Part shown: piece by piece, positions 1 to 64,000 of the stretch
Position numbering within the stretch: position 1 is the first letter of the stretch
Layout of the letters: each line of letters begins with the position of its first letter
NCBI GenBank assembly: GCA_048267045.1
Contig: JBLWYG010000002.1
Coordinates: 2,977 to 66,976, forward strand
DNA: 64,000 nucleotides
Reading direction: 5' to 3'
DNA from: Roseovarius sp.
GTDB lineage: Bacteria; Pseudomonadota; Alphaproteobacteria; Rhodobacterales; Rhodobacteraceae
Made by a program: the position numbers and the translations under genes
Notes under the pieces: model-generated
Database searches by the model: none
The model's input: the letters and a program-made list of their open reading frames with translations, nothing else
What the model was told of the DNA's origin: nothing

Positions 1-385
1 CGTTCTGTTCGTGGTCTTCCAGATCCTCGATCAGGTCGACGACGTCGTCGCTGTCCAGCTCGCGCACGGCGTCTGCCAGCACTTCGGGATTGAGGTAGCG
101 CAGCACCTCCTCGCGGATCGAATCCTCAAGCTCCGACAGGATTTCGCCGTCGAATTCATCGCCGTATAGTCCGATCAACCGGCGCCGGTCGAACGCGTCG
201 ATCTGCTCAAGAAGGTCGGCGATGTCGGCGGCATGCAGCGGCTCAAGCTCGGCGATCAATGCGGCGCGATCATCATTGTCGACCGCGTGGATGATGCGCG
301 CGACCGCCTGACGATGCAGATCATAGGCATCCTCGCGCTCGTCCTCGGGGGCGGCAGCGTCCGGGGTCTGGTCCTGGTCGTTCAT
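1..385 (-). CDS. mgtE: Magnesium transporter MgtE, N-terminal part (runs off window start)
   Basis: Own translation, not in ORF track: MNDQDQTPD...LEPLHAADIADLLEQID...EILSELEDSIREEV...ELDSDDVVDLIEDL, the acidic MgtE_N pattern; GGGAGAG RBS before ATG at 385. Confidence 0.9.
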   Translation of the reverse strand, partial: MNDQDQTPDAAAPEDEREDAYDLHRQAVARIIHAVDNDDRAALIAELEPLHAADIADLLEQIDAFDRRRLIGLYGDEFDGEILSELEDSIREEVLRYLNPEVLADAVRELDSDDVVDLIEDLEDHEQN

Positions 386-561
386 CTACTCTCCCGCGTT
401 GCGCGTTTCGTCGATCTGCGCAGCATTACGCAAAGGCTGGGTGAAAAACAACGTGCTGTGCGGTGCGGACCGCCTGAAAATTGCATGACCGGCTCGGCCT
501 CGCCCCGGCCATCCCTGGCGCTAGGTTACGTCAAAGGACCGATCACGAGGAGAGCCGACAG

Positions 562-816
562 ATGACCCCACAGGACCCGCCAGCCACCGTGCGCCACCTG
601 CGCGCGGCCATTGCCGCCATCGAGGCCGAATTTGGCGCAGATTACGCCGCCAAGCACCCTGATCTGGTCGCCTCGCTGGTTCAATCGGCCACGATAGAAG
701 CGGCAGTTGCCACTGGCTATGGCGCCCACCAGGAGGCGCTGGGACTGGCGCAAAGCCTGACGGCACAGATCTGCGAGACGTTGCTGCGGCTGAAACCGAA
801 ATTCTTTGGTGGATAG
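562..816 (+). CDS. Hypothetical protein, 84 aa
   Basis: GAGGAG RBS before ATG 562; plausible helical protein (AIEAEFGADYAAKHPDLVASLVQSA). Confidence 0.7.
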   Translation: MTPQDPPATVRHLRAAIAAIEAEFGADYAAKHPDLVASLVQSATIEAAVATGYGAHQEALGLAQSLTAQICETLLRLKPKFFGG

Positions 817-879
817 ACTGTTGCCCGAAAAAGCTGACCTGCGAGTTTTCGCGAGGCACCGACGACACGCTGGCCGCAA

Positions 880-1314
880 TCAGCAGCCCGGACGGCCCAG
901 CACCATCACCCAGATATCGCCTTCCCGCACAAGCGCGAATTCCTGCGCACCCTCGCTCAGGATGTTGCGGCGATGCCCGGTCGAGGCCATCCAACTGGAC
1001 AGGACCTGCTCCACGCTGCTTTGCCCTTGCGCGATATTTTCGGCAATGAAGCAAAATCCGTAACCGACCGCGCGCACCCGGTCGCCAATGCCGGATCCGT
1101 TGGATCCCGTGTGACTGAAAAATCCGTTCTGCGCCATGTCGCGTGCGTGTCCCGCCGCCGCGCGGGTCAACGCCCCGCTGACGCGCAGCGGTTGCAGCCC
1201 GGCATTGGCGCGGAATGCGTTTGTCTGCCCCTGCGCTGCGGCGCCCATGTCCTGAGCGAGCGCGGGCGCGGCGCCAAGACAGAGGGTAAGGAAAAGGGCG
1301 GATATGAGGCGCAT
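880..1314 (-). CDS. Secreted CAP/SCP-domain protein
   Basis: Signal peptide MRLISALFL...ALA; motifs NAFRA, AAAGHARDMA, FSHTG, AENIAQG, WMASTGHRRNIL. Confidence 0.9.
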   Translation of the reverse strand: MRLISALFLTLCLGAAPALAQDMGAAAQGQTNAFRANAGLQPLRVSGALTRAAAGHARDMAQNGFFSHTGSNGSGIGDRVRAVGYGFCFIAENIAQGQSSVEQVLSSWMASTGHRRNILSEGAQEFALVREGDIWVMVLGRPGC

Positions 1315-1410
1315 GTTCAGGTTCTCCGGCAGTGGCAGTTGGTGCAGGTTAGCGATCCGGGCGGGGCCAGACCATCCTATTTTGGATGGCGCGGCATGCA
1401 TCCTTGTGCA

Positions 1411-2244
1411 TCACCGCACCCGCGACAAGATCGCAAGCGCGGCGCTGTGCTGCATCGGCCCCGCCGCCGCTACGATGCGCCCCCCGGCAGCGGCGGGCCC
1501 GCCCTGCCAATCGGTGACGATGCCGCCTGCCGCCTCAATCACCGCGATGGGCGCGCAGATGTCATAGGCGTTCAATCCGGCCTCGACCACCAGATCGACC
1601 TGCCCCATGGCAAGCAGTGCGTACGCATAGCAATCGCACCCATAACGCACGATTCGCGCGTGGCCCGCGATCTCGGCGAAGGCCGCGCCTTCGGCGGGCG
1701 TGCCGACGGCGGGGAAGGTCGTCATCACCGTTGCGGCGTCCAGCGCACGATCGCCGCATGTCTTGAGGGACCGCCGCCCCATCGGGCCGGTCATATCCGC
1801 CTGCCCAAGCCCCCCGACGAATCGCTCACCGATGTAGGGCTGGTCGATGATGCCATAAACCGGCCCCTGCACATCGACAGCTGCGATCAGCACGCCCCAT
1901 GTCGGCGTACCGGCGATGAACCCGCGCGTGCCGTCGATCGGATCCAGCACCCAGGTCAATCCACTGGTGCCGGCGCTGGGGCCGAACTCTTCGCCCAGGA
2001 TACTGTCATCGGGGCGGCGCTCAGCCAGAATATCGCGCATTGCGCGCTCTGCCGCGCGGTCGGCGGCCGTTACCGGATCGAACCATCCTTCGCTGAGGGC
2101 GCCGGGTAAGAACTTGTTCTCGATCGCCACCGCGCCCGCGCGGAAATAGGGCAAGATCGCTACCCGTGCGGCATCGGCCAGAAGGTGGGCGACCTTGATA
2201 ATGTCGTCCGCCTCGTCTGCGCGAAGACTGTCGGAGTAGGTCAT
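1411..2244 (-). CDS. hisN: Inositol monophosphatase family, HisN-like histidinol-phosphate phosphatase
   Basis: DPVTAADRAAE, GEEFG, WVLDPIDGTRGF, CDCYAY, DWQG motifs. Confidence 0.75.
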   Translation of the reverse strand: MTYSDSLRADEADDIIKVAHLLADAARVAILPYFRAGAVAIENKFLPGALSEGWFDPVTAADRAAERAMRDILAERRPDDSILGEEFGPSAGTSGLTWVLDPIDGTRGFIAGTPTWGVLIAAVDVQGPVYGIIDQPYIGERFVGGLGQADMTGPMGRRSLKTCGDRALDAATVMTTFPAVGTPAEGAAFAEIAGHARIVRYGCDCYAYALLAMGQVDLVVEAGLNAYDICAPIAVIEAAGGIVTDWQGGPAAAGGRIVAAAGPMQHSAALAILSRVR

Positions 2245-2280
2245 GGCGAAAGGCCCTCGCAGGTCACTATGCCACGTGAC

Positions 2281-2413
2281 TAAAGCGTTTCGGCGTCAAG
2301 GTAAAACAGGAGTTCGCCCCAAAGCGGGCGAACTCCGATCTAAGGTCGGGCATTTCAGTGGAGACCCCGCGATTCAGGTTTTTCCCGATACGTTCACTGG
2401 GCCGAACGCTTTG
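2281..2413. mobile_element. Diverged MITE-like element related to the 44198-44315 element
   Basis: Starts TAAAGCGTTTCG (same as one MITE end); 2371-2384 is a 14/14 reverse-complement match to 44211-44224; internal perfect 11-bp hairpin 2309-2336. Confidence 0.55.
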
Positions 2414-2502
2414 TTTCAGAGCTGACCGCTTCAGAGTCGCACAGCGCTGATCCCAACCTGCCGACACAGGTCCGATGCAAGATATCGGGCCGGTCCGGTG
2501 TG

Positions 2503-2886
2503 TCAGGCCACGTCGCTCAGCACGCGGGCCAGATCGAACAGGCGGCGTCGCTGGTTTTCGGGAATTGCGTAATACGACCGCACCAGATCCAGCGCTTCCT
2601 TGTCACCCAGAATGTCGGCCGGGCTGCCCTTGGCGGCTGGGGCGTCCGTCGTAGCGGCGCCCTGCGCAGTGTCCATTCCCTCAAAGAAAAACGCAACGTT
2701 GACGCCCATCGCCGCCGCGATATCCCACAGTCGCGAGGCGCTGACGCGGTTCGCACCTGTTTCGTATTTCTGGATCTGCTGGAATTTTATACCGACGCTT
2801 TCAGCCAACTGCTGCTGCGTCATTCCGGCCAGCCATCGCCGGTGCCTGATGCGTTTACCGACATGGATGTCGACGAGATGGGGCAT
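2503..2886 (-). CDS. XRE/HTH_3 transcriptional regulator (conserved alphaproteobacterial type)
   Basis: VDIHVGKRIRHRR...QQQLAESVGIKFQQIQKYETGANRVSASRL. Confidence 0.92.
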   Translation of the reverse strand: MPHLVDIHVGKRIRHRRWLAGMTQQQLAESVGIKFQQIQKYETGANRVSASRLWDIAAAMGVNVAFFFEGMDTAQGAATTDAPAAKGSPADILGDKEALDLVRSYYAIPENQRRRLFDLARVLSDVA

Positions 2887-3191
2887 ATTTTATTCCTTTT
2901 GATGGCGGCTCATACCATGCGATGCAGGGCCCGCAAATTTGCGCGCTACCTTGCACGTCCGCCTTAACTACACTCGAAAACGTGGGGCAAAGATTAACAC
3001 CGGCGCGGAGTTTTTCAACAATTATTGCATCTGTTGGGATTTTTGTTCGCATATTATTCAATTTAAGCGGGAGTGCAGGGTAAAATTCCCGACATGTCGC
3101 GGTCGAGTTTGACAGCGCTTGGCACCTTGGGCAGGGTGCGTAACGGCAGCGCACAAGCCGCCGCTCTGTCGCTTGAAAGGCTCCGAAAACC

Positions 3192-4157
3192 ATGACGATG
3201 CGCGCCCTCCGGCTGACCTCGCACGACGCGCCTCCGGCGCTGGCGGACGTCCCCCTGCCCCAGCCCGCCCCCGGGCAGATCCGGCTGCGCATCCATGCAT
3301 GCGGGTTGAACTTTGCCGATCTGCTGATGATCAAGGGAAGCTATCAGGACACGCCTGCCCTGCCCTTTACGCTGGGGATGGAGGTTGCCGGAATCGTGGA
3401 TGCGCTTGGCGACGGTGTTGTCGGCCCTGCGATCGGATCGCGCGTGGCGGTCTTTGGCGGCCAGGGCGGGCTGGCCGAATATGGCTGTTTTGACGTTGAC
3501 CGCGCGCTGCCCCTGCCCGACAGCCTGACATTCGAGGCCGCGGCCGCGTTTCAGATCGCCTATGGCACCTCGCATCTGGCGCTGGAGCATCGCGCACGGC
3601 TGAAGGCAGGCGAAACGCTGCTGGTTCTGGGTGCGGCGGGCGGTGTGGGCCTGACGGCGGTGGAGATCGGCAAGGCGATGGGCGCGCGCGTGATCGCCTG
3701 CGCGCGCGGCGCGGTCAAGCTGGAGGCGGCGCGCGCCGCCGGGGCCGACCATCTGATCGACGCCGAAACCGATGATATCCGCAAAATGATCAAGGATCTG
3801 GGCGGTGCCGACGTGGTCTATGATCCGGTCGGCGGGGACCAGTTTACCGCCGCATTCCGTGCCTGCCGTCCCGAGGCGCGCATTCTGACCATCGGATTTG
3901 CCAGCGGCGACGTGCCGCAGATCCCGGCCAATCACTTGCTGGTCAAGAACCTGACCGTCATGGGCCTCTATTGGGGCGGCTACCTGAGCTTTGCCCCCGA
4001 TGTGCTGACCGGATCGCTGCGCACCCTGCTGGACTGGGCCGCCGAGGCCCGGATCGCGCCGCGCGCGCAACACACTTATCCCTTGGACCGCGCGATGGAC
4101 GGACTGGACCTGCTGCGCACCCGAAAGTCGACCGGCAAGGTCGTCATCGCGGTCTGA
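3192..4157 (+). CDS. NADPH:quinone oxidoreductase (zinc-free MDR family)
   Basis: GLNFADLL, PFTLGME, LVLGAAGGVG, GFASG, GKVV motifs. Confidence 0.92.
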   Translation: MTMRALRLTSHDAPPALADVPLPQPAPGQIRLRIHACGLNFADLLMIKGSYQDTPALPFTLGMEVAGIVDALGDGVVGPAIGSRVAVFGGQGGLAEYGCFDVDRALPLPDSLTFEAAAAFQIAYGTSHLALEHRARLKAGETLLVLGAAGGVGLTAVEIGKAMGARVIACARGAVKLEAARAAGADHLIDAETDDIRKMIKDLGGADVVYDPVGGDQFTAAFRACRPEARILTIGFASGDVPQIPANHLLVKNLTVMGLYWGGYLSFAPDVLTGSLRTLLDWAAEARIAPRAQHTYPLDRAMDGLDLLRTRKSTGKVVIAV

Positions 4158-4349
4158 TCGCGGTCCTATCTTGGCCTCTCGGTCACCCCTCTCGCGGCTT
4201 TCTTTCGGGCAGCTTGCATCTCCGGGCCGGGCAACCTTGCAAATGATACGCAAAACCCTGACCGAAAAGCCTTGAAATACCCCACTCGCCCCACGATATT
4301 AAGCCAAAGCTCCAAATCGGGGTCTTGGCACATCAACTCGGAGGTACAG

Positions 4350-5069
4350 ATGGCTGAATACAACACAATCCGGACGGCGGGCGGCACCCGCACCGCCCAG
4401 ATTGACGAGGGCCTGCGCGCCCACATGAACAAGGTCTACAGCACCATGTCCGTCGGCATGCTGCTAACGTTCCTGACCGCTTGGGCCGTCGGCAACAATG
4501 CCTACATGATGGAAAACCTGTTCACCGGTATGATGCGCTGGGTCGTCATGTTCGCGCCGCTGATCATGGTCTTTGCCTTCGGCGCCGTCATCAACAAACT
4601 GTCGGCCGCCGCTGCGCAGCTGTTCTTCTATGCGTTTGCGGCCGTAATGGGCGTATCCATCAGCTATATCTTTGTCATCTTCACCGACTTCTCGATCGCG
4701 CAGGTTTTCCTGACGACGTCGATCGCCTTCGCCGGTCTGTCCCTTTGGGGCTATACCACCAAGAAGGACATCTCGGGCTGGGGCAGCTTCCTGATCATGG
4801 GTGTGATCGGCCTGATCGTGGCGTCGATCGTGAACATCTTCCTCGGCTCTCCGGCGATCATGTTTGCAATCTCGATCATCGGTGTTCTGATTTTCGCGGG
4901 CCTGACGGCCTATGACACCCAGTCGATCAAGAACGAGTATCTGGCTCATGCGCAACATGGCGACAGCGAATGGCTGGGCAAGTCGGCGATCATGGGCGCT
5001 CTGCGCCTCTATCTCGACTTCATCAACATGTTCATGTTTCTGCTGCAACTGATGGGAAACAGAGAGTAA
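4350..5069 (+). CDS. Bax inhibitor-1/YccA family membrane protein
   Basis: IDEGLRAHMNKVY, GYTTKKDISGWG, AYDTQSIK, GALRLYLDFINMF; GGAGG RBS. Confidence 0.95.
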   Translation: MAEYNTIRTAGGTRTAQIDEGLRAHMNKVYSTMSVGMLLTFLTAWAVGNNAYMMENLFTGMMRWVVMFAPLIMVFAFGAVINKLSAAAAQLFFYAFAAVMGVSISYIFVIFTDFSIAQVFLTTSIAFAGLSLWGYTTKKDISGWGSFLIMGVIGLIVASIVNIFLGSPAIMFAISIIGVLIFAGLTAYDTQSIKNEYLAHAQHGDSEWLGKSAIMGALRLYLDFINMFMFLLQLMGNRE

Positions 5070-5097
5070 ATTTCACTCTGCACCTCCGCTGAATACC

Positions 5098-5137
5098 AAA
5101 GCCTGCCAGGCATCTGCCCTGGCAGGCTTTTCTTTTT
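5098..5137 (+). terminator. Intrinsic terminator after the BI-1 gene (possibly bidirectional)
   Basis: Perfect 13-bp stem AAAGCCTGCCAGG/CCTGGCAGGCTTT followed by a T run. Confidence 0.88.
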
Positions 5138-5220
5138 CCGGCGCGCGGTTTGCCAGCGCATTCCTCGATGGCATGGAAGGTCGCCCTCGCTTCGATCCCC
5201 AAAGCGTCGCTGCCAGCGCC

Positions 5221-6114
5221 TCAGTCGCTCATCGCGCGGGCAAGACGCCTTATCCGCAGCGCGCGGTTCAACTCGCCCCCAAAAATCAGGAGAAGCGCCG
5301 CAAGATACATGAAATATATCGCCGCGATGATACCCGCCATGCCCGCATAATAGCTGGCATAGGTGCCAAAACTGCCAACGTAGAACGAAAAGACGGCGGC
5401 CAGCAGCGTCCAGGCGATAGCGGTAAACACGACCCCCGGCCATATATTGGAAAATGTCGTCCGCCGGGCCGGCAGCAGAACATGCGCCGCAAATAACGCA
5501 GTCACGAAGATGGAGGCCGACGCCGGGAACCGGATCAAGCTGATCGTGACCGACGCGGGATCGAAATCCGGTATCAACGTGTGCAGCCACGATCCCGCCC
5601 GCGGCGCAAGAACCAGAAGATACCCGACCAGCACCAGCGCCAGGCTGGCAAGGATGACCATGGCGACCTGAACACCGTAAATCACGAAAACGGAACGTGT
5701 TTCGCGAATCCCGTAGGCGCGGTTCAGCCCGACGCGGGCGCCATCGACGCCGCCGACCGCGAACCAGATCGTCAGCAGGATACCGACGCTCAGAACGTCT
5801 CCGCGCGGCACCGTCATCACCTGCTCGACCTCGGAAACGATGGGATTGATCAGGTCCGAAGGCACAATGGCGATCAGGAAATCGACCAGATCATTGGCCA
5901 TCGACCGGTCGCCGATGAACGCTGTCATCGCGCTGGTAAAGATCAGAAACGGAAAAAGCGCCAGCAGGGCGCGGAAGGCGACATTGCCCGCCAATCCAAA
6001 GGCATCATCGCTCCACAGCCTCAGAATCGCTTCGCGCATGACCGCCCGCGCGACGCGCCATCCCGTTGCATGAAACAGATCCTCGGGGTTTTCACTGAGC
6101 ACGCCGTGGGTCAT
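5221..6114 (-). CDS. YihY/virulence factor BrkB family membrane protein
   Basis: AGNVAFRALLALFP, GLNRAYG, WPGVVF, YYAGMAGII..YFMY..FGGELN; start uncertain (6114-6156). Confidence 0.88.
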   Translation of the reverse strand: MTHGVLSENPEDLFHATGWRVARAVMREAILRLWSDDAFGLAGNVAFRALLALFPFLIFTSAMTAFIGDRSMANDLVDFLIAIVPSDLINPIVSEVEQVMTVPRGDVLSVGILLTIWFAVGGVDGARVGLNRAYGIRETRSVFVIYGVQVAMVILASLALVLVGYLLVLAPRAGSWLHTLIPDFDPASVTISLIRFPASASIFVTALFAAHVLLPARRTTFSNIWPGVVFTAIAWTLLAAVFSFYVGSFGTYASYYAGMAGIIAAIYFMYLAALLLIFGGELNRALRIRRLARAMSD

Positions 6115-6442
6115 CACGACCTCGCGCCGCCTGTCATGGCCAGACTTGGCACTCATGCTTTGATCCCGCTCACGTGCATTTCCCGCACGGCCCCGCGGCA
6201 CGCGCCCGGGGAATGATATCGCCCCGGCATCCGGTGCACCACAGATAAACCTGCGCAAACGGGGGTTGCCAAGCATGGCGGGATCAAACAACCTCAAGTT
6301 ATTGCTGCACGCGCCGTGCCCCTTTCATAAATGGCGCATACCTTGGAGGGACTGATCCAGGACACGCCCGCGCTGCGCAGGCCGCAAAAAGGCGAACGTC
6401 CCTGCCCATACCCGGCAGGAAATTCAACAGGAGGAAAACACC

Positions 6443-7972
6443 ATGTCCAACGAAGCCAAAGTACCGCGCCGACCATCGCTGTTCCTCGCGCTCGTTCCCG
6501 TTGTCCTGACGCTGATGCTGCTTGCGCTGCAATTGTTCTATTTCAGCGATTTCACACCGCAGATCCCTCTTGCCATCGGGCTGGCGATCACGGGCGTTCT
6601 GGGCATCTATCTGGGGCATGACTGGAGCGGCCTGGAAGAGGGCGTGTTCCACGTCATCACCGTCTCGCTGCCATCGGTGTCGGTGCTGATCGTGGTCGGC
6701 ATGATCATCGGTGTCTGGATCGCCAGCGGTACGGTGCCGACATTGATCTATTACGGTCTGATCATCCTGTCGCCGCAGATCTTTCTTGCGGCGGCCATGA
6801 TCATGTGCGCAATCGTGTCGCTGTCGCTGGGCACATCATGGGGCACGGTCGGCACGGTGGGTCTGGCACTGATGGGGATCGGTGCAGGCTTTGACGTGCC
6901 GATGTACTGGACCGCGGGGGCGGTAGTGTCGGGCGCGTTCTTCGGTGACAAGATCTCGCCGCTGTCGGACACGACAAACCTTGCGCCCGCTGTTACCGGA
7001 CAGGACCTGTTTGCCCATATCCGCAACATGATGCCGACGACCGTGCCCGCCATGCTGATCGCATTGGCAATCTATTTCTGGGCCGGCTTCAGCCTGATGG
7101 AAAGCGCCGACGGGGCCGCGTTCGAGCGAATTGACGCGATTACCACCGCACTTCAGGCAAACTTCAGCATTTCTCCCTGGTTGCTGGTGCCCGCGCTGCT
7201 GGTCATCGTGCTTGCCGTCATGCAACAACCGCCCATCCCGTCGCTGTTCGCCGGTGTGCTGATCGGCGGCCTGGTGGCGATCATTGCGCAGGGCGTAACG
7301 CTGCACGAGGTGTTCCAGTTCGCGAACAGTGGCTACAAGATTGATACAGGCGTCAGCGAAATCGACGGTCTGCTGAACAGAGGCGGCATTCAGTCGATGA
7401 TGTGGACGATCTCGCTGATTCTGATCGCGCTGGGCTTTGGCGGCGTGCTGGAGCGTACGGGCTGCCTGCAAACCATCATCGCGGCAATCCTGACCAAGGT
7501 GCACAGCTTTGGCGGCGTGCAGACAGCCGCCATCGGCACCTCGGTTGCGACAAATCTGGTGGCCGGCGATCCCTATCTGTCGATTGCCCTGCCCGGCCGC
7601 ATGTATTCGCCGGTCTATCGCGGCATGGGATATTCAACGCTGAACCTGTCACGCGCGACCGAAGAAGGCGGCACGCTAATGTCGCCGCTCATCCCATGGA
7701 ATGCTGGGGGCGCCTTCGTCATCACTGCACTCGGGCTGGGCATATCGTCGGGGAACCTGGAAAACCTGCTGTATATTCCGCTGGCCTTTGCCTGCTGGAT
7801 CACGCCGGTAATCGGGATCATTTACGCTTGGACCGGGTTATTCTCGCCGCGCGCCGGTGAGGCCGAGCGCAAGGACTGGGTGAATAACGACCGTGAAATC
7901 ACGGATATGAGCGACTATGGCTATGAGCACCCGTTGACCTCCGACCAGGCCGAGCCGACCCCTGCCGAGTAG
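6443..7972 (+). CDS. nhaC: NhaC-family Na+/H+ antiporter / solute transporter
   Basis: GTVPTLIYYG, GTSWGTVGTVG, GAFFGDKISPLSDTTNLA, LNRGGIQSM, PLIPWN; GGAGG RBS. Confidence 0.9.
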   Translation: MSNEAKVPRRPSLFLALVPVVLTLMLLALQLFYFSDFTPQIPLAIGLAITGVLGIYLGHDWSGLEEGVFHVITVSLPSVSVLIVVGMIIGVWIASGTVPTLIYYGLIILSPQIFLAAAMIMCAIVSLSLGTSWGTVGTVGLALMGIGAGFDVPMYWTAGAVVSGAFFGDKISPLSDTTNLAPAVTGQDLFAHIRNMMPTTVPAMLIALAIYFWAGFSLMESADGAAFERIDAITTALQANFSISPWLLVPALLVIVLAVMQQPPIPSLFAGVLIGGLVAIIAQGVTLHEVFQFANSGYKIDTGVSEIDGLLNRGGIQSMMWTISLILIALGFGGVLERTGCLQTIIAAILTKVHSFGGVQTAAIGTSVATNLVAGDPYLSIALPGRMYSPVYRGMGYSTLNLSRATEEGGTLMSPLIPWNAGGAFVITALGLGISSGNLENLLYIPLAFACWITPVIGIIYAWTGLFSPRAGEAERKDWVNNDREITDMSDYGYEHPLTSDQAEPTPAE

Positions 7973-7999
7973 GCCAGAAACCCGACAGCCGCGCCTTAG

Positions 8000-8029
8000 C
8001 CCGTCCTGTTTACGATCAGACAGGGCGGG
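8000..8029. terminator. Stem-loop between convergent nhaC and histidine kinase genes
   Basis: 12-bp stem CCCGTCCTGTTT/AGACAGGGCGGG (2 G-U pairs). Confidence 0.6.
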
Positions 8030-8079
8030 TGAATGCAGAAGTGCGGTATCTTTGTATTCTGTGGAGGCGCCGATAGCGA

Positions 8080-9414
8080 TCACGCCCGTTCCGGCCCCGG
8101 CATCACGAATTCCGCCATGACCCCGCCGCGCTGCCCCGGCGCGGGCGAGTGCAGCGCCAGCGCGCCGCCAGCGCCCTCCGCGATGGCCTTGGCGATCGAC
8201 AGACCCAGCCCGCTGCCGCGCGACAGCGATTGCCCGCGCTCGAACCGCGCGGTGAGCTGCGCCAAAATCTCGGGCGGAACGGGCAGGCCGTCATTGGCGA
8301 CGCGCAGAAAGCCGCTGCGCAGCATGACCTGCACCGGCGCATCCTCCCTGCCGTGGCGCAGCGCATTCTCGATCAGGTTGCGGGCAAGGATGGCAAAGGC
8401 GTCTGGGTCGATATCGGACAGAACCGGGTCATCCGGTATGTCGCGCATGATGCGCCCGGCGCCTGCCGCGCGCTGAAAATCGGACAACACCATATCCAGC
8501 ACCGGGCGCATGTCCGAAGCGGTATCGCGCCGCAGCCGCCCCCCTTCGGCGCGGGCCAGTTGCATCAGCTTTTCCGATAGCCGGGTAAGGCGTTTGAGCG
8601 ATGTCTCGATCTCGGCGGCCCGGTCGCTGGTGACAGGGTCGGTGGTCTCGCTGAGAAGCCTCTGCGTCTGGGCCAGCGCCGCCGCGACCGGGGTGCGAAG
8701 CTCATGTGCAGCGTTGGCGGTGAAGCTGCGCTCGGCCTCCAACGTGCGGCTCAGCCGCTCAAACAGCTGATTGACGGCCTCGGCCACAGGCGTGATTTCG
8801 GCAGGCAGATCACCCTGCCGGACCGGCGACAGATCGCGCGCGCCCCGGCTGGACAGGTCGGCGCTGAACCGGCGCACGGGGCGCAGGCTGTAGCGGACAA
8901 TCGCGTAGACGCCCAGCAGGCTAAGCGGAATGATCGCGATCAGCGGCAGCGCCAATGCCATCAACGCCTCGCGCGCGACGGCCGCCCGGTGGCCCAGCGG
9001 CTCGGCCACGGCGATCGTGATCGTGCCCTGCAGCGCCGCATCGTAATACAGCCGATCCGTGGCTGTCTGGCGAAATCCCATCCCGTCGAAGGGTGGAAAA
9101 TCGGCATCCTCGGCGGCGTGCGACCGCATGAGGACACGGCCCTGATCGTCGCGCACCAGATAGGTGAAGTACTCATCATGCCGACGCAAGGTGGCGATGC
9201 GCTGGCCGAGCGCTTCGGCGTCACTATCCAGAATTTCCAGCACCGCCAGCGGCAGGATGCGCTGCGCCGTCTCCTCCAGCGCGGAATCGAACACCCGGTC
9301 CATCTCTGCCCGCAGCTGCGTGGCCGTGGCCCATGCAACCGCCAGCCAAAGCGCTGTCAGCCCCAGCCCCAGCCCCAGCGCCAGCCGCCCTTGCAGCGAT
9401 CGCGGCCCCCTCAT
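8080..9414 (-). CDS. Sensor histidine kinase (QseC-like, 2 TM, HAMP, HisKA, HATPase)
   Basis: FTANAAHELRTP H-box, NLIENALRHG N-box, GSGLGLSI G-box. Confidence 0.95.
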   Translation of the reverse strand: MRGPRSLQGRLALGLGLGLTALWLAVAWATATQLRAEMDRVFDSALEETAQRILPLAVLEILDSDAEALGQRIATLRRHDEYFTYLVRDDQGRVLMRSHAAEDADFPPFDGMGFRQTATDRLYYDAALQGTITIAVAEPLGHRAAVAREALMALALPLIAIIPLSLLGVYAIVRYSLRPVRRFSADLSSRGARDLSPVRQGDLPAEITPVAEAVNQLFERLSRTLEAERSFTANAAHELRTPVAAALAQTQRLLSETTDPVTSDRAAEIETSLKRLTRLSEKLMQLARAEGGRLRRDTASDMRPVLDMVLSDFQRAAGAGRIMRDIPDDPVLSDIDPDAFAILARNLIENALRHGREDAPVQVMLRSGFLRVANDGLPVPPEILAQLTARFERGQSLSRGSGLGLSIAKAIAEGAGGALALHSPAPGQRGGVMAEFVMPGPERA

Positions 9415-10070
9415 GCGGCCCCCAGCCGATAGCCCATGCCGCGCACCGTTTCGATCCGGTCATGGCCCAGCTTCTTGCGCAGGCGGCTGACATGCACCTC
9501 GATCGTGTTGCTGTCGATCTCTGCCTCGAAGGAATAGAGCCGCTCCTCCAGCTGCGCCTTGGAAAACAGCTGACCGGGCCGCTGCAGAAGCGCCTCCAGC
9601 AGCACCCATTCGCGCGCGGTAAGCGCCACCGGCCGGCCATCCCGCAGGACCGAGCGTGCGGCCAGATCAATCTCCAGATCCCGAAGCGTGATCAACGGAT
9701 TGGGATTTCCCGAATAGCGCCGCGCCACCGACCCGACCCGCGCCGACAATTCGGCCAGATCGAAGGGCTTGATCATGTAATCGTCCGCGCCCGCATTCAG
9801 CCCCTCGATCCGATCGCTGATCTGGTCCATCGCGGTCAGGATGATCACCGGCGTGACATCGCCGCGCGTGCGCAGCGCGCGCAGGAACGGCTGGCCGCGC
9901 CCGTCGGGCAGCATCAGGTCCAGCAGGATCAGATCATAGTTGGCCACGTCCAGAAATTCGCGCGCCGCATCCAGCCGCCCGGCCCAGTCCACAGAATGGC
10001 CGTCGGCGGCGATCTGGTCATGCACCGCCCCCGCCAGCACCGTATCGTCCTCGATCAGCAATACACGCAT
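9411..10070 (-). CDS. OmpR-family response regulator (QseB-like)
   Basis: LLIEDD, LLDLMLPDG, GADDYMIKPF, IETVRGMGYRL; 4-nt overlap with the kinase. Confidence 0.95.
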   Translation of the reverse strand: MRVLLIEDDTVLAGAVHDQIAADGHSVDWAGRLDAAREFLDVANYDLILLDLMLPDGRGQPFLRALRTRGDVTPVIILTAMDQISDRIEGLNAGADDYMIKPFDLAELSARVGSVARRYSGNPNPLITLRDLEIDLAARSVLRDGRPVALTAREWVLLEALLQRPGQLFSKAQLEERLYSFEAEIDSNTIEVHVSRLRKKLGHDRIETVRGMGYRLGAA

Positions 10071-10118
10071 CGGCCCGCCCCTCCTGGTTCGGTTTCTCCC
10101 TCTCTATCATTGACCAAG

Positions 10119-10167
10119 CTGACGCGCACCTGAAGCGGAACACAGCCGCGCTTCAGGTGACAGTCAG
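10119..10167. promoter_or_regulatory. Head-to-head pair of 11-bp-period CTGAC-N6-CTGAA boxes (probable site for the adjacent OmpR-type regulator)
   Basis: CTGAC(10119)-GCGCAC-CTGAA, 17-nt gap, TTCAG-GTGACA-GTCAG; same geometry recurs at 11211-11259. Confidence 0.7.
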
Positions 10168-10217
10168 CATCATGCGCGACAAGGGCACATCCCCGCCAAG
10201 ACAGAGGAGATGGGAAA

Positions 10218-10793
10218 ATGAAACACTATCTGATGACGGCAACTTTTCTAGCCGCGCTCACCGGCGCCAGTGCTGCCTTTGCCAGCGATGACTGCCACGC
10301 ACCGAAAGCCGACTGGCAATCGCAGGACGCGGTCGCGGCGATGGCGGCAAAACAGGGTTGGAGCGACTCAAGGATCGAGACCGATGACGGCTGCTACGAG
10401 ATCGACGCTCGCGATGCGCAAGGTCGCCAGGTCGAGGCAAAGGTTCACCCCGCGACGCTGGAGATCATCAAGCTGAAATACGGCGATGGCGACTGCCGTG
10501 TGCCTATGGAAGACTGGCAGCCTCGCGAGGCCGTACAGAAAATGGCCGAAGCCGAAGGCTGGACCGTGCGCCGCATCAAGACCGACGACGGTTGTTACGA
10601 GATCAAGGGCCGCGATGCCAAAGGTCGCGAGATCGAAGTCAAGGTCGATCCGGCCACGCTGGAAATGGTCGAGTTCGAATATGATGAGGACGATCAAGCC
10701 AACCGGACCGACATGGCCCCGGCTCTGGCGCCAAGCAAGGCCGCGCCGGCCAACGGGCTGTTCACCCCCGGCACGACACCCGTCGTCGAATGA
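10218..10793 (+). CDS. Secreted protein with two tandem PepSY domains
   Basis: Signal peptide; two repeats C..P..DWQ..AV..MA...GW....I.TDDGCYEI..RDA.GR..E.KV.PATLE. Confidence 0.88.
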   Translation: MKHYLMTATFLAALTGASAAFASDDCHAPKADWQSQDAVAAMAAKQGWSDSRIETDDGCYEIDARDAQGRQVEAKVHPATLEIIKLKYGDGDCRVPMEDWQPREAVQKMAEAEGWTVRRIKTDDGCYEIKGRDAKGREIEVKVDPATLEMVEFEYDEDDQANRTDMAPALAPSKAAPANGLFTPGTTPVVE

Positions 10794-11210
10794 TACCCGG
10801 CTGGAGCGTGAAGGACGTGTCTGAACGGCCGCACGCAAAAAGAACCAAGTGCGGGAAAGACTGCCCCACGCAGCGGCGCGTCATCAACTGGCGCGCCGCG
10901 ATGGCATGCAAAACGCGGCCCGGCCAGCCACCAAAGGCTGCAATCGGCGCCGGTGCCCGGCGCTCGTCCGCAAGACTGCGAAGCGCCTGACATCCGCAAG
11001 ATCACGCAGGCTTTTGCGGGAACGTCCGTGTTTACGGACCATGATACGGATAGCTGCCGATCCCGGCGCGCGCCCCGTCACTGACCCGGCGCATGACCTG
11101 CATCGCCGCGGCATCGGGGCGATCACATCTCGCGCCTTTGTGAGCGTTTCAACGCTGGCCAGACGGGCCGGATCAAACCGCCCCGTCACTGTTTGCAAGC
11201 CCCGATGAAC

Positions 11211-11259
11211 CTGACGCCAGGCTGAAGCAGTTTTCCCTAACCCGTCAGGCAGGCATCAG
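11211..11259. promoter_or_regulatory. Second CTGAC-N6-CTGAA box pair, upstream of the DUF2271 operon
   Basis: CTGAC-GCCAGG-CTGAA, 17-nt gap, GTCAG-GCAGGC-ATCAG; spacing identical to 10119-10167. Confidence 0.68.
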
Positions 11260-11306
11260 CGGCACCCGCGAAACAGGTCACGAAACACTCAACCTGGAGA
11301 ATCGCC

Positions 11307-11771
11307 ATGAAGACCCTGCTTTCGGCACTTGCCTTGACCACCGCCCTGACCGCGCCCGCGCTGGCCCGGCCCGTGACCCTGACCACCAACATGACGCAGT
11401 ATGGCGGCGACGGCGCCTACCTCGCGATCTACGTCACCGACGCACAGGGCACCTATATGGGCAGTCTGTGGATGGCCGGCGGGAAATCCAAGTATTACCA
11501 GCACCTCAGCGACTGGTATCGCGCCACCGGCGGCAATCCGGCACAGATCGACGGCATCACCGGCGCCAGCGTCGGCGCGGGTCGGCAATTGAAAATCACC
11601 CTCGATCTGGCCGATGCCTTGTTCGATGCCGGCTACGTGCTGCACATCGACAGCGCGGTCGAGGAAATGCGCGACAGCCCGTCCGAAGTGGTGGTTCCTC
11701 TGACGAGTGCGGGCGCAGGCCAGCCGGTCGCAGGGCGCCGCTATATCCGCGATTTCACCTACGACATGTAA
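11307..11771 (+). CDS. DUF2271-type periplasmic protein with a flavinylation motif
   Basis: Signal peptide; YGGDGAYLAIY, LSDWYR, IDGITGASV (DxxTGAS, the ApbE target motif). Confidence 0.85.
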   Translation: MKTLLSALALTTALTAPALARPVTLTTNMTQYGGDGAYLAIYVTDAQGTYMGSLWMAGGKSKYYQHLSDWYRATGGNPAQIDGITGASVGAGRQLKITLDLADALFDAGYVLHIDSAVEEMRDSPSEVVVPLTSAGAGQPVAGRRYIRDFTYDM

Positions 11772-11789
11772 GCTGAAAGGAGCCACGCC

Positions 11790-13997
11790 ATGCTGCGCGC
11801 GCTGCATAAATTCCCCGGCCTGATTGCCGCGTTGCTGATCGCCGTCCTGACGCTAAGTGGCGCGGTGCTAAGCGTTTTTCCCACGCTGGAGGCGGTGCAA
11901 GCTCCAGCTCAGTCCGAAGCTGATCTTACAGTCGCCACGCTCGCAGATCGCATCGTCGACGCCTATCCCGGCGTCGAGCAGATCCGCCGTGCGCCGTCAG
12001 GGCAGATCACCGCCTTTTATTTTGCGGATGGCCGCCCGGGTTCGGTCATCATAGACCCGGCAACCGGGACCAGTGTGGCCGAGTACAAGCCGTCCGCATT
12101 CAAGCGCTGGATGACCAACCTGCACCGTTCGCTGTTTCTGGACGATGCCGGACGCTGGGCCGCAGCAGTGGGGGCGGCATCACTTCTGGCTCTGTCAATT
12201 TCAGGCCTGATGCTGACCGTGCGCCGCATTGGCGGCTGGCGACGTTTTTTCGCGCGCCTGCGCGGGCCGGCCGTGGCCCGACTGCATGTCGAGATTGCTC
12301 GGCTGAGCGTGGCCGGCCTGCTGTTGTCATCGTTGACCGCGCTCTACATGACTGCCAGCACCTTCGGCATGATCCCTGAAGGCAGCGCCCCGGATTTCCC
12401 CAAGGGCGTCAGCGGCCAGACCGGCGCGGCGCCTGCCGCAATGCCGCTGCTGCAAGCCACGCCGGCGGCGGCGCTGCGCGAGTTGACCTTTCCATACCCC
12501 GGCGATCCCACCGATGTCTTCACGCTCAAGACCGCTGGCGGTGCGGGCTACGTGGATCAGGGCAATGGCGCGACGCTGATCTGGACCGAGGCAGGGATTT
12601 GGCCCCGGCTGACCGAAACCATCTACATGTTGCACACCGGTCAAGGCATGGCCTGGCTGGGGCTTGTCCTTGGGCTGATGGCGCTTGGCGTGCCGGTCAT
12701 GGCCGCCAGTGGCGTCTTGCTCTGGCTGCAATCGCACCGGGCGCGGCCACGGATCAGGGGCAATGTGGCCGCCGCGCAGGCCGACACGATCCTGCTGGTG
12801 GGTAGCGAAGGCGGCAGCACCTGGGGCTTTGCCGCGACGCTGCACGCCGCGCTGAGCCGCGCGGACCACAAGGTTCACACCGCAACGATGTCACAGTTTG
12901 CGCCTCTGCGTTACAAGCGGGCCGAACGGGTGATCGTTCTCGCGGCCACTTACGGCGATGGCGTTGCCCCGGCCTCGGCCAAGGGGTTTCTGGAACGGCT
13001 GGCCGCCCTGCCGGAGCCTCCGGACATGCCTCTGGCGGTGCTGGGGTTCGGTGACAGGCAGTTCCCGAAATTCTGCGCCTATGCTGCCGATGCGGCCCGC
13101 CTGGCCGAAGAAAAAGGCTGGACGCCGCTGATGCCGATGGCAAATGTTGACCGCCAGTCGCCGCAGGAATTCGCCCGCTGGGGGCGTGAACTGGGCGCCG
13201 TACTGGGCCATCCGCTGGAGTTGTCGCACAGTCCCGCGATACCGCGCAGCCACAGGCTAACCCTGATCTGGCGGCGCGACTATGGCGCCGACATGCAGAG
13301 CCCGGCCGCGATCCTGCGCTTTGCCCTGCCCACGCCCGGGCTGATGGCCCGGCTGGCGGGGCGCGGTCTGGGGCGATTTGCCCCCGGCGAGCTGCTGGGC
13401 ATCCTGCCCGACGGATCTCCCGTGCCGCGGTTCTATTCCCTGGCTTCCGGGCGCGGCGACGGTTTTCTGGAAATCTGCGTCAGCCGCCATCCCGGCGGGC
13501 TTTGCTCGGGCCACTTACTGCGGCTGCGGCCCGGTGACCATGTAGAGGGCTTCATCCGCCGCAATAGCGGTTTCAAGCCGGCACGGGGAAGCAGGCCGGT
13601 CATTCTGATCGGCGCGGGCACCGGAATCGGCCCGCTCGCCGGCTTTGCGCGCAGCAATGCCGCACGCCGACCCATGCATCTCTATTTCGGGGCACGGCAT
13701 CCGGGCAGCGATCTGTTCTACGGACCCGAAATGCAGGACTGGCAGGCGGATGGACGCCTTGCCTCGGTCACCACGGCTTTTTCCCGGATGGGCACGCGCG
13801 CCCATGTGCAGGACGCGCTGCGCAATGACGGCGAACACATTGCCCGCCTGATCGCGGGCGGCGCGCAGGTGCTGGTCTGTGGCGGGCGCGACATGGCGGC
13901 GGGCGTTGCAGATGCGCTGGCTGACATTCTGGCGCCGCAGGGGCTGACACCTGCCTTGCTGACAGCTGAGGGACGTTATGCCGAAGACACCTATTGA
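11790..13997 (+). CDS. PepSY-TM (His/heme) + flavodoxin + FNR fusion, transmembrane oxidoreductase
   Basis: TM His motifs NLHRSL, RLHVEI, MLHTG; flavodoxin GSEGGSTWGFA, ATYGDG, GFGDRQFPKFC; FNR PRFYSLAS, GLCSG, IGAGTGIGP, LYFGAR, terminal EDTY. Confidence 0.9.
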   Translation: MLRALHKFPGLIAALLIAVLTLSGAVLSVFPTLEAVQAPAQSEADLTVATLADRIVDAYPGVEQIRRAPSGQITAFYFADGRPGSVIIDPATGTSVAEYKPSAFKRWMTNLHRSLFLDDAGRWAAAVGAASLLALSISGLMLTVRRIGGWRRFFARLRGPAVARLHVEIARLSVAGLLLSSLTALYMTASTFGMIPEGSAPDFPKGVSGQTGAAPAAMPLLQATPAAALRELTFPYPGDPTDVFTLKTAGGAGYVDQGNGATLIWTEAGIWPRLTETIYMLHTGQGMAWLGLVLGLMALGVPVMAASGVLLWLQSHRARPRIRGNVAAAQADTILLVGSEGGSTWGFAATLHAALSRADHKVHTATMSQFAPLRYKRAERVIVLAATYGDGVAPASAKGFLERLAALPEPPDMPLAVLGFGDRQFPKFCAYAADAARLAEEKGWTPLMPMANVDRQSPQEFARWGRELGAVLGHPLELSHSPAIPRSHRLTLIWRRDYGADMQSPAAILRFALPTPGLMARLAGRGLGRFAPGELLGILPDGSPVPRFYSLASGRGDGFLEICVSRHPGGLCSGHLLRLRPGDHVEGFIRRNSGFKPARGSRPVILIGAGTGIGPLAGFARSNAARRPMHLYFGARHPGSDLFYGPEMQDWQADGRLASVTTAFSRMGTRAHVQDALRNDGEHIARLIAGGAQVLVCGGRDMAAGVADALADILAPQGLTPALLTAEGRYAEDTY

Positions 13998-14970
13998 TCC
14001 TGTGCGCCACGCGCTGAATGGCCCCACAATGGGCACCCGCTGGTCGGCGACTTTTCAGGCGCCGTCGATAGCGGATGTGGCGGCGGTCGAGGCGGCACTG
14101 GCCGAGACGGTGGATCTGGTGGACCGCCAGATGTCGACATGGACGCCCGCCAGCGACCTGATGCGGATCAACGCGGCCCCCGCGGGGCAATGGCTAGCGG
14201 TGCCGGCGGAGATGAAGGAAGTTCTGGCGATGGGGCTGGAGATCGGGCAAATGTCGGACGGCGCATTTGACATCGGAATGGGCGATGTCGTTACAGCCTG
14301 GGGCTTTGGCCCGCGTCAAGTGGACACAGAAGCGATCCGCGCCGAATTGGGCAAGCCCCGAACCCCGGCGCATCACTGCCTGGAGTTGGACCCCGAAGCG
14401 CCAAGGCTTCGCAAACATGGCGCCATCGCATTGGATCTGTCGGGCATCGCCAAGGGCTATGCCGTGGACCGCATGCTGGCCGCGCTTCGCCGTTTCGGAA
14501 TCGAAAACGCGCTTGTCGGCCTCGACGGCGAGATGCGCGCGTGCGGCGTGCGCCCCGATGCAAACGCGTGGACTATTGCCATCGAACGGCCCGACCGCGA
14601 GGCCCGTGCGCCACATTCCATCATCGAACTGGCCGATTGCGCCGTGGCAACCTCGGGCGATTACCGGCACTGGATCGAGGTCGGCCACAGGCGACTGTCG
14701 CATACCATGGACCCTGTTCGCCGCTGTCCGCTGGCGGACTCGCCCGCCTCCGTGACTGTTCTGGCCCGGACCTGCATGCAGGCCGATGCGTGGGCAACCG
14801 CGCTGATGGTCAAAGGGGGCTTGGAGGGGGCGGCAATGGCCCGTAGGCTGAACATGAACGCTCTTTTTCTGCTGCGGGACCGGCAGCGTTCAAGCGAGAT
14901 ACGGACCGGGCCACTGTTCACCGCAGCACCCCGGATTCAAGATCAACCCACCGAGGGTTTGCAAGAATGA
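13978..14970 (+). CDS. apbE: FAD:protein FMN transferase ApbE
   Basis: TMGT, DLSGIAKGYAVD, VATSGDYR, SHTMDP, ADAWATALMV. Confidence 0.93.
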   Translation: MPKTPIDPVRHALNGPTMGTRWSATFQAPSIADVAAVEAALAETVDLVDRQMSTWTPASDLMRINAAPAGQWLAVPAEMKEVLAMGLEIGQMSDGAFDIGMGDVVTAWGFGPRQVDTEAIRAELGKPRTPAHHCLELDPEAPRLRKHGAIALDLSGIAKGYAVDRMLAALRRFGIENALVGLDGEMRACGVRPDANAWTIAIERPDREARAPHSIIELADCAVATSGDYRHWIEVGHRRLSHTMDPVRRCPLADSPASVTVLARTCMQADAWATALMVKGGLEGAAMARRLNMNALFLLRDRQRSSEIRTGPLFTAAPRIQDQPTEGLQE

Positions 14971-16817
14971 TGACGTCGAGTTTTCAGGATCGTTTGAATG
15001 TCGTTTTGGTGGCAATTGCGCTGGCCGGGCTTGCCTTGGGCCTGTCGTTGTGGGCTGCAGGACAGCCCGGATTGGCCGATATCGCGTGGGTCGCCGGTGT
15101 CGTCCCGGTACTGGCCGCGCTGGCAATCGAAATTGTCCGCAGTCTGGCGCGGGGCGATGTCGGGCTGGACATCGTCGCCGCCCTGTCGATGACCGCAGCG
15201 CTGATCTTTGGCGAAACGCTGGCGGCGGCGGTCGTCGCCCTGATGTATTCCGGCGGCACGTTCCTCGAAAGTTTTGCCGAGCGCCGCGCCCGCCGCGAGA
15301 TGAGCGATCTTTTGTCGCGCGTGCCGCGATCCGCAACGCGGCATGAAAACGGCGCATTGGTCGAGGTCGATCTGGACGACATCGCGCCGGGCGATCTGCT
15401 GTTGATCAGGCAGGGCGACATCGCCCCGGTAGACGGCACCGTGGAGAGCGATGGCGCAGTCCTGAACCAGTCCGCCCTGACCGGCGAGGCGATGCCGGCC
15501 CGCCTTTCGCGCGGCGCGGGCGTGATGAGCGGTTCGACCAATGCCGGCGATGCGTTTGATCTGTGCGCCACCCACCGGGCCGCCGACAGCACCTATGCCG
15601 GGATCGTCCGGCTGGTCGAGGCGGCACAGAAATCCAAGGCGCCGATGGTGCGGCTGGCCGACCGCTATTCTCTGGTTTTCCTCGTGGTGACGATAGTGAT
15701 CGCCACCGCCGCGTGGTGGTTCAGCGGCGATCCCATTCGCGCGGTCGCCGTGCTGGTCGTGGCCACGCCCTGCCCGTTGATCCTGGCCGTTCCGGTCGCG
15801 CTGGTGGCCGGCATGTCGCGCGCCGCGCATTACGGCGTGCTGATCAAGGGGGCCGGCCCGCTGGAGGCGATGGCACGGATCACGACGCTGATCCTGGACA
15901 AGACCGGCACGCTGACCGACGGGCGCCCAAAGATCGTGGCCATCGAGCCCCAATCGGATCTGACCGAAGACGAAATACTGCTCTTTGCCGCCGCGCTTGA
16001 TCAGGCGTCCAAACATCCCATCGCCCAGGCCATCGTGGCTTCCGCGCAGGAGCGGGACTTGAACCTTCCCGTTCCGGGCGATCCGGTCGAGACGCCGGGC
16101 GCGGGCATCACCGGGATGGTGGATGGCCACCGCGTCGCCGTGGGTGGCGCGGATTTTGTCATCCGGCAGGTCGGCTCTGGCCACATAGATCATCCCGCCA
16201 GGACCGAGGCCGAGGTGACGGTGGCCGTTGCCGTCGATGGCCGCCTGGTCGGCTACTTGGTCATGGCGGACATGCTGCGCAGCGGCACGGCCGGTTTTCT
16301 GGCCGGGCTGCGCCGGATTGGACTTGGACGCATCCTGCTGGCCACGGGCGACCGGCAGGCGGTTGCGGATGGCGTCACCGAAGGGCTGGATCTGGACCTT
16401 GTCCACGCGCAGATGACACCGGATCAAAAGGTGCAGCTGGTCCTGTCCGAGCGCGAGCGCGGCCCGGTGATGATGGTCGGCGACGGCGTGAACGACGCCC
16501 CGGCGCTGGCGGCTGCCGATGTGGGAGTGGCGATGGGCGCGCGCGGAACGGCGGCGCCCGCCGAGGCAGCGGATGTGGTCCTGCTGGTCGACCGGCTGGA
16601 CCGCCTGCTGCCGGGGCTGGAGGTAGCACGCGGCGCGCGGCGGATCGCGCTGGAAAGCGTGATCGCGGGTATCGGGCTATCCATCATCGGCATGATCGCC
16701 GCGGCCCTGGGGTATCTCAGCCCGGTTGAGGGCGCGCTCCTGCAAGAGGTGATCGACGTCGCGGTGATCCTGAACGCGCTGCGGGCGCTGCGGATCGTCC
16801 CGGCGGACGCAAATTGA
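14967..16817 (+). CDS. Heavy-metal P1B-type ATPase, P1B-5-like signature, no hemerythrin domain
   Basis: LTGEA, ATPCPLILAVP, DKTGTLT, SKHPIA, VGDGVNDAP, QEVID; ATGA overlap with apbE. Confidence 0.88.
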   Translation: MMTSSFQDRLNVVLVAIALAGLALGLSLWAAGQPGLADIAWVAGVVPVLAALAIEIVRSLARGDVGLDIVAALSMTAALIFGETLAAAVVALMYSGGTFLESFAERRARREMSDLLSRVPRSATRHENGALVEVDLDDIAPGDLLLIRQGDIAPVDGTVESDGAVLNQSALTGEAMPARLSRGAGVMSGSTNAGDAFDLCATHRAADSTYAGIVRLVEAAQKSKAPMVRLADRYSLVFLVVTIVIATAAWWFSGDPIRAVAVLVVATPCPLILAVPVALVAGMSRAAHYGVLIKGAGPLEAMARITTLILDKTGTLTDGRPKIVAIEPQSDLTEDEILLFAAALDQASKHPIAQAIVASAQERDLNLPVPGDPVETPGAGITGMVDGHRVAVGGADFVIRQVGSGHIDHPARTEAEVTVAVAVDGRLVGYLVMADMLRSGTAGFLAGLRRIGLGRILLATGDRQAVADGVTEGLDLDLVHAQMTPDQKVQLVLSERERGPVMMVGDGVNDAPALAAADVGVAMGARGTAAPAEAADVVLLVDRLDRLLPGLEVARGARRIALESVIAGIGLSIIGMIAAALGYLSPVEGALLQEVIDVAVILNALRALRIVPADAN

Positions 16818-17000
16818 AACCCTGCGCGCTCAGGCAGCCCCGAGCGATGGCCGCGCCCTGCCCCCTTACCGCAACGCAGACGCGGCTGCCTCCAGAGCCG
16901 GAACACCTGCGGGCCGCCGAATGTGGCCGCCCCCGACGGGACCTCACAAACACGCCATAGGAGACGCCAAGCGGTGGCGGGCACCTTGGAATGATGACGA

Positions 17001-17056
17001 AAGCATTTCGCCTTTAACCTGAGACATCAGACGGAGGCAAAACGCGCGCAACGCTG
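17001..17056 (+). mobile_element. Truncated half copy of the MITE at 44198-44315
   Basis: 51/56 nt identical to the reverse complement of 44258-44313. Confidence 0.85.
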
Positions 17057-17058
17057 TA

Positions 17059-17084
17059 CAGCGGGCGGCTGACCCCGCCCGCTG
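17059..17084. terminator. Stem-loop downstream of the acetamidase/formamidase gene
   Basis: Perfect 10-bp stem CAGCGGGCGG/CCGCCCGCTG, no strong U-tract. Confidence 0.55.
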
Positions 17085-17093
17085 CCGCCGGTG

Positions 17094-18416
17094 TCAAAGC
17101 CCGTATTGTTCGCGCGCGTAGTTGCCAAGACCCACGGCGTCCAACTTGCCCAGAGGAGCGAGGAACGTCACCTGTATCACGCCCGGCGCGCGTCCGATTT
17201 CAATCGCGCCATTCACCGTCGCCCGGTTGCGAATCTCGGCCACGGTCACGTCCAGCAGCCTGGCAGCCCGCGCCAGGCCGTTTTCGATGGCGTCATTGAG
17301 GTTTGCGGCTGTTCCGATGACGGAAATCGGCGCCAGGGGCTCAATGTCGGTCACGCCCCACCTGGCCGCCAGACGTTCGCCCTTGGCCTTTTCCTCGGCG
17401 CTGAATGGCTTGGCCATCGGCGGCAGATCCTCTACCAGCGGGAACAGCACCGGCCCATCCAGCGGATAATCCTTTACCACCTCGACCTGCAAGGTCACGC
17501 TGCCCGACACGTCCATCGTATGACCGGCAATCTCGCCATCGCCCTGCCCCGCGTGCATGTCGCCCATATAGACACCCGCGCCCTTCACCTTGACCGGGCA
17601 GACCAGAATGGCCCCGGCGCGCACCGCGTCGATATCCATGTGGCCGTCGGTCTTGTGCTCGGCCAGTTGCTCGGCAGTGATGCCGTAGTCATGCGGCGCC
17701 CCCACAAGGAACGCGCCGAAATCGCCCGCATTGTGGCTGTCAGGCATCGGCATCGACGGACAGGTCCCCAACTGTCCCATGAAGGGGCGCATGCGCACCA
17801 GCGTGCCCGGCATGTCCGAGGGCGCATAGTTCAGGATGGAATGCTGGCGGCTGGCGTCCGGCAGCGCCGAATAGTGGTCGGCCTGCATCGCAATCGTCTC
17901 GGCCGCCGCTTTGGACAGGGTCAGGCCGACGCTGTGGGTGTCGTCAAAGGTGACAGTATAGCCATGCACGATCTCGAACGGGGTCACAGCATTGCCGCAG
18001 GCATCACATTTCACGGACTGCCCGCCGACCCCCTCGATATGCGTCTCTGGCCAGACCGTGTCGCACACCGGGCAGCGCGCGGCGACGTAAGGATCGCCCA
18101 GACAGAACCCCTCGGGCGAGCTGTCATGGCCCGACGCCGTGGCGATGGAGGTCACGGTAATGTCGCGGATGCGTATGGCAACGCCGTCGCCCACCTCGGC
18201 CCCGTCGACATGGACCGGCTGCGTTACCTCATGCCCGCCGCGCAGGCGCGGCGTGATCATCGGCCCCCAGCATCCCGGCGCGGTATTGGCGATGATGGTG
18301 CCACCATCCTCGACCGGGCCCAGCATTGGGGCGTTCGGGTCCAGAACGCTGTTGGTGAATTCATCCACGACAACGCTGCGGCGCGCGCTATGATCTGTCT
18401 TGCTACCGTCCGCCAT
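17094..18416 (-). CDS. Acetamidase/formamidase (FmdA/AmdA) family protein with a Cys4 insertion
   Basis: [34 protein letters not shown]; CPVC...CDAC insert; GGAGG RBS before ATG 18416. Confidence 0.85.
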
Positions 18417-18540
18417 GATATCCTCCGCCATGTTGCTATTTCCTTATTCAAACTTAGTTTACAATTCCCGGCACGCAAGCCGCGTTTGTGATCGCAATCG
18501 CGACCAGCGGAAAGCACCTGGGCCAACGAAGGCAGATGAT

Positions 18541-19209
18541 ATGGAAATGAATACTGACTTTTCGCAGCGCATCGTCGTGCATTCGGCAGATCTTCCCTGG
18601 CAGCCATCGCCCTCGCCCGGGGTCGAGCGGCGCATGCTGGACCGGATCGGCGGCGAGGTCGCGCGCGCGACCAGCATCGTACGCTTTGCGCCCGGCCACA
18701 GCTTTGCGCCGCATACCCATGGCGGCGGCGAGGAATTCGTTGTGCTGGAGGGCGTCTTTCAGGACGAGCATGGCGATTACCCGGCGGGCACCTACGTGCG
18801 CAATCCGCCGACGTCCCGCCACACGCCCCGCTCGGACGAGGGCTGCACCATTTTCGTCAAGCTGTGGCAGTTCGACCCCGAGGATCGCGATCAGTTCCGC
18901 AAGGGTATGCAGGACGGGCTGGCATCAGCCAGCAATGGCGTGCAGCGCGCCGAGTTGCACCGGGACGCGCACGAGGTCGTCAGCTATTATCAGTTGGACC
19001 CCGGCGCGGCGCTGGACACAGGCGCGCCGGGCGGCATCGAGGTGCTGGTGCTGGACGGGTCGGTGACCGAACGGGGCGACGTTCTGCTCAAGGGATCGTG
19101 GCTGCGCCTGCCCGAAGAACAGCCTCTGGCGGCGGTCGCGGGCGCTGAAGGCGCGGCGCTCTGGATCAAGACCGGGCATCTTCGCCATGTCGCGGCGCCC
19201 GATGTTTGA
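18541..19209 (+). CDS. Tandem ChrR-like cupin protein
   Basis: [43 protein letters not shown]; second cupin [10 protein letters not shown]...WLRLP. Confidence 0.88.
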
Positions 19210-19304
19210 AGGATTGCACGGCGCCCCGCTGCGCTGAAGATTACTACCTCGAAACGATGGCGACGAAAAATGCACCGCCGTGGCAAGCGGTGCAACCCCC
19301 GGCT

Positions 19305-19712
19305 CTACCGCGCCGGCGCCTGCCGTATATATTTCCACGCAACCGCAGAGATGCCCGCCCAGACCGCGATCCGCAGCGTCATTGCACCGACGGTGCGCAT
19401 CTCATACGCGCCGCCTTGTTGGATGTGCAGGCCAAAGGCCAACATCACCAGAAACGTCACCGCCAGTATCGCGAGCGAGATCCAGACCGCAGACCGCTCG
19501 CGCCGAAACAGACCGATACCGGCAAGCATATAGGCGAAGCCTGCCATAAAATTGAACCGCAGTACAAACGGTACGACGTCACCCATCGCCGCGCGCGCCT
19601 CGTCGCTGCCGAACAGCGCCCGACCGCCGGAGAGGACCGTAAGCGCCCCGAACACAATGGCCACACCTGCCGCGATCCGCAGTGCGCGACTGCCTGGGTT
19701 TGCCTTTGTCAT
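19305..19712 (-). CDS. Small multi-pass membrane protein of unknown function
   Basis: Four hydrophobic segments; FVLRFNFMAGFAY, YEMRTVGAM; GAGG RBS. Confidence 0.7.
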   Translation of the reverse strand: MTKANPGSRALRIAAGVAIVFGALTVLSGGRALFGSDEARAAMGDVVPFVLRFNFMAGFAYMLAGIGLFRRERSAVWISLAILAVTFLVMLAFGLHIQQGGAYEMRTVGAMTLRIAVWAGISAVAWKYIRQAPAR

Positions 19713-19914
19713 GTCATTTATCCTCGGCTGTCTCTCAGTCGTCCGCCGCGCAGGTTGAACGTGCTGGCGTTTTGTTCGGTGGCCAGATTGCGCACATGCT
19801 TGGTTTCGACGCCAGCGCGCTTACTGTCGCAGTACCGCTGCCCAGAACGGCCTGCGGGCGGATCGTCGTCCGGGTTACGCAACGATCGGCGGCAGCCTGC
19901 CTTCCGACAGCCGT

Positions 19915-20265
19915 CTAATCCGGCACCTTCTTGACGAATTGCGATTTCAAACTCATCTGCCCGAATGTGGGGATTTTGCAGTCGATGTCGTGATCCCCAT
20001 CGACCAGCCGGATGCCGCGCACCTTGGTCCCGACCTTCACCACAGACGACGAGCCCTTGACCTTGAGATCCTTGATCACCGTCACAGTGTCACCATCTTG
20101 CAGTATGTTGCCGACACTGTCGCGCACATCGCCAGCGGCGTCGGACTGCGCCTCCGACGACCATTCGTGGCCGCATTCGGGGCACATGAGAAGCGTATCC
20201 GCCTCATAGGTATAGACGGACGCACATTCGGGGCATGGGGGCAGATTCTGGGTCATGTTCTGCAT
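19915..20265 (-). CDS. yjdM: Zinc-ribbon protein YjdM (PhnA-like)
   Basis: LPPCPEC...CPECGHEW, DSVGNILQDGDTVTVIKDLKVKG, DHDIDCKI. Confidence 0.93.
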   Translation of the reverse strand: MQNMTQNLPPCPECASVYTYEADTLLMCPECGHEWSSEAQSDAAGDVRDSVGNILQDGDTVTVIKDLKVKGSSSVVKVGTKVRGIRLVDGDHDIDCKIPTFGQMSLKSQFVKKVPD

Positions 20266-20454
20266 ATAGACGGCTCGCGCGCTCCTGACCAGCGGCTGAT
20301 CGGCCTGCGCGAGGCTACCCGCGCCGTGCTGAATGGGCGCGGGCGCCGGTCATCGCCGCCCCGCGAGCTGCCACCAGCAGCGCTGCGTGCTGGCCGGAGA
20401 CTGGCCGCGCGGCAGACCGGTAGCATTCGAGGCAGCCTGTCCGCAGACCTGCTG

Positions 20455-20922
20455 TCACACCATATCCTTCAGACGGCCCAGACGCACCCCATGCAGCAAC
20501 ATGACCGTGTCGGCCTCCTGCGGCTCGAACCCCAGCCGGTCATAGACAGCACGCGCGCCGGGATTATCCTCGTATACCGTGAGTTTCAGGAAACGTGGCG
20601 CGCCCCAGATGGTCTGGTTCAGTGCGGCGGACAGCAGGCGCCGACCCATGCCGGTGCCGCGCGCGGCCTCGGCCACCCACAGGTCGCTGACATAGAGACC
20701 CGTGCCGCCGTGGATCGTGGAGAAAACCGGCATCGCCAGCAACGCAGCAGTACTATCCTCGGCCATCAGGCCCAGCGCGAAGGGGTGCGCTCCAAAAAGA
20801 GCCGCGCCCAGCGCGTCCCCATCGGCGCGATGCGCATCGCCCAGATGGTTCGACAGATGGCGCAGGCCTGCGTGGAACGCGGGCAAGGTTTCGGGCGTGA
20901 CGATCTGGATTGCCGCACTCAT
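20455..20922 (-). CDS. GNAT N-acetyltransferase, SSAT/diamine-acetyltransferase-like
   Basis: FSTIHGGTGLYVSDLWV, ARGTGMGRRLL, NPGARAVYDRLGF; overlaps the BKACE stop by 4 nt. Confidence 0.85.
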   Translation of the reverse strand: MSAAIQIVTPETLPAFHAGLRHLSNHLGDAHRADGDALGAALFGAHPFALGLMAEDSTAALLAMPVFSTIHGGTGLYVSDLWVAEAARGTGMGRRLLSAALNQTIWGAPRFLKLTVYEDNPGARAVYDRLGFEPQEADTVMLLHGVRLGRLKDMV

Positions 20923-21848
20923 TGGATGGCCGTCGCGTCGCCGCCCTTCAGGTGCAGCATCGCGCGCGCCTCGCCGGGGGTGGCGATGTCGCGCCCCAGA
21001 TCCTCGACGATGCGGCGGATTTTGGTGACCTGCTCGGCATTGGTTCTGGCCAATGTCCCGCGCGAGATCATCAGCGAATCCTCCAGGCCGACGCGCACGT
21101 GCCCGCCAAGAATGGCCGACATGGTGATCAGCGGCATTTGATGGCGACCTGCCGCAAGCACGGAAAAGGTATAGCTATCGCCAAACAGCTTGTCGGCAAT
21201 CGCCTTCATGTGAGTCAGGTTTTCAGGGTCCGGGCCGATGCCGCCCAGCACGCCGAATACGAACTGGATGAACAAAGGCGCCTTTGCCAGCCCGCGATCC
21301 ACGAAATGTTTCAGCATATAGAGGTGACTGACGTCGTAGCACTCAAACTCGAACCGCGCGCCGCGCTTGTCGCCCATCTGGTGCAGCACATGCACCATGT
21401 CGCGCGGTGTGTTCTTGAAGATCAGATCGTCGGAATTCTCAAGAAACGGTTTTTCCCAGTCATGTTTCCAGTCCGTGATCCGCTCGGCGGCAGGATAAAG
21501 CGCGAAATTCATCGTGCCCATGTTGAGCGAGCACATTTCCGGCTCGGCCTGCATGGGCGCGGCCAGGCGCTGCTCCAGCGTCATGGTTGCGCTGCCTCCG
21601 GTGGTCAGGTTCAGCACCGCGTCGCAATTCTGCTTGATGCGCGGCAGGAAGGCGTTGAAATGCTCGGGGCTGGCCGAGGGCCGCCCATTCTCAGGATCGC
21701 GCGCATGCAGGTGCAGAATCGCCGCGCCGGCCTCGGCGGCGCCGATGGATGCTTCGGTGATCTGATCGGCGGTGATCGGCAGATGGGGCGACATCGACGG
21801 CGTGTGGATGGACCCGGTGATCGCGCAGGTGATGATGATCTTCGACAT
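20919..21848 (-). CDS. Beta-keto acid cleavage enzyme (BKACE/Kce, DUF849)
   Basis: IITCAITGS, AGAAILHLHARDP, TTGG, SLNMGTMN, EFECYD, GGHVRVGLED. Confidence 0.93.
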   Translation of the reverse strand: MSKIIITCAITGSIHTPSMSPHLPITADQITEASIGAAEAGAAILHLHARDPENGRPSASPEHFNAFLPRIKQNCDAVLNLTTGGSATMTLEQRLAAPMQAEPEMCSLNMGTMNFALYPAAERITDWKHDWEKPFLENSDDLIFKNTPRDMVHVLHQMGDKRGARFEFECYDVSHLYMLKHFVDRGLAKAPLFIQFVFGVLGGIGPDPENLTHMKAIADKLFGDSYTFSVLAAGRHQMPLITMSAILGGHVRVGLEDSLMISRGTLARTNAEQVTKIRRIVEDLGRDIATPGEARAMLHLKGGDATAIQ

Positions 21849-21851
21849 ATC

Positions 21852-23186
21852 CTATTCCGCCGCCAATTTGGGCATTTCGGCCATGAATTGCGCCAATGAG
21901 CGGTCCAGCATGTCGGTCATCTCGTCCAGTTGCGCCTCGGTCACGATCATCGGCGGGCAGACGAGGAAATGATCGCCCGACGTGCCGCCCCGCGTGCGGC
22001 GCGAATAGATGATCAACCCGTTGTCATAGGCGATATCGACCAGCCGGCTATGCGCGTTCAGCCCCTTGGGCAGCGGCGCTGTGGTGCCGCGATCCGCCAT
22101 CAGTTCGAACGCGGTCAGCAGACCCTTGCCGCGCACGTCGCCGATCAGTGGATAGCGCTGCATCAGGCCGCGCAGCCGTTCGGCCAACTTGTCGCCCATC
22201 TTGGCGGCGTTGCTGACCATATCCTGCCGGGCAATCTCGTCCAGAACAGCGGACCCAGCCGCGCAGGCCAGCGGGTTGCCGGCATAGGTGAACCCGTGGA
22301 TGAACCCGCCCGCGTTCATCACCGCATCGACCATGTCATCGCGCGCGATCATCGCGCCAAGAGGCGCGTAGCCGGCGCCAAATCCCTTGGACAGACAAAT
22401 GAGGTCGGGCGCGGTATCCCAATGTTCAGCGCCGAAAAACGCGCCTGTGCGCCCGCCGCCTGTCATCACCTCGTCATGTATCAAGAGCACGCCGTATTCG
22501 GAGCAAATCTCGCGGATGCGCTGCATATAGCCCAGTGGCGGCACCAAAGCCCCGGTAGAGGCGCCGCCGACAGGTTCGACGATGAAGGCCATGACCGTTT
22601 CCGGCCCCTCGTCGAGGATCTTCTGCTCCAGCAGGTCGGCGTAATACCAGCCTGTTGCCGCATCATCAGGATCGAGCCCATCCAGATAGGCGCGCGGCGC
22701 GGGGATTTTCGGCATCCGCTGCATCATCGGATCAAACGGCGCCGTCATCGTCGACATGCCGGTAATGGCCAGCGCGCCCAGCGTGCAGCCGTGATAACTG
22801 GGAAAGCGGGAGATCACCTTGAACCGCTGCGCCTGTCCTTGGGTCAGCACGTATTGGCGCGCCAGCTTCAGACAGCTTTCCACTGCCTCCGACCCGCCGG
22901 AGACAAAGAACACCTTGTTCAGATTCTCAGGCGTCAACGCCACGATCTTCTGCGCCAGATCCTCCGATGCGTCCGTCTGGAAATGCAGGCGATAGCCGAA
23001 AGTGGATTTCTCCATCTGCGTACGCATCGCGCCCAGAACGGCAGGGTTGGAGTGGCCAATATTGGACACCATCGCGCCGGACGAGCCGTCGATGTAGCGT
23101 TTGCCATGGACGTCATACATATAGATGCCGTCCGCCCGGTCCAGCACGGGGCGGGGCGATTTCGTCTGGTAAAAAAGGTTAGACAT
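21852..23186 (-). CDS. Class-III PLP-dependent aminotransferase
   Basis: YIDGSSG, SGGSEAVE, SYHGCT, FIVEPVGG, IHDEVMTGGGRTG, SKGFGAG (PLP Lys), HGFTYAGNP. Confidence 0.93.
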   Translation of the reverse strand: MSNLFYQTKSPRPVLDRADGIYMYDVHGKRYIDGSSGAMVSNIGHSNPAVLGAMRTQMEKSTFGYRLHFQTDASEDLAQKIVALTPENLNKVFFVSGGSEAVESCLKLARQYVLTQGQAQRFKVISRFPSYHGCTLGALAITGMSTMTAPFDPMMQRMPKIPAPRAYLDGLDPDDAATGWYYADLLEQKILDEGPETVMAFIVEPVGGASTGALVPPLGYMQRIREICSEYGVLLIHDEVMTGGGRTGAFFGAEHWDTAPDLICLSKGFGAGYAPLGAMIARDDMVDAVMNAGGFIHGFTYAGNPLACAAGSAVLDEIARQDMVSNAAKMGDKLAERLRGLMQRYPLIGDVRGKGLLTAFELMADRGTTAPLPKGLNAHSRLVDIAYDNGLIIYSRRTRGGTSGDHFLVCPPMIVTEAQLDEMTDMLDRSLAQFMAEMPKLAAE

Positions 23187-23195
23187 ATTATGCCC

Positions 23196-23957
23196 TTAGC
23201 GGCTGAGGTGTTTGCGCAGGAAATTCTTGGTGCGCTCTTCCTCGGGGTTCTGGAAAATGACGTCGGGCGGGCCTTCCTCGACCACGACGCCCCGATCCAT
23301 GAACAGCACGCGGTCGCAAACGCTGGCGGCGAAATCCATCTCATGGGTAACGATGATCATGGTCATATGCTGCTCGGCCAGCTTTTTCATCACAAGGTTC
23401 ACTTCCTCGACCAGTTCGGGGTCCAGCGCTGATGTCGCTTCGTCAAACAGCATCACCTTGGGCTTCATCGCCAGCGCGCGGGCAATCGCCACGCGCTGTT
23501 TCTGTCCACCCGACAGACGCGAGGGGAAGACGTCGATCTTGTCCGACAGGCCGACATGGGCCAGCTGCTCCTCGGCCAGCTTGTTCGCGTCGGCCGTGGA
23601 CATACCCTTGAGCATCTTGGGCGCCAGCGTGATGTTGTCGCGCACGTTAAGATGGGGAAACAGGTTGAAGTGCTGGAACACCATGCCGATGTCCTGCCGC
23701 ACCTGATTGACGTGCTTTTCATACTGGCGATGCGGCAGCTTCTTGTTGATCTGCACGCCCTCCAGCCAGACCTCGCCCGAACTCAGGGGGTCAAGCTCGT
23801 TGATGGCGCGCAGCAGCGTGGATTTGCCCGAGCCTGACGGACCGATGATGGCAACGATCTGGCCACGCTCGACGGTCAGATTAATATCCTTTAGCACCTC
23901 AAGCGAGCCAAAGCTTTTCGCGGCGTGGCGGATTTCGATGAAGGGGGTATCGGTCAT
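23196..23957 (-). CDS. Polar amino-acid ABC transporter ATP-binding protein
   Basis: [34 protein letters not shown]. Confidence 0.95.
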
Positions 23958-23967
23958 GAAAGTCTCC

Positions 23968-24624
23968 TTACCGCTGGGCCGCGATGCGGCGCTCAAGGCG
24001 GCGCAATCCGGCCTCAAGGCACAGGTTGATGACGTAATAGAGTGCGGCGACGGTTATGTAGAATTCGAACGGGCGATAGGTGCGGCTGATCGCCTGCTGC
24101 GCCGACAGGGTCAACTCGGCCACGCCGATGACGGACACCAGTGCGGAATCCTTGAGCAGCGCGATCATGTTGTTACCCATCGGGGGCACCACCGCCTGCA
24201 CCGCTTGTGGGATCACGATCCGGCGCAGCGTCTGGCCCCGCGACAGGCCCAGAGTGCGCGCGCCCTCGTACTGCCCCTTGTCCACCGACAGGATCGACGC
24301 CTGGATCAGCTCGGAATTATAGACCGCGAAATGCAGGCCCAGCCCGATGACGCCGGCAACAAAGGCCGGCAGGTCGATGCCGATCTGGATCAGGCCGAAA
24401 TATATCAGGAACAGTTGCAACAGCAGCGGCGTGCCCATGAACAGCCACGCAAACAGGCGGAATGGCAGGCGGACCACCCAGTGACCGTAAAGCGCGATGA
24501 CGGCAAAGACGATCCCGCCGAAGAAGCTGAGCAGACCGGCCCCGATGGTGATGGCAATCGTCCAGACCATGCCGAGCAGAAGCATGCCCCAGTAGCCGGG
24601 GACGACGGTGAAATCAAGACCCAT
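23968..24624 (-). CDS. Polar amino-acid ABC permease
   Basis: [28 protein letters not shown] loop, LLKDSAL. Confidence 0.93.
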
Positions 24625-24672
24625 GGCGGCCTCCTGTCAGCGGTGCGGTGGGGATTGCAGGGACCGAAACGC

Positions 24673-25320
24673 TCATGAAATGCGCGCCCTGCGGTCCAGC
24701 CAGTTGATGCCCTGCCCGACCACATAGATGAAGATCATGTAAAGAACGCCGGCCATCAGGAACATCTCGAACGGCTTGTAAGTCGACCCGATGAACCGCT
24801 GCGCGGTCTGGGTCAGCTCGATCACCGAAATCGGCGCCAGCAGCGCGGTGCCCTTGATCAGCGCGTTGATATTCACGCCCAGCGGGCGGATCATCATGCG
24901 CGCGGCCTGCGGCAGAACCACCTTGCGCATCGTCTCCCACTTGCTCATGCCCAGTGTACGCGCCGCCTCGGTCTGGCCGCGATCAACCGACAGGATGGCG
25001 CCGCGGATCGTCTCGGTCATGTAGGCGCCGATATTGACACCCAAGGCGATCGTACCGGCCGTGAAGGCATCCAGCTGAATGCCGATCTGCGGACCGCCAA
25101 AATAGAGAATGAACACCTGGATCAGCGCCGGCGTGCCGCGAAACAGGCTGACATAGGTCGCCGCAATCCAGCGCAACGGCGCCAGCCGTGACATGCGCAT
25201 CGCCGCACCCACCGCGCCGCAGGCAAGGCCCAGCAAGCAGGTCAGGACCGACAGCTGCACCGTGACCAGCGCGGCTTGCAGGAAGAAGGGGTAAACCCGC
25301 AGCATCAGCTCGATATCCAA
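24673..25320 (-). CDS. Polar amino-acid ABC permease
   Basis: FRGTPALIQVF, AYMTETIRG, GQTEAARTLG; TTG start with CAGGAG RBS. Confidence 0.93.
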   Translation of the reverse strand: MDIELMLRVYPFFLQAALVTVQLSVLTCLLGLACGAVGAAMRMSRLAPLRWIAATYVSLFRGTPALIQVFILYFGGPQIGIQLDAFTAGTIALGVNIGAYMTETIRGAILSVDRGQTEAARTLGMSKWETMRKVVLPQAARMMIRPLGVNINALIKGTALLAPISVIELTQTAQRFIGSTYKPFEMFLMAGVLYMIFIYVVGQGINWLDRRARIS

Positions 25321-25449
25321 GCGAAATCTCCTGTGATGGGGGCGCCGGACGGCACGGCGCGGCAGTCAGGCAAGGAGCCGGGGCGATCGGGTCCCGCTCC
25401 GGCCTGCCATGTCGGGCCCGCCGGACAATGCCCGGCAGGCCAGCACGAT

Positions 25450-26241
25450 TTAGCGGATGTCGCCGCCGACCCACTCGTTCGCGAGTTCCATGTAGGTGCC
25501 GTCTTCCATCATGCTGTCCAGCGCCTCCTGCATGGCGGCCTGAAGCTCGGGGTTGTCCTGACGGATGGCTATGCCGGCCGGGAACGCCTCGGCGTCGGGC
25601 GCCGGGATTTCGGCCAGATCGTACTGGCCCGATTTCATCGCCAGCAGGACCGGGATCGAATCGTTGATGACAACGTCGATACGTCCGTTCGTCAGCTCCA
25701 GCAGCAGTTCGGGCAGGCCCTTGTAGGTCTTGACGTTGTAGCCCTGCTCGCGCGCCCACTCGTCATGCGTCTCGCCCAGCGTCAGGCCGACGGTGACATC
25801 GGGATCATTCAGTTGATCCAGCGACGTGATGTCCGACCCCGCGACGGTAAAGAACGCGCGCTTGGTGTTGTAGTAAGGGCCGACGAAGTCGATGACCTTG
25901 TCACGCTCCTCGGTAATGGACATCGAGCCGACGACCGCATCGAACTTGTTCGCGATGAGGCCCCCGATGATGCCGTCCCACGCGGTGGTGACGATTTCCG
26001 TCTCCAGCCCCATGCGCTTGGCAATCTCGGTGCCGATGGCCGGATCGAAGCCCACGACTTCGTTATTTTCATTCACGAAGTTGAAAGGCGGATACTGGCC
26101 CGTCATCGCGATGCGCAGAACGCCAGCCTCCTTGATCGCCTCCAGATCGTCGGCGAATGCGGGCTGCGTGATCATCGCACCCAGCAGCGCGGCGCTGCCC
26201 ATCAGGACCGTGCGGCGCATCATCTTGGCAATCATTGTCAT
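25450..26241 (-). CDS. Amino-acid ABC substrate-binding protein (SBP family 3)
   Basis: Signal peptide; TGQYPPFNF, GFD, WDGIIGGL, SMSITEER. Confidence 0.93.
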   Translation of the reverse strand: MTMIAKMMRRTVLMGSAALLGAMITQPAFADDLEAIKEAGVLRIAMTGQYPPFNFVNENNEVVGFDPAIGTEIAKRMGLETEIVTTAWDGIIGGLIANKFDAVVGSMSITEERDKVIDFVGPYYNTKRAFFTVAGSDITSLDQLNDPDVTVGLTLGETHDEWAREQGYNVKTYKGLPELLLELTNGRIDVVINDSIPVLLAMKSGQYDLAEIPAPDAEAFPAGIAIRQDNPELQAAMQEALDSMMEDGTYMELANEWVGGDIR

Positions 26242-26338
26242 ATTCGGTTTCTCCCGTTGAATATTGTCTGTTTCAGGCTGCGGCACCCGGCAGGTGCGCT
26301 CTTTGGGCCTTGCCATGAGGTTTGCACAGGCACCAATC

Positions 26339-26353
26339 ATCATGCAAATAGAT
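26339..26353. promoter_or_regulatory. Candidate LysR T-N11-A box in the divergent SBP/lysR intergenic region
   Basis: ATC-ATGCAAATA-GAT dyad; short motif, could be chance. Confidence 0.4.
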
Positions 26354-26382
26354 AAAGCCAATGGCCCGGATTGAGAGAATCA

Positions 26383-27339
26383 ATGATGCGCCCATATGAA
26401 CAACGCTTTGTCTGGAATCTGGACTGGAACCTGCTGCGCACCTTCATGGTGATGGTCGAACAGGGCGGAATCACCCCCGCCGCCACCTTTCTGGGGCTCA
26501 AGCAGCCGACCATCAGTTCCGCGCTCAAGCGGCTTGAGGCGCAGGTGGGCAAGCGGCTGGTCAACCGGTCGTCGACGCATTTCAGCGTGACGCCGATGGG
26601 CGAGGTTCTGTATCGCGAAACCAGCACGATCTTCGGGTCGGTCATGCAACTGCCCATATTGCTGAGCGGCGCCGAGGATGCCGTGACCGGCCAGATCGCC
26701 ATCGCACTGGCCAGCCATATCGCGTGCCCGCATTTCGACGCCGTTCTGGAGCGGTTCAACACCGCCCATCCTGACGTGACCTATACGCTCAGCATCAATG
26801 AGAGCGAGGAGGTCATCACGCGGGTCGAGCAGAACCGCGTGTCGTTCGGGATCTGCCTTGTGTCGCACAAGCGGCCCAAGCTGGAATACCGCGTGCTCTA
26901 CCGCGAATATTTCGGCCATTACTGCGGACCGGGGCATCGCCTCTTCGGCAGGACCGGGCTGAAACTGTCCGATCTTGCGGACGAGGTGGCCGTGTCCTTT
27001 CAGACCGACAGCAGCGCCGGGCCGCTGTTCGAACTGGCGGGCCTGCGCGCGCGGGCGGGTATGCGCTCGGAGCTCAAGGGCGTGTCGTCCAGCCTGTCCG
27101 AGGTGCGGCGCATGATCATGTGCAATGTCGGCATCGGCGCCCTGCCCGTCCATGTCGCGGCGCGCGATGTTGCCGCCGGGCGCTTGTGGCAATTGCCGCC
27201 CAGCACGAATCTGCCTGCCATCGACATTCACGTCGTCACCAATCCCGCGCGCAGCCAGAACCGCGCCGAGGCCGTGCTGTCACGGATGCTGGTCGACGAA
27301 ATTGTCGGCACCCCCCTGTCCGAGCGGTCCTATTCGTGA
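26383..27339 (+). CDS. LysR-family transcriptional regulator
   Basis: LDWNLLRTF..., QPTISSALKRLE HTH plus substrate-binding domain. Confidence 0.93.
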   Translation: MMRPYEQRFVWNLDWNLLRTFMVMVEQGGITPAATFLGLKQPTISSALKRLEAQVGKRLVNRSSTHFSVTPMGEVLYRETSTIFGSVMQLPILLSGAEDAVTGQIAIALASHIACPHFDAVLERFNTAHPDVTYTLSINESEEVITRVEQNRVSFGICLVSHKRPKLEYRVLYREYFGHYCGPGHRLFGRTGLKLSDLADEVAVSFQTDSSAGPLFELAGLRARAGMRSELKGVSSSLSEVRRMIMCNVGIGALPVHVAARDVAAGRLWQLPPSTNLPAIDIHVVTNPARSQNRAEAVLSRMLVDEIVGTPLSERSYS

Positions 27340-27416
27340 CCGGTCGGCCCACGTGCGGCGTTGACACCGTCGCCGCTCGGCCTACTAGTTACCGCAACCC
27401 CCCGGGAGGGATTTCT

Positions 27417-28148
27417 ATGACCAACAGGACACTTCTGCTGACCGGCGCCAGCCGGGGTATCGGGCACGCGACGGTAAAGTCGTTTCAGGCGGCCGGCTGG
27501 CGCGTTCTGACCGTGTCGCGCACCGCGTTCGACACGCGCTGCCCCTGGCACGCGGGCGCCACCGATCATTTTCAGGGCGATCTGGCCGATGCGGGCGCGC
27601 GCGCCGATCTGGTCGCGCGGGTGCGCGAAACACTGGGCGGCACCGGCCTGGGCGCCATCGTCAACAATGCCGGAATATCGCCCAAGGGCGACCGCGGCAC
27701 CCGCATGGGCATCGCCGATACCGCCGATGAGGTCTGGCACCAAGTGCTGAATGTCAACCTGATCGGCCCTGCCGCCCTGATGCGCGACCTCATGCCGGAG
27801 CTTCAGCAGGCACAGGGGACGGTGGTAAATGTCGGCTCAATCGTCGGCAGCCGCGTGCACCCCTTTGCGGGCGCCGCCTATGCCTGCTCCAAGGCGGCGC
27901 TGGCAGCGTTGACGCGCGAGGCGGCGGCAGAATTCGGACCCCGCGGCATCCGCACCAACATGGTCACACCCGGCGAGATCGAGACGGAAATCCTGTCCCC
28001 CGGCACCGAGGAGATCACCCGCACCATTCCGCTGCGCCGCCTTGGCCAGTCCGAAGAGGTCGCACGCGTGGTACTGTTCCTGTGCTCCGCCCAGGCATCC
28101 TACGTCAACGGCGCGTCCATCGACGTTAACGGCGGCCAGCACGTCTGA
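27417..28148 (+). CDS. Short-chain dehydrogenase/reductase
   Basis: TGASRGIG, VNNAG, S..G, YACSK, NGASIDVNGG. Confidence 0.92.
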   Translation: MTNRTLLLTGASRGIGHATVKSFQAAGWRVLTVSRTAFDTRCPWHAGATDHFQGDLADAGARADLVARVRETLGGTGLGAIVNNAGISPKGDRGTRMGIADTADEVWHQVLNVNLIGPAALMRDLMPELQQAQGTVVNVGSIVGSRVHPFAGAAYACSKAALAALTREAAAEFGPRGIRTNMVTPGEIETEILSPGTEEITRTIPLRRLGQSEEVARVVLFLCSAQASYVNGASIDVNGGQHV

Positions 28149-28182
28149 GCCACCAGATGCGCCGCGGTCCCCGGGGGAGCGG

Positions 28183-29340
28183 CTAGAGCCCCGTCTCCAG
28201 CCGGTCCAGCACGCGCGCCAGCATCGCATCGCACGCGTCCAACTGTGCGGCGTCGATGAATTCATCCGGTTTGTGCCCTTGCGCCATATGCCCCGGCCCG
28301 CAGACCGCCGTGGCCATGCCGAGGCGGTTGTGGAACAGCCCCCCCTCGGTGCCGAAGGCGACCTTGATCGCGGGATCATCGCTGCCTGTCACATCACGCA
28401 GAAACGCGACAATGGCGGACTCCGGGTTCGTCTCAAGGCCGGGATAAGTGTTGGTTTCAGCAAAATCGATGGCGACATGCGGATGGCTGTCGCGATAAGG
28501 CGCGACGATCTGCGCTGCGTCCCCGGCAAGGTCCGCGACGATGCTGGCAGGATCATCCGCCGCGATATTGCGAATCTCGAAATCCAGCGTGCAGTGATCT
28601 GGCACGATGTTCAACTGCACACCGCCGTGCATGATGCCCGCGTGAAGCGTGGTGTAGGGGATCGAATACGACTCGTCGCGGGCACCATTTGCGGCGATAT
28701 CGGCCTGCCTTGCGCGCAGGCGGGCCATGAAATCGGCGCCCAGATGCAGCGCATTGATCCCCTCGGGCGCAAGGGCCGAGTGGCTGGCATGGCCGGTGCA
28801 GGTGGCGCGCAGGGCCGTCTTGCCCTTGTGGCCGGTGGCAATCTGCATTCCCGTCGGCTCGCCCACGATGCACAGCGCGGGGCGGATGCTGCGCGGCTCC
28901 AGCGCGTCGATCAGGCTGCGCACGCCGACGCAGCCGATTTCCTCGTCATAGGAAAAGGCCAGATGCAGCGGTGTTTTCAGATCGCGCGTCGCGGCCAGCC
29001 GGGCAGCATGAATGGCGGCGGCGACAAATCCCTTCATGTCCGCCGTGCCGCGCCCGTAGTATCGTGCCCCATCGCGGCGCATGCTGAAAGGATCGCCCGA
29101 CCAAACCTGACCTTCGACCGGCACCACATCGGTATGACCCGACAGCATCACGCCGGGGCGATCGCGTGGGCCGATGGTGGCGAAAAGGTTGGCGCGCGCG
29201 CCGTCCTTCGTGCCGACCGTCTCGAACTGGACGCCAACATCACTCAGAAGCGCAGCGATATACGAGATCAGATCCAGATTGGGCGTCCGGCTGATGCTGG
29301 GAAAGGCGATGAGCCGGTCAAGGATGTCCAGGGTTTTCAT
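28183..29340 (-). CDS. argE: M20A deacylase, acetylornithine deacetylase ArgE-like
   Basis: LSGHTDVVP, GRGTADMKG, DEEIGC, GEPT, HSA, GTEGG, GHKPDE. Confidence 0.85.
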   Translation of the reverse strand: MKTLDILDRLIAFPSISRTPNLDLISYIAALLSDVGVQFETVGTKDGARANLFATIGPRDRPGVMLSGHTDVVPVEGQVWSGDPFSMRRDGARYYGRGTADMKGFVAAAIHAARLAATRDLKTPLHLAFSYDEEIGCVGVRSLIDALEPRSIRPALCIVGEPTGMQIATGHKGKTALRATCTGHASHSALAPEGINALHLGADFMARLRARQADIAANGARDESYSIPYTTLHAGIMHGGVQLNIVPDHCTLDFEIRNIAADDPASIVADLAGDAAQIVAPYRDSHPHVAIDFAETNTYPGLETNPESAIVAFLRDVTGSDDPAIKVAFGTEGGLFHNRLGMATAVCGPGHMAQGHKPDEFIDAAQLDACDAMLARVLDRLETGL

Positions 29341-29508
29341 TCCCCTAGGTGTCCCCCGGCACGACGCCGCAGGGCGGCTCGGGCGGGTTGGCGCGCGGCT
29401 GTGATGGCCCCCGTCGAATGTCCCGGCGATCGGCTTTGGCGCTGCTCCGGACGGTCGCATGATACGCGTTCAGCAGACGCGCGTCCGAAAGACGCATCGT
29501 GTCGTAAA

Positions 29509-30663
29509 TCATGTATTTTGCCCCGGACTGGCCAGACGGGGCGCGATGCGGCCGCTGAGATATTGTGCAAAATCGTAATTCGGCCGCTCCAGATGCGACA
29601 GGTGGCCCGGCGCGGCAAAGGTCGAGCACAGACCGCGATAAACCTTTTCGGTGCAGCCGCGATCCTCGACATTGACTTCGTCCAGCAGGGTTTTCAACTG
29701 TTCGAACAGCGGCGCGGCCTCGGGATCGGCGGCGTGGTGGCGCGACATGCCGCCGCCGAACGTGATGCGCACCTTCCCCACGCCCTCGGGATGCAGGCTG
29801 AGATACCAGAAATACCCCGGCGTCAGCGTGATCAGCAGCGACGGGTAGATCGCCAGCAGAAAGGTGGTGCGCGCAGCGTCACCTGTCAGCGCGGTGTTCT
29901 TTTCGTGCGGCATCGCGATTTTGAAGGCCGCATCCTTGAGGATCGTGTGGTAATTGAAAGCCGGGCGCCCCTCGGGGCAGACCATTTCCTCCAGTTTGCT
30001 GAGGCCGCCGATCGTGCCGGCATGGCAGACCGGCAAGTGATAGCTTTCCATGAAATTCTCGGCCAGCACCTTCCAGTTCGTGTCCCAGACGTGGGTTTCG
30101 TGAAACGATTCGCGGTAGCCTTCCATATCGTAGCCCGCGATCATCTGCGCAACTTCGGCCAACTGCTGGGCCACGGGGGGCGCGTCGGGGTTCAGCGTGA
30201 CGAACACCCAGCCCAGCCATTCCTCGCAACGGACCTTGGGCAGTTTGTACTGGTCCTTGCAGAAGCCTTCGTTCAGCGTCATGCCGGGCGCGCCGCGCAA
30301 GCTGCCATCCAGATTATAGGTCCACGCATGATAGGGGCAGACGATGGCGCGGGTGTTGCCGCGCCCGTGCAGCAGCGTCGACATACGGTGCAGGCAGACG
30401 TTGGACATGGCGCGCAAGTTGCCTTCGCGGTCGCGGATCACCGCGATGGGCTGGTTCGCCAGGTCGGTCGTCAAGTAGTCGCCGGGATCGGCCAGTGCAT
30501 CGGCGCGGCCGACGCAGAACCAATCCCTTGCAAAGATGTGATCCAGCTCCTGTTGCAGAAACTCTTCGGAAGTATAAACCGATGGCGGCATCGCCCGCGC
30601 ACCCTCGAATGGTTGCGATGCGTTTGCCATCAACTCGTCAATTGCGCGTGTCTCGTGTCCCAT
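29509..30663 (-). CDS. Rieske non-heme iron oxygenase alpha subunit (choline monooxygenase/betaine demethylase-like)
   Basis: CLH...CPYH Rieske ligands; ENFMESYHLPVCH; EDRGCTE. Confidence 0.92.
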   Translation of the reverse strand: MGHETRAIDELMANASQPFEGARAMPPSVYTSEEFLQQELDHIFARDWFCVGRADALADPGDYLTTDLANQPIAVIRDREGNLRAMSNVCLHRMSTLLHGRGNTRAIVCPYHAWTYNLDGSLRGAPGMTLNEGFCKDQYKLPKVRCEEWLGWVFVTLNPDAPPVAQQLAEVAQMIAGYDMEGYRESFHETHVWDTNWKVLAENFMESYHLPVCHAGTIGGLSKLEEMVCPEGRPAFNYHTILKDAAFKIAMPHEKNTALTGDAARTTFLLAIYPSLLITLTPGYFWYLSLHPEGVGKVRITFGGGMSRHHAADPEAAPLFEQLKTLLDEVNVEDRGCTEKVYRGLCSTFAAPGHLSHLERPNYDFAQYLSGRIAPRLASPGQNT

Positions 30664-31037
30664 GGCTCGTCCTTTCGGGTCAGTGTGCCGCCGATGTCAG
30701 TTTCGGCGCAGTATAGCGCCGGACCAGCGTCCCGTCCCTTGCCTTTTTGGCTGGTGCGGGGCCTGCGCCGACAGGCGCCGATGCAAACTCAAGGCCTGGG
30801 CCACCACGCGGACGCACAAAAACGACGCGCCAATGTCGCAAATGGGCATTTTGCGGGTTGATCTGTGACCTCAGCAGGTTAGTGTCGCGCACCAATGCGG
30901 CCCGGCGCGCAGGAGCAGCCTTTCAGACCCCGCGTTCTGAACGGGGCGACTTCATATCCTGGGCGCTAAAACGCTTCGACCGGTCCGGCAACGCAGATGT
31001 GCCGACCACAACAGAATGAATGGAGGAGTAACACCAG

Positions 31038-32009
31038 ATGAAACGCATTATTTACGGCGCCGCTTTTGCGGCCCTCGCGGCCCCCACGGCGGCCCTGGCA
31101 CAGGAGCAGTGCGGCGAGGTCACGATCACGCAGATGAACTGGGATTCGTCGGCAATCGTCACGGCGGTTTCGAAATTCCTGATGGAGCAGGGCTATGGCT
31201 GTGACGTGACCGCAGTGCCGTCCGATACGACACCCGCCGTCACATCGCTGTCGGAGAACAACGAGCCTGACATCGTGACCGAGCTGTGGACGAATTCCAC
31301 CGGCGATGTCTACAAGAAGATGAAGGCCGACGGCAAGATCGAGGAAGTCGGCAGCGTGCTGGATCCCGGCGGTGTCGAAGGCTGGTGGCTGCCCACCTAT
31401 CTGGTCGAGGCGCATCCCGAACTGGCGACGATCCAGGGCGTGATGGAGAACCCCGAACTGGTCGGCGGCATGTTCAACAACTGCCCCGATGGCTGGGGCT
31501 GCCGCATCGCCAACGACAACCTGATCCGCGCCTTCGGGCTGGAAGACGCAGGGTTTGAAATCTTCAACCATGGCTCCGGCGAAACGCTCGGCACGTCCAT
31601 GGCCTCGGCCTACCAGAACGAAGAGCCGTGGTTCGGCTACTACTGGGGCCCGACAACGCCGCTGGGCAAGTTCGACATGACCAGCATCGATCTGGGCGAA
31701 TTTGACGAGGCGGCACATCTGGCCAACCAGAACGTCGATACACCGGATCCAAAGCCGTCATCCTTTCCCTCGGCCCCCGTCCTGACGATCGTGACCAAGG
31801 ATTTCATGGAGGAGAAGCCTGACATCGCGGAATTGATGAGCAAGGTGACCTTCAAGACCGACACGATGAGCCAGATCCTCGCGTGGAAAGAGGAAAACAA
31901 CGCCTCCAATGAGGAAGCGGCAGTTTATTTCCTGCAGAACAACCCCGACGAGTGGAAAAGCTGGATCAACGATGCCGCCGCAGAAAAGCTGGCGCCACTG
32001 TTGAAGTGA
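31038..32009 (+). CDS. Betaine-type ABC substrate-binding protein (ProX/OpuAC superfamily, TmoX-like clade)
   Basis: Signal peptide; CGEVTITQMNW, GYGC, ELW, CPDGWGC, YYWGPT. Confidence 0.88.
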   Translation: MKRIIYGAAFAALAAPTAALAQEQCGEVTITQMNWDSSAIVTAVSKFLMEQGYGCDVTAVPSDTTPAVTSLSENNEPDIVTELWTNSTGDVYKKMKADGKIEEVGSVLDPGGVEGWWLPTYLVEAHPELATIQGVMENPELVGGMFNNCPDGWGCRIANDNLIRAFGLEDAGFEIFNHGSGETLGTSMASAYQNEEPWFGYYWGPTTPLGKFDMTSIDLGEFDEAAHLANQNVDTPDPKPSSFPSAPVLTIVTKDFMEEKPDIAELMSKVTFKTDTMSQILAWKEENNASNEEAAVYFLQNNPDEWKSWINDAAAEKLAPLLK

Positions 32010-32170
32010 TCGCATGCGGGTAGCGCCGCGCGCTCCCGCCCGACATTCGCAGAAATTGCGCCGAATGGGTGAGGCGCAGATAACCGACGGGGCCGGGTCT
32101 GCTGATCCGGCCCTGTTCCTGATTGAATCTGTTGAAATGGGCCGTGATCGACGGTCCGTATGAGGAATGC

Positions 32171-33205
32171 ATGGCGACATACGATTTCATTTTCGATACG
32201 CTTGGTCTGAGAAACTGGTGCGGCCCAAGCGGCGAGGCCGAAGGCGGCATGACCTCCATGGCGCAACTGCTGGCGCAGGCCTCTGGCACCGAAATCGAGA
32301 AATCGCCTTGGGAGACCCCTTTTCCATCAATGGATGCGCTGCACGATGCCTGCCCGTCCTTTCCGCAATCGCGGGAACTGACCTCGGGACTGGAAGAGGG
32401 GTTTTTGTCGGTCAAGGATGCGCTCAAGGTCGTCGTTGATCCGCTGACCCAACCACTGAGCTGGGCGCTGAACAATGCGTTGTGGATCATGCAGTCCGTG
32501 CCATGGTTCATCATGATCCCGCTATTGATGCTGATCGCCTATGGCGTCAGCCGTTCGGCGAAGCTGGTCGGGTTGGTGGTGCTCTGCTTCGGCTTTCTGG
32601 CCTTTGTGGATTACTATGATTACACGATGCAGACGCTGGCGATCATCTTTGTCTGTGCGTTCATATGCGTTCTGTTCGGTGTGCCTATCGGCATTGCCAT
32701 GTCGCGTAGTGACAGGGTTCAGCGCTCGATGATCCCCGTTCTGGACATGCTACAGACATTGCCGCCCTTCGTCTATCTGATCCCACTGATTTTCCTGTTT
32801 TCTGTAACCGAACCAAAGCTTTACGGAATTGCGATCATCCTTTACGCGATCGTGCCCGTTGTGCGCCTGACCGATCTGGGGATCCGTCTGGTCGACAAGG
32901 ACGTGATCGAGGCGGCCGATGCCTTTGGCATGAGCCAGAGGCAAAAGCTGTTCAACGTCCAGATCCCCTTGGCGCTGCCGAACATCATGGCGGGCGTCAA
33001 CCAGACCATCATGATGAGCCTGGCGATGGTCGTCATCGCCTCGCTGGTATCTGCCCCCGGTCTGGGTGTGCTGGTGCTGCGCGGCATCCGGTCGCTGGAG
33101 TTGGGTGTCGGGTTGCTGTCCGGTCTGGGTATCGTGTTGATCGCGATCATTCTGGACCGCGTGACCAAGGCGGCGCTGGCCCGCATCAACACAAGCCAAT
33201 CATAA
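32171..33205 (+). CDS. Betaine-type ABC permease (ProW-like) with an N-terminal extension
   Basis: LDMLQTLPPFVYLIP, EAADAFG, GVNQTIMMSLAMVVIASL. Confidence 0.92.
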   Translation: MATYDFIFDTLGLRNWCGPSGEAEGGMTSMAQLLAQASGTEIEKSPWETPFPSMDALHDACPSFPQSRELTSGLEEGFLSVKDALKVVVDPLTQPLSWALNNALWIMQSVPWFIMIPLLMLIAYGVSRSAKLVGLVVLCFGFLAFVDYYDYTMQTLAIIFVCAFICVLFGVPIGIAMSRSDRVQRSMIPVLDMLQTLPPFVYLIPLIFLFSVTEPKLYGIAIILYAIVPVVRLTDLGIRLVDKDVIEAADAFGMSQRQKLFNVQIPLALPNIMAGVNQTIMMSLAMVVIASLVSAPGLGVLVLRGIRSLELGVGLLSGLGIVLIAIILDRVTKAALARINTSQS

Positions 33206-33218
33206 GGAGGTGACGGAC

Positions 33219-34286
33219 ATGAGCGATGCAGACATCAAGATTTCGATCCGCAATCTCTACAAGATTTTCGGCGACGCCCCCCTGCCCGCCCTGCAACATG
33301 TCAAGGACGGCATGGGCAAGACCGAACTGCTCCAGGCGCATGGCCATGTGTTGGGCCTGAATGACATCAACGTGGATGTGCCGACGGGCAAGACGACGGT
33401 CATCATGGGGCTGTCGGGGTCGGGCAAGTCGACCCTGATCCGGCACCTCAACCGCCTGATCGAGCCAACTGCCGGTGAGATCTGGGTCGATGGCGAGAAT
33501 ATCCTGAATTACAGCGACAGGCAGTTGCGCCACCTGCGGCAGCATAAAATGTCGATGGTGTTCCAGAAATTCGCCCTGTTTCCACATCGCACGGTCCTGC
33601 AGAACGCCGGGCTGGCGCCCTCTGTCGAGGGTCAAAGGGAACGCAACTACGCCGATGAGGCGCGCAAATGGCTGGATCGGGTCGGCCTGCATGGACAGGG
33701 CGACCAGTATCCGCATCAGTTGTCCGGCGGAATGCAGCAGCGCGTCGGCATCGCACGGGCGCTGACCAGCAATTCCGACATCATGCTGATGGACGAGGCG
33801 TTTTCGGCACTGGACCCGCTGATCCGCACGGACATGCAAAACCTGTTGATCGAATTGCAGGACGAGTTGCACAAGACGGTCGTCTTCATCACACATGATC
33901 TGGACGAAGCGCTCAAGCTGGCGGATCATCTGGTGATCCTGAAGGACGGGTTTGTCGTCCAGCAGGGCGAGCCGCAGCATATTCTGCTGAACCCGGCGGA
34001 CCCCTATATCGAGGATTTTGTCAGCGATATCAACCGTGCGCGGGTGTTGCGCGTCCGCTCCGTAATGGATCGGACGTCCGAGCCGTCGGGCGACCATGCA
34101 GGCGAAATCGACCACGACGACACGCTTGAATCCGTCATCGCGCGGTCCGGGGGCAACACCATGCTGAGCTACCGTGTGGTGAAGGACGGCGTGCCGGTCG
34201 GGGTTCTGAATATGCGCAAACTTGTCCGCGCGCTGGTCCCGTCGGAGCAATCGGGAGACACCGAAAGTGCGCGGCGCAGCGGCTAA
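33219..34286 (+). CDS. Betaine-type ABC ATP-binding protein (ProV-like)
   Basis: GLSGSGKS, LSGGMQQRVGIARAL, MDEAFSALDPLIR, FITHDLDEAL. Confidence 0.94.
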   Translation: MSDADIKISIRNLYKIFGDAPLPALQHVKDGMGKTELLQAHGHVLGLNDINVDVPTGKTTVIMGLSGSGKSTLIRHLNRLIEPTAGEIWVDGENILNYSDRQLRHLRQHKMSMVFQKFALFPHRTVLQNAGLAPSVEGQRERNYADEARKWLDRVGLHGQGDQYPHQLSGGMQQRVGIARALTSNSDIMLMDEAFSALDPLIRTDMQNLLIELQDELHKTVVFITHDLDEALKLADHLVILKDGFVVQQGEPQHILLNPADPYIEDFVSDINRARVLRVRSVMDRTSEPSGDHAGEIDHDDTLESVIARSGGNTMLSYRVVKDGVPVGVLNMRKLVRALVPSEQSGDTESARRSG

Positions 34287-34333
34287 GCTGTCGTGGCGCC
34301 GTCACGCCACGCGGTCACGTCAGATATACGAAA

Positions 34334-34360
34334 CGGGGCGGCCACGATGGGGCCGCCCCG
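34334..34360. terminator. Terminator between convergent proV and DJ-1 genes
   Basis: Perfect 10-bp stem CGGGGCGGCC/GGCCGCCCCG; TTT follows on the minus strand. Confidence 0.72.
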
Positions 34361-34372
34361 GTCTGCATTTTT

Positions 34373-35047
34373 TCAGAGCAGCGCCAGCAATTTCTTCGCC
34401 GCTTCTTCGGACGAGGCCGGGTTCTGGCCTGTCACCAGCTTGCCGTCGGTCACAACAAAGGATGCCCAATCGTCGCCTTTCCTGTACGCGCCGCCATTTG
34501 CCTTCAGCATGTCCTCGACAAGGAACGGCACAATCTCCGTCAGCCCCACGCCCTCTTCCTCGGTGTTGGTAAAGCCGGTCACGGTCTTGCCTGCCACCAA
34601 GGGCTTGCCATTTGGCCCCTTGGTGTGACGGAACACAGCGGGCGCATGGCAAACGGCGCCGACAGGCCGATCGCTGGCGGCGAAGGTTTCGATCAGTTTT
34701 TTGCTGTCGCTATCCTCCGCGAGATCCCAGAGCGGGCCGTGGCCGCCGGGATAGAATATCGCGTCAAAACCATCGGCGGAAATGGTGGACAGAACTTCGG
34801 TATTCGCCAGATCCTTCTGCGCCGCGTCGTCGCCTTTGAAGCGCTTGGTGGCAGCGGTCTGGGCATCGTCCGTATCGCTTGACGGATCAAGCGGCGGCTG
34901 GCCGCCCTTGGGCGACGCCAGCGTGATGTCCGCCCCGGCATCCTTGAAGACGTAATAGGGCGCCGCGAACTCTTCGAGCCAGAATCCGGTCTTGTTGCCG
35001 GTATCGCCCAATTGGTCGTGTGACGTCAGTACCATGAGTATTTTCAT
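34373..35047 (-). CDS. DJ-1/PfpI family, Hsp31-like (glyoxalase III-type)
   Basis: TGFWLEEFAAPY, PGGHGPLWD, AVCHAP, VTGQNPAS. Confidence 0.92.
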   Translation of the reverse strand: MKILMVLTSHDQLGDTGNKTGFWLEEFAAPYYVFKDAGADITLASPKGGQPPLDPSSDTDDAQTAATKRFKGDDAAQKDLANTEVLSTISADGFDAIFYPGGHGPLWDLAEDSDSKKLIETFAASDRPVGAVCHAPAVFRHTKGPNGKPLVAGKTVTGFTNTEEEGVGLTEIVPFLVEDMLKANGGAYRKGDDWASFVVTDGKLVTGQNPASSEEAAKKLLALL

Positions 35048-35282
35048 TGGTCGGTTGCCTTTTCATAAATTCAATCAATCGCTCGGGTCGGTGCAACGCG
35101 CGCCGATAGCCGCGTCTCGGCGTGCCAACAAACGCGGCGGGCACCCGTTCCAGATGTATCGGTCACGTCCCCGCGATAGCCGCTTGTCCTTGGCTAGGTA
35201 GGCTGGCGATGGGCAATGTCAAAACGGCCAGGAATGGTGCGGTGGCGCTACGGCATGGATCCGGTCGATTGCGGTCTGAGCT

Positions 35283-35636
35283 TTATTTTACGCGGGCCCG
35301 CTCAAGCTGATTTATCGCAGCGGAGGTGGAAAACGGGTTTACGTAAAGACGATCATGGCTTTCGACGCCCACGTCAAAGACACAATCCTCGTTTGGGCGC
35401 GCAACACACAGCAGCACATAGCCTTCCGCTGCTTGTCGTTTGTTCAGCGCAGTGCCTTTGGGCTGACGCACAGACCCCGAAATCATCTTGGCCGCGCAGG
35501 TGATGCACCCGCCATATCGGCAGGCAATGGGCAGAACGTAGCCTGCCGCCTCGACCACGTCGATGATCGCCTCGTCCTCGCCCACGTCGAACGACAGGCC
35601 GCCGCGGTTGCGGAACGTGACCTTGTGCTTGCGCAT
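35283..35636 (-). CDS. Plant-type [2Fe-2S] ferredoxin
   Basis: LPIACRYGGCITC...LLCVA (C-x4-C-x2-C...C). Confidence 0.92.
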   Translation of the reverse strand: MRKHKVTFRNRGGLSFDVGEDEAIIDVVEAAGYVLPIACRYGGCITCAAKMISGSVRQPKGTALNKRQAAEGYVLLCVARPNEDCVFDVGVESHDRLYVNPFSTSAAINQLERARVK

Positions 35637-35698
35637 GTGTCCCTCCGTGCAAATCCCCCGGCCAGATCACACAAGGCCGGGGATCGTGGCGTACGGTG

Positions 35699-37063
35699 TC
35701 AGATCCAGATGTCGGATGAACAATCGCCACCGGGATACCGGGTTTCGTGGGCGCGGGACGGCCCATTCGGTTCGCCGTTGAAATCCACGAGGAAATCCTC
35801 GCGGATCGTCATGCCGCCATTCACGTTGTCGCAATCGACCAGCAGCATGAGGCCGCCATTGTCCTTCATCGACGGATAGAACTGGTTGTCCCAGGTCGAG
35901 AACAGCGACGTCGTGACATACATGCGCTTGCCGTCCAGCGACAGCTGGATCATCTGCGGCCCCCCATCAACCGTCCGGCCATTGACTTCGGGCGCCTTGC
36001 CCAGCAAACCGCCGATCCAGACCTGGCCGGTCAGCTTCGGGTTCGCCGGATCAGAGATGTCATACTGGCGCAGATCGCCATGCAGCCAGTTCGAGAAATA
36101 GAGATACCGGTCATCCATCGAAATCAGGATGTCCGTTATCAGGCTGGGCATCGGCACGGGAAAGCCCTCGACATCCACCGTGGGCACGTCGATGACCTTG
36201 TTGATCTCAACTTTGCCATTGTCCTTGTGATAATGAAAAATGTTCGAGGCCAGCGCCGCCCCGACAAACCCGTGAGTGCTGTCCGGATCATGATGAAACC
36301 GCGCCTCCAGCGGGATCATGCCGTCTGCCCCCAGATCGACCGATTGCTCGACCTTGCGGTTCTTGAAATCCCAGAAATGGATATGCTGGCCGTATTTGCC
36401 GCGCGCCACATCCTCCAGATCAAATCCCGGCATGAAGGTGTTGGGCGACGCCCATTCGGTCGAGATCATCATATTGTGCCGTGGCTGATACCAGAAGTCA
36501 TAGTTGTACTTCATCTCGCCAAGGTCTTTTTCCCAGCGGCCAAGAATGTTGAAATCCTTGTCCAGATGCAGGAAACCGCCCGGCCCGTTACCGTCCGCAT
36601 CGCCCAGCATCGACACGATTATATCCGCGCCAAGGCAATGCACCGTATGCGGGGCGGACAGATTGGTCTTGGCCTTGATCTCGTCCCCGTTGATCGTCTT
36701 GTAAAGCGTCGGTTTGCGCGGATCGGATGCGGTGTCGACGATGTAGAAATTCGTCGTGCGCACTCCGGGAATGATCAGGTATTTGCGCTCCATGCTGCCA
36801 TCCGTGTTGCAGGACGAACAGGCATTCCAGCCCATATGGTGCAATTCGTCACCGACGATGGGCATCTCGGTGCGGTGGATTACCTGGCTGTAGGTCGGAC
36901 TGTCCTCGTCAACATCGATGGTTGCCAGATAGTCCGGTTTTTCAACGCCGGTCCCGGTATAGATGCAGATCGTGTAAACGACTTTTTCGCGCGGCGCCTT
37001 GATGGCCTCTTGCGGCGACGCATAGCCGGGTCCTGCACAGCAGCTACCGTTTGAGTCAGACAT
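35699..37063 (-). CDS. Selenium-binding protein SBP56/SELENBP1 family (methanethiol oxidase-like), cytoplasmic
   Basis: GPGYASP, DYLATID, DELHHMGWNACSSC, YDFWYQPRH, NWLHGDLRQYDISDP, GGPQMIQLSLDGKR, WDNQFYP, YPGGDCSSDIWI; no signal peptide. Confidence 0.93.
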   Translation of the reverse strand: MSDSNGSCCAGPGYASPQEAIKAPREKVVYTICIYTGTGVEKPDYLATIDVDEDSPTYSQVIHRTEMPIVGDELHHMGWNACSSCNTDGSMERKYLIIPGVRTTNFYIVDTASDPRKPTLYKTINGDEIKAKTNLSAPHTVHCLGADIIVSMLGDADGNGPGGFLHLDKDFNILGRWEKDLGEMKYNYDFWYQPRHNMMISTEWASPNTFMPGFDLEDVARGKYGQHIHFWDFKNRKVEQSVDLGADGMIPLEARFHHDPDSTHGFVGAALASNIFHYHKDNGKVEINKVIDVPTVDVEGFPVPMPSLITDILISMDDRYLYFSNWLHGDLRQYDISDPANPKLTGQVWIGGLLGKAPEVNGRTVDGGPQMIQLSLDGKRMYVTTSLFSTWDNQFYPSMKDNGGLMLLVDCDNVNGGMTIREDFLVDFNGEPNGPSRAHETRYPGGDCSSDIWI

Positions 37064-37314
37064 GTCATTCCTCCCTTTTATCATATCGTTTCCGGCGTGG
37101 CCCCGAGCTTGGGCAAATCTGTTTGCCGACGATCCGTAACACCACACGCTGCCGCTGCAGCGCTGTCTTGCCGGACGCAACAGCATCATATGACGATATG
37201 GCGCAGGCGCGCGCCAAGGAAATCCCTTGGACGCAAACAGGATCCGGTTTCTACTTCGTACGCTGGCGGCGAGACCCCTGGCGTCGCAAGTTTGATCAAG
37301 GCAGGAGATACAGG

Positions 37315-37839
37315 ATGAACACTCTTCGCGCACTCATCGCCACATCTGCTATTCTTTGTGGAACAGTCACCACCGCACAAACGGCCACCAATACGATGAC
37401 CGTCAAAATTGACGGATCACAGACCGTTTTATCGATGTCACCAACCTTCGCCCGTGCGCCATCCAGTTGGAGCACCTTTCCTGCGGCGGACCATGTCGAC
37501 GAAATCCAGGCAATTGGATACCTGTTGGAGGACGATGCCCTCGAGATGCAGGTCAACGTCTATTTTGTGATATGGAACCTGAGCGAAGGCGCGAATATCG
37601 AACAGCCCAGCATCGAAATCGTCCGGCGCGATGACACGGGTCGCTGGGAGACCATGGAACAGGAAGACCCGCCAATCGTGACGTTGACCACCTACGACCG
37701 CTCTGACGCCGGATTGCTCATCGAGGCTGCATTTTCAGGAAATTCCGTCTACTGGCCGACCATTTACAAAAAGCCCGAGGACCGCGGGCCGTCAGCGCAG
37801 GTCAGTGGCGAGTTTTCGATCTTCTATCCTGTGGACTAA
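37315..37839 (+). CDS. Secreted hypothetical protein, 174 aa
   Basis: CAGGAG RBS; signal peptide MNTLRALIATSAILCG; alternating beta-strand pattern. Confidence 0.72.
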   Translation: MNTLRALIATSAILCGTVTTAQTATNTMTVKIDGSQTVLSMSPTFARAPSSWSTFPAADHVDEIQAIGYLLEDDALEMQVNVYFVIWNLSEGANIEQPSIEIVRRDDTGRWETMEQEDPPIVTLTTYDRSDAGLLIEAAFSGNSVYWPTIYKKPEDRGPSAQVSGEFSIFYPVD

Positions 37840-38152
37840 CCTGTCGCACATGCGGGCATCCTGATGACCACCCCTGCGTCAAATTGTTCTGACGACCAAG
37901 ACACTCCGCCGGTGGCTCGCGACAAGGCGTGAGCAAAACAGATCATATTTTTCTGATGGTTAAAACGCATATCTCACCTTTGACCTCAAGCAAATGGAAC
38001 GCGGAACACCCGAGGGTTGAAAGCCTTTTTTCTGCTTCTCGCGGCTGTTTCCTTGCCAAGCAAGATCGAGGCGTTAGGGTGATGCCTTAGATCGCCGCCC
38101 CGTGACTGTCTTGTAAAAAAATGTGTGCGCGATCACTCTGGGAGGAGAAAAC

Positions 38153-39283
38153 ATGTCAAATAATGGGAATATTGACCGCCGTTCGTTTCTGACAAAATCG
38201 GCGCTTGCCGGGGGTGTTGCCACCGGCGGCATGCTGGCTGCGCCAGCTGTTCTTGCGCAATCGCCTATTGTCATAAAGATGCAGACATCGTGGAACGATG
38301 CCAATATATGGCAGGAATTTGCGCGCGATTATGCCACCCGCGTCGAGGAGATGTCGGGCGGACGGCTGAAGGTCGATGTGCTGCCCGCCGGTGCGGTCGT
38401 TGCCGCGTTCCAGGTGCTGGATGCCGTGAATGACGGCCTGATCGATGCGGCCCATTCCGTTCCCGTCTATTGGTATGGCAAGAACAAGGCGGCGTCGCTG
38501 TTCGGGACCGGTCCGGTGTTCGGCGGATCGGCCACCACCATGCTGTCGTGGTTCTACCAAGGCGGCGGACAGGAACTGTACCATGAACTGCTCCAGGACA
38601 ACATGGATCTGGACGTCGTTGGCTACCTTGGCTTTCCGATGTTCGCGCAGCCCTTTGGCTGGTTCAAGGAAGAGGTCAACACCGTTGCCGACCTGCAGGG
38701 TTTCAAATATCGGACCGTGGGTCTGGCAGCCGACCTGATGTCCAAGCTGGGCATGTCCGTCGCGCAATTGCCGGGCGGCGAAATCGTGCCCGCAATGGAG
38801 CGCGGCGTGATCGACGCGTTCGAGTTCAACAACCCGTCGTCGGACAAGGATTTCGGCGCACAGGATGTGGCAAAGAATTATTACCTGTCATCATACCACC
38901 AGGCCTCGGAAAGTTTCGAATTCCTGTTCTCCAGGACCTTCCTGGAAGATCTGGACCCGGACCTTCAGGCCATCCTCAAATATGGTGTCGAAGCAGCCTC
39001 GACGGCGAATACCGCCAAGGCCATGGACCGGTATTCGGCAGATCTTCAGTTCCTTGAAAACGAGGCCGGGGTCACGGTGCATCGCACCTCGAAGGAGATA
39101 CTCGACGCGCAGCTCAAGGCATGGGACGAACTGATCCCCGAGCTGGAAACGGATCCGTTCATGAAAAAGACCCTCGACAGTCAGCGCGACTGGGTCAGCC
39201 GCGTGTCATATTACGAACTCATGAACTCGCCCGATTACGGGCTGGCCTACGATCATTATTTCCCCGGCAAGGTGAAACTCTGA
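38153..39283 (+). CDS. TRAP substrate-binding protein, TakP-like, Tat signal
   Basis: DRRSFL twin-arginine; MQTSW, DAVNDG, YWYGK, KYRTVGL, ERGVIDAFEFNNP. Confidence 0.9.
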   Translation: MSNNGNIDRRSFLTKSALAGGVATGGMLAAPAVLAQSPIVIKMQTSWNDANIWQEFARDYATRVEEMSGGRLKVDVLPAGAVVAAFQVLDAVNDGLIDAAHSVPVYWYGKNKAASLFGTGPVFGGSATTMLSWFYQGGGQELYHELLQDNMDLDVVGYLGFPMFAQPFGWFKEEVNTVADLQGFKYRTVGLAADLMSKLGMSVAQLPGGEIVPAMERGVIDAFEFNNPSSDKDFGAQDVAKNYYLSSYHQASESFEFLFSRTFLEDLDPDLQAILKYGVEAASTANTAKAMDRYSADLQFLENEAGVTVHRTSKEILDAQLKAWDELIPELETDPFMKKTLDSQRDWVSRVSYYELMNSPDYGLAYDHYFPGKVKL

Positions 39284-39356
39284 GCGCGTCAGCCAAATGT
39301 GAAGCGAGTCCCGGCGCATTGCGCGCCGGGGTTCCCGTGCAAAAAACAGGGGTAGC

Positions 39357-39941
39357 ATGAGATCATTCATTCGGTTCGCCGATAACCTTTCCGCGTGGTT
39401 CGGAAAGGCGTTTGCCTGGCTGATCCTCCTGATGTCCCTGGGGACCGGTTACGAAGTTTTTGTCCGGTATGTGATGAACAATCCCACCGCCTGGGCGCTG
39501 GACGTGTCATTCATCATGTATGGAACGCTGTTCATGATGGGGGGGGCCTATACCCTGTCGCGTGGGGGCCATGTCCGGGGCGATTTCCTCTACCGGCTGC
39601 TGCAGCCCAGAACGCAGGCCAAGATCGACTTTGTGTTGTATCTGGTCTTCTTCTTCCCCGGCGTGACAGCGCTGATTTTTGCCGGTTGGAAATATGCCGC
39701 CCGGTCATGGCAGTACGGCGAAGTGTCCGTCAACAGTCCGGCGGGCGTGCCGATCTACCAGTTCAAGGCGGTGATCGTGGCTGCGGGCATACTGCTGTTC
39801 ATTCAGGGATTGGCGCAGATGTGCCGGTGCATTCTGGCAATGCGTGACAACTACTGGCTTGAGGCCGACGAGGACGTCTTTGAGACCGAAGACCTCATCA
39901 TGCGGGCTGCAAACAAGGCCGAGAAAGACCATATCACATGA
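39357..39941 (+). CDS. TRAP small permease DctQ
   Basis: YEVFVRYVMNNPT, GGHVRGD, four TM segments. Confidence 0.9.
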   Translation: MRSFIRFADNLSAWFGKAFAWLILLMSLGTGYEVFVRYVMNNPTAWALDVSFIMYGTLFMMGGAYTLSRGGHVRGDFLYRLLQPRTQAKIDFVLYLVFFFPGVTALIFAGWKYAARSWQYGEVSVNSPAGVPIYQFKAVIVAAGILLFIQGLAQMCRCILAMRDNYWLEADEDVFETEDLIMRAANKAEKDHIT

Positions 39942-41356
39942 CCGATCCGCAAATTGCCTTGATGATGCTTGGGCTGTTTATTGTCTTTGTTTTCCTTGGT
40001 TTCCCGATCGCCTTTACGCTGATGGCGATGGGCATAGGCTTTGGCTACTACGCGTATTTCGACGCCCGCCGCATGTGGCGCAGCTTTGACAGGCTGGACG
40101 AAACTGCGGGCCAGTGGGAGCAATGGACCACATGGTTCGAAGGGTTATTCAACAACCGAATATTCGATCTGTTCGTGAACCAGACGTTCACTGTGATGTC
40201 CAACGAAGTGCTGACCGCTGTGCCCCTGTTTCTGTTCATGGGCTATATCGTAGAGCGTGCGAATATCGTGGACCGGCTCTTTTCGACGCTCAATGTCGCC
40301 TCCAAGAACGTGCCCGGATCAATGGGCGTCGCCGCCCTGATCACCTGCGCGCTATTCGCGACCGCAACGGGGATCGTGGGCGCCGTGGTGACCCTGATGG
40401 GGCTGCTGGCGCTGCCGGCGATGCTGAAGGCGCGCTATGATCCGTCCTTTGCTGCGGGCATCATCTGCGCCGGCGGGACGCTGGGCATCCTGATTCCGCC
40501 CTCGATCATGTTGATCGTCTATGCGGCGGCCACCAATGTCTCCATCGTCAAATTGTACGCGGCCGCCCTGTTGCCGGGGCTGACGCTGGTCGGGCTTTAT
40601 CTGGTCTATATCGTGGCCCGGTCGATCTTGCAGCCGTCCTCGGCGCCCCGTCCCACCGATGACGAAGTGCCGGACATGCCGGCGGGCAAGCTGCTGCTGA
40701 TGATCGTCACCTCCTTTGTGCCGCTGGCATTTCTGATCTTTGCGGTGCTGGGATCGATCCTGTTCGGTCTTGCCACCCCGACCGAGGCGGCGTCGATCGG
40801 GGCGTTGGGCGGAATATTCCTGGCCTTCGTCTACCGTGCCATGACGTGGCAGCGGATGCGCGAAAGCGTCTATCTGACGGTACGCACCACGGCGATGGTC
40901 TGCTGGCTTTTTGTCGGCTCCTACACATTTTCGGCCGTGTTTTCCTATCTGGGCGGCGAGCAGGTGATCTCGGAATTCGTGCAGTCTCTGGATCTGTCAC
41001 CGATCATGTTCCTGATCCTGGCGCAGCTGATCATCTTTCTGCTGGGCTGGCCGCTGGAATGGTCCGAGATCATCATCATCTTCGTGCCGATCTTCCTGCC
41101 GCTGCTGGCCATCTTCGAGATTGATCCGCTGTTTTTCGGCATCCTCGTGGCGCTAAACCTGCAAACCAGCTTCTTGACGCCACCCATGGCCATGTCGGCC
41201 TATTACCTCAAGGGAATCGCCCCGCCCGAACTGCGTCTGACGCAAATCTTCAGGGGCGTAATGCCGTTTCTGTTCTGCGTCATCCTGTCGATGGTGTTGA
41301 TGTATGTCTTCCCGTCGATCGTGTTCTACCTGCCGGAGCAGTTCTATGGTCCGTGA
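39938..41356 (+). CDS. TRAP large permease DctM
   Basis: AVPLFLFMG, ATGIVGA, GTLGILIPPS, LQTSFLTPP. Confidence 0.93.
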   Translation: MTDPQIALMMLGLFIVFVFLGFPIAFTLMAMGIGFGYYAYFDARRMWRSFDRLDETAGQWEQWTTWFEGLFNNRIFDLFVNQTFTVMSNEVLTAVPLFLFMGYIVERANIVDRLFSTLNVASKNVPGSMGVAALITCALFATATGIVGAVVTLMGLLALPAMLKARYDPSFAAGIICAGGTLGILIPPSIMLIVYAAATNVSIVKLYAAALLPGLTLVGLYLVYIVARSILQPSSAPRPTDDEVPDMPAGKLLLMIVTSFVPLAFLIFAVLGSILFGLATPTEAASIGALGGIFLAFVYRAMTWQRMRESVYLTVRTTAMVCWLFVGSYTFSAVFSYLGGEQVISEFVQSLDLSPIMFLILAQLIIFLLGWPLEWSEIIIIFVPIFLPLLAIFEIDPLFFGILVALNLQTSFLTPPMAMSAYYLKGIAPPELRLTQIFRGVMPFLFCVILSMVLMYVFPSIVFYLPEQFYGP

Positions 41357-41375
41357 GGCAAGGCAATCCGCCGCC

Positions 41376-42707
41376 ATGGCACCTGCCCCCAGCGTTGCGC
41401 TGCTGCGCGACAGGCTGGCATCCGGTGCGCTGGACGCAATCACCCTGGTCGAGGGCTACATCTCGCGGATCGAGGCGCGCGAGCCGGAAGTGGGTGCTTG
41501 GGCGTGGTTCGACGCCGAATTTGTCCGCGCGCAGGCCCGCACGCTGGATGCCTACCGCCGCGCTGGCCGCCCGCTGGGGCGTTTGCACGGGCTGCCGGTC
41601 GGGATCAAGGACATCATCGACACCGCCCGGATCCCGACCGCCAATGGCTGTGCGCGCGATGCCGGTCGTGTGCCGCTGCGGGACGCATTTGTCGTCGAGC
41701 GGCTCAAAAGCGAGGGCGCGATCATCATGGGCAAGACGGTCACGACCGAGTTGGCCTTCATGCATCCGGGCAAGACCGCCAATCCCCATAATCTGGCCCA
41801 TTCGCCGGGCGGATCATCCCAAGGGTCCGCGGCGGCGGTAGCCGACGGCATGGTGCCGCTGGCCATCGGCACGCAGACCGGTGGCTCCGTTATCCGGCCC
41901 GCGTCCTACTGCGGGGTCACTGGCTACAAACCGACCTTCGGTGCGATCCCGCGCCGGGGCATCCTGACGCAATCGCCGTCGCTGGACACTGTCGGCGTAT
42001 TCGCCAGCGATCCCGCCGGGGCAGCGCTGCTCGCGGAGGTGCTCTTTGGCTTTGACGCCGACGATCCGGCGACCAATCCGGAACCGGCCCCCGCCCTTTT
42101 TGCCGCTGCCAATTCCAAGCCGCCGCTGACGCCTGTCTTTGGCTTTGTGCGTCCGCCGGGATGGGCCGACGCGGACTCGCAGCTGCAGGGTGCGTTCAGC
42201 GAACTGCTGGACGCGCTTGGCGATCAGGCGTTCGAAATCCCGCTTCCGTCCCTTTTTGACAGTGCCGCAGAGCATCGCAAGCTGATCAATTTCGCCGAGA
42301 TGGCGTATCATTTTTACCCCTATTGGAAGCATGGCCCTGACCAATTGGGACAGGAGACCCGCGATGCCATGGAAGAGGGAAACACGATCCCTGCCCGCGA
42401 TTACCTGTCGGCGCGCGACATGCCCAAGCTGCTGAATGCCGCATTGGACGAGATGCTGACGCGCTGCGATGCGATCCTGTGCCCTGCGGCGACTGGTCCC
42501 GCGCCCAAGGGGCTGGACACGACGGGCGATCCGATCTTCAATGGTCTCTGGACACTGTGCGGCACGCCCTGCATCAGCTTGCCGTTGCTGACGTCGCAAG
42601 AGGGGATGCCGATGGGTGTTCAACTGGTCGGTGCACGCGGCAATGACGCGCGGCTGATCCGCACCGCGCAATGGCTGCATGACTGGGCGGATGGTGCGTC
42701 CAAATGA
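41376..42707 (+). CDS. Amidase-signature family protein
   Basis: GIKDIID (Lys), GKTVTTE, PGGSSQGSAAAVA, GTQTGGSVIRPASYCG. Confidence 0.92.
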   Translation: MAPAPSVALLRDRLASGALDAITLVEGYISRIEAREPEVGAWAWFDAEFVRAQARTLDAYRRAGRPLGRLHGLPVGIKDIIDTARIPTANGCARDAGRVPLRDAFVVERLKSEGAIIMGKTVTTELAFMHPGKTANPHNLAHSPGGSSQGSAAAVADGMVPLAIGTQTGGSVIRPASYCGVTGYKPTFGAIPRRGILTQSPSLDTVGVFASDPAGAALLAEVLFGFDADDPATNPEPAPALFAAANSKPPLTPVFGFVRPPGWADADSQLQGAFSELLDALGDQAFEIPLPSLFDSAAEHRKLINFAEMAYHFYPYWKHGPDQLGQETRDAMEEGNTIPARDYLSARDMPKLLNAALDEMLTRCDAILCPAATGPAPKGLDTTGDPIFNGLWTLCGTPCISLPLLTSQEGMPMGVQLVGARGNDARLIRTAQWLHDWADGASK

Positions 42708-42720
42708 GGGGGTTGGAAAC

Positions 42721-42882
42721 ATGAACCGGATACTTGCGCTCTTTGCATTTGTCGCGCTGGCGGCATTCTTGCTGATCCTCGCGTTCAAGGTGCCCAGCCC
42801 CGATCTGGTGATCGTGATCATCATCACGCTGGCGTTCGTGGCTTTCGACTTTGCCACATCAAGCCGCAACAAGCAGGACTGA
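42721..42882 (+). CDS. Small two-helix membrane protein, 53 aa
   Basis: GAGG RBS; MNRILALFAFVALAAFLLIL...DLVIVIIIT; sits inside the operon. Confidence 0.7.
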   Translation: MNRILALFAFVALAAFLLILAFKVPSPDLVIVIIITLAFVAFDFATSSRNKQD

Positions 42883-42886
42883 CCGG

Positions 42887-43846
42887 GTGGCGAAGCCAGT
42901 CATCTGGATCACCCGCACCCTGTCTGACGCGACGCTGGACCGGGCCCGGCGTGACTACGAGGTCATTTGGGATGCCGCCGATACACCCGGCAGCGCCGAG
43001 GACATCATCGCGATGAGCGAAAAGGTGGACGGGATCATCCCCTGTCATTCCGAACAGTTGACCGCCGACGTGGTGGCACAGCTGGATCCCCGGCTGAGGA
43101 TCGTGGCGAACCATTCGGTCGGGGTGGATCATTGCGATTTGCCTGCACTGAAATCCAGGGGCATTACCGTCACCAACACACCCGGCGTCTTGTCCGATGC
43201 CACGGCGGAACTAGCCATGATGCTTATGCTGGCCGCCGCGCGCCACGCCGTCAGCGGAGATCGCATGGTGCGCACGCGGCAATGGGACAGTTGGTCCCCC
43301 GCGCTGCTGGTCGGAAAGCAGGTGACGGGCGCGCGTCTGGGGATCATCGGCATGGGAGGTGTGGGACGCGCCCTGGCCCGCAAGGCGCGTGGTTTCGATA
43401 TGGAAATCCACTACCACAACCGCCACCGCCTGGCGCCAAAGGATGAGGCCGGAGCTGTCTATCACGACGATCTGGGTGATCTTCTGGCGTTATCCGACTT
43501 TCTGTCGCTGCATTGCCCCGCCACGCCCCAGACAATTGGCCTGATGGGGCAAGACCGTCTTTCCCGCCTGCCCGAGGGCTGCGTGATCGTGAACACCGCG
43601 CGAGGCAATCTGATCGAAGAGACCGCATTGCTGGCGGCAATCAAGAGTGGGCATCTGGGGGCCGCAGGTCTTGACTGTTTCAAGATTGAGCCGGGCGGTA
43701 ACCCGGCATTCGCCGCGCATGACAATATCGTCATGATGCCTCATGTCGGCAGCGCCACGCGAACAACCCGCGACGCCATGGGGTTCAAGGCACTGGATAA
43801 TCTCGACGCCTTCTTTCGCGGTGAGGTCCCACCAGACCGGCTTTGA
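42887..43846 (+). CDS. D-2-hydroxyacid dehydrogenase (glyoxylate/hydroxypyruvate reductase-like)
   Basis: SVGVDH, TNTPGVLSDATAE, GIIGMGGVG, NTARG, PHVGSAT; GTG start. Confidence 0.92.
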   Translation: MAKPVIWITRTLSDATLDRARRDYEVIWDAADTPGSAEDIIAMSEKVDGIIPCHSEQLTADVVAQLDPRLRIVANHSVGVDHCDLPALKSRGITVTNTPGVLSDATAELAMMLMLAAARHAVSGDRMVRTRQWDSWSPALLVGKQVTGARLGIIGMGGVGRALARKARGFDMEIHYHNRHRLAPKDEAGAVYHDDLGDLLALSDFLSLHCPATPQTIGLMGQDRLSRLPEGCVIVNTARGNLIEETALLAAIKSGHLGAAGLDCFKIEPGGNPAFAAHDNIVMMPHVGSATRTTRDAMGFKALDNLDAFFRGEVPPDRL

Positions 43847-43901
43847 TCGGGCTTGGATATAGACGTACCCGTATGACCGGCTGCATGGGTTCCACCCGAT
43901 C

Positions 43902-44488
43902 CAGAACCATCATGGCCGCCTTGGCGGCCCAGCCGAATACGCCGAGGCGCGCATCGGCAGGCCGCCGTCGGTTTTTCAACGCGGACCGCGTCGATGGCAG
44001 CCTCGGCATCGCGCGTGGCACACGGATCACTTCACGGAGGCAGCAAATTCGCCTCGCACCAGGAAGGTCATCCGATGCCCGCCTTGCTCTGCTGCGCCGG
44101 CTGGGTGCGAGGTCTTGCCAGTCAGTTTGATTTCCAGGCCCTGTGACGCGCAGATGATTGGCGCAAAACAGAGCCATTGGACCAGCGCGTTCGCCGTTAA
44201 AGCGTTTCTCGAAAAACCTGAATCACAGCTTTTCGCGGACCGCGCGCACCATAATACCAGCGTTGCGCGCGTTTCGCCTTTATCTGATGTCTCAGGTTAA
44301 AGGCGAAACGCTTTAAACACTGAGGCGACGCCGTGCCCTGCCAGACCGGTCATGGCGCGGCTTGGCGAGAAGGACTTTATTGTATTCACGATATTGCGCG
44401 ACATTTCGCGATCTTCGCCGGAAACTTTGGGCCGCTTGTGGATTCCACATCGAAATTCGGTCAGGTCGATCACATCGGAATAGGTCAT
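43902..44488 (-). pseudogene. Decayed M20D amidohydrolase, MITE-interrupted, with internal deletions
   Basis: N-term LTEFRCGIHKRPKVSGED...GLAGHGVASVF|MITE|NGERAGPMALFCA; middle CASQGLEIKLTGKTSH (44105-44152); C-term GVFGWAAKAAMMVL (43902-43943); metal-binding motifs missing. Confidence 0.72.
44198..44315. mobile_element. 118-bp MITE with TA duplication (IS630-type target)
   Basis: 28-nt terminal inverted repeats, 21/28 match, both starting TAAAGCGTTTC; internal 14-bp hairpin 44269-44311; excising it restores the host reading frame. Confidence 0.85.
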
Positions 44489-44571
44489 GGATGATACCTG
44501 CGTCAGGCGCTTGGTTTCCGGCCCAAGACACCACGGCCAAAAGGCGCGCCAGGGCCGCGCCGCATCCACAG

Positions 44572-45255
44572 CTATCGGCAGAAATAAACCGCACCGCCCA
44601 CGCCGACCAGCGTCACCGCGCCGGCCGCGACGACGGCAGGGGCCGACAGAGCGGCGCCGATCGAGGCCCCGGAGGTGCCTAGGGCACCGGAGATGAAGCT
44701 GCCGGAGCCTTTCATGATCAACGCGCCGGAACTATGGTTTATGATCGCCCCCACATCCGGTGACAGCGCCGATTGCGCCGTGTTCATCGCGGCGCGGCCC
44801 GCAATATCCAGACCGGTGCGCGCCAGGGATCGGGCCTCGTCCTTTGTCGTGTTCACGCGCTCGCAGAACGTTCTGGGGTTCTTGCAGATCAGATAGGCAT
44901 TGCGTTCACCCTCGGAAAACCCCGTATAGGTACCTGCGTCCTTGTCGTAGATCAGGCAGAACGGCTTGCGCTCGGCATCGGTCAGACCCGGCGTGAATTC
45001 CCTCAGTGTCAGGTAGGCGGGGCAATCCACTTCGCCCCAACGCCCGAAAATCCGTTCGCGAACCGACGTGTTGCCTTTCATTTCCTTTTTCGGGACGAAC
45101 TGGTCCGGGTCGGTCATGTCCTGCGGCGATACCGTATAGTCAATCTGATGCAGTTCACCGTTCAGCGACGTAGTGCAGCTCGCCGCCCATGCGGGCGCGG
45201 CGACTGCCAATTGAAACAAGGCGAATATCGAGACGCGCAGCAACATCAGAAGCAT
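44572..45255 (-). CDS. Exported hypothetical protein with a Cys-containing domain and a Gly/Ala-rich hydrophobic C-terminus
   Basis: GGGAG RBS; signal peptide ..AAPAWA; five Cys in the soluble part; C-terminal GASIGAALSAPAVVAAGAVTLVGVGGAVY. Confidence 0.72.
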   Translation of the reverse strand: MLLMLLRVSIFALFQLAVAAPAWAASCTTSLNGELHQIDYTVSPQDMTDPDQFVPKKEMKGNTSVRERIFGRWGEVDCPAYLTLREFTPGLTDAERKPFCLIYDKDAGTYTGFSEGERNAYLICKNPRTFCERVNTTKDEARSLARTGLDIAGRAAMNTAQSALSPDVGAIINHSSGALIMKGSGSFISGALGTSGASIGAALSAPAVVAAGAVTLVGVGGAVYFCR

Positions 45256-45343
45256 GCTCCCTGCAAGGCTTTCGGGATGGCCGTGGCCCATGAAGAATGA
45301 TGACCCGCGTCCAGGCATTTGTCCGTTGGGCAATCTGCAGAAG

Positions 45344-46075
45344 TTACAACTCTGCGCCCGCTTTCTTTTCCAGCCATCTCAGATACGCATTCACGCCGAG
45401 CACTGCAATGATCCTCGGCGGTAACTTGCGTGGTAGCGCCGAAGACAGGGCGCGGTCCAGCATGTCGGACCGCGTCCCGGTCGCAAGCTCTGCCGCCAGT
45501 ATCCCCGATAGCGTCCTCCCGCGTCGTTCCCAGCCCCATTCTGACAGCACGCCGAGAAAGGGCCGTCTTCGACTTCCCTGACCACACTGACGGTATTTCT
45601 GCTAATGCAAAGCCTGCCGCCCCACCGATACTGCATTTCAACACCTTTCAGCATCGGAAAGTGCGCGGCAAAAGCGCCGACATGGGCGCGCGCGACGGCA
45701 TCAATGCGCCGCTGGTCCACCTTCATGGAGGGATCAAAGGTAAACCTGTTGTGCATGACGATACGGTGGCCGCCCGCAGATTGAACTCTGCGAACCGTCG
45801 TTCCCATCGGGTCAGCGCGCGCCGCGAGCGCGCCATCGACGCGTAGGTAGCATCAACCGACCCTCTAGAAGGCCAAAGCTGTTCAGGTGACCGTCAACGG
45901 CAAGAACGATGTTCGGCGCAGTCACCTTGCCTTTGGGCATCGTGGCGACCCAGTGCTTGTTCCGGTCAAGGGACGTGATCGGACTGTTCTCGAAAAATTG
46001 CACGCGGTTAGTAGCCAGCCCCGCTGCAACGCCGGGACTGTAGGCTGCGGGCTGGATGATTGCCGTGCAGGCAGT
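45344..46075 (-). pseudogene. 5'-truncated, frameshifted FAD-dependent (DAO/PuuB-like) oxidoreductase
   Basis: Fragments IIQPAAY...FFENSPI...VLAVDGH; FPMLKGVEMQYRWGGRLC...ACCQNG; TLSGILAAELA...LPP in three frames; no N-terminal GxGxxG. Confidence 0.8.
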
Positions 46076-46637
46076 GACTAAGATCGCGGAAATCATAGCA
46101 ATATGCTGATCGATGGATTTCGAGACCCGCTGGCTGTCAGCTTCGGATTTCGGACTGAAAAACGTCTGGTTCAGCCGGGTGTGATCGACAAGCATGCGCT
46201 TGAAGCTGGCAAACAGATAGGGGTTTGCGCCATTTCGCCAATCTGCTCGTGAAAGCGATATTGAGCCATGCCGCCTTCTCGGTCTCACCGGCGAGTGCCG
46301 CCGAAGTAAACCCGGATTGCACGGCTTTCAAATCCGCAATCTGCCGACTGGTTCTGTTTTCCGCAGCCAGCCTTGCGGTCTACGAATAGACCAGCGGCGC
46401 CGTCTGGAAAAACACGCGCATCACGGACAGGTCCATCGAAACCACCTTTGCGCCGCGGTTCTCTTCGAGCCGAACATAACCGTCGCCCGCGAGGCGGTGC
46501 AGGACCTCGCGCAGGGGTGTCTGCAAAATCCCATACTGCTCTGACAGGCTGACCTCATCCAGATCCGACCCCGGCGCGATGTCCTGCGACGGGATCCGCC
46601 TGCGCAGATCGGCCACGCAGTTCGATTTCTTGCTCGT
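46076..46637 (-). pseudogene. GntR (FCD) regulator pseudogene
   Basis: GGGAGG RBS followed by ACG instead of ATG; LDEVSLSEQYG..TPLREVL HTH; in-frame TAG at 46380-46382; frameshift; truncated after DQHIAMISAI. Confidence 0.8.
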
Positions 46638-46657
46638 TACCGCCTCCCGGCTCACAC

Positions 46658-46672
46658 AAGATGTACACACTT
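46658..46672. promoter_or_regulatory. Candidate GntR-type operator upstream of the gntR pseudogene
   Basis: Near-palindrome AAGATGTACACACTT with TGTACA core. Confidence 0.4.
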
Positions 46673-46869
46673 AAAATGCGAATCGATCAATGCGGATGTT
46701 TCCGTGGCGGACACGTTCGCAGCAGGGCGGGATTCCTACGTGTCGGACTCCCCGGTGGGGTACGGGTCTTTGGTTTCAGGCAGCGCCTTCCGCTGCCGCG
46801 CGGCTATCGATCAATCAGGCAGGTCCGCAACCCGCCGGGCGCGCTTCAAAAGAAGGTGGGGAACTCGGG

Positions 46870-47580
46870 CTACCCGCAATAGTGCGACCACAGTGCAGTT
46901 TGCGGTGGCGAGAAACGGTACTCGGGATGCGCTGGCGTCACACGTGGGCCGACGAAGTCGTCATGCACATAGATCAGATGCCCCGTTTCGGTCCTGACCC
47001 AGCCGCGATGGTCGAGGTCCCCGGAAAATCCATGATCCGGAAGTTGGTAGATCGAAGATGGAAATTCCATCCGAAGAGATTGGCAGATGAACTGGTCTTT
47101 TACCGCGGCTGTCAAAAACGGATCGGATCCCGGATCCGGAATAGTCACCAAATGACCGGCTTTGACACTTCGACTGCGAATTTCGAACGTCAGGGGATTG
47201 TCCAATTCGAAAAACCGGGTGGCTCCGCCGTGTCCAAACAGATTTTCTTCATCTTGCCACACATCGCCCGCAGCGAAAGTCAGGCGAAATGTTCCCGGCG
47301 GCACCAGTATCTTGAAGAAAGCGCCGCCATTTATAAAGGCCGCCAAGGCTTCTTTGCCTGTATCATCCTCAATGAGTTTCAGAAAGTAATCCTGTCCTTC
47401 GGGCGTTTTCACCTGAAGCGGAAATACTGCCGGCAGGCCCGTGCGGTTCCACATAAGCCCGGTCGGCCCGGAGGATGATGCCGCATCGTCCGCTCCGGCG
47501 CCCGCAAGTGGGGCCACCGCCCAGAACAGAAGCGCGAGGCCATATTTGGCCAACTTTCCGATACGCGGCAGCTTGGACAT
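46870..47580 (-). CDS. Exported hypothetical protein, 236 aa
   Basis: GAGGA RBS; signal peptide; GLMWNRTGLPAVFPLQVKT, VPPGTFRL beta-rich domain. Confidence 0.7.
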   Translation of the reverse strand: MSKLPRIGKLAKYGLALLFWAVAPLAGAGADDAASSSGPTGLMWNRTGLPAVFPLQVKTPEGQDYFLKLIEDDTGKEALAAFINGGAFFKILVPPGTFRLTFAAGDVWQDEENLFGHGGATRFFELDNPLTFEIRSRSVKAGHLVTIPDPGSDPFLTAAVKDQFICQSLRMEFPSSIYQLPDHGFSGDLDHRGWVRTETGHLIYVHDDFVGPRVTPAHPEYRFSPPQTALWSHYCG

Positions 47581-47819
47581 GTTATCCTCGTACGTTGGTT
47601 TCCCCTTTATATAGTAGTTACGGCAGCTCTTTTCTGCAAAGCTACCGCGCAAGGACGGTTGCCCGCCTGCGCGTGACCGCCCCCCGGGCAAAATACCAGT
47701 GCCATCACCGCTCAGACGGGGGGCATTATGGCCCGCAGGACTGATGATCCCCCGTTCGAAAAGTGAACACGGCGCGCACAGTCCATGATAGACTGACAAA
47801 ATAAGCGATGGAGGGAGAT

Positions 47820-48110
47820 ATGCGCTACATCACAATTACCACCTGGGAAATTGCCGCCGGGGAAAATCACGACATGGCCCTGCGCGCGATCGAGGAAAAA
47901 CGTCTGCCCGCATTGAAGGGTTTCGGCGCAAGCCGCGTTACGGTGATCCGCACAAGCGAACGGACCAGTGCGGTTATCACAGAATGGCCGGACAAATTCA
48001 CCAGGGATGCGGCGGAATTGAAAATCGACGAGGTTCGCAGATCAGCCCACCGCGAGGATCAAATGCGCATGACCGGTGAAATGAAGGGCGATATTGTCGC
48101 CGATGTCTGA
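47820..48110 (+). CDS. Small hypothetical protein, possibly ABM/dimeric alpha-beta barrel-like
   Basis: GAGGGAG RBS; MRYITITTW...VITEWPD pattern; fold call is a guess. Confidence 0.65.
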   Translation: MRYITITTWEIAAGENHDMALRAIEEKRLPALKGFGASRVTVIRTSERTSAVITEWPDKFTRDAAELKIDEVRRSAHREDQMRMTGEMKGDIVADV

Positions 48111-48487
48111 CACCCCCGCCCTGCGGGCCACGCCAGACCTGCCAGCTTGCCATTAAGGTCCGCAATGGCGACGCGCATTAGAAAGACTTTCTGGCGAACA
48201 CCATCAGGGGTGGCAGCTACCGCCCCTGCCCCCGCAGAACGGAACAACGTCCGCTCTGCTTTTGATCCCCCCCGAATGCCGCGCTTTGAATTGCGGCGCA
48301 TCAGCGTGAAGCCGCAGGCCAGCGCCGCCGGTGCGCAGGTGCCTGGCTGTTCTTGATGCTCACATCAGTGACGCGGCGGCTTGATCGCAGACAGACATCC
48401 GCACCCTGGTGATTGCCGATCCTGCCCGCCCTGCTTCGGGCCGCGTTGGCGCGCCGCGAAAGGCTCTAACTGTATCCCAGCCGGTTT

Positions 48488-48501
48488 TGTCAAGCTTGAC
48501 A
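48488..48501. promoter_or_regulatory. Perfect 14-bp palindrome containing a consensus -35 (TTGACA), upstream of the APC operon
   Basis: TGTCAAGCTTGACA; about 100 nt upstream of ATG 48604; no clear -10 seen. Confidence 0.55.
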
Positions 48502-48603
48502 TAAAGTCGCACCCTGTGCGTTACTGCCCTTCTAAAGTTTTCACTGCCAATAAACAGCGCCGCCCGAAAGAGCGCTGCCAATCATAACCAACAGGAGCAT
48601 TAA

Positions 48604-48894
48604 ATGCCTGACCTTACCGAACGCATCAAGAAGATGCACAGCCAAGATACCGCAGTTGCGTGGGCTTTTGTCGTCGGCCTCTGGCTGGCAATCATCTTTG
48701 TCGCTCTGGCCACCTGGAATCTCGCTCCCAGTGGCACGGCGCGCATTGTGTTGCTGATCGGCGGCGCGACAATCCTGGTACTCAACACGGCCGCGATCGT
48801 CGCCATGTTGCGCCATTATCGCGAGGATCGCGATTTCATGTACGGGCTGGACATCAAGTTCCTTGATCTTGCCCGGGCTCAGAAAAACCGCTGA
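48604..48894 (+). CDS. Small two-TM membrane protein (APC operon gene 1)
   Basis: CAGGAG RBS; two hydrophobic helices; C-terminal HYREDRDFMYGLDIKFLD. Confidence 0.8.
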   Translation: MPDLTERIKKMHSQDTAVAWAFVVGLWLAIIFVALATWNLAPSGTARIVLLIGGATILVLNTAAIVAMLRHYREDRDFMYGLDIKFLDLARAQKNR

Positions 48895-48905
48895 GAGGAC
48901 CCGAC

Positions 48906-49286
48906 ATGGCTAACTACATCCCCCCCGTTCAAAGCAAGATCGGGCAAATCATTGACGTCATCGTTCTGCTGGTTCTGGCAGTCGGCGCGCTTTACCTGCC
49001 GCTCTTCATGGGTCTGGCAGGCAGCGCACAAACATCGAATGTGCCGGATAACCCCACTTGGGAAACCTTGGGGCAAAACCCCACCATGGTCGAGAAATGG
49101 AACGAGCTTGGCTATGCCACTGCCGCCGACGCGGCCGAGATGATCACCGCACGTTTCGACTATTCCTTCTCGATACTCAACCTTCTGGTGATGATCGTCG
49201 TTGTCGTCGGCTATTACGCCATCGTGCTGCGGTTCTCCAACAAGGAGTACTGCGACGTGATTTCCGAAAAATTCGGCGACAAGTGA
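48906..49286 (+). CDS. Two-TM membrane protein with a soluble loop (APC operon gene 2)
   Basis: GAGG RBS; TM-loop(NPTWETLGQN...RFDY)-TM. Confidence 0.8.
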   Translation: MANYIPPVQSKIGQIIDVIVLLVLAVGALYLPLFMGLAGSAQTSNVPDNPTWETLGQNPTMVEKWNELGYATAADAAEMITARFDYSFSILNLLVMIVVVVGYYAIVLRFSNKEYCDVISEKFGDK

Positions 49287-49299
49287 ACAGGGACTGAAC

Positions 49300-49467
49300 A
49301 TGGATATCTGGAACATCATGGAATACGCCGCCTGGGGGCTTTCAATCGTCTTCGGGCTTTATATCGTCATCGACTGGATCAAGATCGACAGCACCTACAG
49401 CGAAGAGGAACTGATGTCCTCGCGCGAGGGCGAGCTTGAGGCGATGACGGAAGAACACAAACTCTGA
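49300..49467 (+). CDS. Single-TM small protein, 55 aa (APC operon gene 3; not in ORF track)
   Basis: Own translation MDIWNIMEYAAWGLSIVFGLYIVIDWIKIDSTYSEEELMSSREGELEAMTEEHKL; AGGGA RBS; fills the gap exactly. Confidence 0.78.
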   Translation: MDIWNIMEYAAWGLSIVFGLYIVIDWIKIDSTYSEEELMSSREGELEAMTEEHKL

Positions 49468-49481
49468 ACGGGGAGAAGAAG

Positions 49482-50897
49482 ATGTCTGATACGGATATCA
49501 CATCCACCGAAATGGATGGAATGGGCCCCGGTGGGACCAAGATTGGTCTGGCGCGGGTTTTGGGACCGGCGCATATCTGGGGCCTTGGCGTCGGGATCGT
49601 CCTTGTGGGCGAATACATGGGCTGGAACTTTTCCGTCGGCAAGGGCGGCGCCTACGCCGCGCTGCTGGCGTGCTGGTTTGCCGGCATACTCTATTCCTGC
49701 GTCGCCATGATCGACAGCGAGGTGACATCGACCGTCGCCGCCGCGGGCGGTCAATATACGCAGGCCAAACATATCATCGGCCCGCTGATGGCTTTCAACG
49801 TCGGGCTTTATCTGGTTTTCGCCTACACGATGCTGGAGGCTGCAAATGCAATCACCTTCGGATTCCTGATTGATACGGTGGCCGGGATGACCGGGCATGA
49901 GGGTCTCGACGAGAAGCCATTTATCATTTTGTCGATCATGTTTCTGGCGTGGCTTAACTATCGCGGCGTTCTGGCGACGTTGACCTTCAGTCTTGTCATC
50001 ACCGCCTTTGCCTTCTGTGCGATCATCGCGCTGTTTCTGTCGACGGCTGTATTCATGTCCGACAGCCCGCTGCGCCATGTCGAACTGATGACCGATCTGC
50101 CCTATGGGTGGCTGGGCGTTCTGGCGGCGATGCATTTCGGCCTGTGGTATTATCTTGGGATCGAAGGCACCTGCCAGGCGGCCGAAGAGGTCCGCTCGCC
50201 CGCGCGCTCGCTGCCCTTCGGCACGCTGGCCGGGGTGATGACGCTTCTGATCGCGGCAACGCTGACATGGTATGTCTGCGTGGGCCTGATGCCGTGGGAG
50301 TATCTGGGGCAGGCCGGCGTTCCGCTGTTCGATGCGGCACGTATGTCGGGATCAATGACGCTGATGGTGCTCTTGGGTATCGGCACGATGTTTGCTACGC
50401 TGGCCTCGGCCAATGGCTGCATCAACGATGCCAGCCGGGCGTGGTTCGCCATGGGGCGCGATCACTATCTGCCGGATTGGTTCGGTGCCGTGCACCCCAA
50501 GTTCCGCACGCCCTACCGGTCGATCATCTTCCTCGTGCCGATCGCGCTGGTTTTTGCCTTGGGCGCACCTTTGGATCAGGTGATCACCTTCTCGATCCTG
50601 TCGGGCCTCTTGGGATACACCTTCATGCCGCTGAACGTGATCCTCTTCCGTCGCAAGTGGCCGCTGGACACGATCAAGCGCGGGTATGAGCATCCGTTCC
50701 ACCCGGTTCCGGCGATCATTCTGCTCTCGCTTTGCGGGGTCACGTTCTTTGCCGTGTTCCTCGGCTACGGCTCGCAGCTGGTCGCGATGCTGAGTTTCTA
50801 CATCATCGTGTCGCTGTGGTTCCACTTCTGGCGCTACCGCTTCGTGCGCCGTGCCGCGCAGTTCACGATGCCCTGGCCCAGGCCGCGCGGCTACTGA
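49482..50897 (+). CDS. APC-superfamily permease, ethanolamine transporter (Eat)-like
   Basis: LGPAHIWGLGVGIVLVGEYMGW, AAAGGQY, YLGIEG...AEE, HPKFRTPY; about 12 TM. Confidence 0.9.
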   Translation: MSDTDITSTEMDGMGPGGTKIGLARVLGPAHIWGLGVGIVLVGEYMGWNFSVGKGGAYAALLACWFAGILYSCVAMIDSEVTSTVAAAGGQYTQAKHIIGPLMAFNVGLYLVFAYTMLEAANAITFGFLIDTVAGMTGHEGLDEKPFIILSIMFLAWLNYRGVLATLTFSLVITAFAFCAIIALFLSTAVFMSDSPLRHVELMTDLPYGWLGVLAAMHFGLWYYLGIEGTCQAAEEVRSPARSLPFGTLAGVMTLLIAATLTWYVCVGLMPWEYLGQAGVPLFDAARMSGSMTLMVLLGIGTMFATLASANGCINDASRAWFAMGRDHYLPDWFGAVHPKFRTPYRSIIFLVPIALVFALGAPLDQVITFSILSGLLGYTFMPLNVILFRRKWPLDTIKRGYEHPFHPVPAIILLSLCGVTFFAVFLGYGSQLVAMLSFYIIVSLWFHFWRYRFVRRAAQFTMPWPRPRGY

Positions 50898-50910
50898 GAA
50901 ACCCTACAGA

Positions 50911-50944
50911 CCGGCCCGCCCATTCGGCGGGCCGGATACTTTTG
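50911..50944 (+). terminator. Internal terminator-like hairpin after the APC permease
   Basis: Perfect 10-bp stem CCGGCCCGCC/GGCGGGCCGG followed by ATACTTTT. Confidence 0.6.
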
Positions 50945-50957
50945 TACCGGAGGACCG

Positions 50958-51656
50958 ATGGACCGATTCATCACAGGCGCGATCCTGATCGGGGCCGCGA
51001 TATTGTTCGTGCTGCTCTATCGCCACCTGCGCCGTGCCGCAGCCCAGCGTATCACGCAGCGTACCGGATACCTGGATGCCTGCCGCGCGCTGCTGTACAC
51101 GCCCCAAATGGGGCGGGGCGACAGTGGTTTTGCCCGGCTCGGTGGCTGCTATCGCGGGGCTGGGGCCGACATCCAGGTGCTGCCCGACACGCTGACCTTT
51201 CGCAAGCTGCCTGCGCTTTGGGTGCTGGTCACGTTGCCCGGTCCGCTGCCGGTGGGCGCCACGATGAACCTCATGATCCGCCCGACCGGGGTCGAGCCGT
51301 TCTCGCGCTTTCAGACCCTGACGCATCAGTTGGACCGGCCCGACGATTTCCCCGAAGATTGCGCGATCCGCACCGACTGCCGCGCCCATACCCCGCCGGA
51401 GGATCTGGTGCGTGCGCATCTGCACATCTTTGACGATCCGAAGGTCAAGGAACTCGTCCTCTCGCCCAAGGGTGTGCGCATCGTGTTTCTGGCCGAAGAG
51501 GCGCAGCGCAGCCGCTATCTGATCTACCGCGACGCTGAAATGGGCGTCACGCCACTGGCCCCCGACCTGGTGGGGTCCAAGCTGGAGCAGTTGATCGCCC
51601 TGCGCGCGGATCTGCTGGACGTCCAAGACGCCGAGGTGCAAGAGTTGCGCGCATGA
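50958..51656 (+). CDS. N-terminally membrane-anchored hypothetical protein, 232 aa
   Basis: GGAGG RBS; TM at residues 5-22 followed by a basic stretch and a soluble domain. Confidence 0.78.
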   Translation: MDRFITGAILIGAAILFVLLYRHLRRAAAQRITQRTGYLDACRALLYTPQMGRGDSGFARLGGCYRGAGADIQVLPDTLTFRKLPALWVLVTLPGPLPVGATMNLMIRPTGVEPFSRFQTLTHQLDRPDDFPEDCAIRTDCRAHTPPEDLVRAHLHIFDDPKVKELVLSPKGVRIVFLAEEAQRSRYLIYRDAEMGVTPLAPDLVGSKLEQLIALRADLLDVQDAEVQELRA

Positions 51657-51940
51657 GTATCGTATCCCGCCCCCCGCTCAACCCCCGCCTGGTACTGGCC
51701 GCGGCCATCATCCTGCCGGCCTCGGGTCAGGTGCTGAATGGCCAGCCGGTGCGCGGGTTGCTTTTTGCGTTCTTCATCTTGCTGCTCGGCGGCTTCACGC
51801 TTCAGACCGCCGCGCCGGACGTGTCGATCGTGGGCAAGCTGGCAGGCGGCATCTTTGTCTATGCGATGGCAATTTTCGATGCTTACAAGACCGCGCGCAT
51901 CCGCCACGAGGTCTGGACGGCCGCCAGGCCCAAAGGCTGA
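51653..51940 (+). CDS. Small membrane protein, 95 aa
   Basis: ATGA overlap with upstream gene; LPASGQVLNG..RGL..., AIFDAYK (TM2-like pattern). Confidence 0.75.
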   Translation: MSIVSRPPLNPRLVLAAAIILPASGQVLNGQPVRGLLFAFFILLLGGFTLQTAAPDVSIVGKLAGGIFVYAMAIFDAYKTARIRHEVWTAARPKG

Positions 51941-52071
51941 GCCGCAGACCCTTCGGGCGCAACAGCGCCGATCACCTCGCTCGGGCGGTCATCGATAGCG
52001 CTGAGTTGACCTGACATGCCCTTTTTTCAAAATCCGCGTGCCCTGTCGACCAGTATCCGTTGACCCCGTAC

Positions 52072-52833
52072 TCAGGTGACCGGAGTGGGCGCGATATCGT
52101 CCGCACTGCCTTCGCCGCGCCGGACCAGATGACGCAGATAGCGGCGTTCGAACCAGCGGAAGGCCCATGTGATGCACAAAACGATGAGGAAGTAGAGCAC
52201 CGCCGCCGTGATGAACCCCTCATAGGCCAGATAATAGCGCCCATTCAGCCAGCGTCCGACCCCCAGAATATCCTGAAGCGTGATCGTGCTGGCGATGACC
52301 GATCCGTGCAGCATGAAGATGACCTCGTTCGAATAGGCCGGGATCGCGCGGCGGAAGGCCGAGGGCAGAATAATCCGCCGCATGCGGCTGCGATAGGAAT
52401 GACCGGTCGCGATTGCGGCCTCCACCTCGCCGGTTGGCGTGTCGGCGATGGCACCGCGCAGCAGTTCGGTGGTGTAGGCTGCGGTGTTCAGGGTGAACGC
52501 AATCAGCGCGCACCACCAGGCCGACGACAGGACCGGATCCCACAACCAGCTGTTGCGAATGACGTCAAACTGCCCGACGCCGTAGTAGATCAGATAGGTC
52601 TGAACCAGCAACGGCGTGCCACGAAAGACATAGGTATAGACCTGCACCAACGGGTTCAGCACGGCGTGCCCGGACGCGCGGGCGATCGCCATAGGAATGG
52701 CCAGCAGCCCGCCCAAGAGCAGCGCAAGAAACGTAAGGTTCAGCGTGGTCCATACGCCATAAAGGAAGCGGTCAAAATTATCGGCGATCAGCGCAATGTC
52801 GAGCGGGATATAGGACAGCAAGGTTTCCATCAT
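52072..52833 (-). CDS. Basic amino acid/opine ABC permease (HisM/OccM-like)
   Basis: FRGTPLLVQ, NTAAYTTE, GEVEAA, YSNEVIFMLH. Confidence 0.92.
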   Translation of the reverse strand: MMETLLSYIPLDIALIADNFDRFLYGVWTTLNLTFLALLLGGLLAIPMAIARASGHAVLNPLVQVYTYVFRGTPLLVQTYLIYYGVGQFDVIRNSWLWDPVLSSAWWCALIAFTLNTAAYTTELLRGAIADTPTGEVEAAIATGHSYRSRMRRIILPSAFRRAIPAYSNEVIFMLHGSVIASTITLQDILGVGRWLNGRYYLAYEGFITAAVLYFLIVLCITWAFRWFERRYLRHLVRRGEGSADDIAPTPVT

Positions 52834-53522
52834 CCGGCCCTCACCACACCGCGGCTGTAATGCCGTTCCAGCGCACGTAGCGCCACGTCCGAGACGGCCG
52901 TCAACATCAGGTAAATGACAAAGGCCGCCGCCATGAAGGTGAACAACTGCCCGGTGGAGCGGCCCGCGGTAAACGCGTTATAGACCAGATCCTGAAGGCC
53001 GATGACTGAAACCAGTGCGGTCGTCTTCAACTGCACCAGCCAGTTGTTGGTGAACCCCGGCAACGCATAGCGCACCATCTGGGGCCAGATGATGTGTCGA
53101 AATATCAGCGACTTGGGCATGCCACAGCTGATCCCTGCCTCGATCTGGCCGCGCGGGATCGCCATGATTGCGCCGCGGAACGTTTCGGTGAAATAGGCGC
53201 CGAAGATCACGCCGATCGTCCCGGCGCCCGCCGCGAACTGGCTGACTTCGACGTAGCCCCACAGCCCGGTCATCACGCCGATATTGTTCAGCGTCACCTG
53301 ACCGCCGTAAAACACCAGCAGGATCAGCACGAGGTCGGGCACACCGCGTACGACAGTCGTGTATGCTCTGGCCAGACGCTGGGCCAGACGGCTGGAGGAC
53401 AGTTTTGCCCATGCTCCCAGCAACCCGAACACCAGCGCGAAAACAAGCGACGTCAGCGCCAGCTTGATCGTCATGAGCGTGCCGTCAATCAACTGGGATT
53501 GGTATTCCAGGATGAGGTCCAT
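52830..53522 (-). CDS. Basic amino acid/opine ABC permease (HisQ/OccQ-like)
   Basis: RGVPDLV, GAYFTETFRGA, GQIEAG, ALPGFTNNW. Confidence 0.92.
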   Translation of the reverse strand: MDLILEYQSQLIDGTLMTIKLALTSLVFALVFGLLGAWAKLSSSRLAQRLARAYTTVVRGVPDLVLILLVFYGGQVTLNNIGVMTGLWGYVEVSQFAAGAGTIGVIFGAYFTETFRGAIMAIPRGQIEAGISCGMPKSLIFRHIIWPQMVRYALPGFTNNWLVQLKTTALVSVIGLQDLVYNAFTAGRSTGQLFTFMAAAFVIYLMLTAVSDVALRALERHYSRGVVRAG

Positions 53523-53589
53523 CAGGCGTCCTCTGTTTGTGGGTCAGGGCGGCGGGAGATGCCGCCCCGACTGTTCGGTTCAGATCGGA

Positions 53590-54381
53590 TCATTCGCCCG
53601 CGGGGCGTCCGCCATAGATGTCGAACTCGAAATACTTGTCGTTGATTTCGGCGTAGGTGCCATCTTCGCGGATTGCCAGGATCGCGGCGCTCAACTCGTC
53701 GCGCAGTTCTTCCTCGCCCTTGCGCACGGCGATGCCGACGCCTTCGCCGTAGCATTCGACGTCGAGGTGATCACCGCCAAGAAATTCGTAATCCGCCCCT
53801 GCATCCGTATCGAGAAAGCCCTCCTTGGCGATCAGGCTGTCTGACAATTGCACGTCCACACGGCCCAGCGCGAGGTCACGGAACACTTCGTCCTGCGATC
53901 CGTAGAGAATGATTTCCGAGTCAGGGAACATCTTTTCAGCATAGCACTGGTGCGTCGCGCCGCGCTGGACGCCTATGCGTTTTCCAGCCAGCCCTTCCGG
54001 CGTGCCTTCGAAATCGGCATCCTTGGGGGCCACCACGCGGGCGGGTGTCTGATAATACTTGTCCGTGAAATCGATCTGGCGCTTGCGCTCTTCGGTGATC
54101 GACATGGATGCGACGATGGCGTCGAACTTCTGCGCCTTGAGCGCGGGGATCATGCCGTCCCACTCCTGCTGCACCAGTTCGCATTCACGCTGCATTTCGG
54201 CGCAAAGTGCCTTGGCGATGTCAATGTCGAACCCGACAAGCGTGCCATCCGATGATGTGGACGAAAACGGAGGATATGCGCCCTCAACGCCTATGCGAAG
54301 CGTGTCTTGCGCGGCAGCGGGGATCGCAATCGCGGCAAGAGCGGCGGTAAGGGCAGTGGTCAAAACAGTTCTACGGATCAT
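53590..54381 (-). CDS. Lys/Arg/Orn/opine-type ABC substrate-binding protein
   Basis: Signal peptide; EGAYPPF, GFDIDIAKALC..M..EC, WDGMIPAL, SMSITEER. Confidence 0.92.
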   Translation of the reverse strand: MIRRTVLTTALTAALAAIAIPAAAQDTLRIGVEGAYPPFSSTSSDGTLVGFDIDIAKALCAEMQRECELVQQEWDGMIPALKAQKFDAIVASMSITEERKRQIDFTDKYYQTPARVVAPKDADFEGTPEGLAGKRIGVQRGATHQCYAEKMFPDSEIILYGSQDEVFRDLALGRVDVQLSDSLIAKEGFLDTDAGADYEFLGGDHLDVECYGEGVGIAVRKGEEELRDELSAAILAIREDGTYAEINDKYFEFDIYGGRPAGE

Positions 54382-54409
54382 TTCTTGGGTCTCTCCTGTT
54401 GGTGGTTCG

Positions 54410-55180
54410 TTAATTCATGCGCGATAGAAACGCCTGAAATTCGGTGGTTTGCGGGTTGGAAAACAGCTGCGTGGGCGGGCCTTCTTCGCAAACCTCGCCC
54501 TTGTGCAGAAAAACGGTCTTGGTCGACACGTCACGGGCAAAGCCCATTTCATGCGTGACGACCAGCATCGTGCGACCCTCATCGGCCAGATCACGCATCA
54601 CGCCCAGCACCTCGCCCACAAGTTCGGGATCGAGCGCGGACGTAGGTTCGTCAAACAGCATCACATCGGGGTCCATCGCCAGTGCCCGCGCAATGGCGAC
54701 GCGCTGCTGCTGACCACCCGACAGATGTGCCGGGTAGTAATCCGCGCGATCCGACAGACCGACCTTTGCCAAGAGGGCCTTGGCCTTTTCGCGCGCTTCG
54801 GCCTTGGGCGTTTTCTGCACGTAAAGCGGGCCTTCCAGCACATTTTCCATCACGGTCATGTGTGACCAGAGGTTAAAGCCCTGAAACACCATTGCAAGGC
54901 GCGCGCGCATCCTTTCGACCTGCCGGATGTCCTCGGGGACCGTGTCGCCATGACGGTTGGTTGTCATGCGCATCTTCTCCCCGGCCAGCCAGATGTCGCC
55001 GGAATTCGGGGTCTCTAGCAGGTTGATGCAGCGCAGAAATGTGCTTTTGCCGGATCCGGACGCGCCGAGGATGGCGATGACTTCGCCTTTCTGCGCTTCC
55101 ATTGACACGCCCTTGATGACTTCGTGGCTGCCGAAGCTTTTGTGCAGATCCTCGATCTTCAATGCTGCGGGATCGCTCAT
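54410..55180 (-). CDS. ABC ATP-binding protein (HisP/OccP-like)
   Basis: GASGSGKS, FQGFNLWSHM, LSGGQQQR, FDEPTSALDPE. Confidence 0.94.
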   Translation of the reverse strand: MSDPAALKIEDLHKSFGSHEVIKGVSMEAQKGEVIAILGASGSGKSTFLRCINLLETPNSGDIWLAGEKMRMTTNRHGDTVPEDIRQVERMRARLAMVFQGFNLWSHMTVMENVLEGPLYVQKTPKAEAREKAKALLAKVGLSDRADYYPAHLSGGQQQRVAIARALAMDPDVMLFDEPTSALDPELVGEVLGVMRDLADEGRTMLVVTHEMGFARDVSTKTVFLHKGEVCEEGPPTQLFSNPQTTEFQAFLSRMN

Positions 55181-56568
55181 GCTGTCTCCTCCTGATCGTC
55201 GGTCAACGCCGCCAACTCGCCCAGCGTGATCGGCTTGATGGGCGAACGGGCCCTCGGCGGGGCGATCATGCCCATGCGCGATGTCTCGCCCGCGCCCAGA
55301 ATTCCACGCACGCTTGCGTCACACATGCGACCTTGGCACGGCCCCATGCCGACGCGCAACGATGTTTTGATCTGACGGTGTCCTTGCGCGCCCTCGCCCA
55401 TGCCCTGGCGGATTGCACCGGCCGTCACCTCCTCGCAGCGGCAGATGATCGTCTGGTCCGCGGGCGACAGAATTTCGGCCGGGGGCGGATAAGCGGCGTC
55501 CAGAAAAGGGCGGATGGCGCGGGCGCGAAACAGCACCGCGCGGGCGGTTGCCGCGCGCTGGTCGCGGGCATCGGCGCTGATGCGCCCCGCCGCCCGCAAG
55601 ATATCAAGAGCGGCCAGTTCCCCGGAAGCGGCGGCTGCCTCGGCGCCGCCAATGCCCGCCCCGTCGCCCGCGACATAGAGGTCGGCGCGATCAGTGGCGC
55701 CCCAAGTGTCGTGAACCGGCTGAAAGGCAACCTGCGCCGCATTCCATTCGTGCCTGATACCTGCCGCACGGCTCATGTGGGTGGACGGGATCACGCCCTG
55801 ATGGGTCAACAGCAGGGCGCAGTCCAGCGTCTCGCGCTTGCCGCCGGAGCGGAATGAAAAGCGGATCGTGCCGCTTGCGTCGGTCGTCGCCCCGAAGCCC
55901 GAGGCGGCGGTGTAGCGCCGCACTCCCGCCTTGCGGATCTTCGCGACGAGGCCAAGCCCCTTGAGCAGCGTTCGCGCTGCAAAAGCCGCCTTCGGTAGAT
56001 AGCGCAGAGCGCCCAGCATCATGCGAGGTGTCTGGGTCTCGACCAGCGCCTTCGGCGGGCATCCGGCATCAATCATCTGCGCCGCGACCAGATACAGCAG
56101 TGGGCCGGAGCCCGCCAGCACCGCGTCACGCGGCAACATGCCGGCGGTCTTCATCAATATCTGCGCGGCCCCTGCCGTCATCACACCGGGCAGCGTCCAT
56201 CCCGGAAACGGCACGGGCCGCTCCTGCGCGCCGCCTGCCAGCAGGACATGCGGCGCTGACGTGCCGCGGCTGACCCCATTGCGGGACCACATGACGCGCG
56301 GTCCGGCATCCAGACGCCAGACCGTCGCACCAAATTGCGTCGTCACGCCAGGATGGTCCAGCGCATCGACCAGCCGCGATCCCGCCGCATAGTCCCTGCC
56401 CAGCCAGCCCCGCGTGTTCCGGTTCTGGCCGACATTGCGATAGATCTGACCGCCGGGCTGTGCCTGCTCGTCCAGCACCAGCGTTTGCAGACCGCCATGG
56501 GCCGCCACCCGCGCCGCAGACATGCCGGCAGGGCCGGCGCCGATGATGATTAGATCAAATTCAGGCAT
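55177..56568 (-). CDS. Opine oxidase/dehydrogenase A-type subunit (OoxA/OdhA family, BFD-like C-terminus)
   Basis: IIGAGPAG, PGGQIYR, ERPVPFPGWTLPGVM, ICRCEEVT, GMGPCQGRMC. Confidence 0.88.
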   Translation of the reverse strand: MPEFDLIIIGAGPAGMSAARVAAHGGLQTLVLDEQAQPGGQIYRNVGQNRNTRGWLGRDYAAGSRLVDALDHPGVTTQFGATVWRLDAGPRVMWSRNGVSRGTSAPHVLLAGGAQERPVPFPGWTLPGVMTAGAAQILMKTAGMLPRDAVLAGSGPLLYLVAAQMIDAGCPPKALVETQTPRMMLGALRYLPKAAFAARTLLKGLGLVAKIRKAGVRRYTAASGFGATTDASGTIRFSFRSGGKRETLDCALLLTHQGVIPSTHMSRAAGIRHEWNAAQVAFQPVHDTWGATDRADLYVAGDGAGIGGAEAAAASGELAALDILRAAGRISADARDQRAATARAVLFRARAIRPFLDAAYPPPAEILSPADQTIICRCEEVTAGAIRQGMGEGAQGHRQIKTSLRVGMGPCQGRMCDASVRGILGAGETSRMGMIAPPRARSPIKPITLGELAALTDDQEETA

Positions 56569-56878
56569 CCGTGCCACTGCCCAGTCTTCGCAGCCCTGTC
56601 TGGCGACTGACCACCATTCCGCTGCGCACCTGCGTCATGCAGGCCTGGACGTTTGGAACGCCGTCAATCTCTACCAGACAATCGAAACAGACGCCCATCA
56701 TGCAAAAGGCCGTCCGCCCGCTCCCCTTGACCGTTTGCCGGGTATATGCGCCGGAGTGGGCCAGAAGCGCCGCCGCAACAGATGTTCCCTCGGGCGCCGT
56801 GACTGTTTCGCCCTCATAGCGGAACTGCACGGTTGCGCCCGTCTCAGGCGGCGCTCGAAAGCGCGAAGCGATTTTCAT
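56561..56878 (-). CDS. [2Fe-2S] small subunit (OdhC/HcnA-like)
   Basis: FCMMGVCFDCLVEIDG..VQAC; GGAGG RBS. Confidence 0.9.
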   Translation of the reverse strand: MKIASRFRAPPETGATVQFRYEGETVTAPEGTSVAAALLAHSGAYTRQTVKGSGRTAFCMMGVCFDCLVEIDGVPNVQACMTQVRSGMVVSRQTGLRRLGSGTDA

Positions 56879-57968
56879 CGAATGCCTCCAGGTCAGGTGC
56901 CGCAGATGTGCCATCTATCCAGTCCGCTACGACAGAGGCATGCAGCGATGCAAGCGTGATACCGCTGTGGCAGGTGACGAGATACGCGCCGGGATGCCGG
57001 GCAGAGCGCGCATAGACCGGATACCCGTCGGGCGACAGAACACGCAGTGCGCCCCAGGCCCGCACGACGCGCACAGTCGCCAAAGCCGGATAGACGGCGA
57101 CCGCGTGACGTGCCAGTTTCGTCATCATGTCCAGCGTTTCGCCGTCGTCCAGACCTACATCGGCCTTGGTCCCGCCGATCTGCACGCCGCCCTCGTCCAC
57201 CTGCCTGATCGTCCCAGACAGAAACGGCAACCGGTCGCGCAATTTCTCGGTAATAAGCACCTCGCCGCGCTGAGGGCGAATCCGTGTCGCAAAGCCCAGA
57301 TCAGGCGCCAACGATGTCGCGCCCAACCCGGCGCAAAGAATGACCTTGTCTGCACTGACTGTTTCGCCGCCGACCATCGACAGATCGAAGCCGCCCCCTG
57401 TGACCGGCGCGATACGCGCAACCTGCGCGCCCATGGTCACGCGCCCACCAGAGGCCGTCACGGCGCGTCGCACCGCGCGCAGAAATCGCAACGGATTCAC
57501 CTGCCCGTCCTGCGGCGAAAAGCTGGCCCCGACGACATGCGGCCCGATGCCCGGGATCTGCGCCCGCAGATCATCGCCGCTCAGCATCTCATGACTGATC
57601 CGGTTGCCCAGATGCCGCTGCTGCTGCGTCAACATTCCGGCAAATTCGTCCATCTCCGCCGCGTCCGTGAAAAACTCGAAACCGCCGGGCTGATCCAGTG
57701 CAACATCAATGCCGGACAAATCGGCCAACTTGCGGGCAAACTCCGGCCATGCGGCCTGCGCGTCATGTGTCCATCTGGCGTAAGGCGCGAAATTCCAGCC
57801 CTTGCCCTGCCCCCAGACCAGCCCAAAATTGCCTTGGGATGCGCGCGCATCACTGTCCGCGCCGTCCAGCACATGCACCCTGCGACCCGCCAGAAGCAGC
57901 CCCAGTGCCACCGACAGCCCCACAACGCCGCCGCCGACAATGATGATTTCAGGGTCCGTGCGATCCAT
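56844..57968 (-). CDS. Opine oxidase/dehydrogenase B-type FAD subunit (DAO family)
   Basis: VGGGVVG, ASQGNFGLVW, DGQVNP, WGALRVLSPDG.P, CHSGITL. Confidence 0.88.
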   Translation of the reverse strand: MDRTDPEIIIVGGGVVGLSVALGLLLAGRRVHVLDGADSDARASQGNFGLVWGQGKGWNFAPYARWTHDAQAAWPEFARKLADLSGIDVALDQPGGFEFFTDAAEMDEFAGMLTQQQRHLGNRISHEMLSGDDLRAQIPGIGPHVVGASFSPQDGQVNPLRFLRAVRRAVTASGGRVTMGAQVARIAPVTGGGFDLSMVGGETVSADKVILCAGLGATSLAPDLGFATRIRPQRGEVLITEKLRDRLPFLSGTIRQVDEGGVQIGGTKADVGLDDGETLDMMTKLARHAVAVYPALATVRVVRAWGALRVLSPDGYPVYARSARHPGAYLVTCHSGITLASLHASVVADWIDGTSAAPDLEAFDENRFALSSAA

Positions 57969-58034
57969 GCGATTCCTCCCCGGGCAATGTCGCATCTTTC
58001 CTTTTATATGAATAATCGTGATATTTGTTAAACT

Positions 58035-58051
58035 CATTCCTGTTGGATATG
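58035..58051. promoter_or_regulatory. Candidate LysR box between lysR and the oxidase operon
   Basis: CAT-N11-ATG dyad (T-N11-A) in an AT-rich intergenic region. Confidence 0.4.
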
Positions 58052-58059
58052 TATTTGCC

Positions 58060-58968
58060 ATGATTGCGCGCCTGACCCACCGCCAGATCGAGGCCTTTCG
58101 GGCCGTGATCGAAACCGGCAAGATCACCGCGGCAGCCGGGGTGCTGGGCACCACGCAACCCTCCATCAGCAAGTTGATTGCCGATCTGGAACAGGCAGCC
58201 GGATTCGATCTGTTCGAGCGGCGCGGCCGCCTGGTTGCGCCGACGCCCGAGGCGCTGGCCCTCTATGAGGAGGTCGAGCGATCCTTCGTCGGCATGTCCG
58301 AGATTTCGCGCGTCATCGAGGATATCCGGGATTTCCGCAAGGGCAGCCTGCTGATCGCCGGAATGCCGGCGCTGGCGCTGAAACTGCTGCCCGACGTCAT
58401 CGCGCAATTCATCGCCGAAGAACCCGGCATCACCGTGTCCCTGCGCACCCGCAGTTCGCAGGCCGTTTTGCAGCATCTCAGCTCGCAGCAATTCGATCTT
58501 GGCTTTGCGGCGCTGGAAAAGGACCATCCGGCAGTCATTCGCAAGCCGATCTTTACGGCGCCCATGCTCGCGGTTCTGCCGATTGGCCATGAGCTTGAAT
58601 GCAAGGATGTTCTGGAGCCTGCCGACCTTGACCAGCAACCGTTCATCGCGCTCGGGGCCGAAATCGGGACGCGATCCGAGACTGACCTGTTCCTGTCGGC
58701 GGCTGGCGCACGCCCCCGGATTGTGGCCGAAGCGCAGCTGTCCGCGTCCATTTGCGAGCTGGTGGCGGCCGGTGCCGGTGTCTCCATCGTCGAGCCGGTC
58801 ACAGCCACGCATTTCGCGAATGCAGGGCGTATCACTGTGCGTCCGCTCGTGCCGGAACAGCCGTTCCGCTATGATTTACTGTTGCCGGCCCTGCGAAACC
58901 CATCCCGCGTCGCGCGCCGCTTTCTGGAGCTCGTCGAGGACCGCTTTGCAATGGTCCTCGTGACGTGA
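58060..58968 (+). CDS. LysR-family regulator (OccR/NocR/LysR-like)
   Basis: LTHRQIEAF, TQPSISKLIADLE, FERRGR, PTPEA. Confidence 0.93.
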   Translation: MIARLTHRQIEAFRAVIETGKITAAAGVLGTTQPSISKLIADLEQAAGFDLFERRGRLVAPTPEALALYEEVERSFVGMSEISRVIEDIRDFRKGSLLIAGMPALALKLLPDVIAQFIAEEPGITVSLRTRSSQAVLQHLSSQQFDLGFAALEKDHPAVIRKPIFTAPMLAVLPIGHELECKDVLEPADLDQQPFIALGAEIGTRSETDLFLSAAGARPRIVAEAQLSASICELVAAGAGVSIVEPVTATHFANAGRITVRPLVPEQPFRYDLLLPALRNPSRVARRFLELVEDRFAMVLVT

Positions 58969-59112
58969 GAGGGATGTTTCTTGCCACCGCCTGTCGCCTC
59001 TGCTTACGCGATCCGGTGGTCTTGCGAGGATGCGGCGTTTTTCGGGGCGGCTCTTGCTGTCATTGCAAAAGCAGCTGAATCCGGCGCATGGTGGGCGAAA
59101 AGGGAGGCGCCG

Positions 59113-59922
59113 TTGAAGATCGCGCTTTGGCAAACCAAGCCGCAGCATGACACAAGCCAGGCCCTGGCCGCGCTGGATCGGATGGCGCAGCGTGCCCGGA
59201 CCGAGGGTGCCGATCTGATCGTGACCCCGGAAATGGTGTTGGGCGGCTACAATGTCGGCCCGGACAGGTGCAAGGCACTGGCCGCGTCGGCGGGCGAGCT
59301 GACGGAGGCGCTGAAATCCATCGCCAAAACGCATGACATCGCGCTGGTCGTGGGCATCGCCCTGCCGGGGCCGGACGGCCCATATAACGGCGCCATCGTG
59401 CTGGACGCGGCGGGGGCCGAGCGGCATCGCTATCACAAGACCCATCTCTACGGCGATGTTGATCGAACCCAATTCGCTGCAGGCGGGGCGCTGTCTGGGG
59501 TGTTCGAGCTGAACGGCTGGTCTATCGGCCTCGCGATTTGTTACGACATCGAATTTCCCGAAGTCGCCCGCGCCCTTGCCTTGCAAGGGGCCGACGTCAT
59601 GCTGGTGCCAACCGCAAACATGATACCGTTTGACAGTGTCGCCACCCGGCTGGTCCCCGCCCGCGCCGAGGAAAACGCGATCTACGTTGCCTACGCCAAC
59701 TACGTCGGTACCGAAGGGGACTTCGACTACGGCGGCCTGTCCTGTATCTGCGGCCCGGACGGCAACGACCTTGCCCGCGCCCGCCGGACTGCCCCTGATT
59801 TGCTGTTCGCCACTCTGGATCACGACGCGCTCCGGGCCAGCCGCGACCTGCAAAACCATCTCGCTGACCGCCGTCCGGATTTATACGGACGCCCCAATGT
59901 TGAAGGTCTCACCGATGAATAG
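59113..59922 (+). CDS. davA: Carbon-nitrogen hydrolase, DavA (5-aminovaleramidase)-like
   Basis: E-K-C triad: TPEM, YHKTHLYG, ICYDIEFPE; RAEEN..Y..YAN; TTG start with GGGAGG RBS; overlaps davB. Confidence 0.78.
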   Translation: MKIALWQTKPQHDTSQALAALDRMAQRARTEGADLIVTPEMVLGGYNVGPDRCKALAASAGELTEALKSIAKTHDIALVVGIALPGPDGPYNGAIVLDAAGAERHRYHKTHLYGDVDRTQFAAGGALSGVFELNGWSIGLAICYDIEFPEVARALALQGADVMLVPTANMIPFDSVATRLVPARAEENAIYVAYANYVGTEGDFDYGGLSCICGPDGNDLARARRTAPDLLFATLDHDALRASRDLQNHLADRRPDLYGRPNVEGLTDE

Positions 59923-61561
59923 AGTCTCAGTCTTCGGGCCGGATTTTCCGTTTGCCTATGATGATTGGATCACCCACCCCAAGGGGCTGGGCCATCTGCC
60001 GGACATCGCCCATGGCGCCAAGGTGGCGATCATCGGCTCGGGCGCGGCGGGGATCATCGCGGGATACGAGCTGATGAAACTGGGCGTTCAGCCGGTCGTG
60101 TTCGAGGCGGGCCAGTTCGGCGGGCGCTTGCGTTCACAACGCTTTGAGGGTGCCGATGGCGTCATCGCGGAACTGGGCGGCATGCGCTTTCCCGTCTCCT
60201 CCACCGGGTTTTACACCTATGTCGACAAGCTGGGCATCCAGAGCCAGCCGTTCCCCAATCCGCTGACCCCAGCGGCAGGTTCGACCGTTGTCGATCTGCT
60301 GGGCAAAACCCACTATGCCGAAACGCTGGCCGACCTGCCGCCGCTGTTTCACGAAGTCGCCCAAGCCTATGACAAGGCGCTGGAGGACGGCGCAAATTTC
60401 ACCGCGCTGAAACAAGCGATCCGCGACCGGGACAACGCCCGGATCAAGGAAATCTGGAACCCCATCGTCGAGCAATGGGACGAAAGGACCTTCTATGATT
60501 TCGTCGCCTCCTCGGACGCTTTTCAGGCGCTGTCCTTTCATCACCGCGAAGTCTTTGGTCAGGTCGGGTTCGGCACCGGCGGCTGGGATTCCGATTTCCC
60601 CAATTCCATGCTGGAAATCCTGCGCGTCAATGTGACCGAATGTGACGACCATCAACGCTACATGGTTGGCGGGGTCGGTCAGGTTCCGCACAAGCTGTGG
60701 GAACATGCCGCCGACAATATCGTTCACTGGCCCGCGGGCACCACTCTGTCCAAGCTGAACGGCGGAGCCACCCGCTCGGGGGCGACCCGGATCAGGCGGC
60801 AGGGCGACAAATTCGAAGTGACCGATCAGTGGAAGCGGGTCGAGACATTCGACGCCGTGCTTGTCACCTGCCAGAGCCACATGCTGTCCACCGTGATCGA
60901 GACGGAAGAGACCCTCTTTGCCCACGATCTGTGGATGGCGCTGGACCGGACCCGCTATATGCAATCGGCCAAGACATTCGTGATGGTCGACCGCCCCTTC
61001 TGGAAGGACAAGGATCCAAAAACCGGCCGTGATGTCATGTCGATGACGCTGACCGACCGCATGACGCGCGGCACCTATCTGTTCGACAATGGACCGGGTA
61101 AGCCCTCGGTCATCTGCCTCAGCTATTCATGGATGACCGACGCGCTCAAGGTGCTGCCCCTGCCGGTGGAGAAACGCGTGGAACTGGCTCTGTCGTCACT
61201 GGCGAACATATATCCCGACGTGGATATCCGGTCGCATATCCTGGGCGACCCGATCACGGTCAGCTGGGAAGATGACCCCAATTTCCTGGGTGCATTCAAG
61301 GGTGCGCTGCCGGGGCATTACCGCTACAATCACCGGATGTTCGGTCACTTCATGCAAGACGACCTGCCGCCGCACGAACGCGGGATCTTCATGGCGGGCG
61401 ACGGCGTCAGCTGGACACCCGCCTGGGTCGAAGGGGCGGTTCAGACCTCGCTCAACGCAGTTGCCGGAATCATCCGCCATCTGGGCGGCGGATCTCATTC
61501 TGAAAACCCATCACCCTGCGATGCCTATGCCGAATGGGGGCCGGTCAAACTGCCGGACTGA
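59915..61561 (+). CDS. davB: Lysine 2-monooxygenase DavB-like flavin amine oxidase
   Basis: FGPDFPFAYDDW, AELGGMRFPVSS, VGFGTGGWDSDFPNSMLEI, MSMTLTDRMTRGTYL, SWTPAWVEGAVQTSLNAV; closely follows Pseudomonas DavB as I recall it. Confidence 0.85.
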   Translation: MNRVSVFGPDFPFAYDDWITHPKGLGHLPDIAHGAKVAIIGSGAAGIIAGYELMKLGVQPVVFEAGQFGGRLRSQRFEGADGVIAELGGMRFPVSSTGFYTYVDKLGIQSQPFPNPLTPAAGSTVVDLLGKTHYAETLADLPPLFHEVAQAYDKALEDGANFTALKQAIRDRDNARIKEIWNPIVEQWDERTFYDFVASSDAFQALSFHHREVFGQVGFGTGGWDSDFPNSMLEILRVNVTECDDHQRYMVGGVGQVPHKLWEHAADNIVHWPAGTTLSKLNGGATRSGATRIRRQGDKFEVTDQWKRVETFDAVLVTCQSHMLSTVIETEETLFAHDLWMALDRTRYMQSAKTFVMVDRPFWKDKDPKTGRDVMSMTLTDRMTRGTYLFDNGPGKPSVICLSYSWMTDALKVLPLPVEKRVELALSSLANIYPDVDIRSHILGDPITVSWEDDPNFLGAFKGALPGHYRYNHRMFGHFMQDDLPPHERGIFMAGDGVSWTPAWVEGAVQTSLNAVAGIIRHLGGGSHSENPSPCDAYAEWGPVKLPD

Positions 61562-61641
61562 CGGCGCATCTTCAGGCCGCGTTCGGGACGAACGTCAGGT
61601 TGGGGCAGGATATAACGACGCGGTGCGCCGCCTCGCCTGCC

Positions 61642-62451
61642 TCAACGCTGGGACATCTTCTTGCTCCGGTTCATTTGCAAGGCGGCAACGATGATCCCGA
61701 GCGACACCAGACCGATAATGATAGTGGCCAGCGCATTCACATCCGGGCTGACGCCCAGCCGGACCTTGGAAAAGATCACCATCGGCAGGGTCGAGGCACC
61801 GGGGCCCGAGACAAAGCTGGCAACCACCAGATCGTCCAGGCTGAGCGTGAAGGCCAGCAGCCAGCCCGACATCAGCGCCGGCGCGATCACCGGCAGCGTC
61901 ACGTCGAAAAATACCCGCACCGGGCGCGCGCCCAGATCCAGCGCCGCCTCTTCGATGGACAGGTCCATGTCCACCAGCCGCGACTGGATGATGACGGCCG
62001 CATAAGCCGCGCCAAAGGTCGAATGAGCGATGATGATGGTGAGCAGACCGCGCCCGCCGGGCCAGCCGATGACGTTCTCCATCGCCACGAACATCAGCAG
62101 AAGGGACAGGCCGATGATGACCTCGGGCATGACCAGCGGCGCGGTTATCATCATGCTCAGCAGCGTCTTGCTGCGGAAGCGCCGGAACCGGATCAGCACG
62201 AACGACGCCACGGTTCCGATCACGATTGACAGGGTCGCGCTGGCCAGGGCGATGCGCAGGCTGACCCAGGCAGCGTCCAGGATTTGCGGATCGCGGAACA
62301 ACTCGCCATACCACTTGGTCGAGAACCCGCCCCAGACCGTCACCAGCCGACTTTTATTGAAGCTGAAGATCACGAGCGACAGGATCGGTGCATAAAGGAA
62401 GACAAACCCAAGGATACCGACGATGGTGAGGAACCAGGATTTACGTTTCAT
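61642..62451 (-). CDS. potI: Polyamine ABC permease PotI/PotC
   Basis: FNKSRLVTVWGGFSTKWY, PLVMPEVIIG, EAALDLGA, SLDDLV. Confidence 0.9.
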   Translation of the reverse strand: MKRKSWFLTIVGILGFVFLYAPILSLVIFSFNKSRLVTVWGGFSTKWYGELFRDPQILDAAWVSLRIALASATLSIVIGTVASFVLIRFRRFRSKTLLSMMITAPLVMPEVIIGLSLLLMFVAMENVIGWPGGRGLLTIIIAHSTFGAAYAAVIIQSRLVDMDLSIEEAALDLGARPVRVFFDVTLPVIAPALMSGWLLAFTLSLDDLVVASFVSGPGASTLPMVIFSKVRLGVSPDVNALATIIIGLVSLGIIVAALQMNRSKKMSQR

Positions 62452-63380
62452 CAGCGTTCCCCCCCACCTGCTGCCTGCGCGCGGCGCAGCAGCATGATCG
62501 GGATGACCAGCACGAACAGCATCACGATGGCCACGGACGACGCGATGGGCCAATCGCGGTTCGAGAAAAATTCGTTCCACAGGACCTGTCCGATCATCAG
62601 CGTATCAGGCCCACCCAGAAGTGCCGGGATCACGAACTCGCCTACAGCAGGAATGAACACCAGCATGCAGCCGGCAATGATCCCGCTCATCGACAGCGGT
62701 AGGGTAACGGTAAAGAACGTGACGACGGGGCGTGCGCCCAGATCCGCGGACGCCTCGAAATACGCATCGTCCAGCTTCACCAGATTGGCATAAAGCGGCA
62801 GGATCATGAATGGCAGGTAAGTATATACGATTCCTACATAAACCGCGAAATCCGTCTGTAACATCACCAGTGGCTGGTCGATGATCCCGGCGCTCAGCAG
62901 GAAGTTGTTGATGATGCCGTTGCCCTTGAGAAATCCGATCCACGCATAGACGCGCAGCAGGAAGGACGTCCAGAACGGCAAGATGACCAGCATCAGCAGC
63001 AGGTTGCGCCGGTCTGGCGCCGACCGCGCGATCAGATAGGCCATCGGATATCCGATCAGCAGCGCGATGATCGTGGCAATACCAGCTATTTTGGCCGACC
63101 CCAGATAGGCTGCGACATATAGCGGATCGTCTATCAAAAACAGGTAGTTGCCAAAATTCAGGTTTATCGTGAAAAACCCATCGACCCACTCCGTGATCGG
63201 CAGATACGGGGGCCGGGCGATGGCGGCTTCGGACACCGATATTTTCGCAACCACCAGGAACGGGATCAGGAAAAACATCAACAGCCAGATGGTCGGGATG
63301 GCGATGACCAACAAACGCCCCTTGAGGCCCATGCGCCCCAAAACCGTCCCTATCCGCGATCCCAGCGGCAGGCTGCTCAT
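62451..63380 (-). CDS. potH: Polyamine ABC permease PotH/PotB
   Basis: LPFWTSFLLRVYAW, YLPFMILPLY, EASADLGA, FIPAVGEFVIP; TGATG overlap. Confidence 0.9.
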   Translation of the reverse strand: MSSLPLGSRIGTVLGRMGLKGRLLVIAIPTIWLLMFFLIPFLVVAKISVSEAAIARPPYLPITEWVDGFFTINLNFGNYLFLIDDPLYVAAYLGSAKIAGIATIIALLIGYPMAYLIARSAPDRRNLLLMLVILPFWTSFLLRVYAWIGFLKGNGIINNFLLSAGIIDQPLVMLQTDFAVYVGIVYTYLPFMILPLYANLVKLDDAYFEASADLGARPVVTFFTVTLPLSMSGIIAGCMLVFIPAVGEFVIPALLGGPDTLMIGQVLWNEFFSNRDWPIASSVAIVMLFVLVIPIMLLRRAQAAGGGER

Positions 63381-64000
63381 GATGTCACCACGATTCCGGC
63401 GCTGCCGGCCCAGCCCAGATTCACCCGATCCCCATAGGTCAGCGCGCTTTCTTCGGAGCGGGTCAGGTTCGATTGGCTGACTCGCAGGCGTTTGCCGCTG
63501 TCCAGCCGCACCTGATAGACTGACGAATTGCCCATATAGGCAATTTCGTCGATGGTGCCGCTCAGCTTGTTGCGCAGATCGCCCAGATCGTCCTTGCTGA
63601 TCTGCACCTTTTCCGGGCGCACTGCGACGGCAACCTTCTGGCCGATCACGCCGCTGATGCCATGCGGCACGTAAATGTCCATGCCCGCATCGGGCGAGCG
63701 CACCATGACATGATCCTCGCCATCTTCGGTGATCCGGCCTTCGAAGATGTTGACGGAACCTATGAAGTCGGCCACGAACCGGTTTTGCGGGAATTCGTAG
63801 ATCTCGCGCGGTGTGCCGACCTGTACGATTTCACCAGCGGTCATGACACCGATCCGGCTGGACAGGGTCATCGCCTCTTCCTGGTCGTGGGTGACGACGA
63901 CAAAGGTCACGCCCAGGCTCTCTTGGATCTTTATCAATTCGAACTGGGTTTCCTCGCGCAGCTTCTTGTCCAGCGCGCCCAAAGGTTCATCCAGCATCAG
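63377..64000 (-). CDS. potG: Polyamine ABC ATP-binding protein PotG/PotA, C-terminal part (runs off window end)
   Basis: LDEPLGALDKKLRE, VTHDQEEA, FVADFIG, TOBE-like tail. Confidence 0.9.
   Translation of the reverse strand: MMLDEPLGALDKKLREETQFELIKIQESLGVTFVVVTHDQEEAMTLSSRIGVMTAGEIVQVGTPREIYEFPQNRFVADFIGSVNIFEGRITEDGEDHVMVRSPDAGMDIYVPHGISGVIGQKVAVAVRPEKVQISKDDLGDLRNKLSGTIDEIAYMGNSSVYQVRLDSGKRLRVSQSNLTRSEESALTYGDRVNLGWAGSAGIVVTS

Follow-up and report, generated by a model that had tools for sequence, protein, structure and literature searches.

A DUF2271/PepSY_TM redox module with a translationally coupled P1B-5-like ATPase in Roseovarius sp. and its proposed role in metal efflux

PepSY-like flavinylation-associated transmembrane electron-transfer systems were described by Meheust et al. 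2021 (eLife 10:e66878; PMC8238504), and contain an ApbE, a DUF2271 protein with an [S/T]GA[S/T] site and a PepSY_TM membrane protein. A fusion to an NAD-binding part occurs in 1077 of 3220 published PepSY-like clusters, VIT1 in 167 and TonB receptors in 231 published clusters, and flavinylation of DUF2271 by its cognate ApbE was shown experimentally for the Amantichitinum pair only (PMC8238504). P-type ATPases (P1B-4 pumps, Nia among them) and MbfA/VIT1 form two of the four bacterial iron-efflux classes, and each known Fe2+ pump is encoded by a single gene controlled by Fur, PerR or Irr (PMC7762939). Small secreted PepSY proteins beside a histidine kinase and an OmpR-type regulator are known from DbfQRS of Vibrio cholerae and from BqsRS with PA2658/PA2659 of Pseudomonas aeruginosa (PMC12714742).

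We analyzed a window of 64,000 nt from the marine bacterium Roseovarius sp. (GCA_048267045.1, contig JBLWYG010000002.1, positions 2,977–66,976, forward strand), in which the locus of interest occupies positions 8080–16817 in window numbering and contains the following features:

8080..9414, minus strand: QseC/PmrB-type sensor histidine kinase; periplasmic domain 2CSK_N (Pfam 2CSK_N, HAMP, HisKA, HATPase_c)
9411..10070, minus strand: OmpR/PmrA-like response regulator (Pfam Response_reg and Trans_reg_C)
10119..10167, no strand: operator-like box 1 in the divergent promoter region (read from the sequence)
10218..10793, plus strand: secreted double-PepSY_2 protein (two stretches matched by Pfam PepSY_2, E 4e-52)
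11211..11259, no strand: operator-like box 2, 48 nt upstream of the DUF2271 gene (read from the sequence)
11307..11771, plus strand: DUF2271 protein, predicted periplasmic FMN carrier (Pfam PF10029, E 5e-35)
11790..13997, plus strand: fusion of PepSY_TM (FoxB-type), flavodoxin-like and FAD/NAD(P)H reductase parts (Pfam PepSY_TM, Flavodoxin_1, NAD_binding_1)
13978..14970, plus strand: ApbE FAD:protein FMN transferase without an apparent signal peptide (Pfam ApbE, E 7e-75)
14967..16817, plus strand: P1B-5-like (Nia-type) heavy-metal P-type ATPase (Pfam E1-E2_ATPase and Hydrolase)

Pfam recovered, at these positions, the whole gene set named in an earlier note on this DNA, including the kinase and regulator genes divergent from a gene for a protein with two PepSY domains. 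The overlaps that the note had reported are present in the sequence, with 20 nt shared by the fusion gene and apbE and 4 nt (ATGA) by the apbE stop and the ATPase start, the latter preceded 11 nt upstream by GAGGG. The DUF2271 and fusion genes are separated by an 18-nt gap, and the kinase and regulator genes overlap by 4 nt. No recognisable gene lies in the 513 nt that separate the PepSY and DUF2271 genes, and orf119 has no homologue in any related locus. No terminator-like site was found between the DUF2271 gene and the ATPase start, and the count of such sites in the region did not exceed that in shuffled sequence. The overlaps, together with the absence of a promoter box or terminator, suggest that the genes from DUF2271 to the ATPase are co-transcribed.

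The window contains the ApbE, the PepSY_TM protein (PF03929 or PF16357) and the DUF2271 motif by which Meheust et al. define their systems operationally, together with the NAD-binding fusion. Their definition also asks for a signal peptide or lipidation site in one or more of the target genes; on inspection by eye, DUF2271 shows a putative signal and ApbE does not. The ApbE/DUF2271/PepSY_TM-NAD core and the flavinylation of DUF2271 have already been published and tested (PMC8238504). The interpretation in the earlier note is partly supported, in its P1B-5 call and in an electron path that fits the domains. Unlike in the published systems, apbE is here translationally coupled to a P1B-5 pump, which in relatives is followed by VIT1, and the module is apparently under a PepSY and two-component sensor and is carried on conjugative plasmids. 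As the note had supposed, this coupling finds no mention in the searchable literature, and the word 'ATPase' is absent from the main text of Meheust 2021 and of the 2024 follow-up.

The motif of DUF2271 reads IDGITGAS, with TGAS at residues 85–88, and GITGAS was invariant in 55 of 55 orthologues; the DGITGAS motif noticed earlier is thus present, and Ser88 within GITGAS is the predicted flavinylation site. The N-terminus carries what is, judged by eye, a typical Sec signal (MKTLLSALALTTALTAPALA/RP). The fusion protein (735 aa) matches PF03929 PepSY_TM at residues 4–314 (E 1e-34), and its His6, His112, His166 and His282 were invariant in all 55 orthologues, with His316 variable; the four invariant transmembrane histidines are predicted to suit two b-haems of FoxB type. 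FoxB of P. aeruginosa (PDB 7ABW), a di-haem ferric-siderophore reductase, shares the PepSY_TM fold family and the four conserved transmembrane histidines, but lacks both the fused reductase and a flavinylated partner; a phmmer search with the fusion protein misses FoxB, the sequence similarity being too low. Downstream of the membrane part lie Flavodoxin_1 (residues 336–458) and NAD_binding_1 (residues 606–707) by Pfam. Pfam lists no FAD_binding_1 match in this protein, so the FAD domain call rests on CysJ and CPR structures in the PDB, which match residues 546–719, and on the RFYS(L) and GAGTGIGP motifs and the C-terminal Tyr. The order, with a flavodoxin-like FMN domain ahead of the FAD- and NAD(P)H-binding domains, is that of CysJ/CPR-type diflavin enzymes. 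The electron path drawn in the earlier note fits these domains, the transmembrane histidines, the CysJ/CPR-like reductase part and GITGAS all being invariant in orthologues.

ApbE is a clear family member (PF02424, E 7e-75, 252 bits versus a cut-off of 25.6; E 2e-54 against ApbE structures in the PDB). In alignment with the crystallised P. stutzeri ApbE (chain 5mgy), its residue 11 falls on residue 11 of that chain, and in most of 54 orthologues a stop codon lies 5–10 codons upstream of the apbE start. ApbE appears to lack a signal peptide, although its presumed substrate DUF2271 appears to be secreted. Loading of a Sec-exported DUF2271 would need modification before export or another enzyme; the sole other ApbE in the genome is a Tat-exported NosX.

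The ATPase shows the P-type catalytic core motifs (DKTGT, TGE and GDGxNDxP, read directly) and exceeds the NCBIfam cut-off for TIGR01525 (499 bits versus 346). In TM4 it carries ATPCPLILAVP (residues 266–276), ahead of DKTGT, and all of 83 homologues keep TPCP, DKTGT, Q593, E594 and D597 unchanged. Among known structures, CopA, ZntA and a Cd/Co ATPase come nearest. The protein was 55% identical over 604 aa to the ATPase of pSymA, and 29–41% identical to other P1B ATPases in genome searches. The pSymA protein is probably SMa1163/Nia, given its haemerythrin domain and PCP motif. The TPCP signature and the identity to this haemerythrin-bearing protein uphold the P1B-5 call of the earlier note; the P1B subgroup signatures are listed in PMC4932525. 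Nia (SMa1163) of Sinorhizobium meliloti, a characterised P1B-5 ATPase, likewise has TPCP in TM4 and GALLQExID in the last helix, and both proteins lack the N-terminal HMA domain (absent from the window ATPase by Pfam). The pSymA protein is 809 aa long with a C-terminal haemerythrin, whereas the window ATPase stops at 616 aa, 8 residues past the last helix, without a match to PF01814; a C-terminal haemerythrin domain occurs in some P1B-5 members and is not strictly defining. Any sensing of redox state or iron must then come from elsewhere, perhaps from the two-component system. Nia has Ni2+ and Fe2+ as substrates, and in S. meliloti CCNWSX0020 the deletion of nia caused no sensitivity to Ni, Zn, Cd, Pb or Cu (PMC4932525).

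We examined the surroundings of close ATPase homologues and of DUF2271. Of 80 close homologues of the ATPase, 39 had an ApbE gene no more than 300 nt upstream (39 of the 73 with enough upstream sequence), and the gene order was identical throughout these 39 loci. Among 401 evenly drawn Rhodobacteraceae genomes, DUF2271 was present in 64, the ATPase in 63 and both in 33 (odds ratio 10.9, Fisher p 4e-14). In 17 of the 64 DUF2271-bearing genomes, DUF2271 was followed on the same strand, about 3.2 kb downstream, by the ATPase start; three further cases are split by contig ends, giving 17–20 of 64. No P1B ATPase was found within about 6 kb of DUF2271 in any of 44 clusters elsewhere in the phylum or of 17 clusters in a class-wide sample. 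The coupling of core and ATPase is real, but limited to one lineage. Because the ATPase is a recurrent neighbour in Rhodobacteraceae and related Hyphomicrobiales, the refuting condition set in the earlier note, that the ATPase be rarely co-localised, fails within these groups. About half of the Rhodobacteraceae cores have no adjoining exporter gene, and the redox module clearly works without the pump, since many cores have no exporter gene or P1B ATPase nearby. Uncoupled ATPases showed no other recurrent neighbour.

Other transporters accompany the same core. VIT1 follows the ATPase in 29 of the 39 coupled loci and alone adjoins the core in 10 further genomes, though it is absent from the window, and in loci L094 and L091 the core contains or adjoins a P1B-4 ATPase (SPC ... 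HEGGT). Many cassettes add a NOX/FRE-like Ferric_reduct-FAD-NAD protein or cytochrome b561. The P1B-4 and VIT1 transporters next to the core, and the Nia-type pump of the window, belong to the families of bacterial Fe2+ efflux, represented by PfeT, FrvA and CtpD (P1B-4) and MbfA (VIT1 family; PMC7762939). In contrast to the known single-gene pumps, those described here share a predicted operon with a transmembrane reductase, with a two-component system as its probable regulator.

In Roseovarius indicus and Pseudosulfitobacter, conjugative MOBP/MPF_T plasmids of a single replicon cluster (rep_cluster_579) carry the full cassette, and Thioclava and Ciceribacter encode proteins identical to those of the cassette. 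In trees, the PepSY_TM-FNR protein of the window groups with three uncoupled cores (support 100/98), and its ATPase with two uncoupled ATPases, those of L001 and L002 (support 100); nucleotide synteny with L001 and L002 runs from the ATPase start codon downstream to window position 28149. Together, the trees and the synteny indicate that core and pump were joined in the window independently of the plasmid cassette.

The small secreted PepSY-only protein, divergent from the regulator–kinase pair across a 147-nt spacer, fits the definition of a DbfQRS/BqsRS-like module, in which such a protein lies within four genes of a histidine kinase–response regulator pair; divergent arrangements are among the published variants, DbfQ/PA2658 is the precedent for pairing a small PepSY protein with a two-component system, and BqsS responds to extracellular Fe(II) (PMC12714742). 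By analogy, the PepSY_2 protein is a probable co-sensor of the kinase. Unlike its counterparts, it consists of two PepSY_2 domains with two cysteines in each and an NGLF tail at the C-terminus, and the regulon here appears to be a redox/efflux operon. The kinase has QseC and PmrB as its best NCBIfam matches, both under their cut-offs, and is kept with the module at 50–74% identity; the regulator best matches PmrA (217 bits, under its cut-off) and is 71–89% identical across related modules. Box 1 takes the form CTGACG-N5-CTGAAG, N15 and then an inverted pair, and box 2 has the same geometry. A box of this type occurs in the regulator/PepSY intergenic region of 44 of 52 related loci. Box 2 is kept upstream of DUF2271 in L085, L094 and L097, its promoter region being 72–74% identical in nucleotides to L097 and L094, and in plasmid cassettes a box lies upstream of the gene that precedes DUF2271. 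No such box precedes the ATPase gene, and no Irr box was found in the window.

With modest confidence, we favour the reading that the locus is one sensor-controlled envelope redox and metal-efflux unit, with Fe2+ the most likely metal (Ni or Co possible). The regulator would probably bind both boxes and so drive the DUF2271 operon as well as the PepSY gene. Cytoplasmic NAD(P)H would supply electrons, which would move through FAD and FMN of the CysJ-like domains, cross the membrane by the two b-haems of the PepSY_TM part and reach FMN held covalently on Ser88 of periplasmic DUF2271, while the haemerythrin-less P1B-5 ATPase, translationally coupled to apbE, would move a divalent transition metal out of the cytoplasm. 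The unit may be an inducible answer to envelope metal stress, exporting Fe2+, because the VIT1 and P1B-4 partners in relatives belong to known bacterial Fe2+ exporter classes; the periplasmic flavoprotein would keep or return periplasmic iron in a soluble reduced state. The analysis establishes the gene content, the motifs and their conservation, the recurrent and independently acquired linkage and the plasmid location, and we infer co-transcription, the metal, the directions of transport and electron flow, and the purpose of reduction; the reason proposed for pairing efflux with periplasmic reduction is our own argument and does not follow a precedent.

The published reading of related clusters is different, namely iron reduction and assimilation, in which Fe(III) or ferric chelates would be reduced in the periplasm for uptake, with the ATPase and VIT1 as safety valves or importers. 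It can draw on Fur repression of related clusters in Shewanella and Caulobacter, on VIT1 and TonB receptors in some clusters (PMC8238504) and on the precedent of FoxB and VciB as ferric reductases; a more distant cluster of the same family, L090, has an upstream 732-aa ORF that may be a candidate TonB-dependent receptor. We nevertheless consider it rather unlikely here. Meheust et al. take VIT1 as an uptake route, whereas all transporters associated with the present core belong to export families, and characterised relatives of all three types move metal out of the cytoplasm (PMC4932525, PMC7762939). A two-component system with its own box, rather than a Fur or Irr site, appears to govern the module; like resistance traits, the module is spread by conjugative plasmids, and the coupled cassettes surveyed contained no TonB receptor and no Feo/Ftr-type importer. 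The recurrence of the core–pump link on roseobacter plasmids points to export of metal, probably iron, rather than to iron uptake.

The same architecture could also serve another chemistry, the pump moving Ni2+, Co2+ or Mn2+, or the chain reducing a non-iron acceptor such as O2 (to superoxide, as in NOX enzymes), Mn(III/IV) or Cu(II); taken jointly, these options appear unlikely. VIT1 proteins carry Mn2+ as well, the NOX/FRE-like and cytochrome b561 additions would suit such a role, and the close core L094 sits amid copA-cueR and a P1B-4 gene, a general metal-resistance island. Ni2+ is also moved by Nia, and P1B-4 pumps also carry Co2+, Ni2+ and Zn2+ (PMC4932525). Yet Fe2+ is the only substrate common to the precedents of all three exporter types, and the cassettes showed no Ni- or Co-specific regulator and no RND or CDF partner. 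That the adjacency in the window is a by-product of chromosomal rearrangement, with the ATPase independent of the redox module, seems very improbable, even though the module is missing beside the closest relatives of the ATPase (L001, L002) and the ATPase beside the closest cores (L085, L094, L097), the junction is exactly where synteny breaks, and L048 has a terminator-like hairpin between its PepSY/cytochrome b561 genes and the ATPase. Against it stand the co-occurrence of the two genes in genomes (odds ratio 10.9), the start/stop overlap with a ribosome-binding site inside apbE at the window join, and the fixation of the same pairing in another cassette that has been widely transferred; selection accounts more readily than chance for the joining of these two partners a second, independent time.

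All of the genes named in the earlier note were recovered by ORF listing and Pfam scans of the window, in the following arrangement:

8080-9414, minus strand, histidine kinase, QseC/PmrB-like (Pfam)
9411-10070, minus strand, response regulator, OmpR/PmrA-like (Pfam)
10218-10793, divergent from the kinase/regulator pair, secreted protein with two PepSY_2 domains (Pfam)
11307-11771, DUF2271 protein with the motif IDGITGAS (Pfam and sequence)
11790-13997, 735-aa fusion of PepSY_TM, flavodoxin-like and FAD-NAD(P)H reductase domains (Pfam)
13978-14970, ApbE (Pfam)
14967-16817, P-type ATPase, 616 aa (Pfam)
17094-18431, minus strand, unrelated formamidase-family gene, convergent and next after the ATPase

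An overlap of 20 nt joins the fusion gene to apbE, and a shorter one of 4 nt (ATGA) joins apbE to the ATPase gene; inside apbE there is a GAGGG ribosome-binding site. The PepSY gene is separated from DUF2271 by 513 nt without recognisable coding sequence (10794-11306), in which conservation is limited to the promoter region. A pseudogene of a cytochrome b561 or acidic protein was sought in this stretch and rejected, the best match being no better than E 0.1. Among about 100 related loci, none holds a relative of the 119-aa ORF at 10849-11208, and the stretch contains no homologue of a cassette gene. The minus strand carries two terminator-like hairpins at 10851-10931.

The redox core (DUF2271, fusion protein and ApbE) is already known. 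It matches the definition of the 'PepSY-like' flavinylation clusters of Meheust et al. 2021, who reported 3220 of them, including DUF2271 in 2833, a NAD-binding domain on the PepSY-like protein in 1077 and VIT1 in 167, and demonstrated for a DUF2271 protein that its ApbE flavinylates it at the [S/T]GA[S/T] site (PMC8238504). Across the 55 orthologues compared, GITGAS of DUF2271 and the four transmembrane His of the PepSY_TM part were invariant (55/55 each), and the cytoplasmic part of the fusion matched CysJ and cytochrome P450 reductase structures. These features fit the electron path NAD(P)H > FAD > FMN > haem > DUF2271-FMN proposed earlier, which, judged from sequence, would be the natural reading of the domains. 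FoxB was not recovered by sequence search with the window protein. The search for other [ST]GA[ST] targets of ApbE in the cluster returned only one, a TGAS at 10257-10268 (residues 14-17 of the PepSY_2 protein) within the predicted signal peptide (LAALTGASAAFA); it is probably there by chance, since relatives have no such tetrapeptide in their signal peptides. The flavodoxin loop GSEGGSTWG was also considered as a target and rejected because it does not match the motif.

The assignment of the ATPase to P1B-5 held. TPCP precedes DKTGT, and neither an HMA nor a haemerythrin domain was found by Pfam scan or in the sequence. Using tblastn and ORF listing of the unannotated plasmid record, we located a Nia-like gene on pSymA of Sinorhizobium meliloti, encoding an 809-aa ATPase with a C-terminal haemerythrin domain; the window ATPase is 55% identical to it over 604 aa, sharing the segments ATPCPLILAVP and GALLQExID, and only 29-41% identical to other P1B ATPases. 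From its features, we take the pSymA protein to be Nia (SMa1163). TPCP, DKTGT, Q593, E594 and D597 were invariant among 83 homologues. The criteria for P1B-5 were taken from the literature, in which Nia is the only characterised P1B-5 pump and transports Ni2+ and Fe2+ (PMC4932525; PMC9388753).

To examine the linkage from the ATPase side, we surveyed the best 80 homologues (70-86% identical) in one-genome-per-species contigs. ApbE lay at most 300 nt upstream of the ATPase, in the gene order of the window, in 39 of these 80 loci, or 39 of the 73 assessable ones, the other 7 having too little upstream sequence; parts of the module were nearby in 4 further loci. Uncoupled ATPases had no recurrent partner, 36 flanking proteins yielding 47 Pfam families, each shared by two at most. 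Of 401 evenly sampled Rhodobacteraceae genomes, 64 had DUF2271 and 63 the ATPase (both in 33, ATPase only in 30, DUF2271 only in 31, neither in 307), a co-occurrence with an odds ratio of 10.9 and a Fisher p of 4e-14, uncorrected for relatedness. The ATPase directly followed ApbE in 17 genomes of this sample, and in 3 more the pair was split by contig ends. Beyond this family, no P1B ATPase occurred within about 6 kb of DUF2271 in the class-wide (0/17 genomes) or phylum-wide (0/44) samples; the coupling is thus a trait of one lineage of the NAD(P)H-fused module, present in Rhodobacterales and several Hyphomicrobiales, and not of DUF2271 systems generally. The neighbourhood survey proposed in the earlier note therefore found the link to be real and recurrent in Rhodobacteraceae and absent from the wider samples, and, as far as the searchable literature shows, the link is undescribed.

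The window itself carries a separate instance of this junction. In the fusion-protein tree, the window grouped with L085, L094 and L097, the closest core relatives and all lacking a P1B-5 ATPase (support 100/98), and this group was sister to all others. In the ATPase tree, the window grouped with the Roseovarius dicentrarchi locus L001 (86% identical) and with L002, both without the module (support 100). Nucleotide synteny with these two loci starts at the ATPase start (14969 and 14982) and extends downstream to 28149, and upstream of the ATPase start no nucleotide match to either was found. A single gain in the window lineage is preferred as more parsimonious, the alternative being two losses on each side, and trees and synteny together indicate that the P1B-5 ATPase and the core were joined at least twice. 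On the sequence evidence, this repeated joining is our strongest argument for a probable functional link.

Exporters of other families were also found beside the core. In 29 of the 39 coupled loci, the operon runs on into a 233-aa VIT1 protein, and VIT1 alone adjoins the core in 10 further genomes of the Rhodobacteraceae sample. No VIT1 gene follows the window ATPase, and elsewhere in the genome there is only a weak MbfA-like VIT1 match. L094 has a P1B-4 ATPase (SPC ... HEGGT) within the cluster, and L091 has one next to it. L094, the closest relative of the window core, is set in a metal island, with the P1B-4 ATPase between the sensor module and DUF2271 (L094:2078-5018) and a two-HMA CopA with a MerR/CueR-type regulator after ApbE (L094:10727-12706). 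Overall, about half of the Rhodobacteraceae cores have a transporter from families of known bacterial iron-efflux classes, which include P-type ATPases (P1B-4 pumps, Nia among them) and MbfA/VIT1 (PMC7762939). Fe2+ is the substrate common to these precedents. Meheust et al. interpret VIT1 as an uptake route (PMC8238504); the family precedents point in the opposite direction.

The full set is annotated on conjugative MOBP/MPF_T plasmids, all of a single replicon cluster (rep_cluster_579), of Roseovarius indicus and Pseudosulfitobacter pseudonitzschiae, in the order two-component system, PepSY, ferric-reductase-like gene, PepSY, DUF2271, fusion gene, ApbE, ATPase and VIT1. The ATPase and fusion proteins are identical between Thioclava (order Rhodobacterales) and Ciceribacter (order Hyphomicrobiales), and this, together with the plasmid location, points to a recent horizontal transfer of the operon as a whole. 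The loci concerned are L064 (Thioclava atlantica), L065 (Ciceribacter selenitireducens), L081 and L082.

Two operator-like boxes of identical geometry occur in the window, at 10119-10167 and 11211-11259. Of 52 related loci, 44 had the direct repeat CTGACG-N5-CTGAAG between the regulator and PepSY genes. A second copy precedes DUF2271 or a small gene in front of it, and no copy lies ahead of the ATPase. A search of the window for the Irr ICE box, allowing up to 3 mismatches, found none. The pairing of a small secreted PepSY protein with a neighbouring two-component system has been described before: in Vibrio cholerae, DbfQ binds the sensor DbfS, and BqsS, the counterpart in Pseudomonas, responds to Fe(II) outside the cell (PMC12714742).

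The apparent lack of a signal peptide in ApbE raises the question of where a secreted protein gets its covalent flavin. By inspection, the signal peptide of DUF2271 is of Sec type and lacks a twin arginine, and no signal peptide or lipobox was seen in the cluster ApbE or in any of its 54 orthologues. The window ApbE starts 14 residues ahead of its GPTMGT motif (region 13978-14040), and in an alignment with the crystallised Pseudomonas stutzeri ApbE chain 5mgy, residue 11 of the two proteins coincides. In most of the 54 orthologues, the ORF has no room for upstream extension, a stop codon being 5-10 codons ahead of the start, and inspection of the upstream frame revealed a hydrophobic signal segment in none (0/54). 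DUF2271-linked ApbEs of other proteobacterial classes, viewed by eye, also have no obvious hydrophobic N-terminus. One candidate explanation is that DUF2271 is modified before export. Another is that a different enzyme loads it, and here the genome has just one further ApbE-family gene, of NosX type, which closes a nos-like gene cluster (contig C42, 21253-22611) and whose product bears a twin-arginine signal (MTNRRRFLAISAAA...). As a third candidate, ApbE may have a cytoplasmic role of its own.

The earlier interpretation, in which the redox chain reduces a periplasmic metal and the ATPase exports excess Fe2+/Ni2+, is plausible and partly supported: its P1B-5 assignment and ATPase link stood, and its redox core proved to be already published. 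We infer which metal is moved, in which direction, and to what physiological end. It is possible, if rather doubtful, that the flavinylated PepSY-like module of marine and soil alphaproteobacteria does not serve iron uptake and is instead the redox arm of a mobile system against iron overload, controlled by a sensor. In such a system, exporters of three families (P1B-5, P1B-4 and VIT1) would have been recruited repeatedly to the module, P1B-5 on at least two occasions, and exported iron would stay reduced and soluble through the action of the periplasmic flavoprotein. The dedicated ApbE would be cytoplasmic and give DUF2271 its FMN before Sec export, and no FAD supply to the periplasm would be needed. 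Flavinylated PepSY-like clusters occur in thousands of Gram-negative genomes, with iron assimilation as their inferred purpose, and a lineage carrying the module and export pumps in one operon, with its own sensor and on conjugative plasmids, offers a genetic handle on that purpose. If the pump and the reductase share one phenotype, that phenotype would tell whether the module serves uptake or detoxification. For P1B-5 ATPases, the P1B subgroup understood least, the coupling also supplies a physiological setting and a candidate for their regulator.

Variants of the cassette were also observed. L045 has an insertion of about 2.6 kb that separates the fusion gene from apbE (L045:6431-9015), and in L033 only short remnants of both genes precede an intact ATPase (L033:2638-3019). 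L048 (two-component system, PepSY, cytochrome b561, ATPase) was considered as evidence that the ATPase belongs to the regulon even where the flavin core is missing, and was set aside, a terminator-like hairpin preceding its ATPase. Upstream, relatives have one or two single-domain PepSY_2 proteins or an acidic Asp-rich secreted protein, and many also have a cytochrome b561 or a Ferric_reduct-FAD-NAD protein. The secreted protein with long Asp runs has no Pfam match (L003:74-436, L028:5932-6306, L041:5968-6306) and has a conserved end, ...NPAPAGTVAPPQNGLFGNGAPPQVQVN. The tail of the double PepSY_2 protein of the window (10700-10793), APANGLFTPGTTPVVE, is related to this end and looks as if PepSY and Asp-rich genes had merged.

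Follow-up and report, generated by a model that had tools for sequence, protein, structure and literature searches.

A Roseovarius operon encoding an amino-acid importer, a class III aminotransferase (AT), a BKACE and a GNAT N-acetyltransferase belongs, on sequence evidence, to a widespread family of operons, of which it is a copy truncated at the 3' end; in the full form the three enzymes are joined by a deacetylase of the acetylpolyamine amidohydrolase (APAH) type. The operon would provide the uptake and catabolism, under LysR control, of a basic beta-amino acid. The most likely candidate is beta-lysine or N6-acetyl-beta-lysine, a tentative assignment whose substrate and steps we infer and hold with slightly less than even confidence. 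The stretch analysed, here called the window, comprises 64,000 nucleotides of Roseovarius sp. DNA (GCA_048267045.1 JBLWYG010000002.1:2977-66976). Its relevant features are as follows, counted from its first letter.

20308-20460, no strand: deletion scar of 153 bp, defined by alignment to the closest relative, L108
20455-20922, minus: GNAT N-acetyltransferase of the SSAT / thialysine N-epsilon-acetyltransferase type (PF00583), proposed beta-lysine N6-acetyltransferase
20919-21848, minus: BKACE (PF05853, 363 bits; NF053538, 516 bits against a cut-off of 430)
21852-23186, minus: class III (omega/beta-type) aminotransferase, AT (PF00202, 335 bits), putatively an N6-acetyl-beta-lysine:2-oxo-acid transaminase
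23196-23957, minus: ABC ATPase, ATG start at 23957 (PF00005, 134 bits)
23968-24624, minus: ABC permease 2 (PF00528, BPD_transp_1)
24673-25320, minus: ABC permease 1, HisQ/M, EhuC/D-like (PF00528, BPD_transp_1; TIGR01726 3-TM domain)
25450-26241, minus: periplasmic substrate-binding protein (SBP), SBP_bac_3, polar/basic amino-acid type (PF00497, 133 bits)
26371-27339, plus: LysR-type regulator, divergent from the operon (PF00126 and PF03466)
27420-28148, plus: SDR oxidoreductase, downstream of LysR (PF13561/PF00106)
28183-29340, minus: ArgE-like M20 gene (NF005710, 497.8 bits against 412; TIGR01892, 359 bits against 298)
29509-30663, minus: Rieske oxygenase gene

All of the genes named in an earlier, sequence-only reading are present, on the minus strand except for LysR, whose likelier ATG start lies near 26383. 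That reading had also described the operon as tight. From permease 2 onward this holds: the gaps between permease 2, the ATPase, the AT and the BKACE are 10, 9 and 3 bp, and the BKACE and GNAT genes share a 4-bp ATGA overlap. Upstream it does not: 130 bp separate the SBP gene from permease 1, and the permease genes lie 48 bp apart. The candidates for N6-acetylation, transamination and cleavage (GNAT, AT and BKACE) are adjacent and lie in one transcription unit.

The importer is an ABC system of the SBP_bac_3/HisQMP type. The best solved relatives of its SBP bind Gln, Arg or Lys (GlnPQ SBD, AncQR, AncCDT-1 and Thermus LAO-BP), and the NCBIfam models nearest to the ATPase are EhuA, GlnQ and TcyN, all matched under their cut-offs. 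The AT likewise falls under the cut-off of its nearest NCBIfam model, PRK07483 (458 bits against 485). Its best structure match is 3i4j, followed by omega-transaminases, and its dN/dS relative to relatives is 0.08.

The same arrangement is found well beyond this genome, as 80 related loci used for comparison show. Among 82 BKACE loci outside this genome, the order LysR, transporter, AT, BKACE is repeated in 47, and in 47 the AT gene immediately precedes that of the BKACE; an order that recurs so often is not due to chance. Forty-five AT-linked loci extend far enough downstream to be informative for the remaining genes. A PF00850 deacetylase is present in 42 of them, a GNAT in 36 (between the BKACE and the deacetylase) and both in 35. 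The deacetylases of the family match solved APAHs at 284-301 bits. A divergent LysR gene (44-95% identity) occurs in 32 of the 39 related loci with sufficient upstream sequence, and 10 roseobacter loci encode an SBP orthologue (66-91% identity). AT-linked BKACEs group together on the tree (10 changes against 23 expected with shuffled labels), and the window BKACE is placed within the AT/deacetylase-linked clade. Hosts of the family are marine Alphaproteobacteria and rhizobia; Roseibium aggregatum IAM 12614, for example, carries the full operon. The SDR gene beside LysR is a neighbour conserved at genus level (87-99% identity in L007, L008, L108, L109 and L110), and it is not at the cluster in genera other than the window's own.

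What became of the deacetylase in the window can be read from L108, which has the full operon and a BKACE 96% identical to that of the window. Window positions 27843-20461 align to 1-7388 of L108, and 20307-19917 to 9427-9817. The 153 bp between them correspond to about 2.04 kb in L108 that hold the genes for the APAH-type deacetylase and for a Lip_A acyltransferase; of the latter, tblastx still picks up a weak trace (E 7e-4). Judged against L108, then, a deletion of about 2 kb evidently took out the dedicated deacetylase. No HDAC of the cluster type was found elsewhere in the genome, whose sole APAH paralogue is 45% identical and located in another cluster. GNAT, deacetylase or both have been lost repeatedly in the Roseovarius clade (the window, L007, L008 and L109), with transporter, AT and BKACE retained.

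The sequence-only reading had assigned deacetylation to the ArgE-like gene. This gene ends 844 bp past LysR, and the interval is occupied by the SDR gene, which had been overlooked. It is a member of the ArgE/DapE M20 deacylase family and lies directly downstream of the Rieske oxygenase gene. Among 19 loci with ArgE orthologues in genomes of the operon family, none has cluster genes beside the orthologue, and one has a Rieske gene there. The ArgE-like gene is missing next to L007, L008 and L109, and it occurs together with a dedicated deacetylase in L110. A role for ArgE as the pathway deacetylase is not supported, given that its orthologues never adjoin the cluster in the 19 genomes and that it coexists with the true deacetylase in L110. 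The gene is not a conserved part of the AT-BKACE system.

The GNAT had been described as similar to SSAT and thialysine N-epsilon-acetyltransferase, and a profile built from 26 orthologues bears this out by ranking such enzymes first: 12jc (1.5e-25), 2bei (SSAT2, 2.8e-22), NATA1 (7e-18) and SSAT1 (1e-16). The single sequence used as a query reaches 12jc at 4.4e-5. The closest full-length solved relatives are diamine and thialysine acetyltransferases. Thialysine N-epsilon-acetyltransferase, SSAT2, NATA1 and SSAT1 act on lysine-like compounds by acetylating the distal amine. The dN/dS of the GNAT is 0.18, equal to the value between two full-operon relatives. The model for AblB, the methanogen beta-lysine N-acetyltransferase, is absent among its nine NCBIfam matches at E <= 0.001. 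If the GNAT acetylates beta-lysine, it would represent a solution non-homologous to AblB within the GNAT fold.

The BKACE is the single copy in the genome and matches PF05853 (DUF849) over its whole length (profile positions 1-274 of 274). Its identity to BKACE15 of Paracoccus denitrificans (PDB 8RIO) is 59%, and relative to that structure its catalytic set is intact: His46 and His48 in HLHARD, the Glu in FEFECYD (E171 of BKACE15) and the Arg (R254), Glu and Asp in GGHVRVGLED. The Zn ligands, two His and one Glu, are kept. The position of the ammonium-binding Glu14 of Kce is occupied by Ile. This Ile, together with the resemblance to BKACE15, for which the substrates confirmed so far carry no charge, indicates a non-cationic pocket and places the enzyme outside both the cationic and the anionic subgroups, either of which would have counted against the idea. 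A 6-acetamido-beta-keto acid in the panel of Bastard et al. was turned over in 14 positive tests by G1 BKACEs, which may or may not belong to the clade of the window enzyme (PMC4922564, S1 table). The window BKACE also passes the equivalog model NF053538, named '3,5-dioxohexanoate:acetyl-CoA acetone transferase' (515.9 bits against 430). It does not share the gene context of the characterised member of that model, since the BKACE15-like group is without AT or deacetylase neighbours.

How might these proteins act together on beta-lysine? The ABC system would import L-beta-lysine, N-epsilon-acetyl-beta-lysine or both. The GNAT would acetylate free beta-lysine at N6, blocking cyclisation of the later 3-keto intermediate, and the AT would convert N6-acetyl-beta-lysine to 3-keto-6-acetamidohexanoate. 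The BKACE would then transfer the acyl part onto acetyl-CoA, yielding acetoacetate and 4-acetamidobutyryl-CoA; the acetoacetate could be used by the 3-oxoacid CoA-transferases of the genome (two SCOT subunit pairs). Relatives would remove the acetyl group with the APAH-type enzyme whose gene immediately follows that of the GNAT, giving GABA or GABA-CoA. In the window genome, where the deacetylase gene is deleted, this last step would fall to an unlinked amidohydrolase or would not be carried out. The genome contains no gene of the lysine 2,3-aminomutase family; whatever beta-lysine the cell uses must therefore be of external origin.

An aerobic L-beta-lysine pathway was reportedly described in Pseudomonas B4 by the Barker laboratory in 1979-81 (EC 2.6.1.65, 3-keto-6-acetamidohexanoate cleavage, EC 3.5.1.51 / 3.5.1.63). 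It is said to proceed by N6-acetylation, 3-amino transamination, acetyl-CoA-dependent cleavage to acetoacetate and 4-acetamidobutyryl-CoA, and deacetylation. The four-enzyme logic of protecting, transaminating, cleaving and deprotecting fits this route better than any alternative that we could build. We know of no sequence for the B4 enzymes. As the earlier reading had held, the literature searched contained no published gene assignment for the B4 route; nor did it contain assays of operon-family enzymes with beta-lysine intermediates. The idea that the enzyme classes map one to one onto the route survives in the conserved AT-BKACE-GNAT trio and in the APAH-type deacetylase added by 42 of 45 loci, which completes the match much better than ArgE; it fails for ArgE itself and for the window, where the deacetylase is deleted. 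Taken as a whole, the sequence-only reading is partly supported.

Several observations argue against beta-lysine. One is the NCBIfam name of the BKACE. Only five alignment columns (for example Phe196 against Thr, Met or Ser) separate AT-linked from unlinked BKACEs. Variant loci carry accessory genes that the simple route leaves unexplained: DauA-like plus RidA, creatininase-like and DMFase-beta-like. Bacteria living aerobically in the sea or on roots may or may not meet much beta-lysine, free or acetylated. The repeated loss of GNAT, deacetylase or both with the core kept means that the core may act on a substrate needing no acetyl cycle.

Such a substrate could be a neutral aliphatic beta-amino acid (beta-leucine, 3-aminopentanoate/3-aminohexanoate), with the GNAT and deacetylase as accessories. 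The AT would form beta-ketoisocaproate or beta-ketohexanoate, and the BKACE acetoacetate plus isobutyryl- or butyryl-CoA. G1 BKACEs accept beta-ketoisocaproate, beta-ketopentanoate and beta-ketohexanoate as substrates, and a NetSyn preprint predicts valine-leucine interconversion for the same neighbours around them (bioRxiv 10.1101/2023.02.15.528638, Table S1, cluster 12). Several Roseovarius genomes without GNAT and deacetylase, and a LIV-type ABC system in one locus (L050), point the same way. We nevertheless consider a neutral substrate unlikely. It gives no role to the near-universal deacetylase (42/45) and GNAT (36/45), and this GNAT belongs with the enzymes that act on diamines or on the N-epsilon of thialysine. 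Most of the transporters resemble those for basic/polar amino acids or polyamines, and the DauA-like D-Arg/D-Lys dehydrogenase added in 13 of 38 loci retains Glu87, through which a cationic side chain is bound.

We give an equally low probability to the same chemistry acting on another diamino beta-amino acid (3,5-diaminohexanoate, 3,5-diaminopentanoate, beta-arginine-derived compounds or beta-homolysine) or on an already N-acylated conjugate freed by a variable amidase. All of the evidence for the four-enzyme logic holds here too, and the variable amidohydrolases (creatininase-like, DMFase-beta-like) and varied transporters suggest related, non-identical substrates in different lineages. To our knowledge, however, beta-lysine alone among such compounds has had precisely this route demonstrated with enzymes, and it alone has an N-acetylated form that accumulates in nature (methanogen osmolytes). 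The alternatives are not known to be abundant metabolites in the environment.

A polyamine-derived beta-alanine route is very improbable. Acetylated fragments of 1,3-diaminopropane or spermidine would be deacetylated, beta-alanine transaminated to malonate semialdehyde, and this cleaved by the BKACE with acetyl-CoA to acetoacetate and formyl-CoA. The GNAT and deacetylase do come from polyamine-metabolising families, many loci have a PotD-like SBP instead of the basic/polar amino-acid type, and more than 20 of 124 BKACEs, BKACE15 best of all, cleave malonate semialdehyde in vitro, but the authors label it a non-native substrate. The cluster has no conserved amine oxidase or aldehyde dehydrogenase, the common route through malonate-semialdehyde dehydrogenase is simpler, and an acetyltransferase-deacetylase pair would be futile. 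That the BKACE cleaves 3,5-dioxohexanoate (triacetate) in a polyketide/phloroglucinol-type pathway, with AT and GNAT unrelated, hardly deserves credence: the compound is a confirmed in vitro substrate of BKACE15 and the NF053538 cut-off is passed, but that name comes from an in vitro screen of an enzyme whose physiological role is stated as unknown, the window BKACE lies outside the unlinked clade, the close spacing and the order kept in 47 loci argue for one pathway, and no phloroglucinol-pathway genes are nearby.

Returning to beta-lysine, the full operon family resembles the Pseudomonas B4 route in its order of chemistry, with one candidate gene per step. It differs in that the window is without the deacetylase, in its marine alphaproteobacterial and rhizobial hosts, and in the DauA-like dehydrogenase, RidA and other amidases added by some variants. 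BKACE15 and NF053538 share catalytic residues with the window BKACE, whereas the gene neighbourhood of BKACE15 is different, reportedly one of aromatic degradation, and five conserved columns set the AT-linked clade apart. NetSyn cluster 12 has the same amino-acid transporter, acetylpolyamine amidohydrolase, class III aminotransferase and acetyltransferase, but the preprint gives the acetyltransferase and deacetylase no role. Kce belongs to the same enzyme family, sharing Zn ligands, catalytic Glu and Arg and acetyl-CoA-dependent cleavage to acetoacetate. The window BKACE matches it at only 150 bits, has Ile instead of Glu14, and would receive its keto acid from a transaminase rather than a dehydrogenase, without aminomutases and in an aerobic setting. 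Carnitine catabolism via dehydrocarnitine cleavage (BKACE group G5) is likewise a transporter-linked operon in which a BKACE yields acetoacetate and an acyl-CoA; its keto acid, however, is cationic and comes from a dehydrogenase, with neither an aminotransferase nor an enzyme pair that puts an acetyl group on and takes it off.

An open reading frame (ORF) listing with Pfam and NCBIfam scans of the window confirmed every gene that the sequence-only reading had assigned to the operon and its regulator. The host is a Roseovarius-like member of the Rhodobacterales with a genome of 2.95 Mb in 96 contigs. The operon and its neighbours are laid out as follows:

17094-18431, minus strand, FmdA/AmdA-family amidase gene downstream of the operon (formamidase equivalog at only 44 bits)
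18535-19209, plus strand, ChrR-type cupin gene downstream of the operon
19915-20265, minus strand, yjdM/phnA, downstream of the operon
20455-20922, minus strand, GNAT acetyltransferase (PF00583)
20919-21848, minus strand, BKACE (PF05853), an enzyme cleaving beta-keto acids
21852-23186, minus strand, class III aminotransferase
23196-23957, minus strand, ABC ATPase
23968-24624, minus strand, second HisQ/M-type permease
24673-25320, minus strand, first HisQ/M-type permease
25450-26241, minus strand, SBP_bac_3 binding protein
26371-27339, LysR regulator, divergent from the operon
27420-28148, SDR gene between LysR and the ArgE-like gene
28183-29340, minus strand, ArgE-like M20 gene
29509-30663, Rieske oxygenase gene

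Starting with the second permease, the intergenic gaps measure 10, 9 and 3 bp, and the genes for BKACE and GNAT overlap by 4 bp. A scan for promoters and terminators found sites no commoner than in shuffled sequence. In public sequencing runs the locus was matched by two metagenomes only, each at about 5% of words. The order from yjdM to fmdA (17094-20265) is kept in two relatives, L007 and L108.

Is this arrangement peculiar to one genome? A scan with one genome per species yielded 80 BKACE loci at 62-87% identity, whose neighbours were tabulated by tblastn and ORF clustering. An orthologous aminotransferase lies directly upstream of BKACE in 47 of 82 loci. Among the 45 loci with at least 1.7 kb of downstream sequence, 42 have a PF00850 deacetylase, 36 have a GNAT between BKACE and the deacetylase, and 35 have both. 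The family deacetylase matches solved acetylpolyamine amidohydrolases (APAH) at 284-301 bits, and a LysR gene diverges from the operon in 32 of 39 loci. The importer varies: it is of the SBP_bac_3 type, as in the window, in ten loci, PotD-like (SBP_bac_8) in 21 and of the LIV type in one. On the BKACE tree, aminotransferase-linked proteins group together (10 changes, where shuffled labels need 23), and the window's protein falls inside a 45-member clade nearly all of which is linked to the aminotransferase or deacetylase. BKACEs of this clade (at least 66% identity) occur in about 24 of the 151 genera of the host's taxonomic family.

Several lineages add genes to this set. In Stappiaceae, Sneathiella, Kiloniella, Hoeflea and some roseobacters the operon is extended by a DauA-like FAD D-arginine/D-lysine dehydrogenase, often with RidA (for example L031:12428-13978 and L027:13560-13913, with 11 further loci); the pair co-occurs with the PotD-like importer in 12 of 13 loci. 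The DauA-like protein matches 3NYC at 294 bits and retains Tyr53, Glu87, Arg222, Tyr249 and Arg305, with Ile for His48. A creatininase-family gene (PF02633) sits between the binding protein and the first permease at L002:5689-6483, L013:5684-6559, L109:4705-5496 and L110:4605-5396; at this site the window has just a 130-bp gap (25321-25449). Speculatively, its product could open the ring of a lactam derived from 4-aminobutyryl-CoA, for instance 2-pyrrolidinone. An amidase resembling the N,N-dimethylformamidase beta subunit (PF20254; L083:6850-8601, L052:8335-9978, L080:8233-9975 and L040:13054-14682) is encoded in rhizobial, Arenimonas and Cypionkella variants, immediately upstream of the aminotransferase or BKACE in three of the four. 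None of these additions has a place in a simple beta-lysine route.

The window's BKACE, the only one in the host genome, retains the zinc-binding His46 and His48, the catalytic Glu within FEFECYD (equivalent to E171 in Paracoccus denitrificans BKACE15) and, with its Arg254, the HVRVGLED motif. Isoleucine stands at the position of Kce Glu14, which we take, from the Kce structure, to be the ammonium-binding residue, and identity to BKACE15 is 59%. The protein therefore lies outside both the cationic and the anionic BKACE subgroups, the latter of which the sequence-only reading had set against its own proposal. Only five diagnostic alignment columns separate aminotransferase-linked from unlinked BKACEs. 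The window's protein passes the NCBIfam equivalog NF053538 (516 bits against a cut-off of 430); the 3,5-dioxohexanoate-type NCBIfam name reflects activity screened in vitro rather than a pathway. According to the S1 table of PMC4922564, the substrate panel of Bastard et al. included a 6-acetamido-beta-keto acid on which G1 BKACEs were active, with 14 positive tests.

The acetyltransferase had been called SSAT-like from a motif. A single-sequence search gave weak matches only. A profile of 26 orthologues, matching over its full length, bears the assignment out: its top match is thialysine N-epsilon-acetyltransferase (1.5e-25), followed by SSAT2, NATA1 and SSAT1. NATA1 is an ornithine N5-acetyltransferase, and enzymes of the thialysine N-epsilon-acetyltransferase/SSAT type act on diamines and lysine-like compounds, acetylating their distal amine. 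The NCBIfam scan found no likeness of the window's GNAT to AblB.

What substrate would such an operon serve? Encoding an acetyltransferase together with a deacetylase in a single catabolic operon is sensible only if the two form a protect/deprotect pair, flanking steps with which a free amine would interfere. With a BKACE acting after a class III aminotransferase, the starting compound has to be a beta-amino acid. The distal-amine acetyltransferase, the N-acetyl-omega-amine deacetylase and the importers of basic-amino-acid or polyamine type suggest that this beta-amino acid is a basic one, as does the retention of Glu87, which serves a cationic side chain, in the DauA-like dehydrogenase added in 13 of 38 loci. 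The acetyl group on the distal amine would shield the aminotransferase and BKACE steps and then be removed by the deacetylase, and the acetoacetate released by BKACE would be used by the 3-oxoacid CoA-transferases present in the host genome. We consider it probable that the operon family handles an acetyl-protected basic beta-amino acid in this way.

In Pseudomonas B4, beta-lysine was reportedly shown enzymatically to be acetylated at N6 and transaminated to 3-keto-6-acetamidohexanoate; acetyl-CoA-dependent cleavage is said to give acetoacetate and 4-acetamidobutyryl-CoA, which is then deacetylated. To our knowledge, no other compound has had exactly these steps demonstrated enzymatically, and the beta-lysine route is the best fit to the operon family. 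The literature searched agrees with the claim that the route lacks assigned genes: no paper in it ascribes any of the steps to a gene. The host genome has no gene of the lysine 2,3-aminomutase family (KamA/AblA/EpmB) for beta-lysine synthesis, which fits scavenging. For this gene-less pathway the family is a good and testable candidate, and the odds seem to us nearly even that its substrate class is beta-lysine or N-acetyl-beta-lysine.

The main rival comes from the NetSyn preprint (bioRxiv 10.1101/2023.02.15.528638), whose BKACE cluster 12 has the same neighbours: an amino-acid transporter, acetylpolyamine amidohydrolase, class III aminotransferase and acetyltransferase. The preprint reads this neighbourhood as a 'conversion from valine to leucine', that is, by way of beta-leucine and beta-ketoisocaproate. 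This accounts for two of the four conserved enzymes. Of the sequence-only reading, the gene observation stands and the interpretation is supported in part; the window's copy is without the deacetylase.

The closest relative, L108 (a Roseovarius metagenome-assembled genome; BKACE 96%, aminotransferase 93% and GNAT 85% identical), has the full operon, followed by a Lip_A acyltransferase gene, yjdM, the cupin gene and fmdA. Its alignment with the window runs to the GNAT stop codon and resumes 50 bp upstream of yjdM. Between these points the window has 153 bp (20308-20460), with a faint trace of the acyltransferase, where L108 has about 2.04 kb holding the deacetylase and acyltransferase genes. 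The second complete relative is L110 (91%). A relocated deacetylase of the cluster type was not found elsewhere in the genome. Its PF00850 genes number two: a paralogue of 45% identity, located in another cluster, and a distant one. With the deacetylase gene apparently deleted, the operon here does not encode the proposed deacetylation step. The window's copy appears to be a truncated member of the family.

The paralogue's own cluster (L087, C1:62000-80000 of the same genome) begins with a GntR regulator and an Opp-type ABC importer and continues through the APAH paralogue to a TPP enzyme, an M20 peptidase, an APH-type kinase and a class III aminotransferase.

The idea that the GNAT is non-orthologous or decaying is ruled out. 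Its 45-50% identity to other genera is normal for this fast-evolving family, and against the 85%-identical L108 protein its dN/dS is 0.18, the value also found between the two complete relatives. This genome appears to show a pathway in mid-decay, its deacetylase gene lost and purifying selection still acting on its acetyltransferase. In L007, L008 and Roseovarius sp. Pro17 (L109) both genes are gone. Among cultured strains, Pro17 and D0-M9 are core-only carriers, and Roseibium aggregatum IAM 12614, Marivita geojedonensis and Pseudorhodobacter wandonensis have the full operon. The LysR match of L007 (4549-5513) is broken into two overlapping pieces in different frames, owing to a frameshift in the regulator gene or else to faulty assembly. 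That importer, aminotransferase and BKACE are kept where the acetyl on/off genes have repeatedly been lost suggests either uptake of an already acetylated compound, whose acetamido product such strains would discard or process otherwise, or use of a simpler beta-amino acid.

The ArgE-like gene had been proposed as the deacetylase. It does exist, but the 0.8 kb separating it from LysR is an SDR gene, and it sits second behind the Rieske gene. Synteny speaks against the assignment: across 19 genomes of the host's family its orthologues are never beside cluster genes (one adjoins a Rieske gene), no copy adjoins the cluster in L007, L008 or L109, and L110 has both it and the dedicated deacetylase. 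Judged by gene order, it is not a credible substitute and should be dropped from the model. The minus-strand Rieske and M20 pair faces a ProX/ProW/ProV-like betaine-type ABC importer (28183-34286). The Rieske N-terminus is GbcA-like (149 bits, far under the cut-off), and one other genome, L104, likewise has an M20 gene behind a Rieske gene of 75% identity. This set may form a unit that demethylates or deacylates a quaternary or N-substituted amine.

We tentatively propose, as a possibility we hold somewhat below even, that the aminotransferase, BKACE, SSAT-like GNAT and APAH-type deacetylase, with their importer, are the missing genetic basis of aerobic beta-lysine/N-epsilon-acetyl-beta-lysine catabolism. 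If so, four activities known only biochemically for some 45 years would gain genes, with sequences for EC 2.6.1.65, the 3-keto-6-acetamidohexanoate cleavage enzyme and EC 3.5.1.51/3.5.1.63. A BKACE subgroup now widely mis-named '3-keto-5-aminohexanoate cleavage' or '3,5-dioxohexanoate acetone transferase' would acquire a physiological role. The full, GNAT-only (window) and core-only versions in the Roseovarius clade would be natural knock-outs of the protect/deprotect steps, and cultured strains would allow a test of whether beta-lysine-type osmolytes have a sink in rhizospheres and marine sediments. For degrading diamino acids with keto intermediates that would cyclise if unprotected, flanking a transaminase-BKACE core with an acetyl on/off pair is a compact and reusable design. 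Aerobic marine Alphaproteobacteria and rhizobia would then scavenge a solute best known from methanogens, using a bacterial beta-lysine N6-acetyltransferase unrelated to AblB.

What the first reader, a model, noticed from the sequence alone, without database searches (positions are those of the whole stretch)
34373..37063. Cytoplasmic human-type SELENBP1 paired with a [2Fe-2S] ferredoxin and no MauG
Seen: a 454-aa SBP56 protein with no signal peptide, 62 bp upstream of a plant-type ferredoxin, then an Hsp31-like DJ-1 on the same strand. Its motifs (GPGY.SP, ELHH.GWN.CSSC, YDFWYQPRH, NWLHGDLRQYDISDP, C-terminal YPGGDCSSDIWI) track the animal/plant protein as I recall it. Known: SELENBP1 is a Cu-dependent methanethiol oxidase producing H2S, H2O2 and formaldehyde, whereas characterised bacterial MtoX is periplasmic and encoded with MauG/SCO1-type maturation genes. 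Inference: a second, MauG-independent thiol-oxidase system in a lineage known for DMSP/methanethiol metabolism. The ferredoxin may mature the cofactor or accept electrons, and DJ-1 may clear aldehydes, which would make this a simple model for the eukaryotic enzyme.
Basis: partly seen in the sequence, partly recalled or inferred. Interest (0 to 1): 0.72.

Follow-up and report, generated by a model that had tools for sequence, protein, structure and literature searches.

The report
Methanethiol oxidase with private ferredoxin
This marine bacterium carries a known, human-SELENBP1-like copper enzyme that destroys the sulfur gas methanethiol; its gene is almost always followed, from bacteria to salt-loving archaea, by a gene for its own small iron-sulfur protein, a partner that none of the papers I searched mentions and that published enzyme assays left out.

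Summary
On the minus strand lie a leaderless 454-aa SBP56 gene (35699-37063), a plant-type [2Fe-2S] ferredoxin gene 62 nt downstream (35283-35636), and an Hsp31-like DJ-1 gene 235 nt further on (34373-35047).

The SBP56 is not new. It is collinear, residue for residue, with RdMTO of Roseobacter denitrificans. RdMTO is a cytoplasmic, copper-dependent, MauG-independent methanethiol oxidase characterised in 2024-2026. The window protein is 53% identical to mouse SELENBP1. It falls in the bacterial clade sister to eukaryotic SELENBP1 and far from periplasmic MtoX.

The ferredoxin link is real:
- It is present in 69 of 76 related species loci with enough downstream DNA, and in 5 of 7 haloarchaeal plasmids examined.
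- In 401 Pseudomonadota genomes this ferredoxin subfamily occurs only in the four genomes that hold clade-A SBP56, each time adjacent to it.
- The two proteins co-diverge (r = 0.75).
- No searched paper mentions the pairing.

DJ-1 is incidental (0 of 80 loci).

Best reading: a two-component thiol oxidase whose ferredoxin is a dedicated redox partner, most likely an electron donor. The direction of electron flow is inferred, not shown.

The parts
35699..37063 (-). SELENBP1-type (RdMTO-type, clade A1) cytoplasmic copper methanethiol oxidase, 454 aa
   Evidence: Pfam SBP56 scores 726 bits over the full length. Residues C8, C9, H75, H76, C82, C85, H139, H142, C143, D189, E253 and C448 sit at exactly the published RdMTO positions (PMC13603461). 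It is 53% identical to mouse SELENBP1. There is no signal peptide.
37070..37075 (-). Ribosome-binding site GGGAGG, 6 nt before the SBP56 ATG
   Evidence: Read directly from the sequence. It supports the 454-aa start over the upstream GTG of the 544-aa open frame.
35655..35682 (-). Intercistronic GC-rich hairpin (CCCCGGCC-N11-GGCCGGGGG) between the SBP56 and ferredoxin genes
   Evidence: In this window alone the fold is no better than shuffles (z = -0.09). However, most of the 19 subclade-A1 intergenic regions folded hold a strong hairpin at the same place with a different sequence, often followed by a run of T. It is a candidate partial terminator or mRNA-stabilising element. This is inferred.
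35283..35636 (-). SBP56-associated [2Fe-2S] ferredoxin, 117 aa, with its own GGAGGG ribosome-binding site (35641-35646)
   Evidence: Pfam Fer2. Cysteines 39, 44, 47 and 77. An invariant family-specific C-terminal motif GVESHxxLYxNPF (alignment A1). Adjacent to SBP56 in 69 of 76 informative loci. A match of 100 bits or more occurs only in genomes with clade-A SBP56.
34373..35047 (-). Hsp31-like DJ-1/PfpI protein, 224 aa. It is an adjacent gene and not a conserved part of the system.
   Evidence: Pfam DJ-1_PfpI. Solved relatives are 1u9c, yeast Hsp31 (YDR533c) and glyoxalase III. It is absent from all 80 related loci.
34334..34360 (-). Strong intrinsic-terminator-like hairpin (10 G-C pairs followed by a run of T) after the DJ-1 gene
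   Evidence: It is the only strong terminator-like site on this strand downstream of the SBP56 gene.

Best explanation
The locus encodes a two-gene system and an unrelated neighbour.

1. The enzyme. It is a cytoplasmic, copper-dependent methanethiol (alkyl-thiol) oxidase of the SELENBP1/RdMTO type. It converts CH3SH and O2 to formaldehyde plus H2S or sulfane sulfur.
2. The ferredoxin. It is a dedicated plant-type [2Fe-2S] ferredoxin, co-transcribed behind an intercistronic hairpin, and it serves as the enzyme's private one-electron carrier.

Shown here: the identity of the enzyme, and the near-obligate, co-evolving pairing with this ferredoxin subfamily across bacteria and haloarchaea.

Inferred: the direction of electron flow. 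My best guess is that the ferredoxin donates electrons to the copper site. It could do so in either of two ways:
- It keeps or restores the copper as Cu(I).
- It supplies the two extra electrons that let O2 go to water instead of H2O2: CH3SH + O2 + 2e- + 2H+ -> HCHO + H2S + H2O. From my own knowledge, the copper-dependent formylglycine-generating enzyme does this for a cysteine thiol with an external reductant.

The H2O2-forming 'oxidase' reaction of the lone recombinant protein would then be an uncoupled mode.

The DJ-1/Hsp31-like gene is a chance neighbour.
For: Enzyme identity:
- Pfam SBP56 scores 726 bits over the full length.
- All published RdMTO and SELENBP1 catalytic and copper residues sit at identical positions (PMC13603461, PMC10936201).
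- The protein is 53% identical to mouse SELENBP1, with an identical C-terminal 13-mer.
- In the tree, clade A (SH-aLRT 99) is sister to eukaryotic SELENBP1 (SH-aLRT 90). MtoX lies on a very long separate branch.

Methanethiol context elsewhere:
- Related loci carry SQR-like, persulfide-dioxygenase-like, glutathione-dependent formaldehyde dehydrogenase and IclR regulator genes.
- Some carry a PpoB2-type copper chaperone.
- On a Phaeobacter inhibens plasmid the pair sits next to rhodanese, MBL-fold hydrolase, enoyl-CoA hydratase, acyl-CoA synthetase and GcvT-like genes. My reading of these, not tested here, is that they resemble the DMSP-demethylation genes dmdD, dmdB and dmdA.

Dedicated partner:
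- A same-strand ferredoxin lies within 700 nt downstream in 69 of 76 informative species-level loci from several phyla.
- Of the 7 exceptions, 5 genomes carry the ferredoxin orthologue elsewhere, mostly beside a second SBP56 paralogue. The other 2 are small MAGs.
- In 401 Pseudomonadota genomes, matches of 100 bits or more occur only in the 4 genomes with clade-A SBP56, always adjacent. The next best match scores 56 bits.
- 5 of 7 haloarchaeal plasmids examined have the pair 0-5 nt apart or overlapping.
- Pairwise identities of the two proteins correlate: r = 0.75, Mantel 0 of 2000 permutations.
- The ferredoxins share an invariant C-terminal motif that is not in the plant and cyanobacterial ferredoxin it aligns with.

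Donor rather than acceptor:
- By my knowledge of the named taxa, the carriers look aerobic.
- Recombinant RdMTO alone had only 0.17 Cu per protein, and the two groups that assayed it disagree on whether it makes H2O2 (PMC13603461, PMC10936201).
Against: - RdMTO and human SELENBP1 turn over methanethiol without any ferredoxin, so the partner is not strictly required for catalysis (PMC13603461).
- Eukaryotes and SBP56 clade B lack the partner.
- No conserved ferredoxin reductase is encoded nearby.
- No natural SBP56-ferredoxin fusion was found.
- No RNA data exist for this organism, so co-transcription is inferred only.
- I could not check whether the characterised RdMTO gene itself has the ferredoxin downstream.
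- The direction of electron flow rests on analogy only.
Confidence: 0.65

Rival explanations
1. The ferredoxin is the electron acceptor. The enzyme works in vivo as a methanethiol dehydrogenase and passes the two substrate electrons to the [2Fe-2S] protein instead of O2, so no H2O2 is made.
For: The pairing evidence is the same. This would also explain why Cao et al. saw no H2O2 (PMC10936201). No dedicated ferredoxin reductase gene lies in the neighbourhood, which suits a carrier that unloads onto general acceptors.
Against: From my own knowledge, plant-type ferredoxins usually have very low potentials, which makes reduction by a thiol-to-aldehyde couple unfavourable. By my knowledge of the named taxa, the carriers look aerobic. 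The isolated enzyme needs O2 and makes H2O2 (PMC13603461).
Confidence: 0.15
2. The ferredoxin is a maturation factor. It would be the cytoplasmic counterpart of the SCO1/MauG genes of MtoX, needed to load or reduce copper or to form a protein-derived cofactor, and it would not take part in turnover.
For: Each SBP56 clade has its own conserved accessory gene. MtoX has SCO1 and MauG. Clade B has a 221-aa membrane protein. Clade A has the ferredoxin. Copper occupancy of recombinant RdMTO is only 0.17 (PMC13603461). Trp231 and Trp391 are conserved in all clades including MtoX; the tryptophans that Eyice et al. proposed as TTQ precursors are likewise conserved in all three domains (PMC5739008), though I could not tell whether they are these two. 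Some loci add a PpoB2-type copper chaperone right after the ferredoxin.
Against: A four-cysteine plant-type ferredoxin is a plain electron carrier and has no known oxidative maturation chemistry. Enzyme made in E. coli without it is active once copper is supplied (PMC13603461).
Confidence: 0.12
3. The adjacency is a passenger effect. The ferredoxin serves another enzyme, for example the reductase-less Rieske oxygenase 4.6 kb away, or general metabolism.
For: The ferredoxin shows weak NCBIfam similarity to the Fer2 domains of oxygenase reductases.
Against: The subfamily co-occurs strictly with clade-A SBP56 (4 of 4 genomes against 0 of 397). The pairing persists across phyla and two domains while the surrounding genes change completely. 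The two proteins co-diverge.
Confidence: 0.04

Closest known systems
RdMTO of Roseobacter denitrificans OCh114 (UniProt Q166Z5), a 'cluster 1' Rhodobacteraceae methanethiol oxidase (Cao et al. 2024, PMC10936201; Schlemminger et al. 2026, PMC13603461)
   Same: A leaderless protein in which C8/9, H75/76, C82, C85, H139/142, C143, D189, E253 and C448 sit at the published RdMTO positions. The GWNACS, HTVHC and GGDCS motifs are shared. No MauG or SCO1 gene is involved. By orthology, a copper-dependent methanethiol oxidase.
   Different: The published work treats the enzyme as a single protein. Neither paper contains the word ferredoxin. Here, and in about 90% of clade-A loci, a dedicated ferredoxin gene follows. 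I could not inspect the RdMTO locus itself.
Human/animal SELENBP1 (methanethiol oxidase)
   Same: 53% identity over the full length to mouse SELENBP1, and an identical C-terminal 13 residues. The same copper-ligand residues. Cytoplasmic. Clade A is the sister group of the eukaryotic proteins in the tree.
   Different: Eukaryotic genes are not arranged in operons and no ferredoxin partner is described for them. The animal proteins carry an insertion of about 18 residues near residue 357 of the window protein.
MtoX of Hyphomicrobium sp. VS and Ruegeria pomeroyi (Eyice et al. 2018, PMC5739008)
   Same: The same Pfam family. H75, H76, H139, D189, E253, W231 and W391 are conserved. The substrate is methanethiol.
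   Different: Only 27-30% identity. The window protein scores 156 bits against the MtoX model, whose cut-off is 650. MtoX has a signal peptide and conserved SCO1 and MauG neighbours. It lacks C82, C143 and C448. It has no adjacent ferredoxin (0 of 4 loci).
Plant- and cyanobacterial-type [2Fe-2S] ferredoxins (for example PDB 3p63, 1rfk)
   Same: The Fer2 fold family and the CX4CX2CX29C ligand pattern. E-values around 1e-19 against solved ferredoxins.
   Different: The score is below the TIGR02008 cut-off (67.9 against 81.15). The protein is about 20 residues longer. It has an invariant GVESHxxLYxNPF C-terminal motif. It is found only beside clade-A or haloarchaeal SBP56 genes.
Copper-dependent formylglycine-generating enzyme (mechanistic analogy only, from my own knowledge)
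   Same: Cu(I)- and O2-dependent conversion of an R-CH2-SH thiol to an aldehyde plus H2S, using an auxiliary reductant.
   Different: An unrelated fold. It acts on a protein-bound cysteine. No ferredoxin partner is known for it.

Membership tests
SBP56 (Pfam PF05694) | Full-length match above the gathering score | tested here: met
   726 bits against a cut-off of 34, positions 1-453 of 453. PDB 2ECE scores 415 bits.
SELENBP1/RdMTO-type ('cluster 1') methanethiol oxidase | [quoted passage not shown] | tested here: met
   C82 in GWNACS, C143 in HTVHC and C448 in GGDCS (motifs defined in PMC10936201).
SELENBP1/RdMTO-type ('cluster 1') methanethiol oxidase | Proposed copper-site residues (His75/76, His139/142, Asp189, Glu253 in RdMTO numbering) | tested here: met
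   All are present at identical positions (PMC13603461).
SELENBP1/RdMTO-type ('cluster 1') methanethiol oxidase | Groups with eukaryotic SELENBP1 rather than with MtoX | tested here: met
   In a 93-row maximum-likelihood tree, clade A (SH-aLRT 99) joins the eukaryotes (SH-aLRT 90). The MtoX outgroup branch is longer than 2. The join has moderate support only and came from a quick search.
SELENBP1/RdMTO-type ('cluster 1') methanethiol oxidase | Copper-dependent oxidation of methanethiol | not testable with these tools
   Shown for the relatives RdMTO and SELENBP1 (PMC13603461), not for this protein.
MtoX (NCBIfam NF052453, periplasmic methanethiol oxidase) | Score at or above the equivalog cut-off | tested here: not met
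   156 bits against a cut-off of 650.
MtoX (NCBIfam NF052453, periplasmic methanethiol oxidase) | Signal peptide, and SCO1/SenC plus MauG genes alongside | tested here: not met
   There is no N-terminal hydrophobic segment. No such neighbours are present. The CCP_MauG family is absent from the whole genome. True MtoX-type loci in other genomes do show SCO1 and MauG.
Plant-type [2Fe-2S] ferredoxin (PF00111 / TIGR02008) | Fer2 domain with CX4CX2CX29C ligands | tested here: met
   Fer2 scores 52 bits against a cut-off of 21. Cysteines 39, 44, 47 and 77.
Plant-type [2Fe-2S] ferredoxin (PF00111 / TIGR02008) | TIGR02008 subfamily cut-off | tested here: not met
   67.9 bits against 81.15. It is a distinct, SBP56-linked subfamily with an extra conserved C-terminal motif.
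Hsp31-like DJ-1/PfpI | DJ-1_PfpI domain, and relatives among Hsp31 and glyoxalase III proteins | tested here: met
   Pfam scores 57.7 bits. PDB 1u9c scores 181 bits, glyoxalase III 4lru 107 bits and yeast Hsp31 102 bits. It is well below the HchA equivalog cut-off (52.7 against 365).
   0 of 80 loci have a DJ-1 homologue within 5 kb.

The most novel reading that the evidence does not exclude
Prokaryotic SELENBP1-type methanethiol oxidases are physiologically two-component enzymes. A private [2Fe-2S] ferredoxin feeds electrons to the copper site, so that O2 is reduced to water and the thiol is cleaved without releasing H2O2. The widely assayed single-protein 'oxidase' reaction, including that of human SELENBP1, would then be an uncoupled side mode. 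The low copper occupancy, and the dispute over whether the products are H2S plus H2O2 or sulfane sulfur, could stem from leaving the partner out.
Probability: 0.3. Interest if true: 0.75.

Novelty: new variant of a known kind. Interest (0 to 1): 0.55.

Why it matters
Methanethiol oxidation is a central step in marine DMSP and sulfur cycling. SELENBP1 is the human enzyme whose loss causes extra-oral halitosis, and it is studied in cancer. The bacterial orthologue RdMTO is now used as a simple model for it, yet two groups disagree on its products and report poor copper loading (PMC10936201, PMC13603461). A ferredoxin gene that is almost always attached to the enzyme gene, from roseobacters to haloarchaea, is a concrete missing component to add to those assays. 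It could settle the mechanism and the true stoichiometry. For annotation, the pair is a better marker of this pathway than the SBP56 hit alone. The window itself adds one point: the core unit is two genes, because the CoA-binding gene seen in the other subclade is absent here. It also shows that the DJ-1 neighbour carries no signal.

Tried and rejected
- DJ-1 as part of the system: rejected, 0 of 80 loci.
- The intergenic hairpin as significant from this window alone: the fold is no better than shuffles. It is retained only because most of the 19 subclade-A1 intergenic regions folded hold a hairpin of different sequence at the same place.
- Transcript evidence: no RNA run holds the region. Only one metagenome DNA run does.
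- Rosetta-stone fusions: seven long SBP56 representatives have no Fer2 domain. One has EF-hands and CCCH zinc fingers and is probably eukaryotic.
- Recent horizontal transfer from base composition: the SBP56 and ferredoxin genes have G+C of 0.57-0.59 against 0.62 for the window, which is too weak to use.
- A CoA-binding partner elsewhere in the genome: the only good CoA_binding_2 gene is 40% identical to the operon type, whose members are 64-87% identical to the L052 copy used as query, so it is probably a generic paralogue.
- A PpoB2 copper chaperone in this genome: none found, but the control genomes also gave no match, so this is weak.
- Locating the RdMTO locus itself, to see whether it has the ferredoxin: not achieved. 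It was not among the 80 loci or the named cluster members.
- Literature: searches combining SBP56 or selenium-binding protein, methanethiol, and ferredoxin or 2Fe-2S found no paper linking the two. The SBP evolution paper contains none of the words neighbor, operon, synteny or iron-sulfur.
- Structure prediction was not run. Only single chains can be modelled, and that would not test the complex.
Full report
**What is there.** Three genes lie on the minus strand.
- A 454-aa open frame at 35699-37063, preceded by GGGAGG 6 nt before the ATG.
- After 62 nt, a 117-aa frame at 35283-35636 with its own GGAGGG.
- After 235 nt, a 224-aa frame at 34373-35047, followed by a strong terminator-like hairpin at 34334-34360.

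Pfam assigns them to SBP56 (726 bits, positions 1-453 of 453), Fer2 and DJ-1_PfpI. The first 40 residues of the SBP56 protein have no hydrophobic leader. The 90-residue extension possible from an upstream GTG has none either.

**Which SBP56 it is.**
- The NCBIfam equivalog model for periplasmic MtoX scores 156 bits against a cut-off of 650.
- The genome (2.95 Mb, 97% complete) holds only this one SBP56 gene and no member of the MauG/CCP family.
- The protein is 53% identical over its full length to mouse SELENBP1, and the last 13 residues are identical. That sequence was 98% identical to a database primate entry. Only database sequences were used afterwards.
- I built a 93-row maximum-likelihood tree rooted on MtoX-type proteins. 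The window protein falls in a well-supported bacterial clade, called clade A here (SH-aLRT 99). Clade A joins the eukaryotic SELENBP1 proteins with moderate support (SH-aLRT 90).
- A second bacterial clade, clade B, is 41-43% identical to the window protein. Clade B and the haloarchaeal proteins branch separately.
- So 'human-type' is a fair description.

**It is already known.**
- Cao et al. (2024, PMC10936201) sorted Rhodobacteraceae SBP56 proteins into two clusters. Cluster 2 is MtoX-like. [quoted passage not shown]
- They purified two cluster-1 enzymes from E. coli with no helper genes, RdMTO of Roseobacter denitrificans and RlMTO, and showed that both degrade methanethiol.
- Schlemminger et al. 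(2026, PMC13603461) showed that RdMTO is about 53% identical to human SELENBP1. They showed it is strictly copper-dependent and makes H2S, H2O2 and formaldehyde.
- The window protein carries C8/9, H75/76, C82, C85, H139/142, C143, D189, E253 and C448 at exactly the RdMTO positions.
- From the residue numbering I infer that RdMTO belongs to clade A and RlMTO to clade B. I did not test this.

**The ferredoxin link.** This part is not in the literature I could search.
- Eighty species-level loci with 69-96% identical SBP56 were fetched. The nearest are a Roseovarius sp. (96%) and an Oceaniovalibus sp. (94%).
- A same-strand homologue of the window ferredoxin lies within 700 nt downstream in 69 of the 76 loci with enough DNA. 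The DJ-1 gene is in none.
- By their record titles, the carriers are Alpha-, Beta- and Gammaproteobacteria, Actinomycetota, an Acidobacteriota MAG, a Candidatus Promineifilaceae MAG (Chloroflexota, by my knowledge) and a Flavobacteriaceae-labelled MAG.
- Of the seven exceptions, five genomes hold the ferredoxin orthologue elsewhere (seven copies in all). Four of those copies sit beside a second clade-A SBP56 paralogue. The other two genomes are MAGs of 0.9 and 2.0 Mb.
- The reverse test is as clean. In 401 Pseudomonadota genomes, a match of 100 bits or more to this ferredoxin occurs in four genomes only. They are exactly the four that hold clade-A SBP56, and each match is adjacent to it. The next best match scores 56 bits and is a Fer2 domain within a much longer open frame.
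- Clade B loci have no adjacent ferredoxin (0 of 17), and neither do MtoX-type loci (0 of 4).
- The pair also occurs on plasmids of Paracoccus seriniphilus and Phaeobacter inhibens. In five of seven haloarchaeal plasmids examined, the two genes are 0-5 nt apart or overlap.
- Pairwise identities of the enzyme and the ferredoxin correlate across 78 pairs (r = 0.75; no permutation out of 2000 reached this).
- The ferredoxins share the canonical CX4CX2CX29C ligands plus an invariant C-terminal GVESHxxLYxNPF motif. The motif is not in the plant and cyanobacterial ferredoxin the protein aligns with.
- Searches combining SBP56 or selenium-binding protein, methanethiol, and ferredoxin or 2Fe-2S found no paper that connects them. 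The four key SBP56 papers do not contain the word ferredoxin.

**Other neighbours.**
- Each SBP56 clade has its own accessory gene. MtoX has SCO1 and MauG. Clade B has a 221-aa membrane protein with no Pfam family. Clade A has the ferredoxin.
- Within clade A, the subclade 68-71% identical to the window protein (A2) usually adds a 149-aa CoA-binding protein, placed either before or after the ferredoxin (31 of the 80 loci).
- The window's own subclade (A1, 72-96% identical) and the haloarchaeal loci examined do not.
- The only good CoA_binding_2 gene elsewhere in this genome is 40% identical to the operon type.
- The conserved core is therefore two genes.
- Recurrent but non-universal neighbours fit methanethiol chemistry: IclR regulators, SQR-like and persulfide-dioxygenase-like genes, and glutathione-dependent formaldehyde dehydrogenase.
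- A PpoB2-type membrane copper chaperone sits directly after the ferredoxin in 12 loci.
- In Phaeobacter, a rhodanese, MBL hydrolase, enoyl-CoA hydratase, acyl-CoA synthetase and GcvT-like run follows the pair. It looks to me like DMSP-demethylation genes; I did not test this.
- In subclade A1, the 45-75-nt spacer between the two genes usually holds a strong hairpin of lineage-specific sequence, often with a run of T after it. In this window it is at 35655-35682. On its own it is not better than shuffles.

**How it probably works.**
- Shown: the enzyme's identity, and a near-obligate, co-evolving partnership with one ferredoxin subfamily.
- Inferred: the ferredoxin is the enzyme's private one-electron carrier.
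- I favour electron donation to the copper site, for two possible ends. One is to keep the copper reduced. The other is to supply two electrons so that O2 ends as water: CH3SH + O2 + 2e- + 2H+ -> HCHO + H2S + H2O.
- From my own knowledge, the copper-dependent formylglycine-generating enzyme performs the same thiol-to-aldehyde-plus-H2S chemistry with an external reductant.
- This reading fits carriers that, by my knowledge of the named taxa, look aerobic. It also fits the cost of making H2O2 in the cytoplasm, the 0.17 Cu per protein of recombinant RdMTO, and the unresolved disagreement over H2O2 and the sulfur product (PMC10936201, PMC13603461).
- Against it: the lone enzyme does turn over, eukaryotes and clade B do without the partner, and no dedicated ferredoxin reductase is encoded nearby.
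- The rivals are an electron acceptor (dehydrogenase mode), a maturation factor that replaces SCO1/MauG, and a passenger gene serving the nearby Rieske oxygenase. The co-occurrence data leave the last one very unlikely.

**Verdict.**
- The enzyme is a new member of a known, characterised kind.
- The DJ-1 link is a chance adjacency.
- The ferredoxin pairing is real, ancient or widely transferred, and apparently undescribed. The locus is therefore a two-component variant of a known enzyme.
- Earlier agents of this scan reached the same conclusion on other genomes. Those are unchecked AI notes. I re-derived the pairing independently here. I add that the CoA-binding gene is not part of the universal core.

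Noticed in passing
L085-L102 (for example L090:818-1483, minus strand): SBP56 clade B is 41-43% identical to the window protein and is the commonest SBP56 type in the sampled genomes of the window's own family. In 18 of 18 loci it is followed by a conserved membrane protein of about 221 aa that has no Pfam family. It may be that clade's own accessory factor.
   Followed up: partly
L111:6773-7576 (Paracoccus seriniphilus plasmid) and 11 other loci: A DUF2182 gene, now Pfam PpoB2 'copper chaperone', overlaps the end of the ferredoxin gene in 12 of 79 loci. This suggests dedicated copper delivery to the enzyme. None was found in the window's genome, but the control genomes gave no match either.
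   Followed up: partly
L047-L081, L082-L084, L112: A 149-aa CoA_binding_2 protein accompanies the pair only in the SBP56 subclade 68-71% identical to the window protein. It occurs in two gene orders: SBP56-ferredoxin-CoA and SBP56-CoA-ferredoxin. It is absent from the window's subclade and from the haloarchaeal loci examined.
   Followed up: yes
L112 (Phaeobacter inhibens P30 plasmid pP30_b, 4164-11350): An IclR gene lies upstream on the opposite strand. On one strand follow SBP56, ferredoxin, CoA-binding, rhodanese, MBL hydrolase, enoyl-CoA hydratase, acyl-CoA synthetase and a GcvT-like gene. It looks like a plasmid-borne DMSP-demethylation and methanethiol-disposal cluster.
   Followed up: no
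window 35655-35682 and the matching spacers of L002-L034: A position-conserved but sequence-variable GC-rich hairpin lies between the SBP56 and ferredoxin genes in subclade A1, often with a run of T after it. It may be a partial terminator that sets the enzyme-to-ferredoxin ratio.
   Followed up: partly
L128:3059-3787 and L129:2987-3766 (Natrinema salinisoli, Haloterrigena turkmenica plasmids): In two haloarchaeal loci, a 242-260-aa hypothetical protein with no Pfam match stands where the ferredoxin gene is in five other haloarchaea.
   Followed up: no
L113:5453-5746 (Rubrobacter radiotolerans plasmid): A clade-A-like SBP56 (65% identical) is followed by a 97-aa protein with a weak ABM (antibiotic biosynthesis monooxygenase) match instead of a ferredoxin.
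   Followed up: no
window 37315-37839 (+): A 174-aa protein with a signal-peptide-like N-terminus lies upstream of the SBP56 gene on the opposite strand. It matches no Pfam or NCBIfam family and has no homologue in the 80 related loci.
   Followed up: partly
G401, G402, G405, G407 (loci L134, L136, L138, L139): Several genomes carry two clade-A SBP56 paralogues of which only one has the ferredoxin beside it. One ferredoxin may serve both enzymes.
   Followed up: partly
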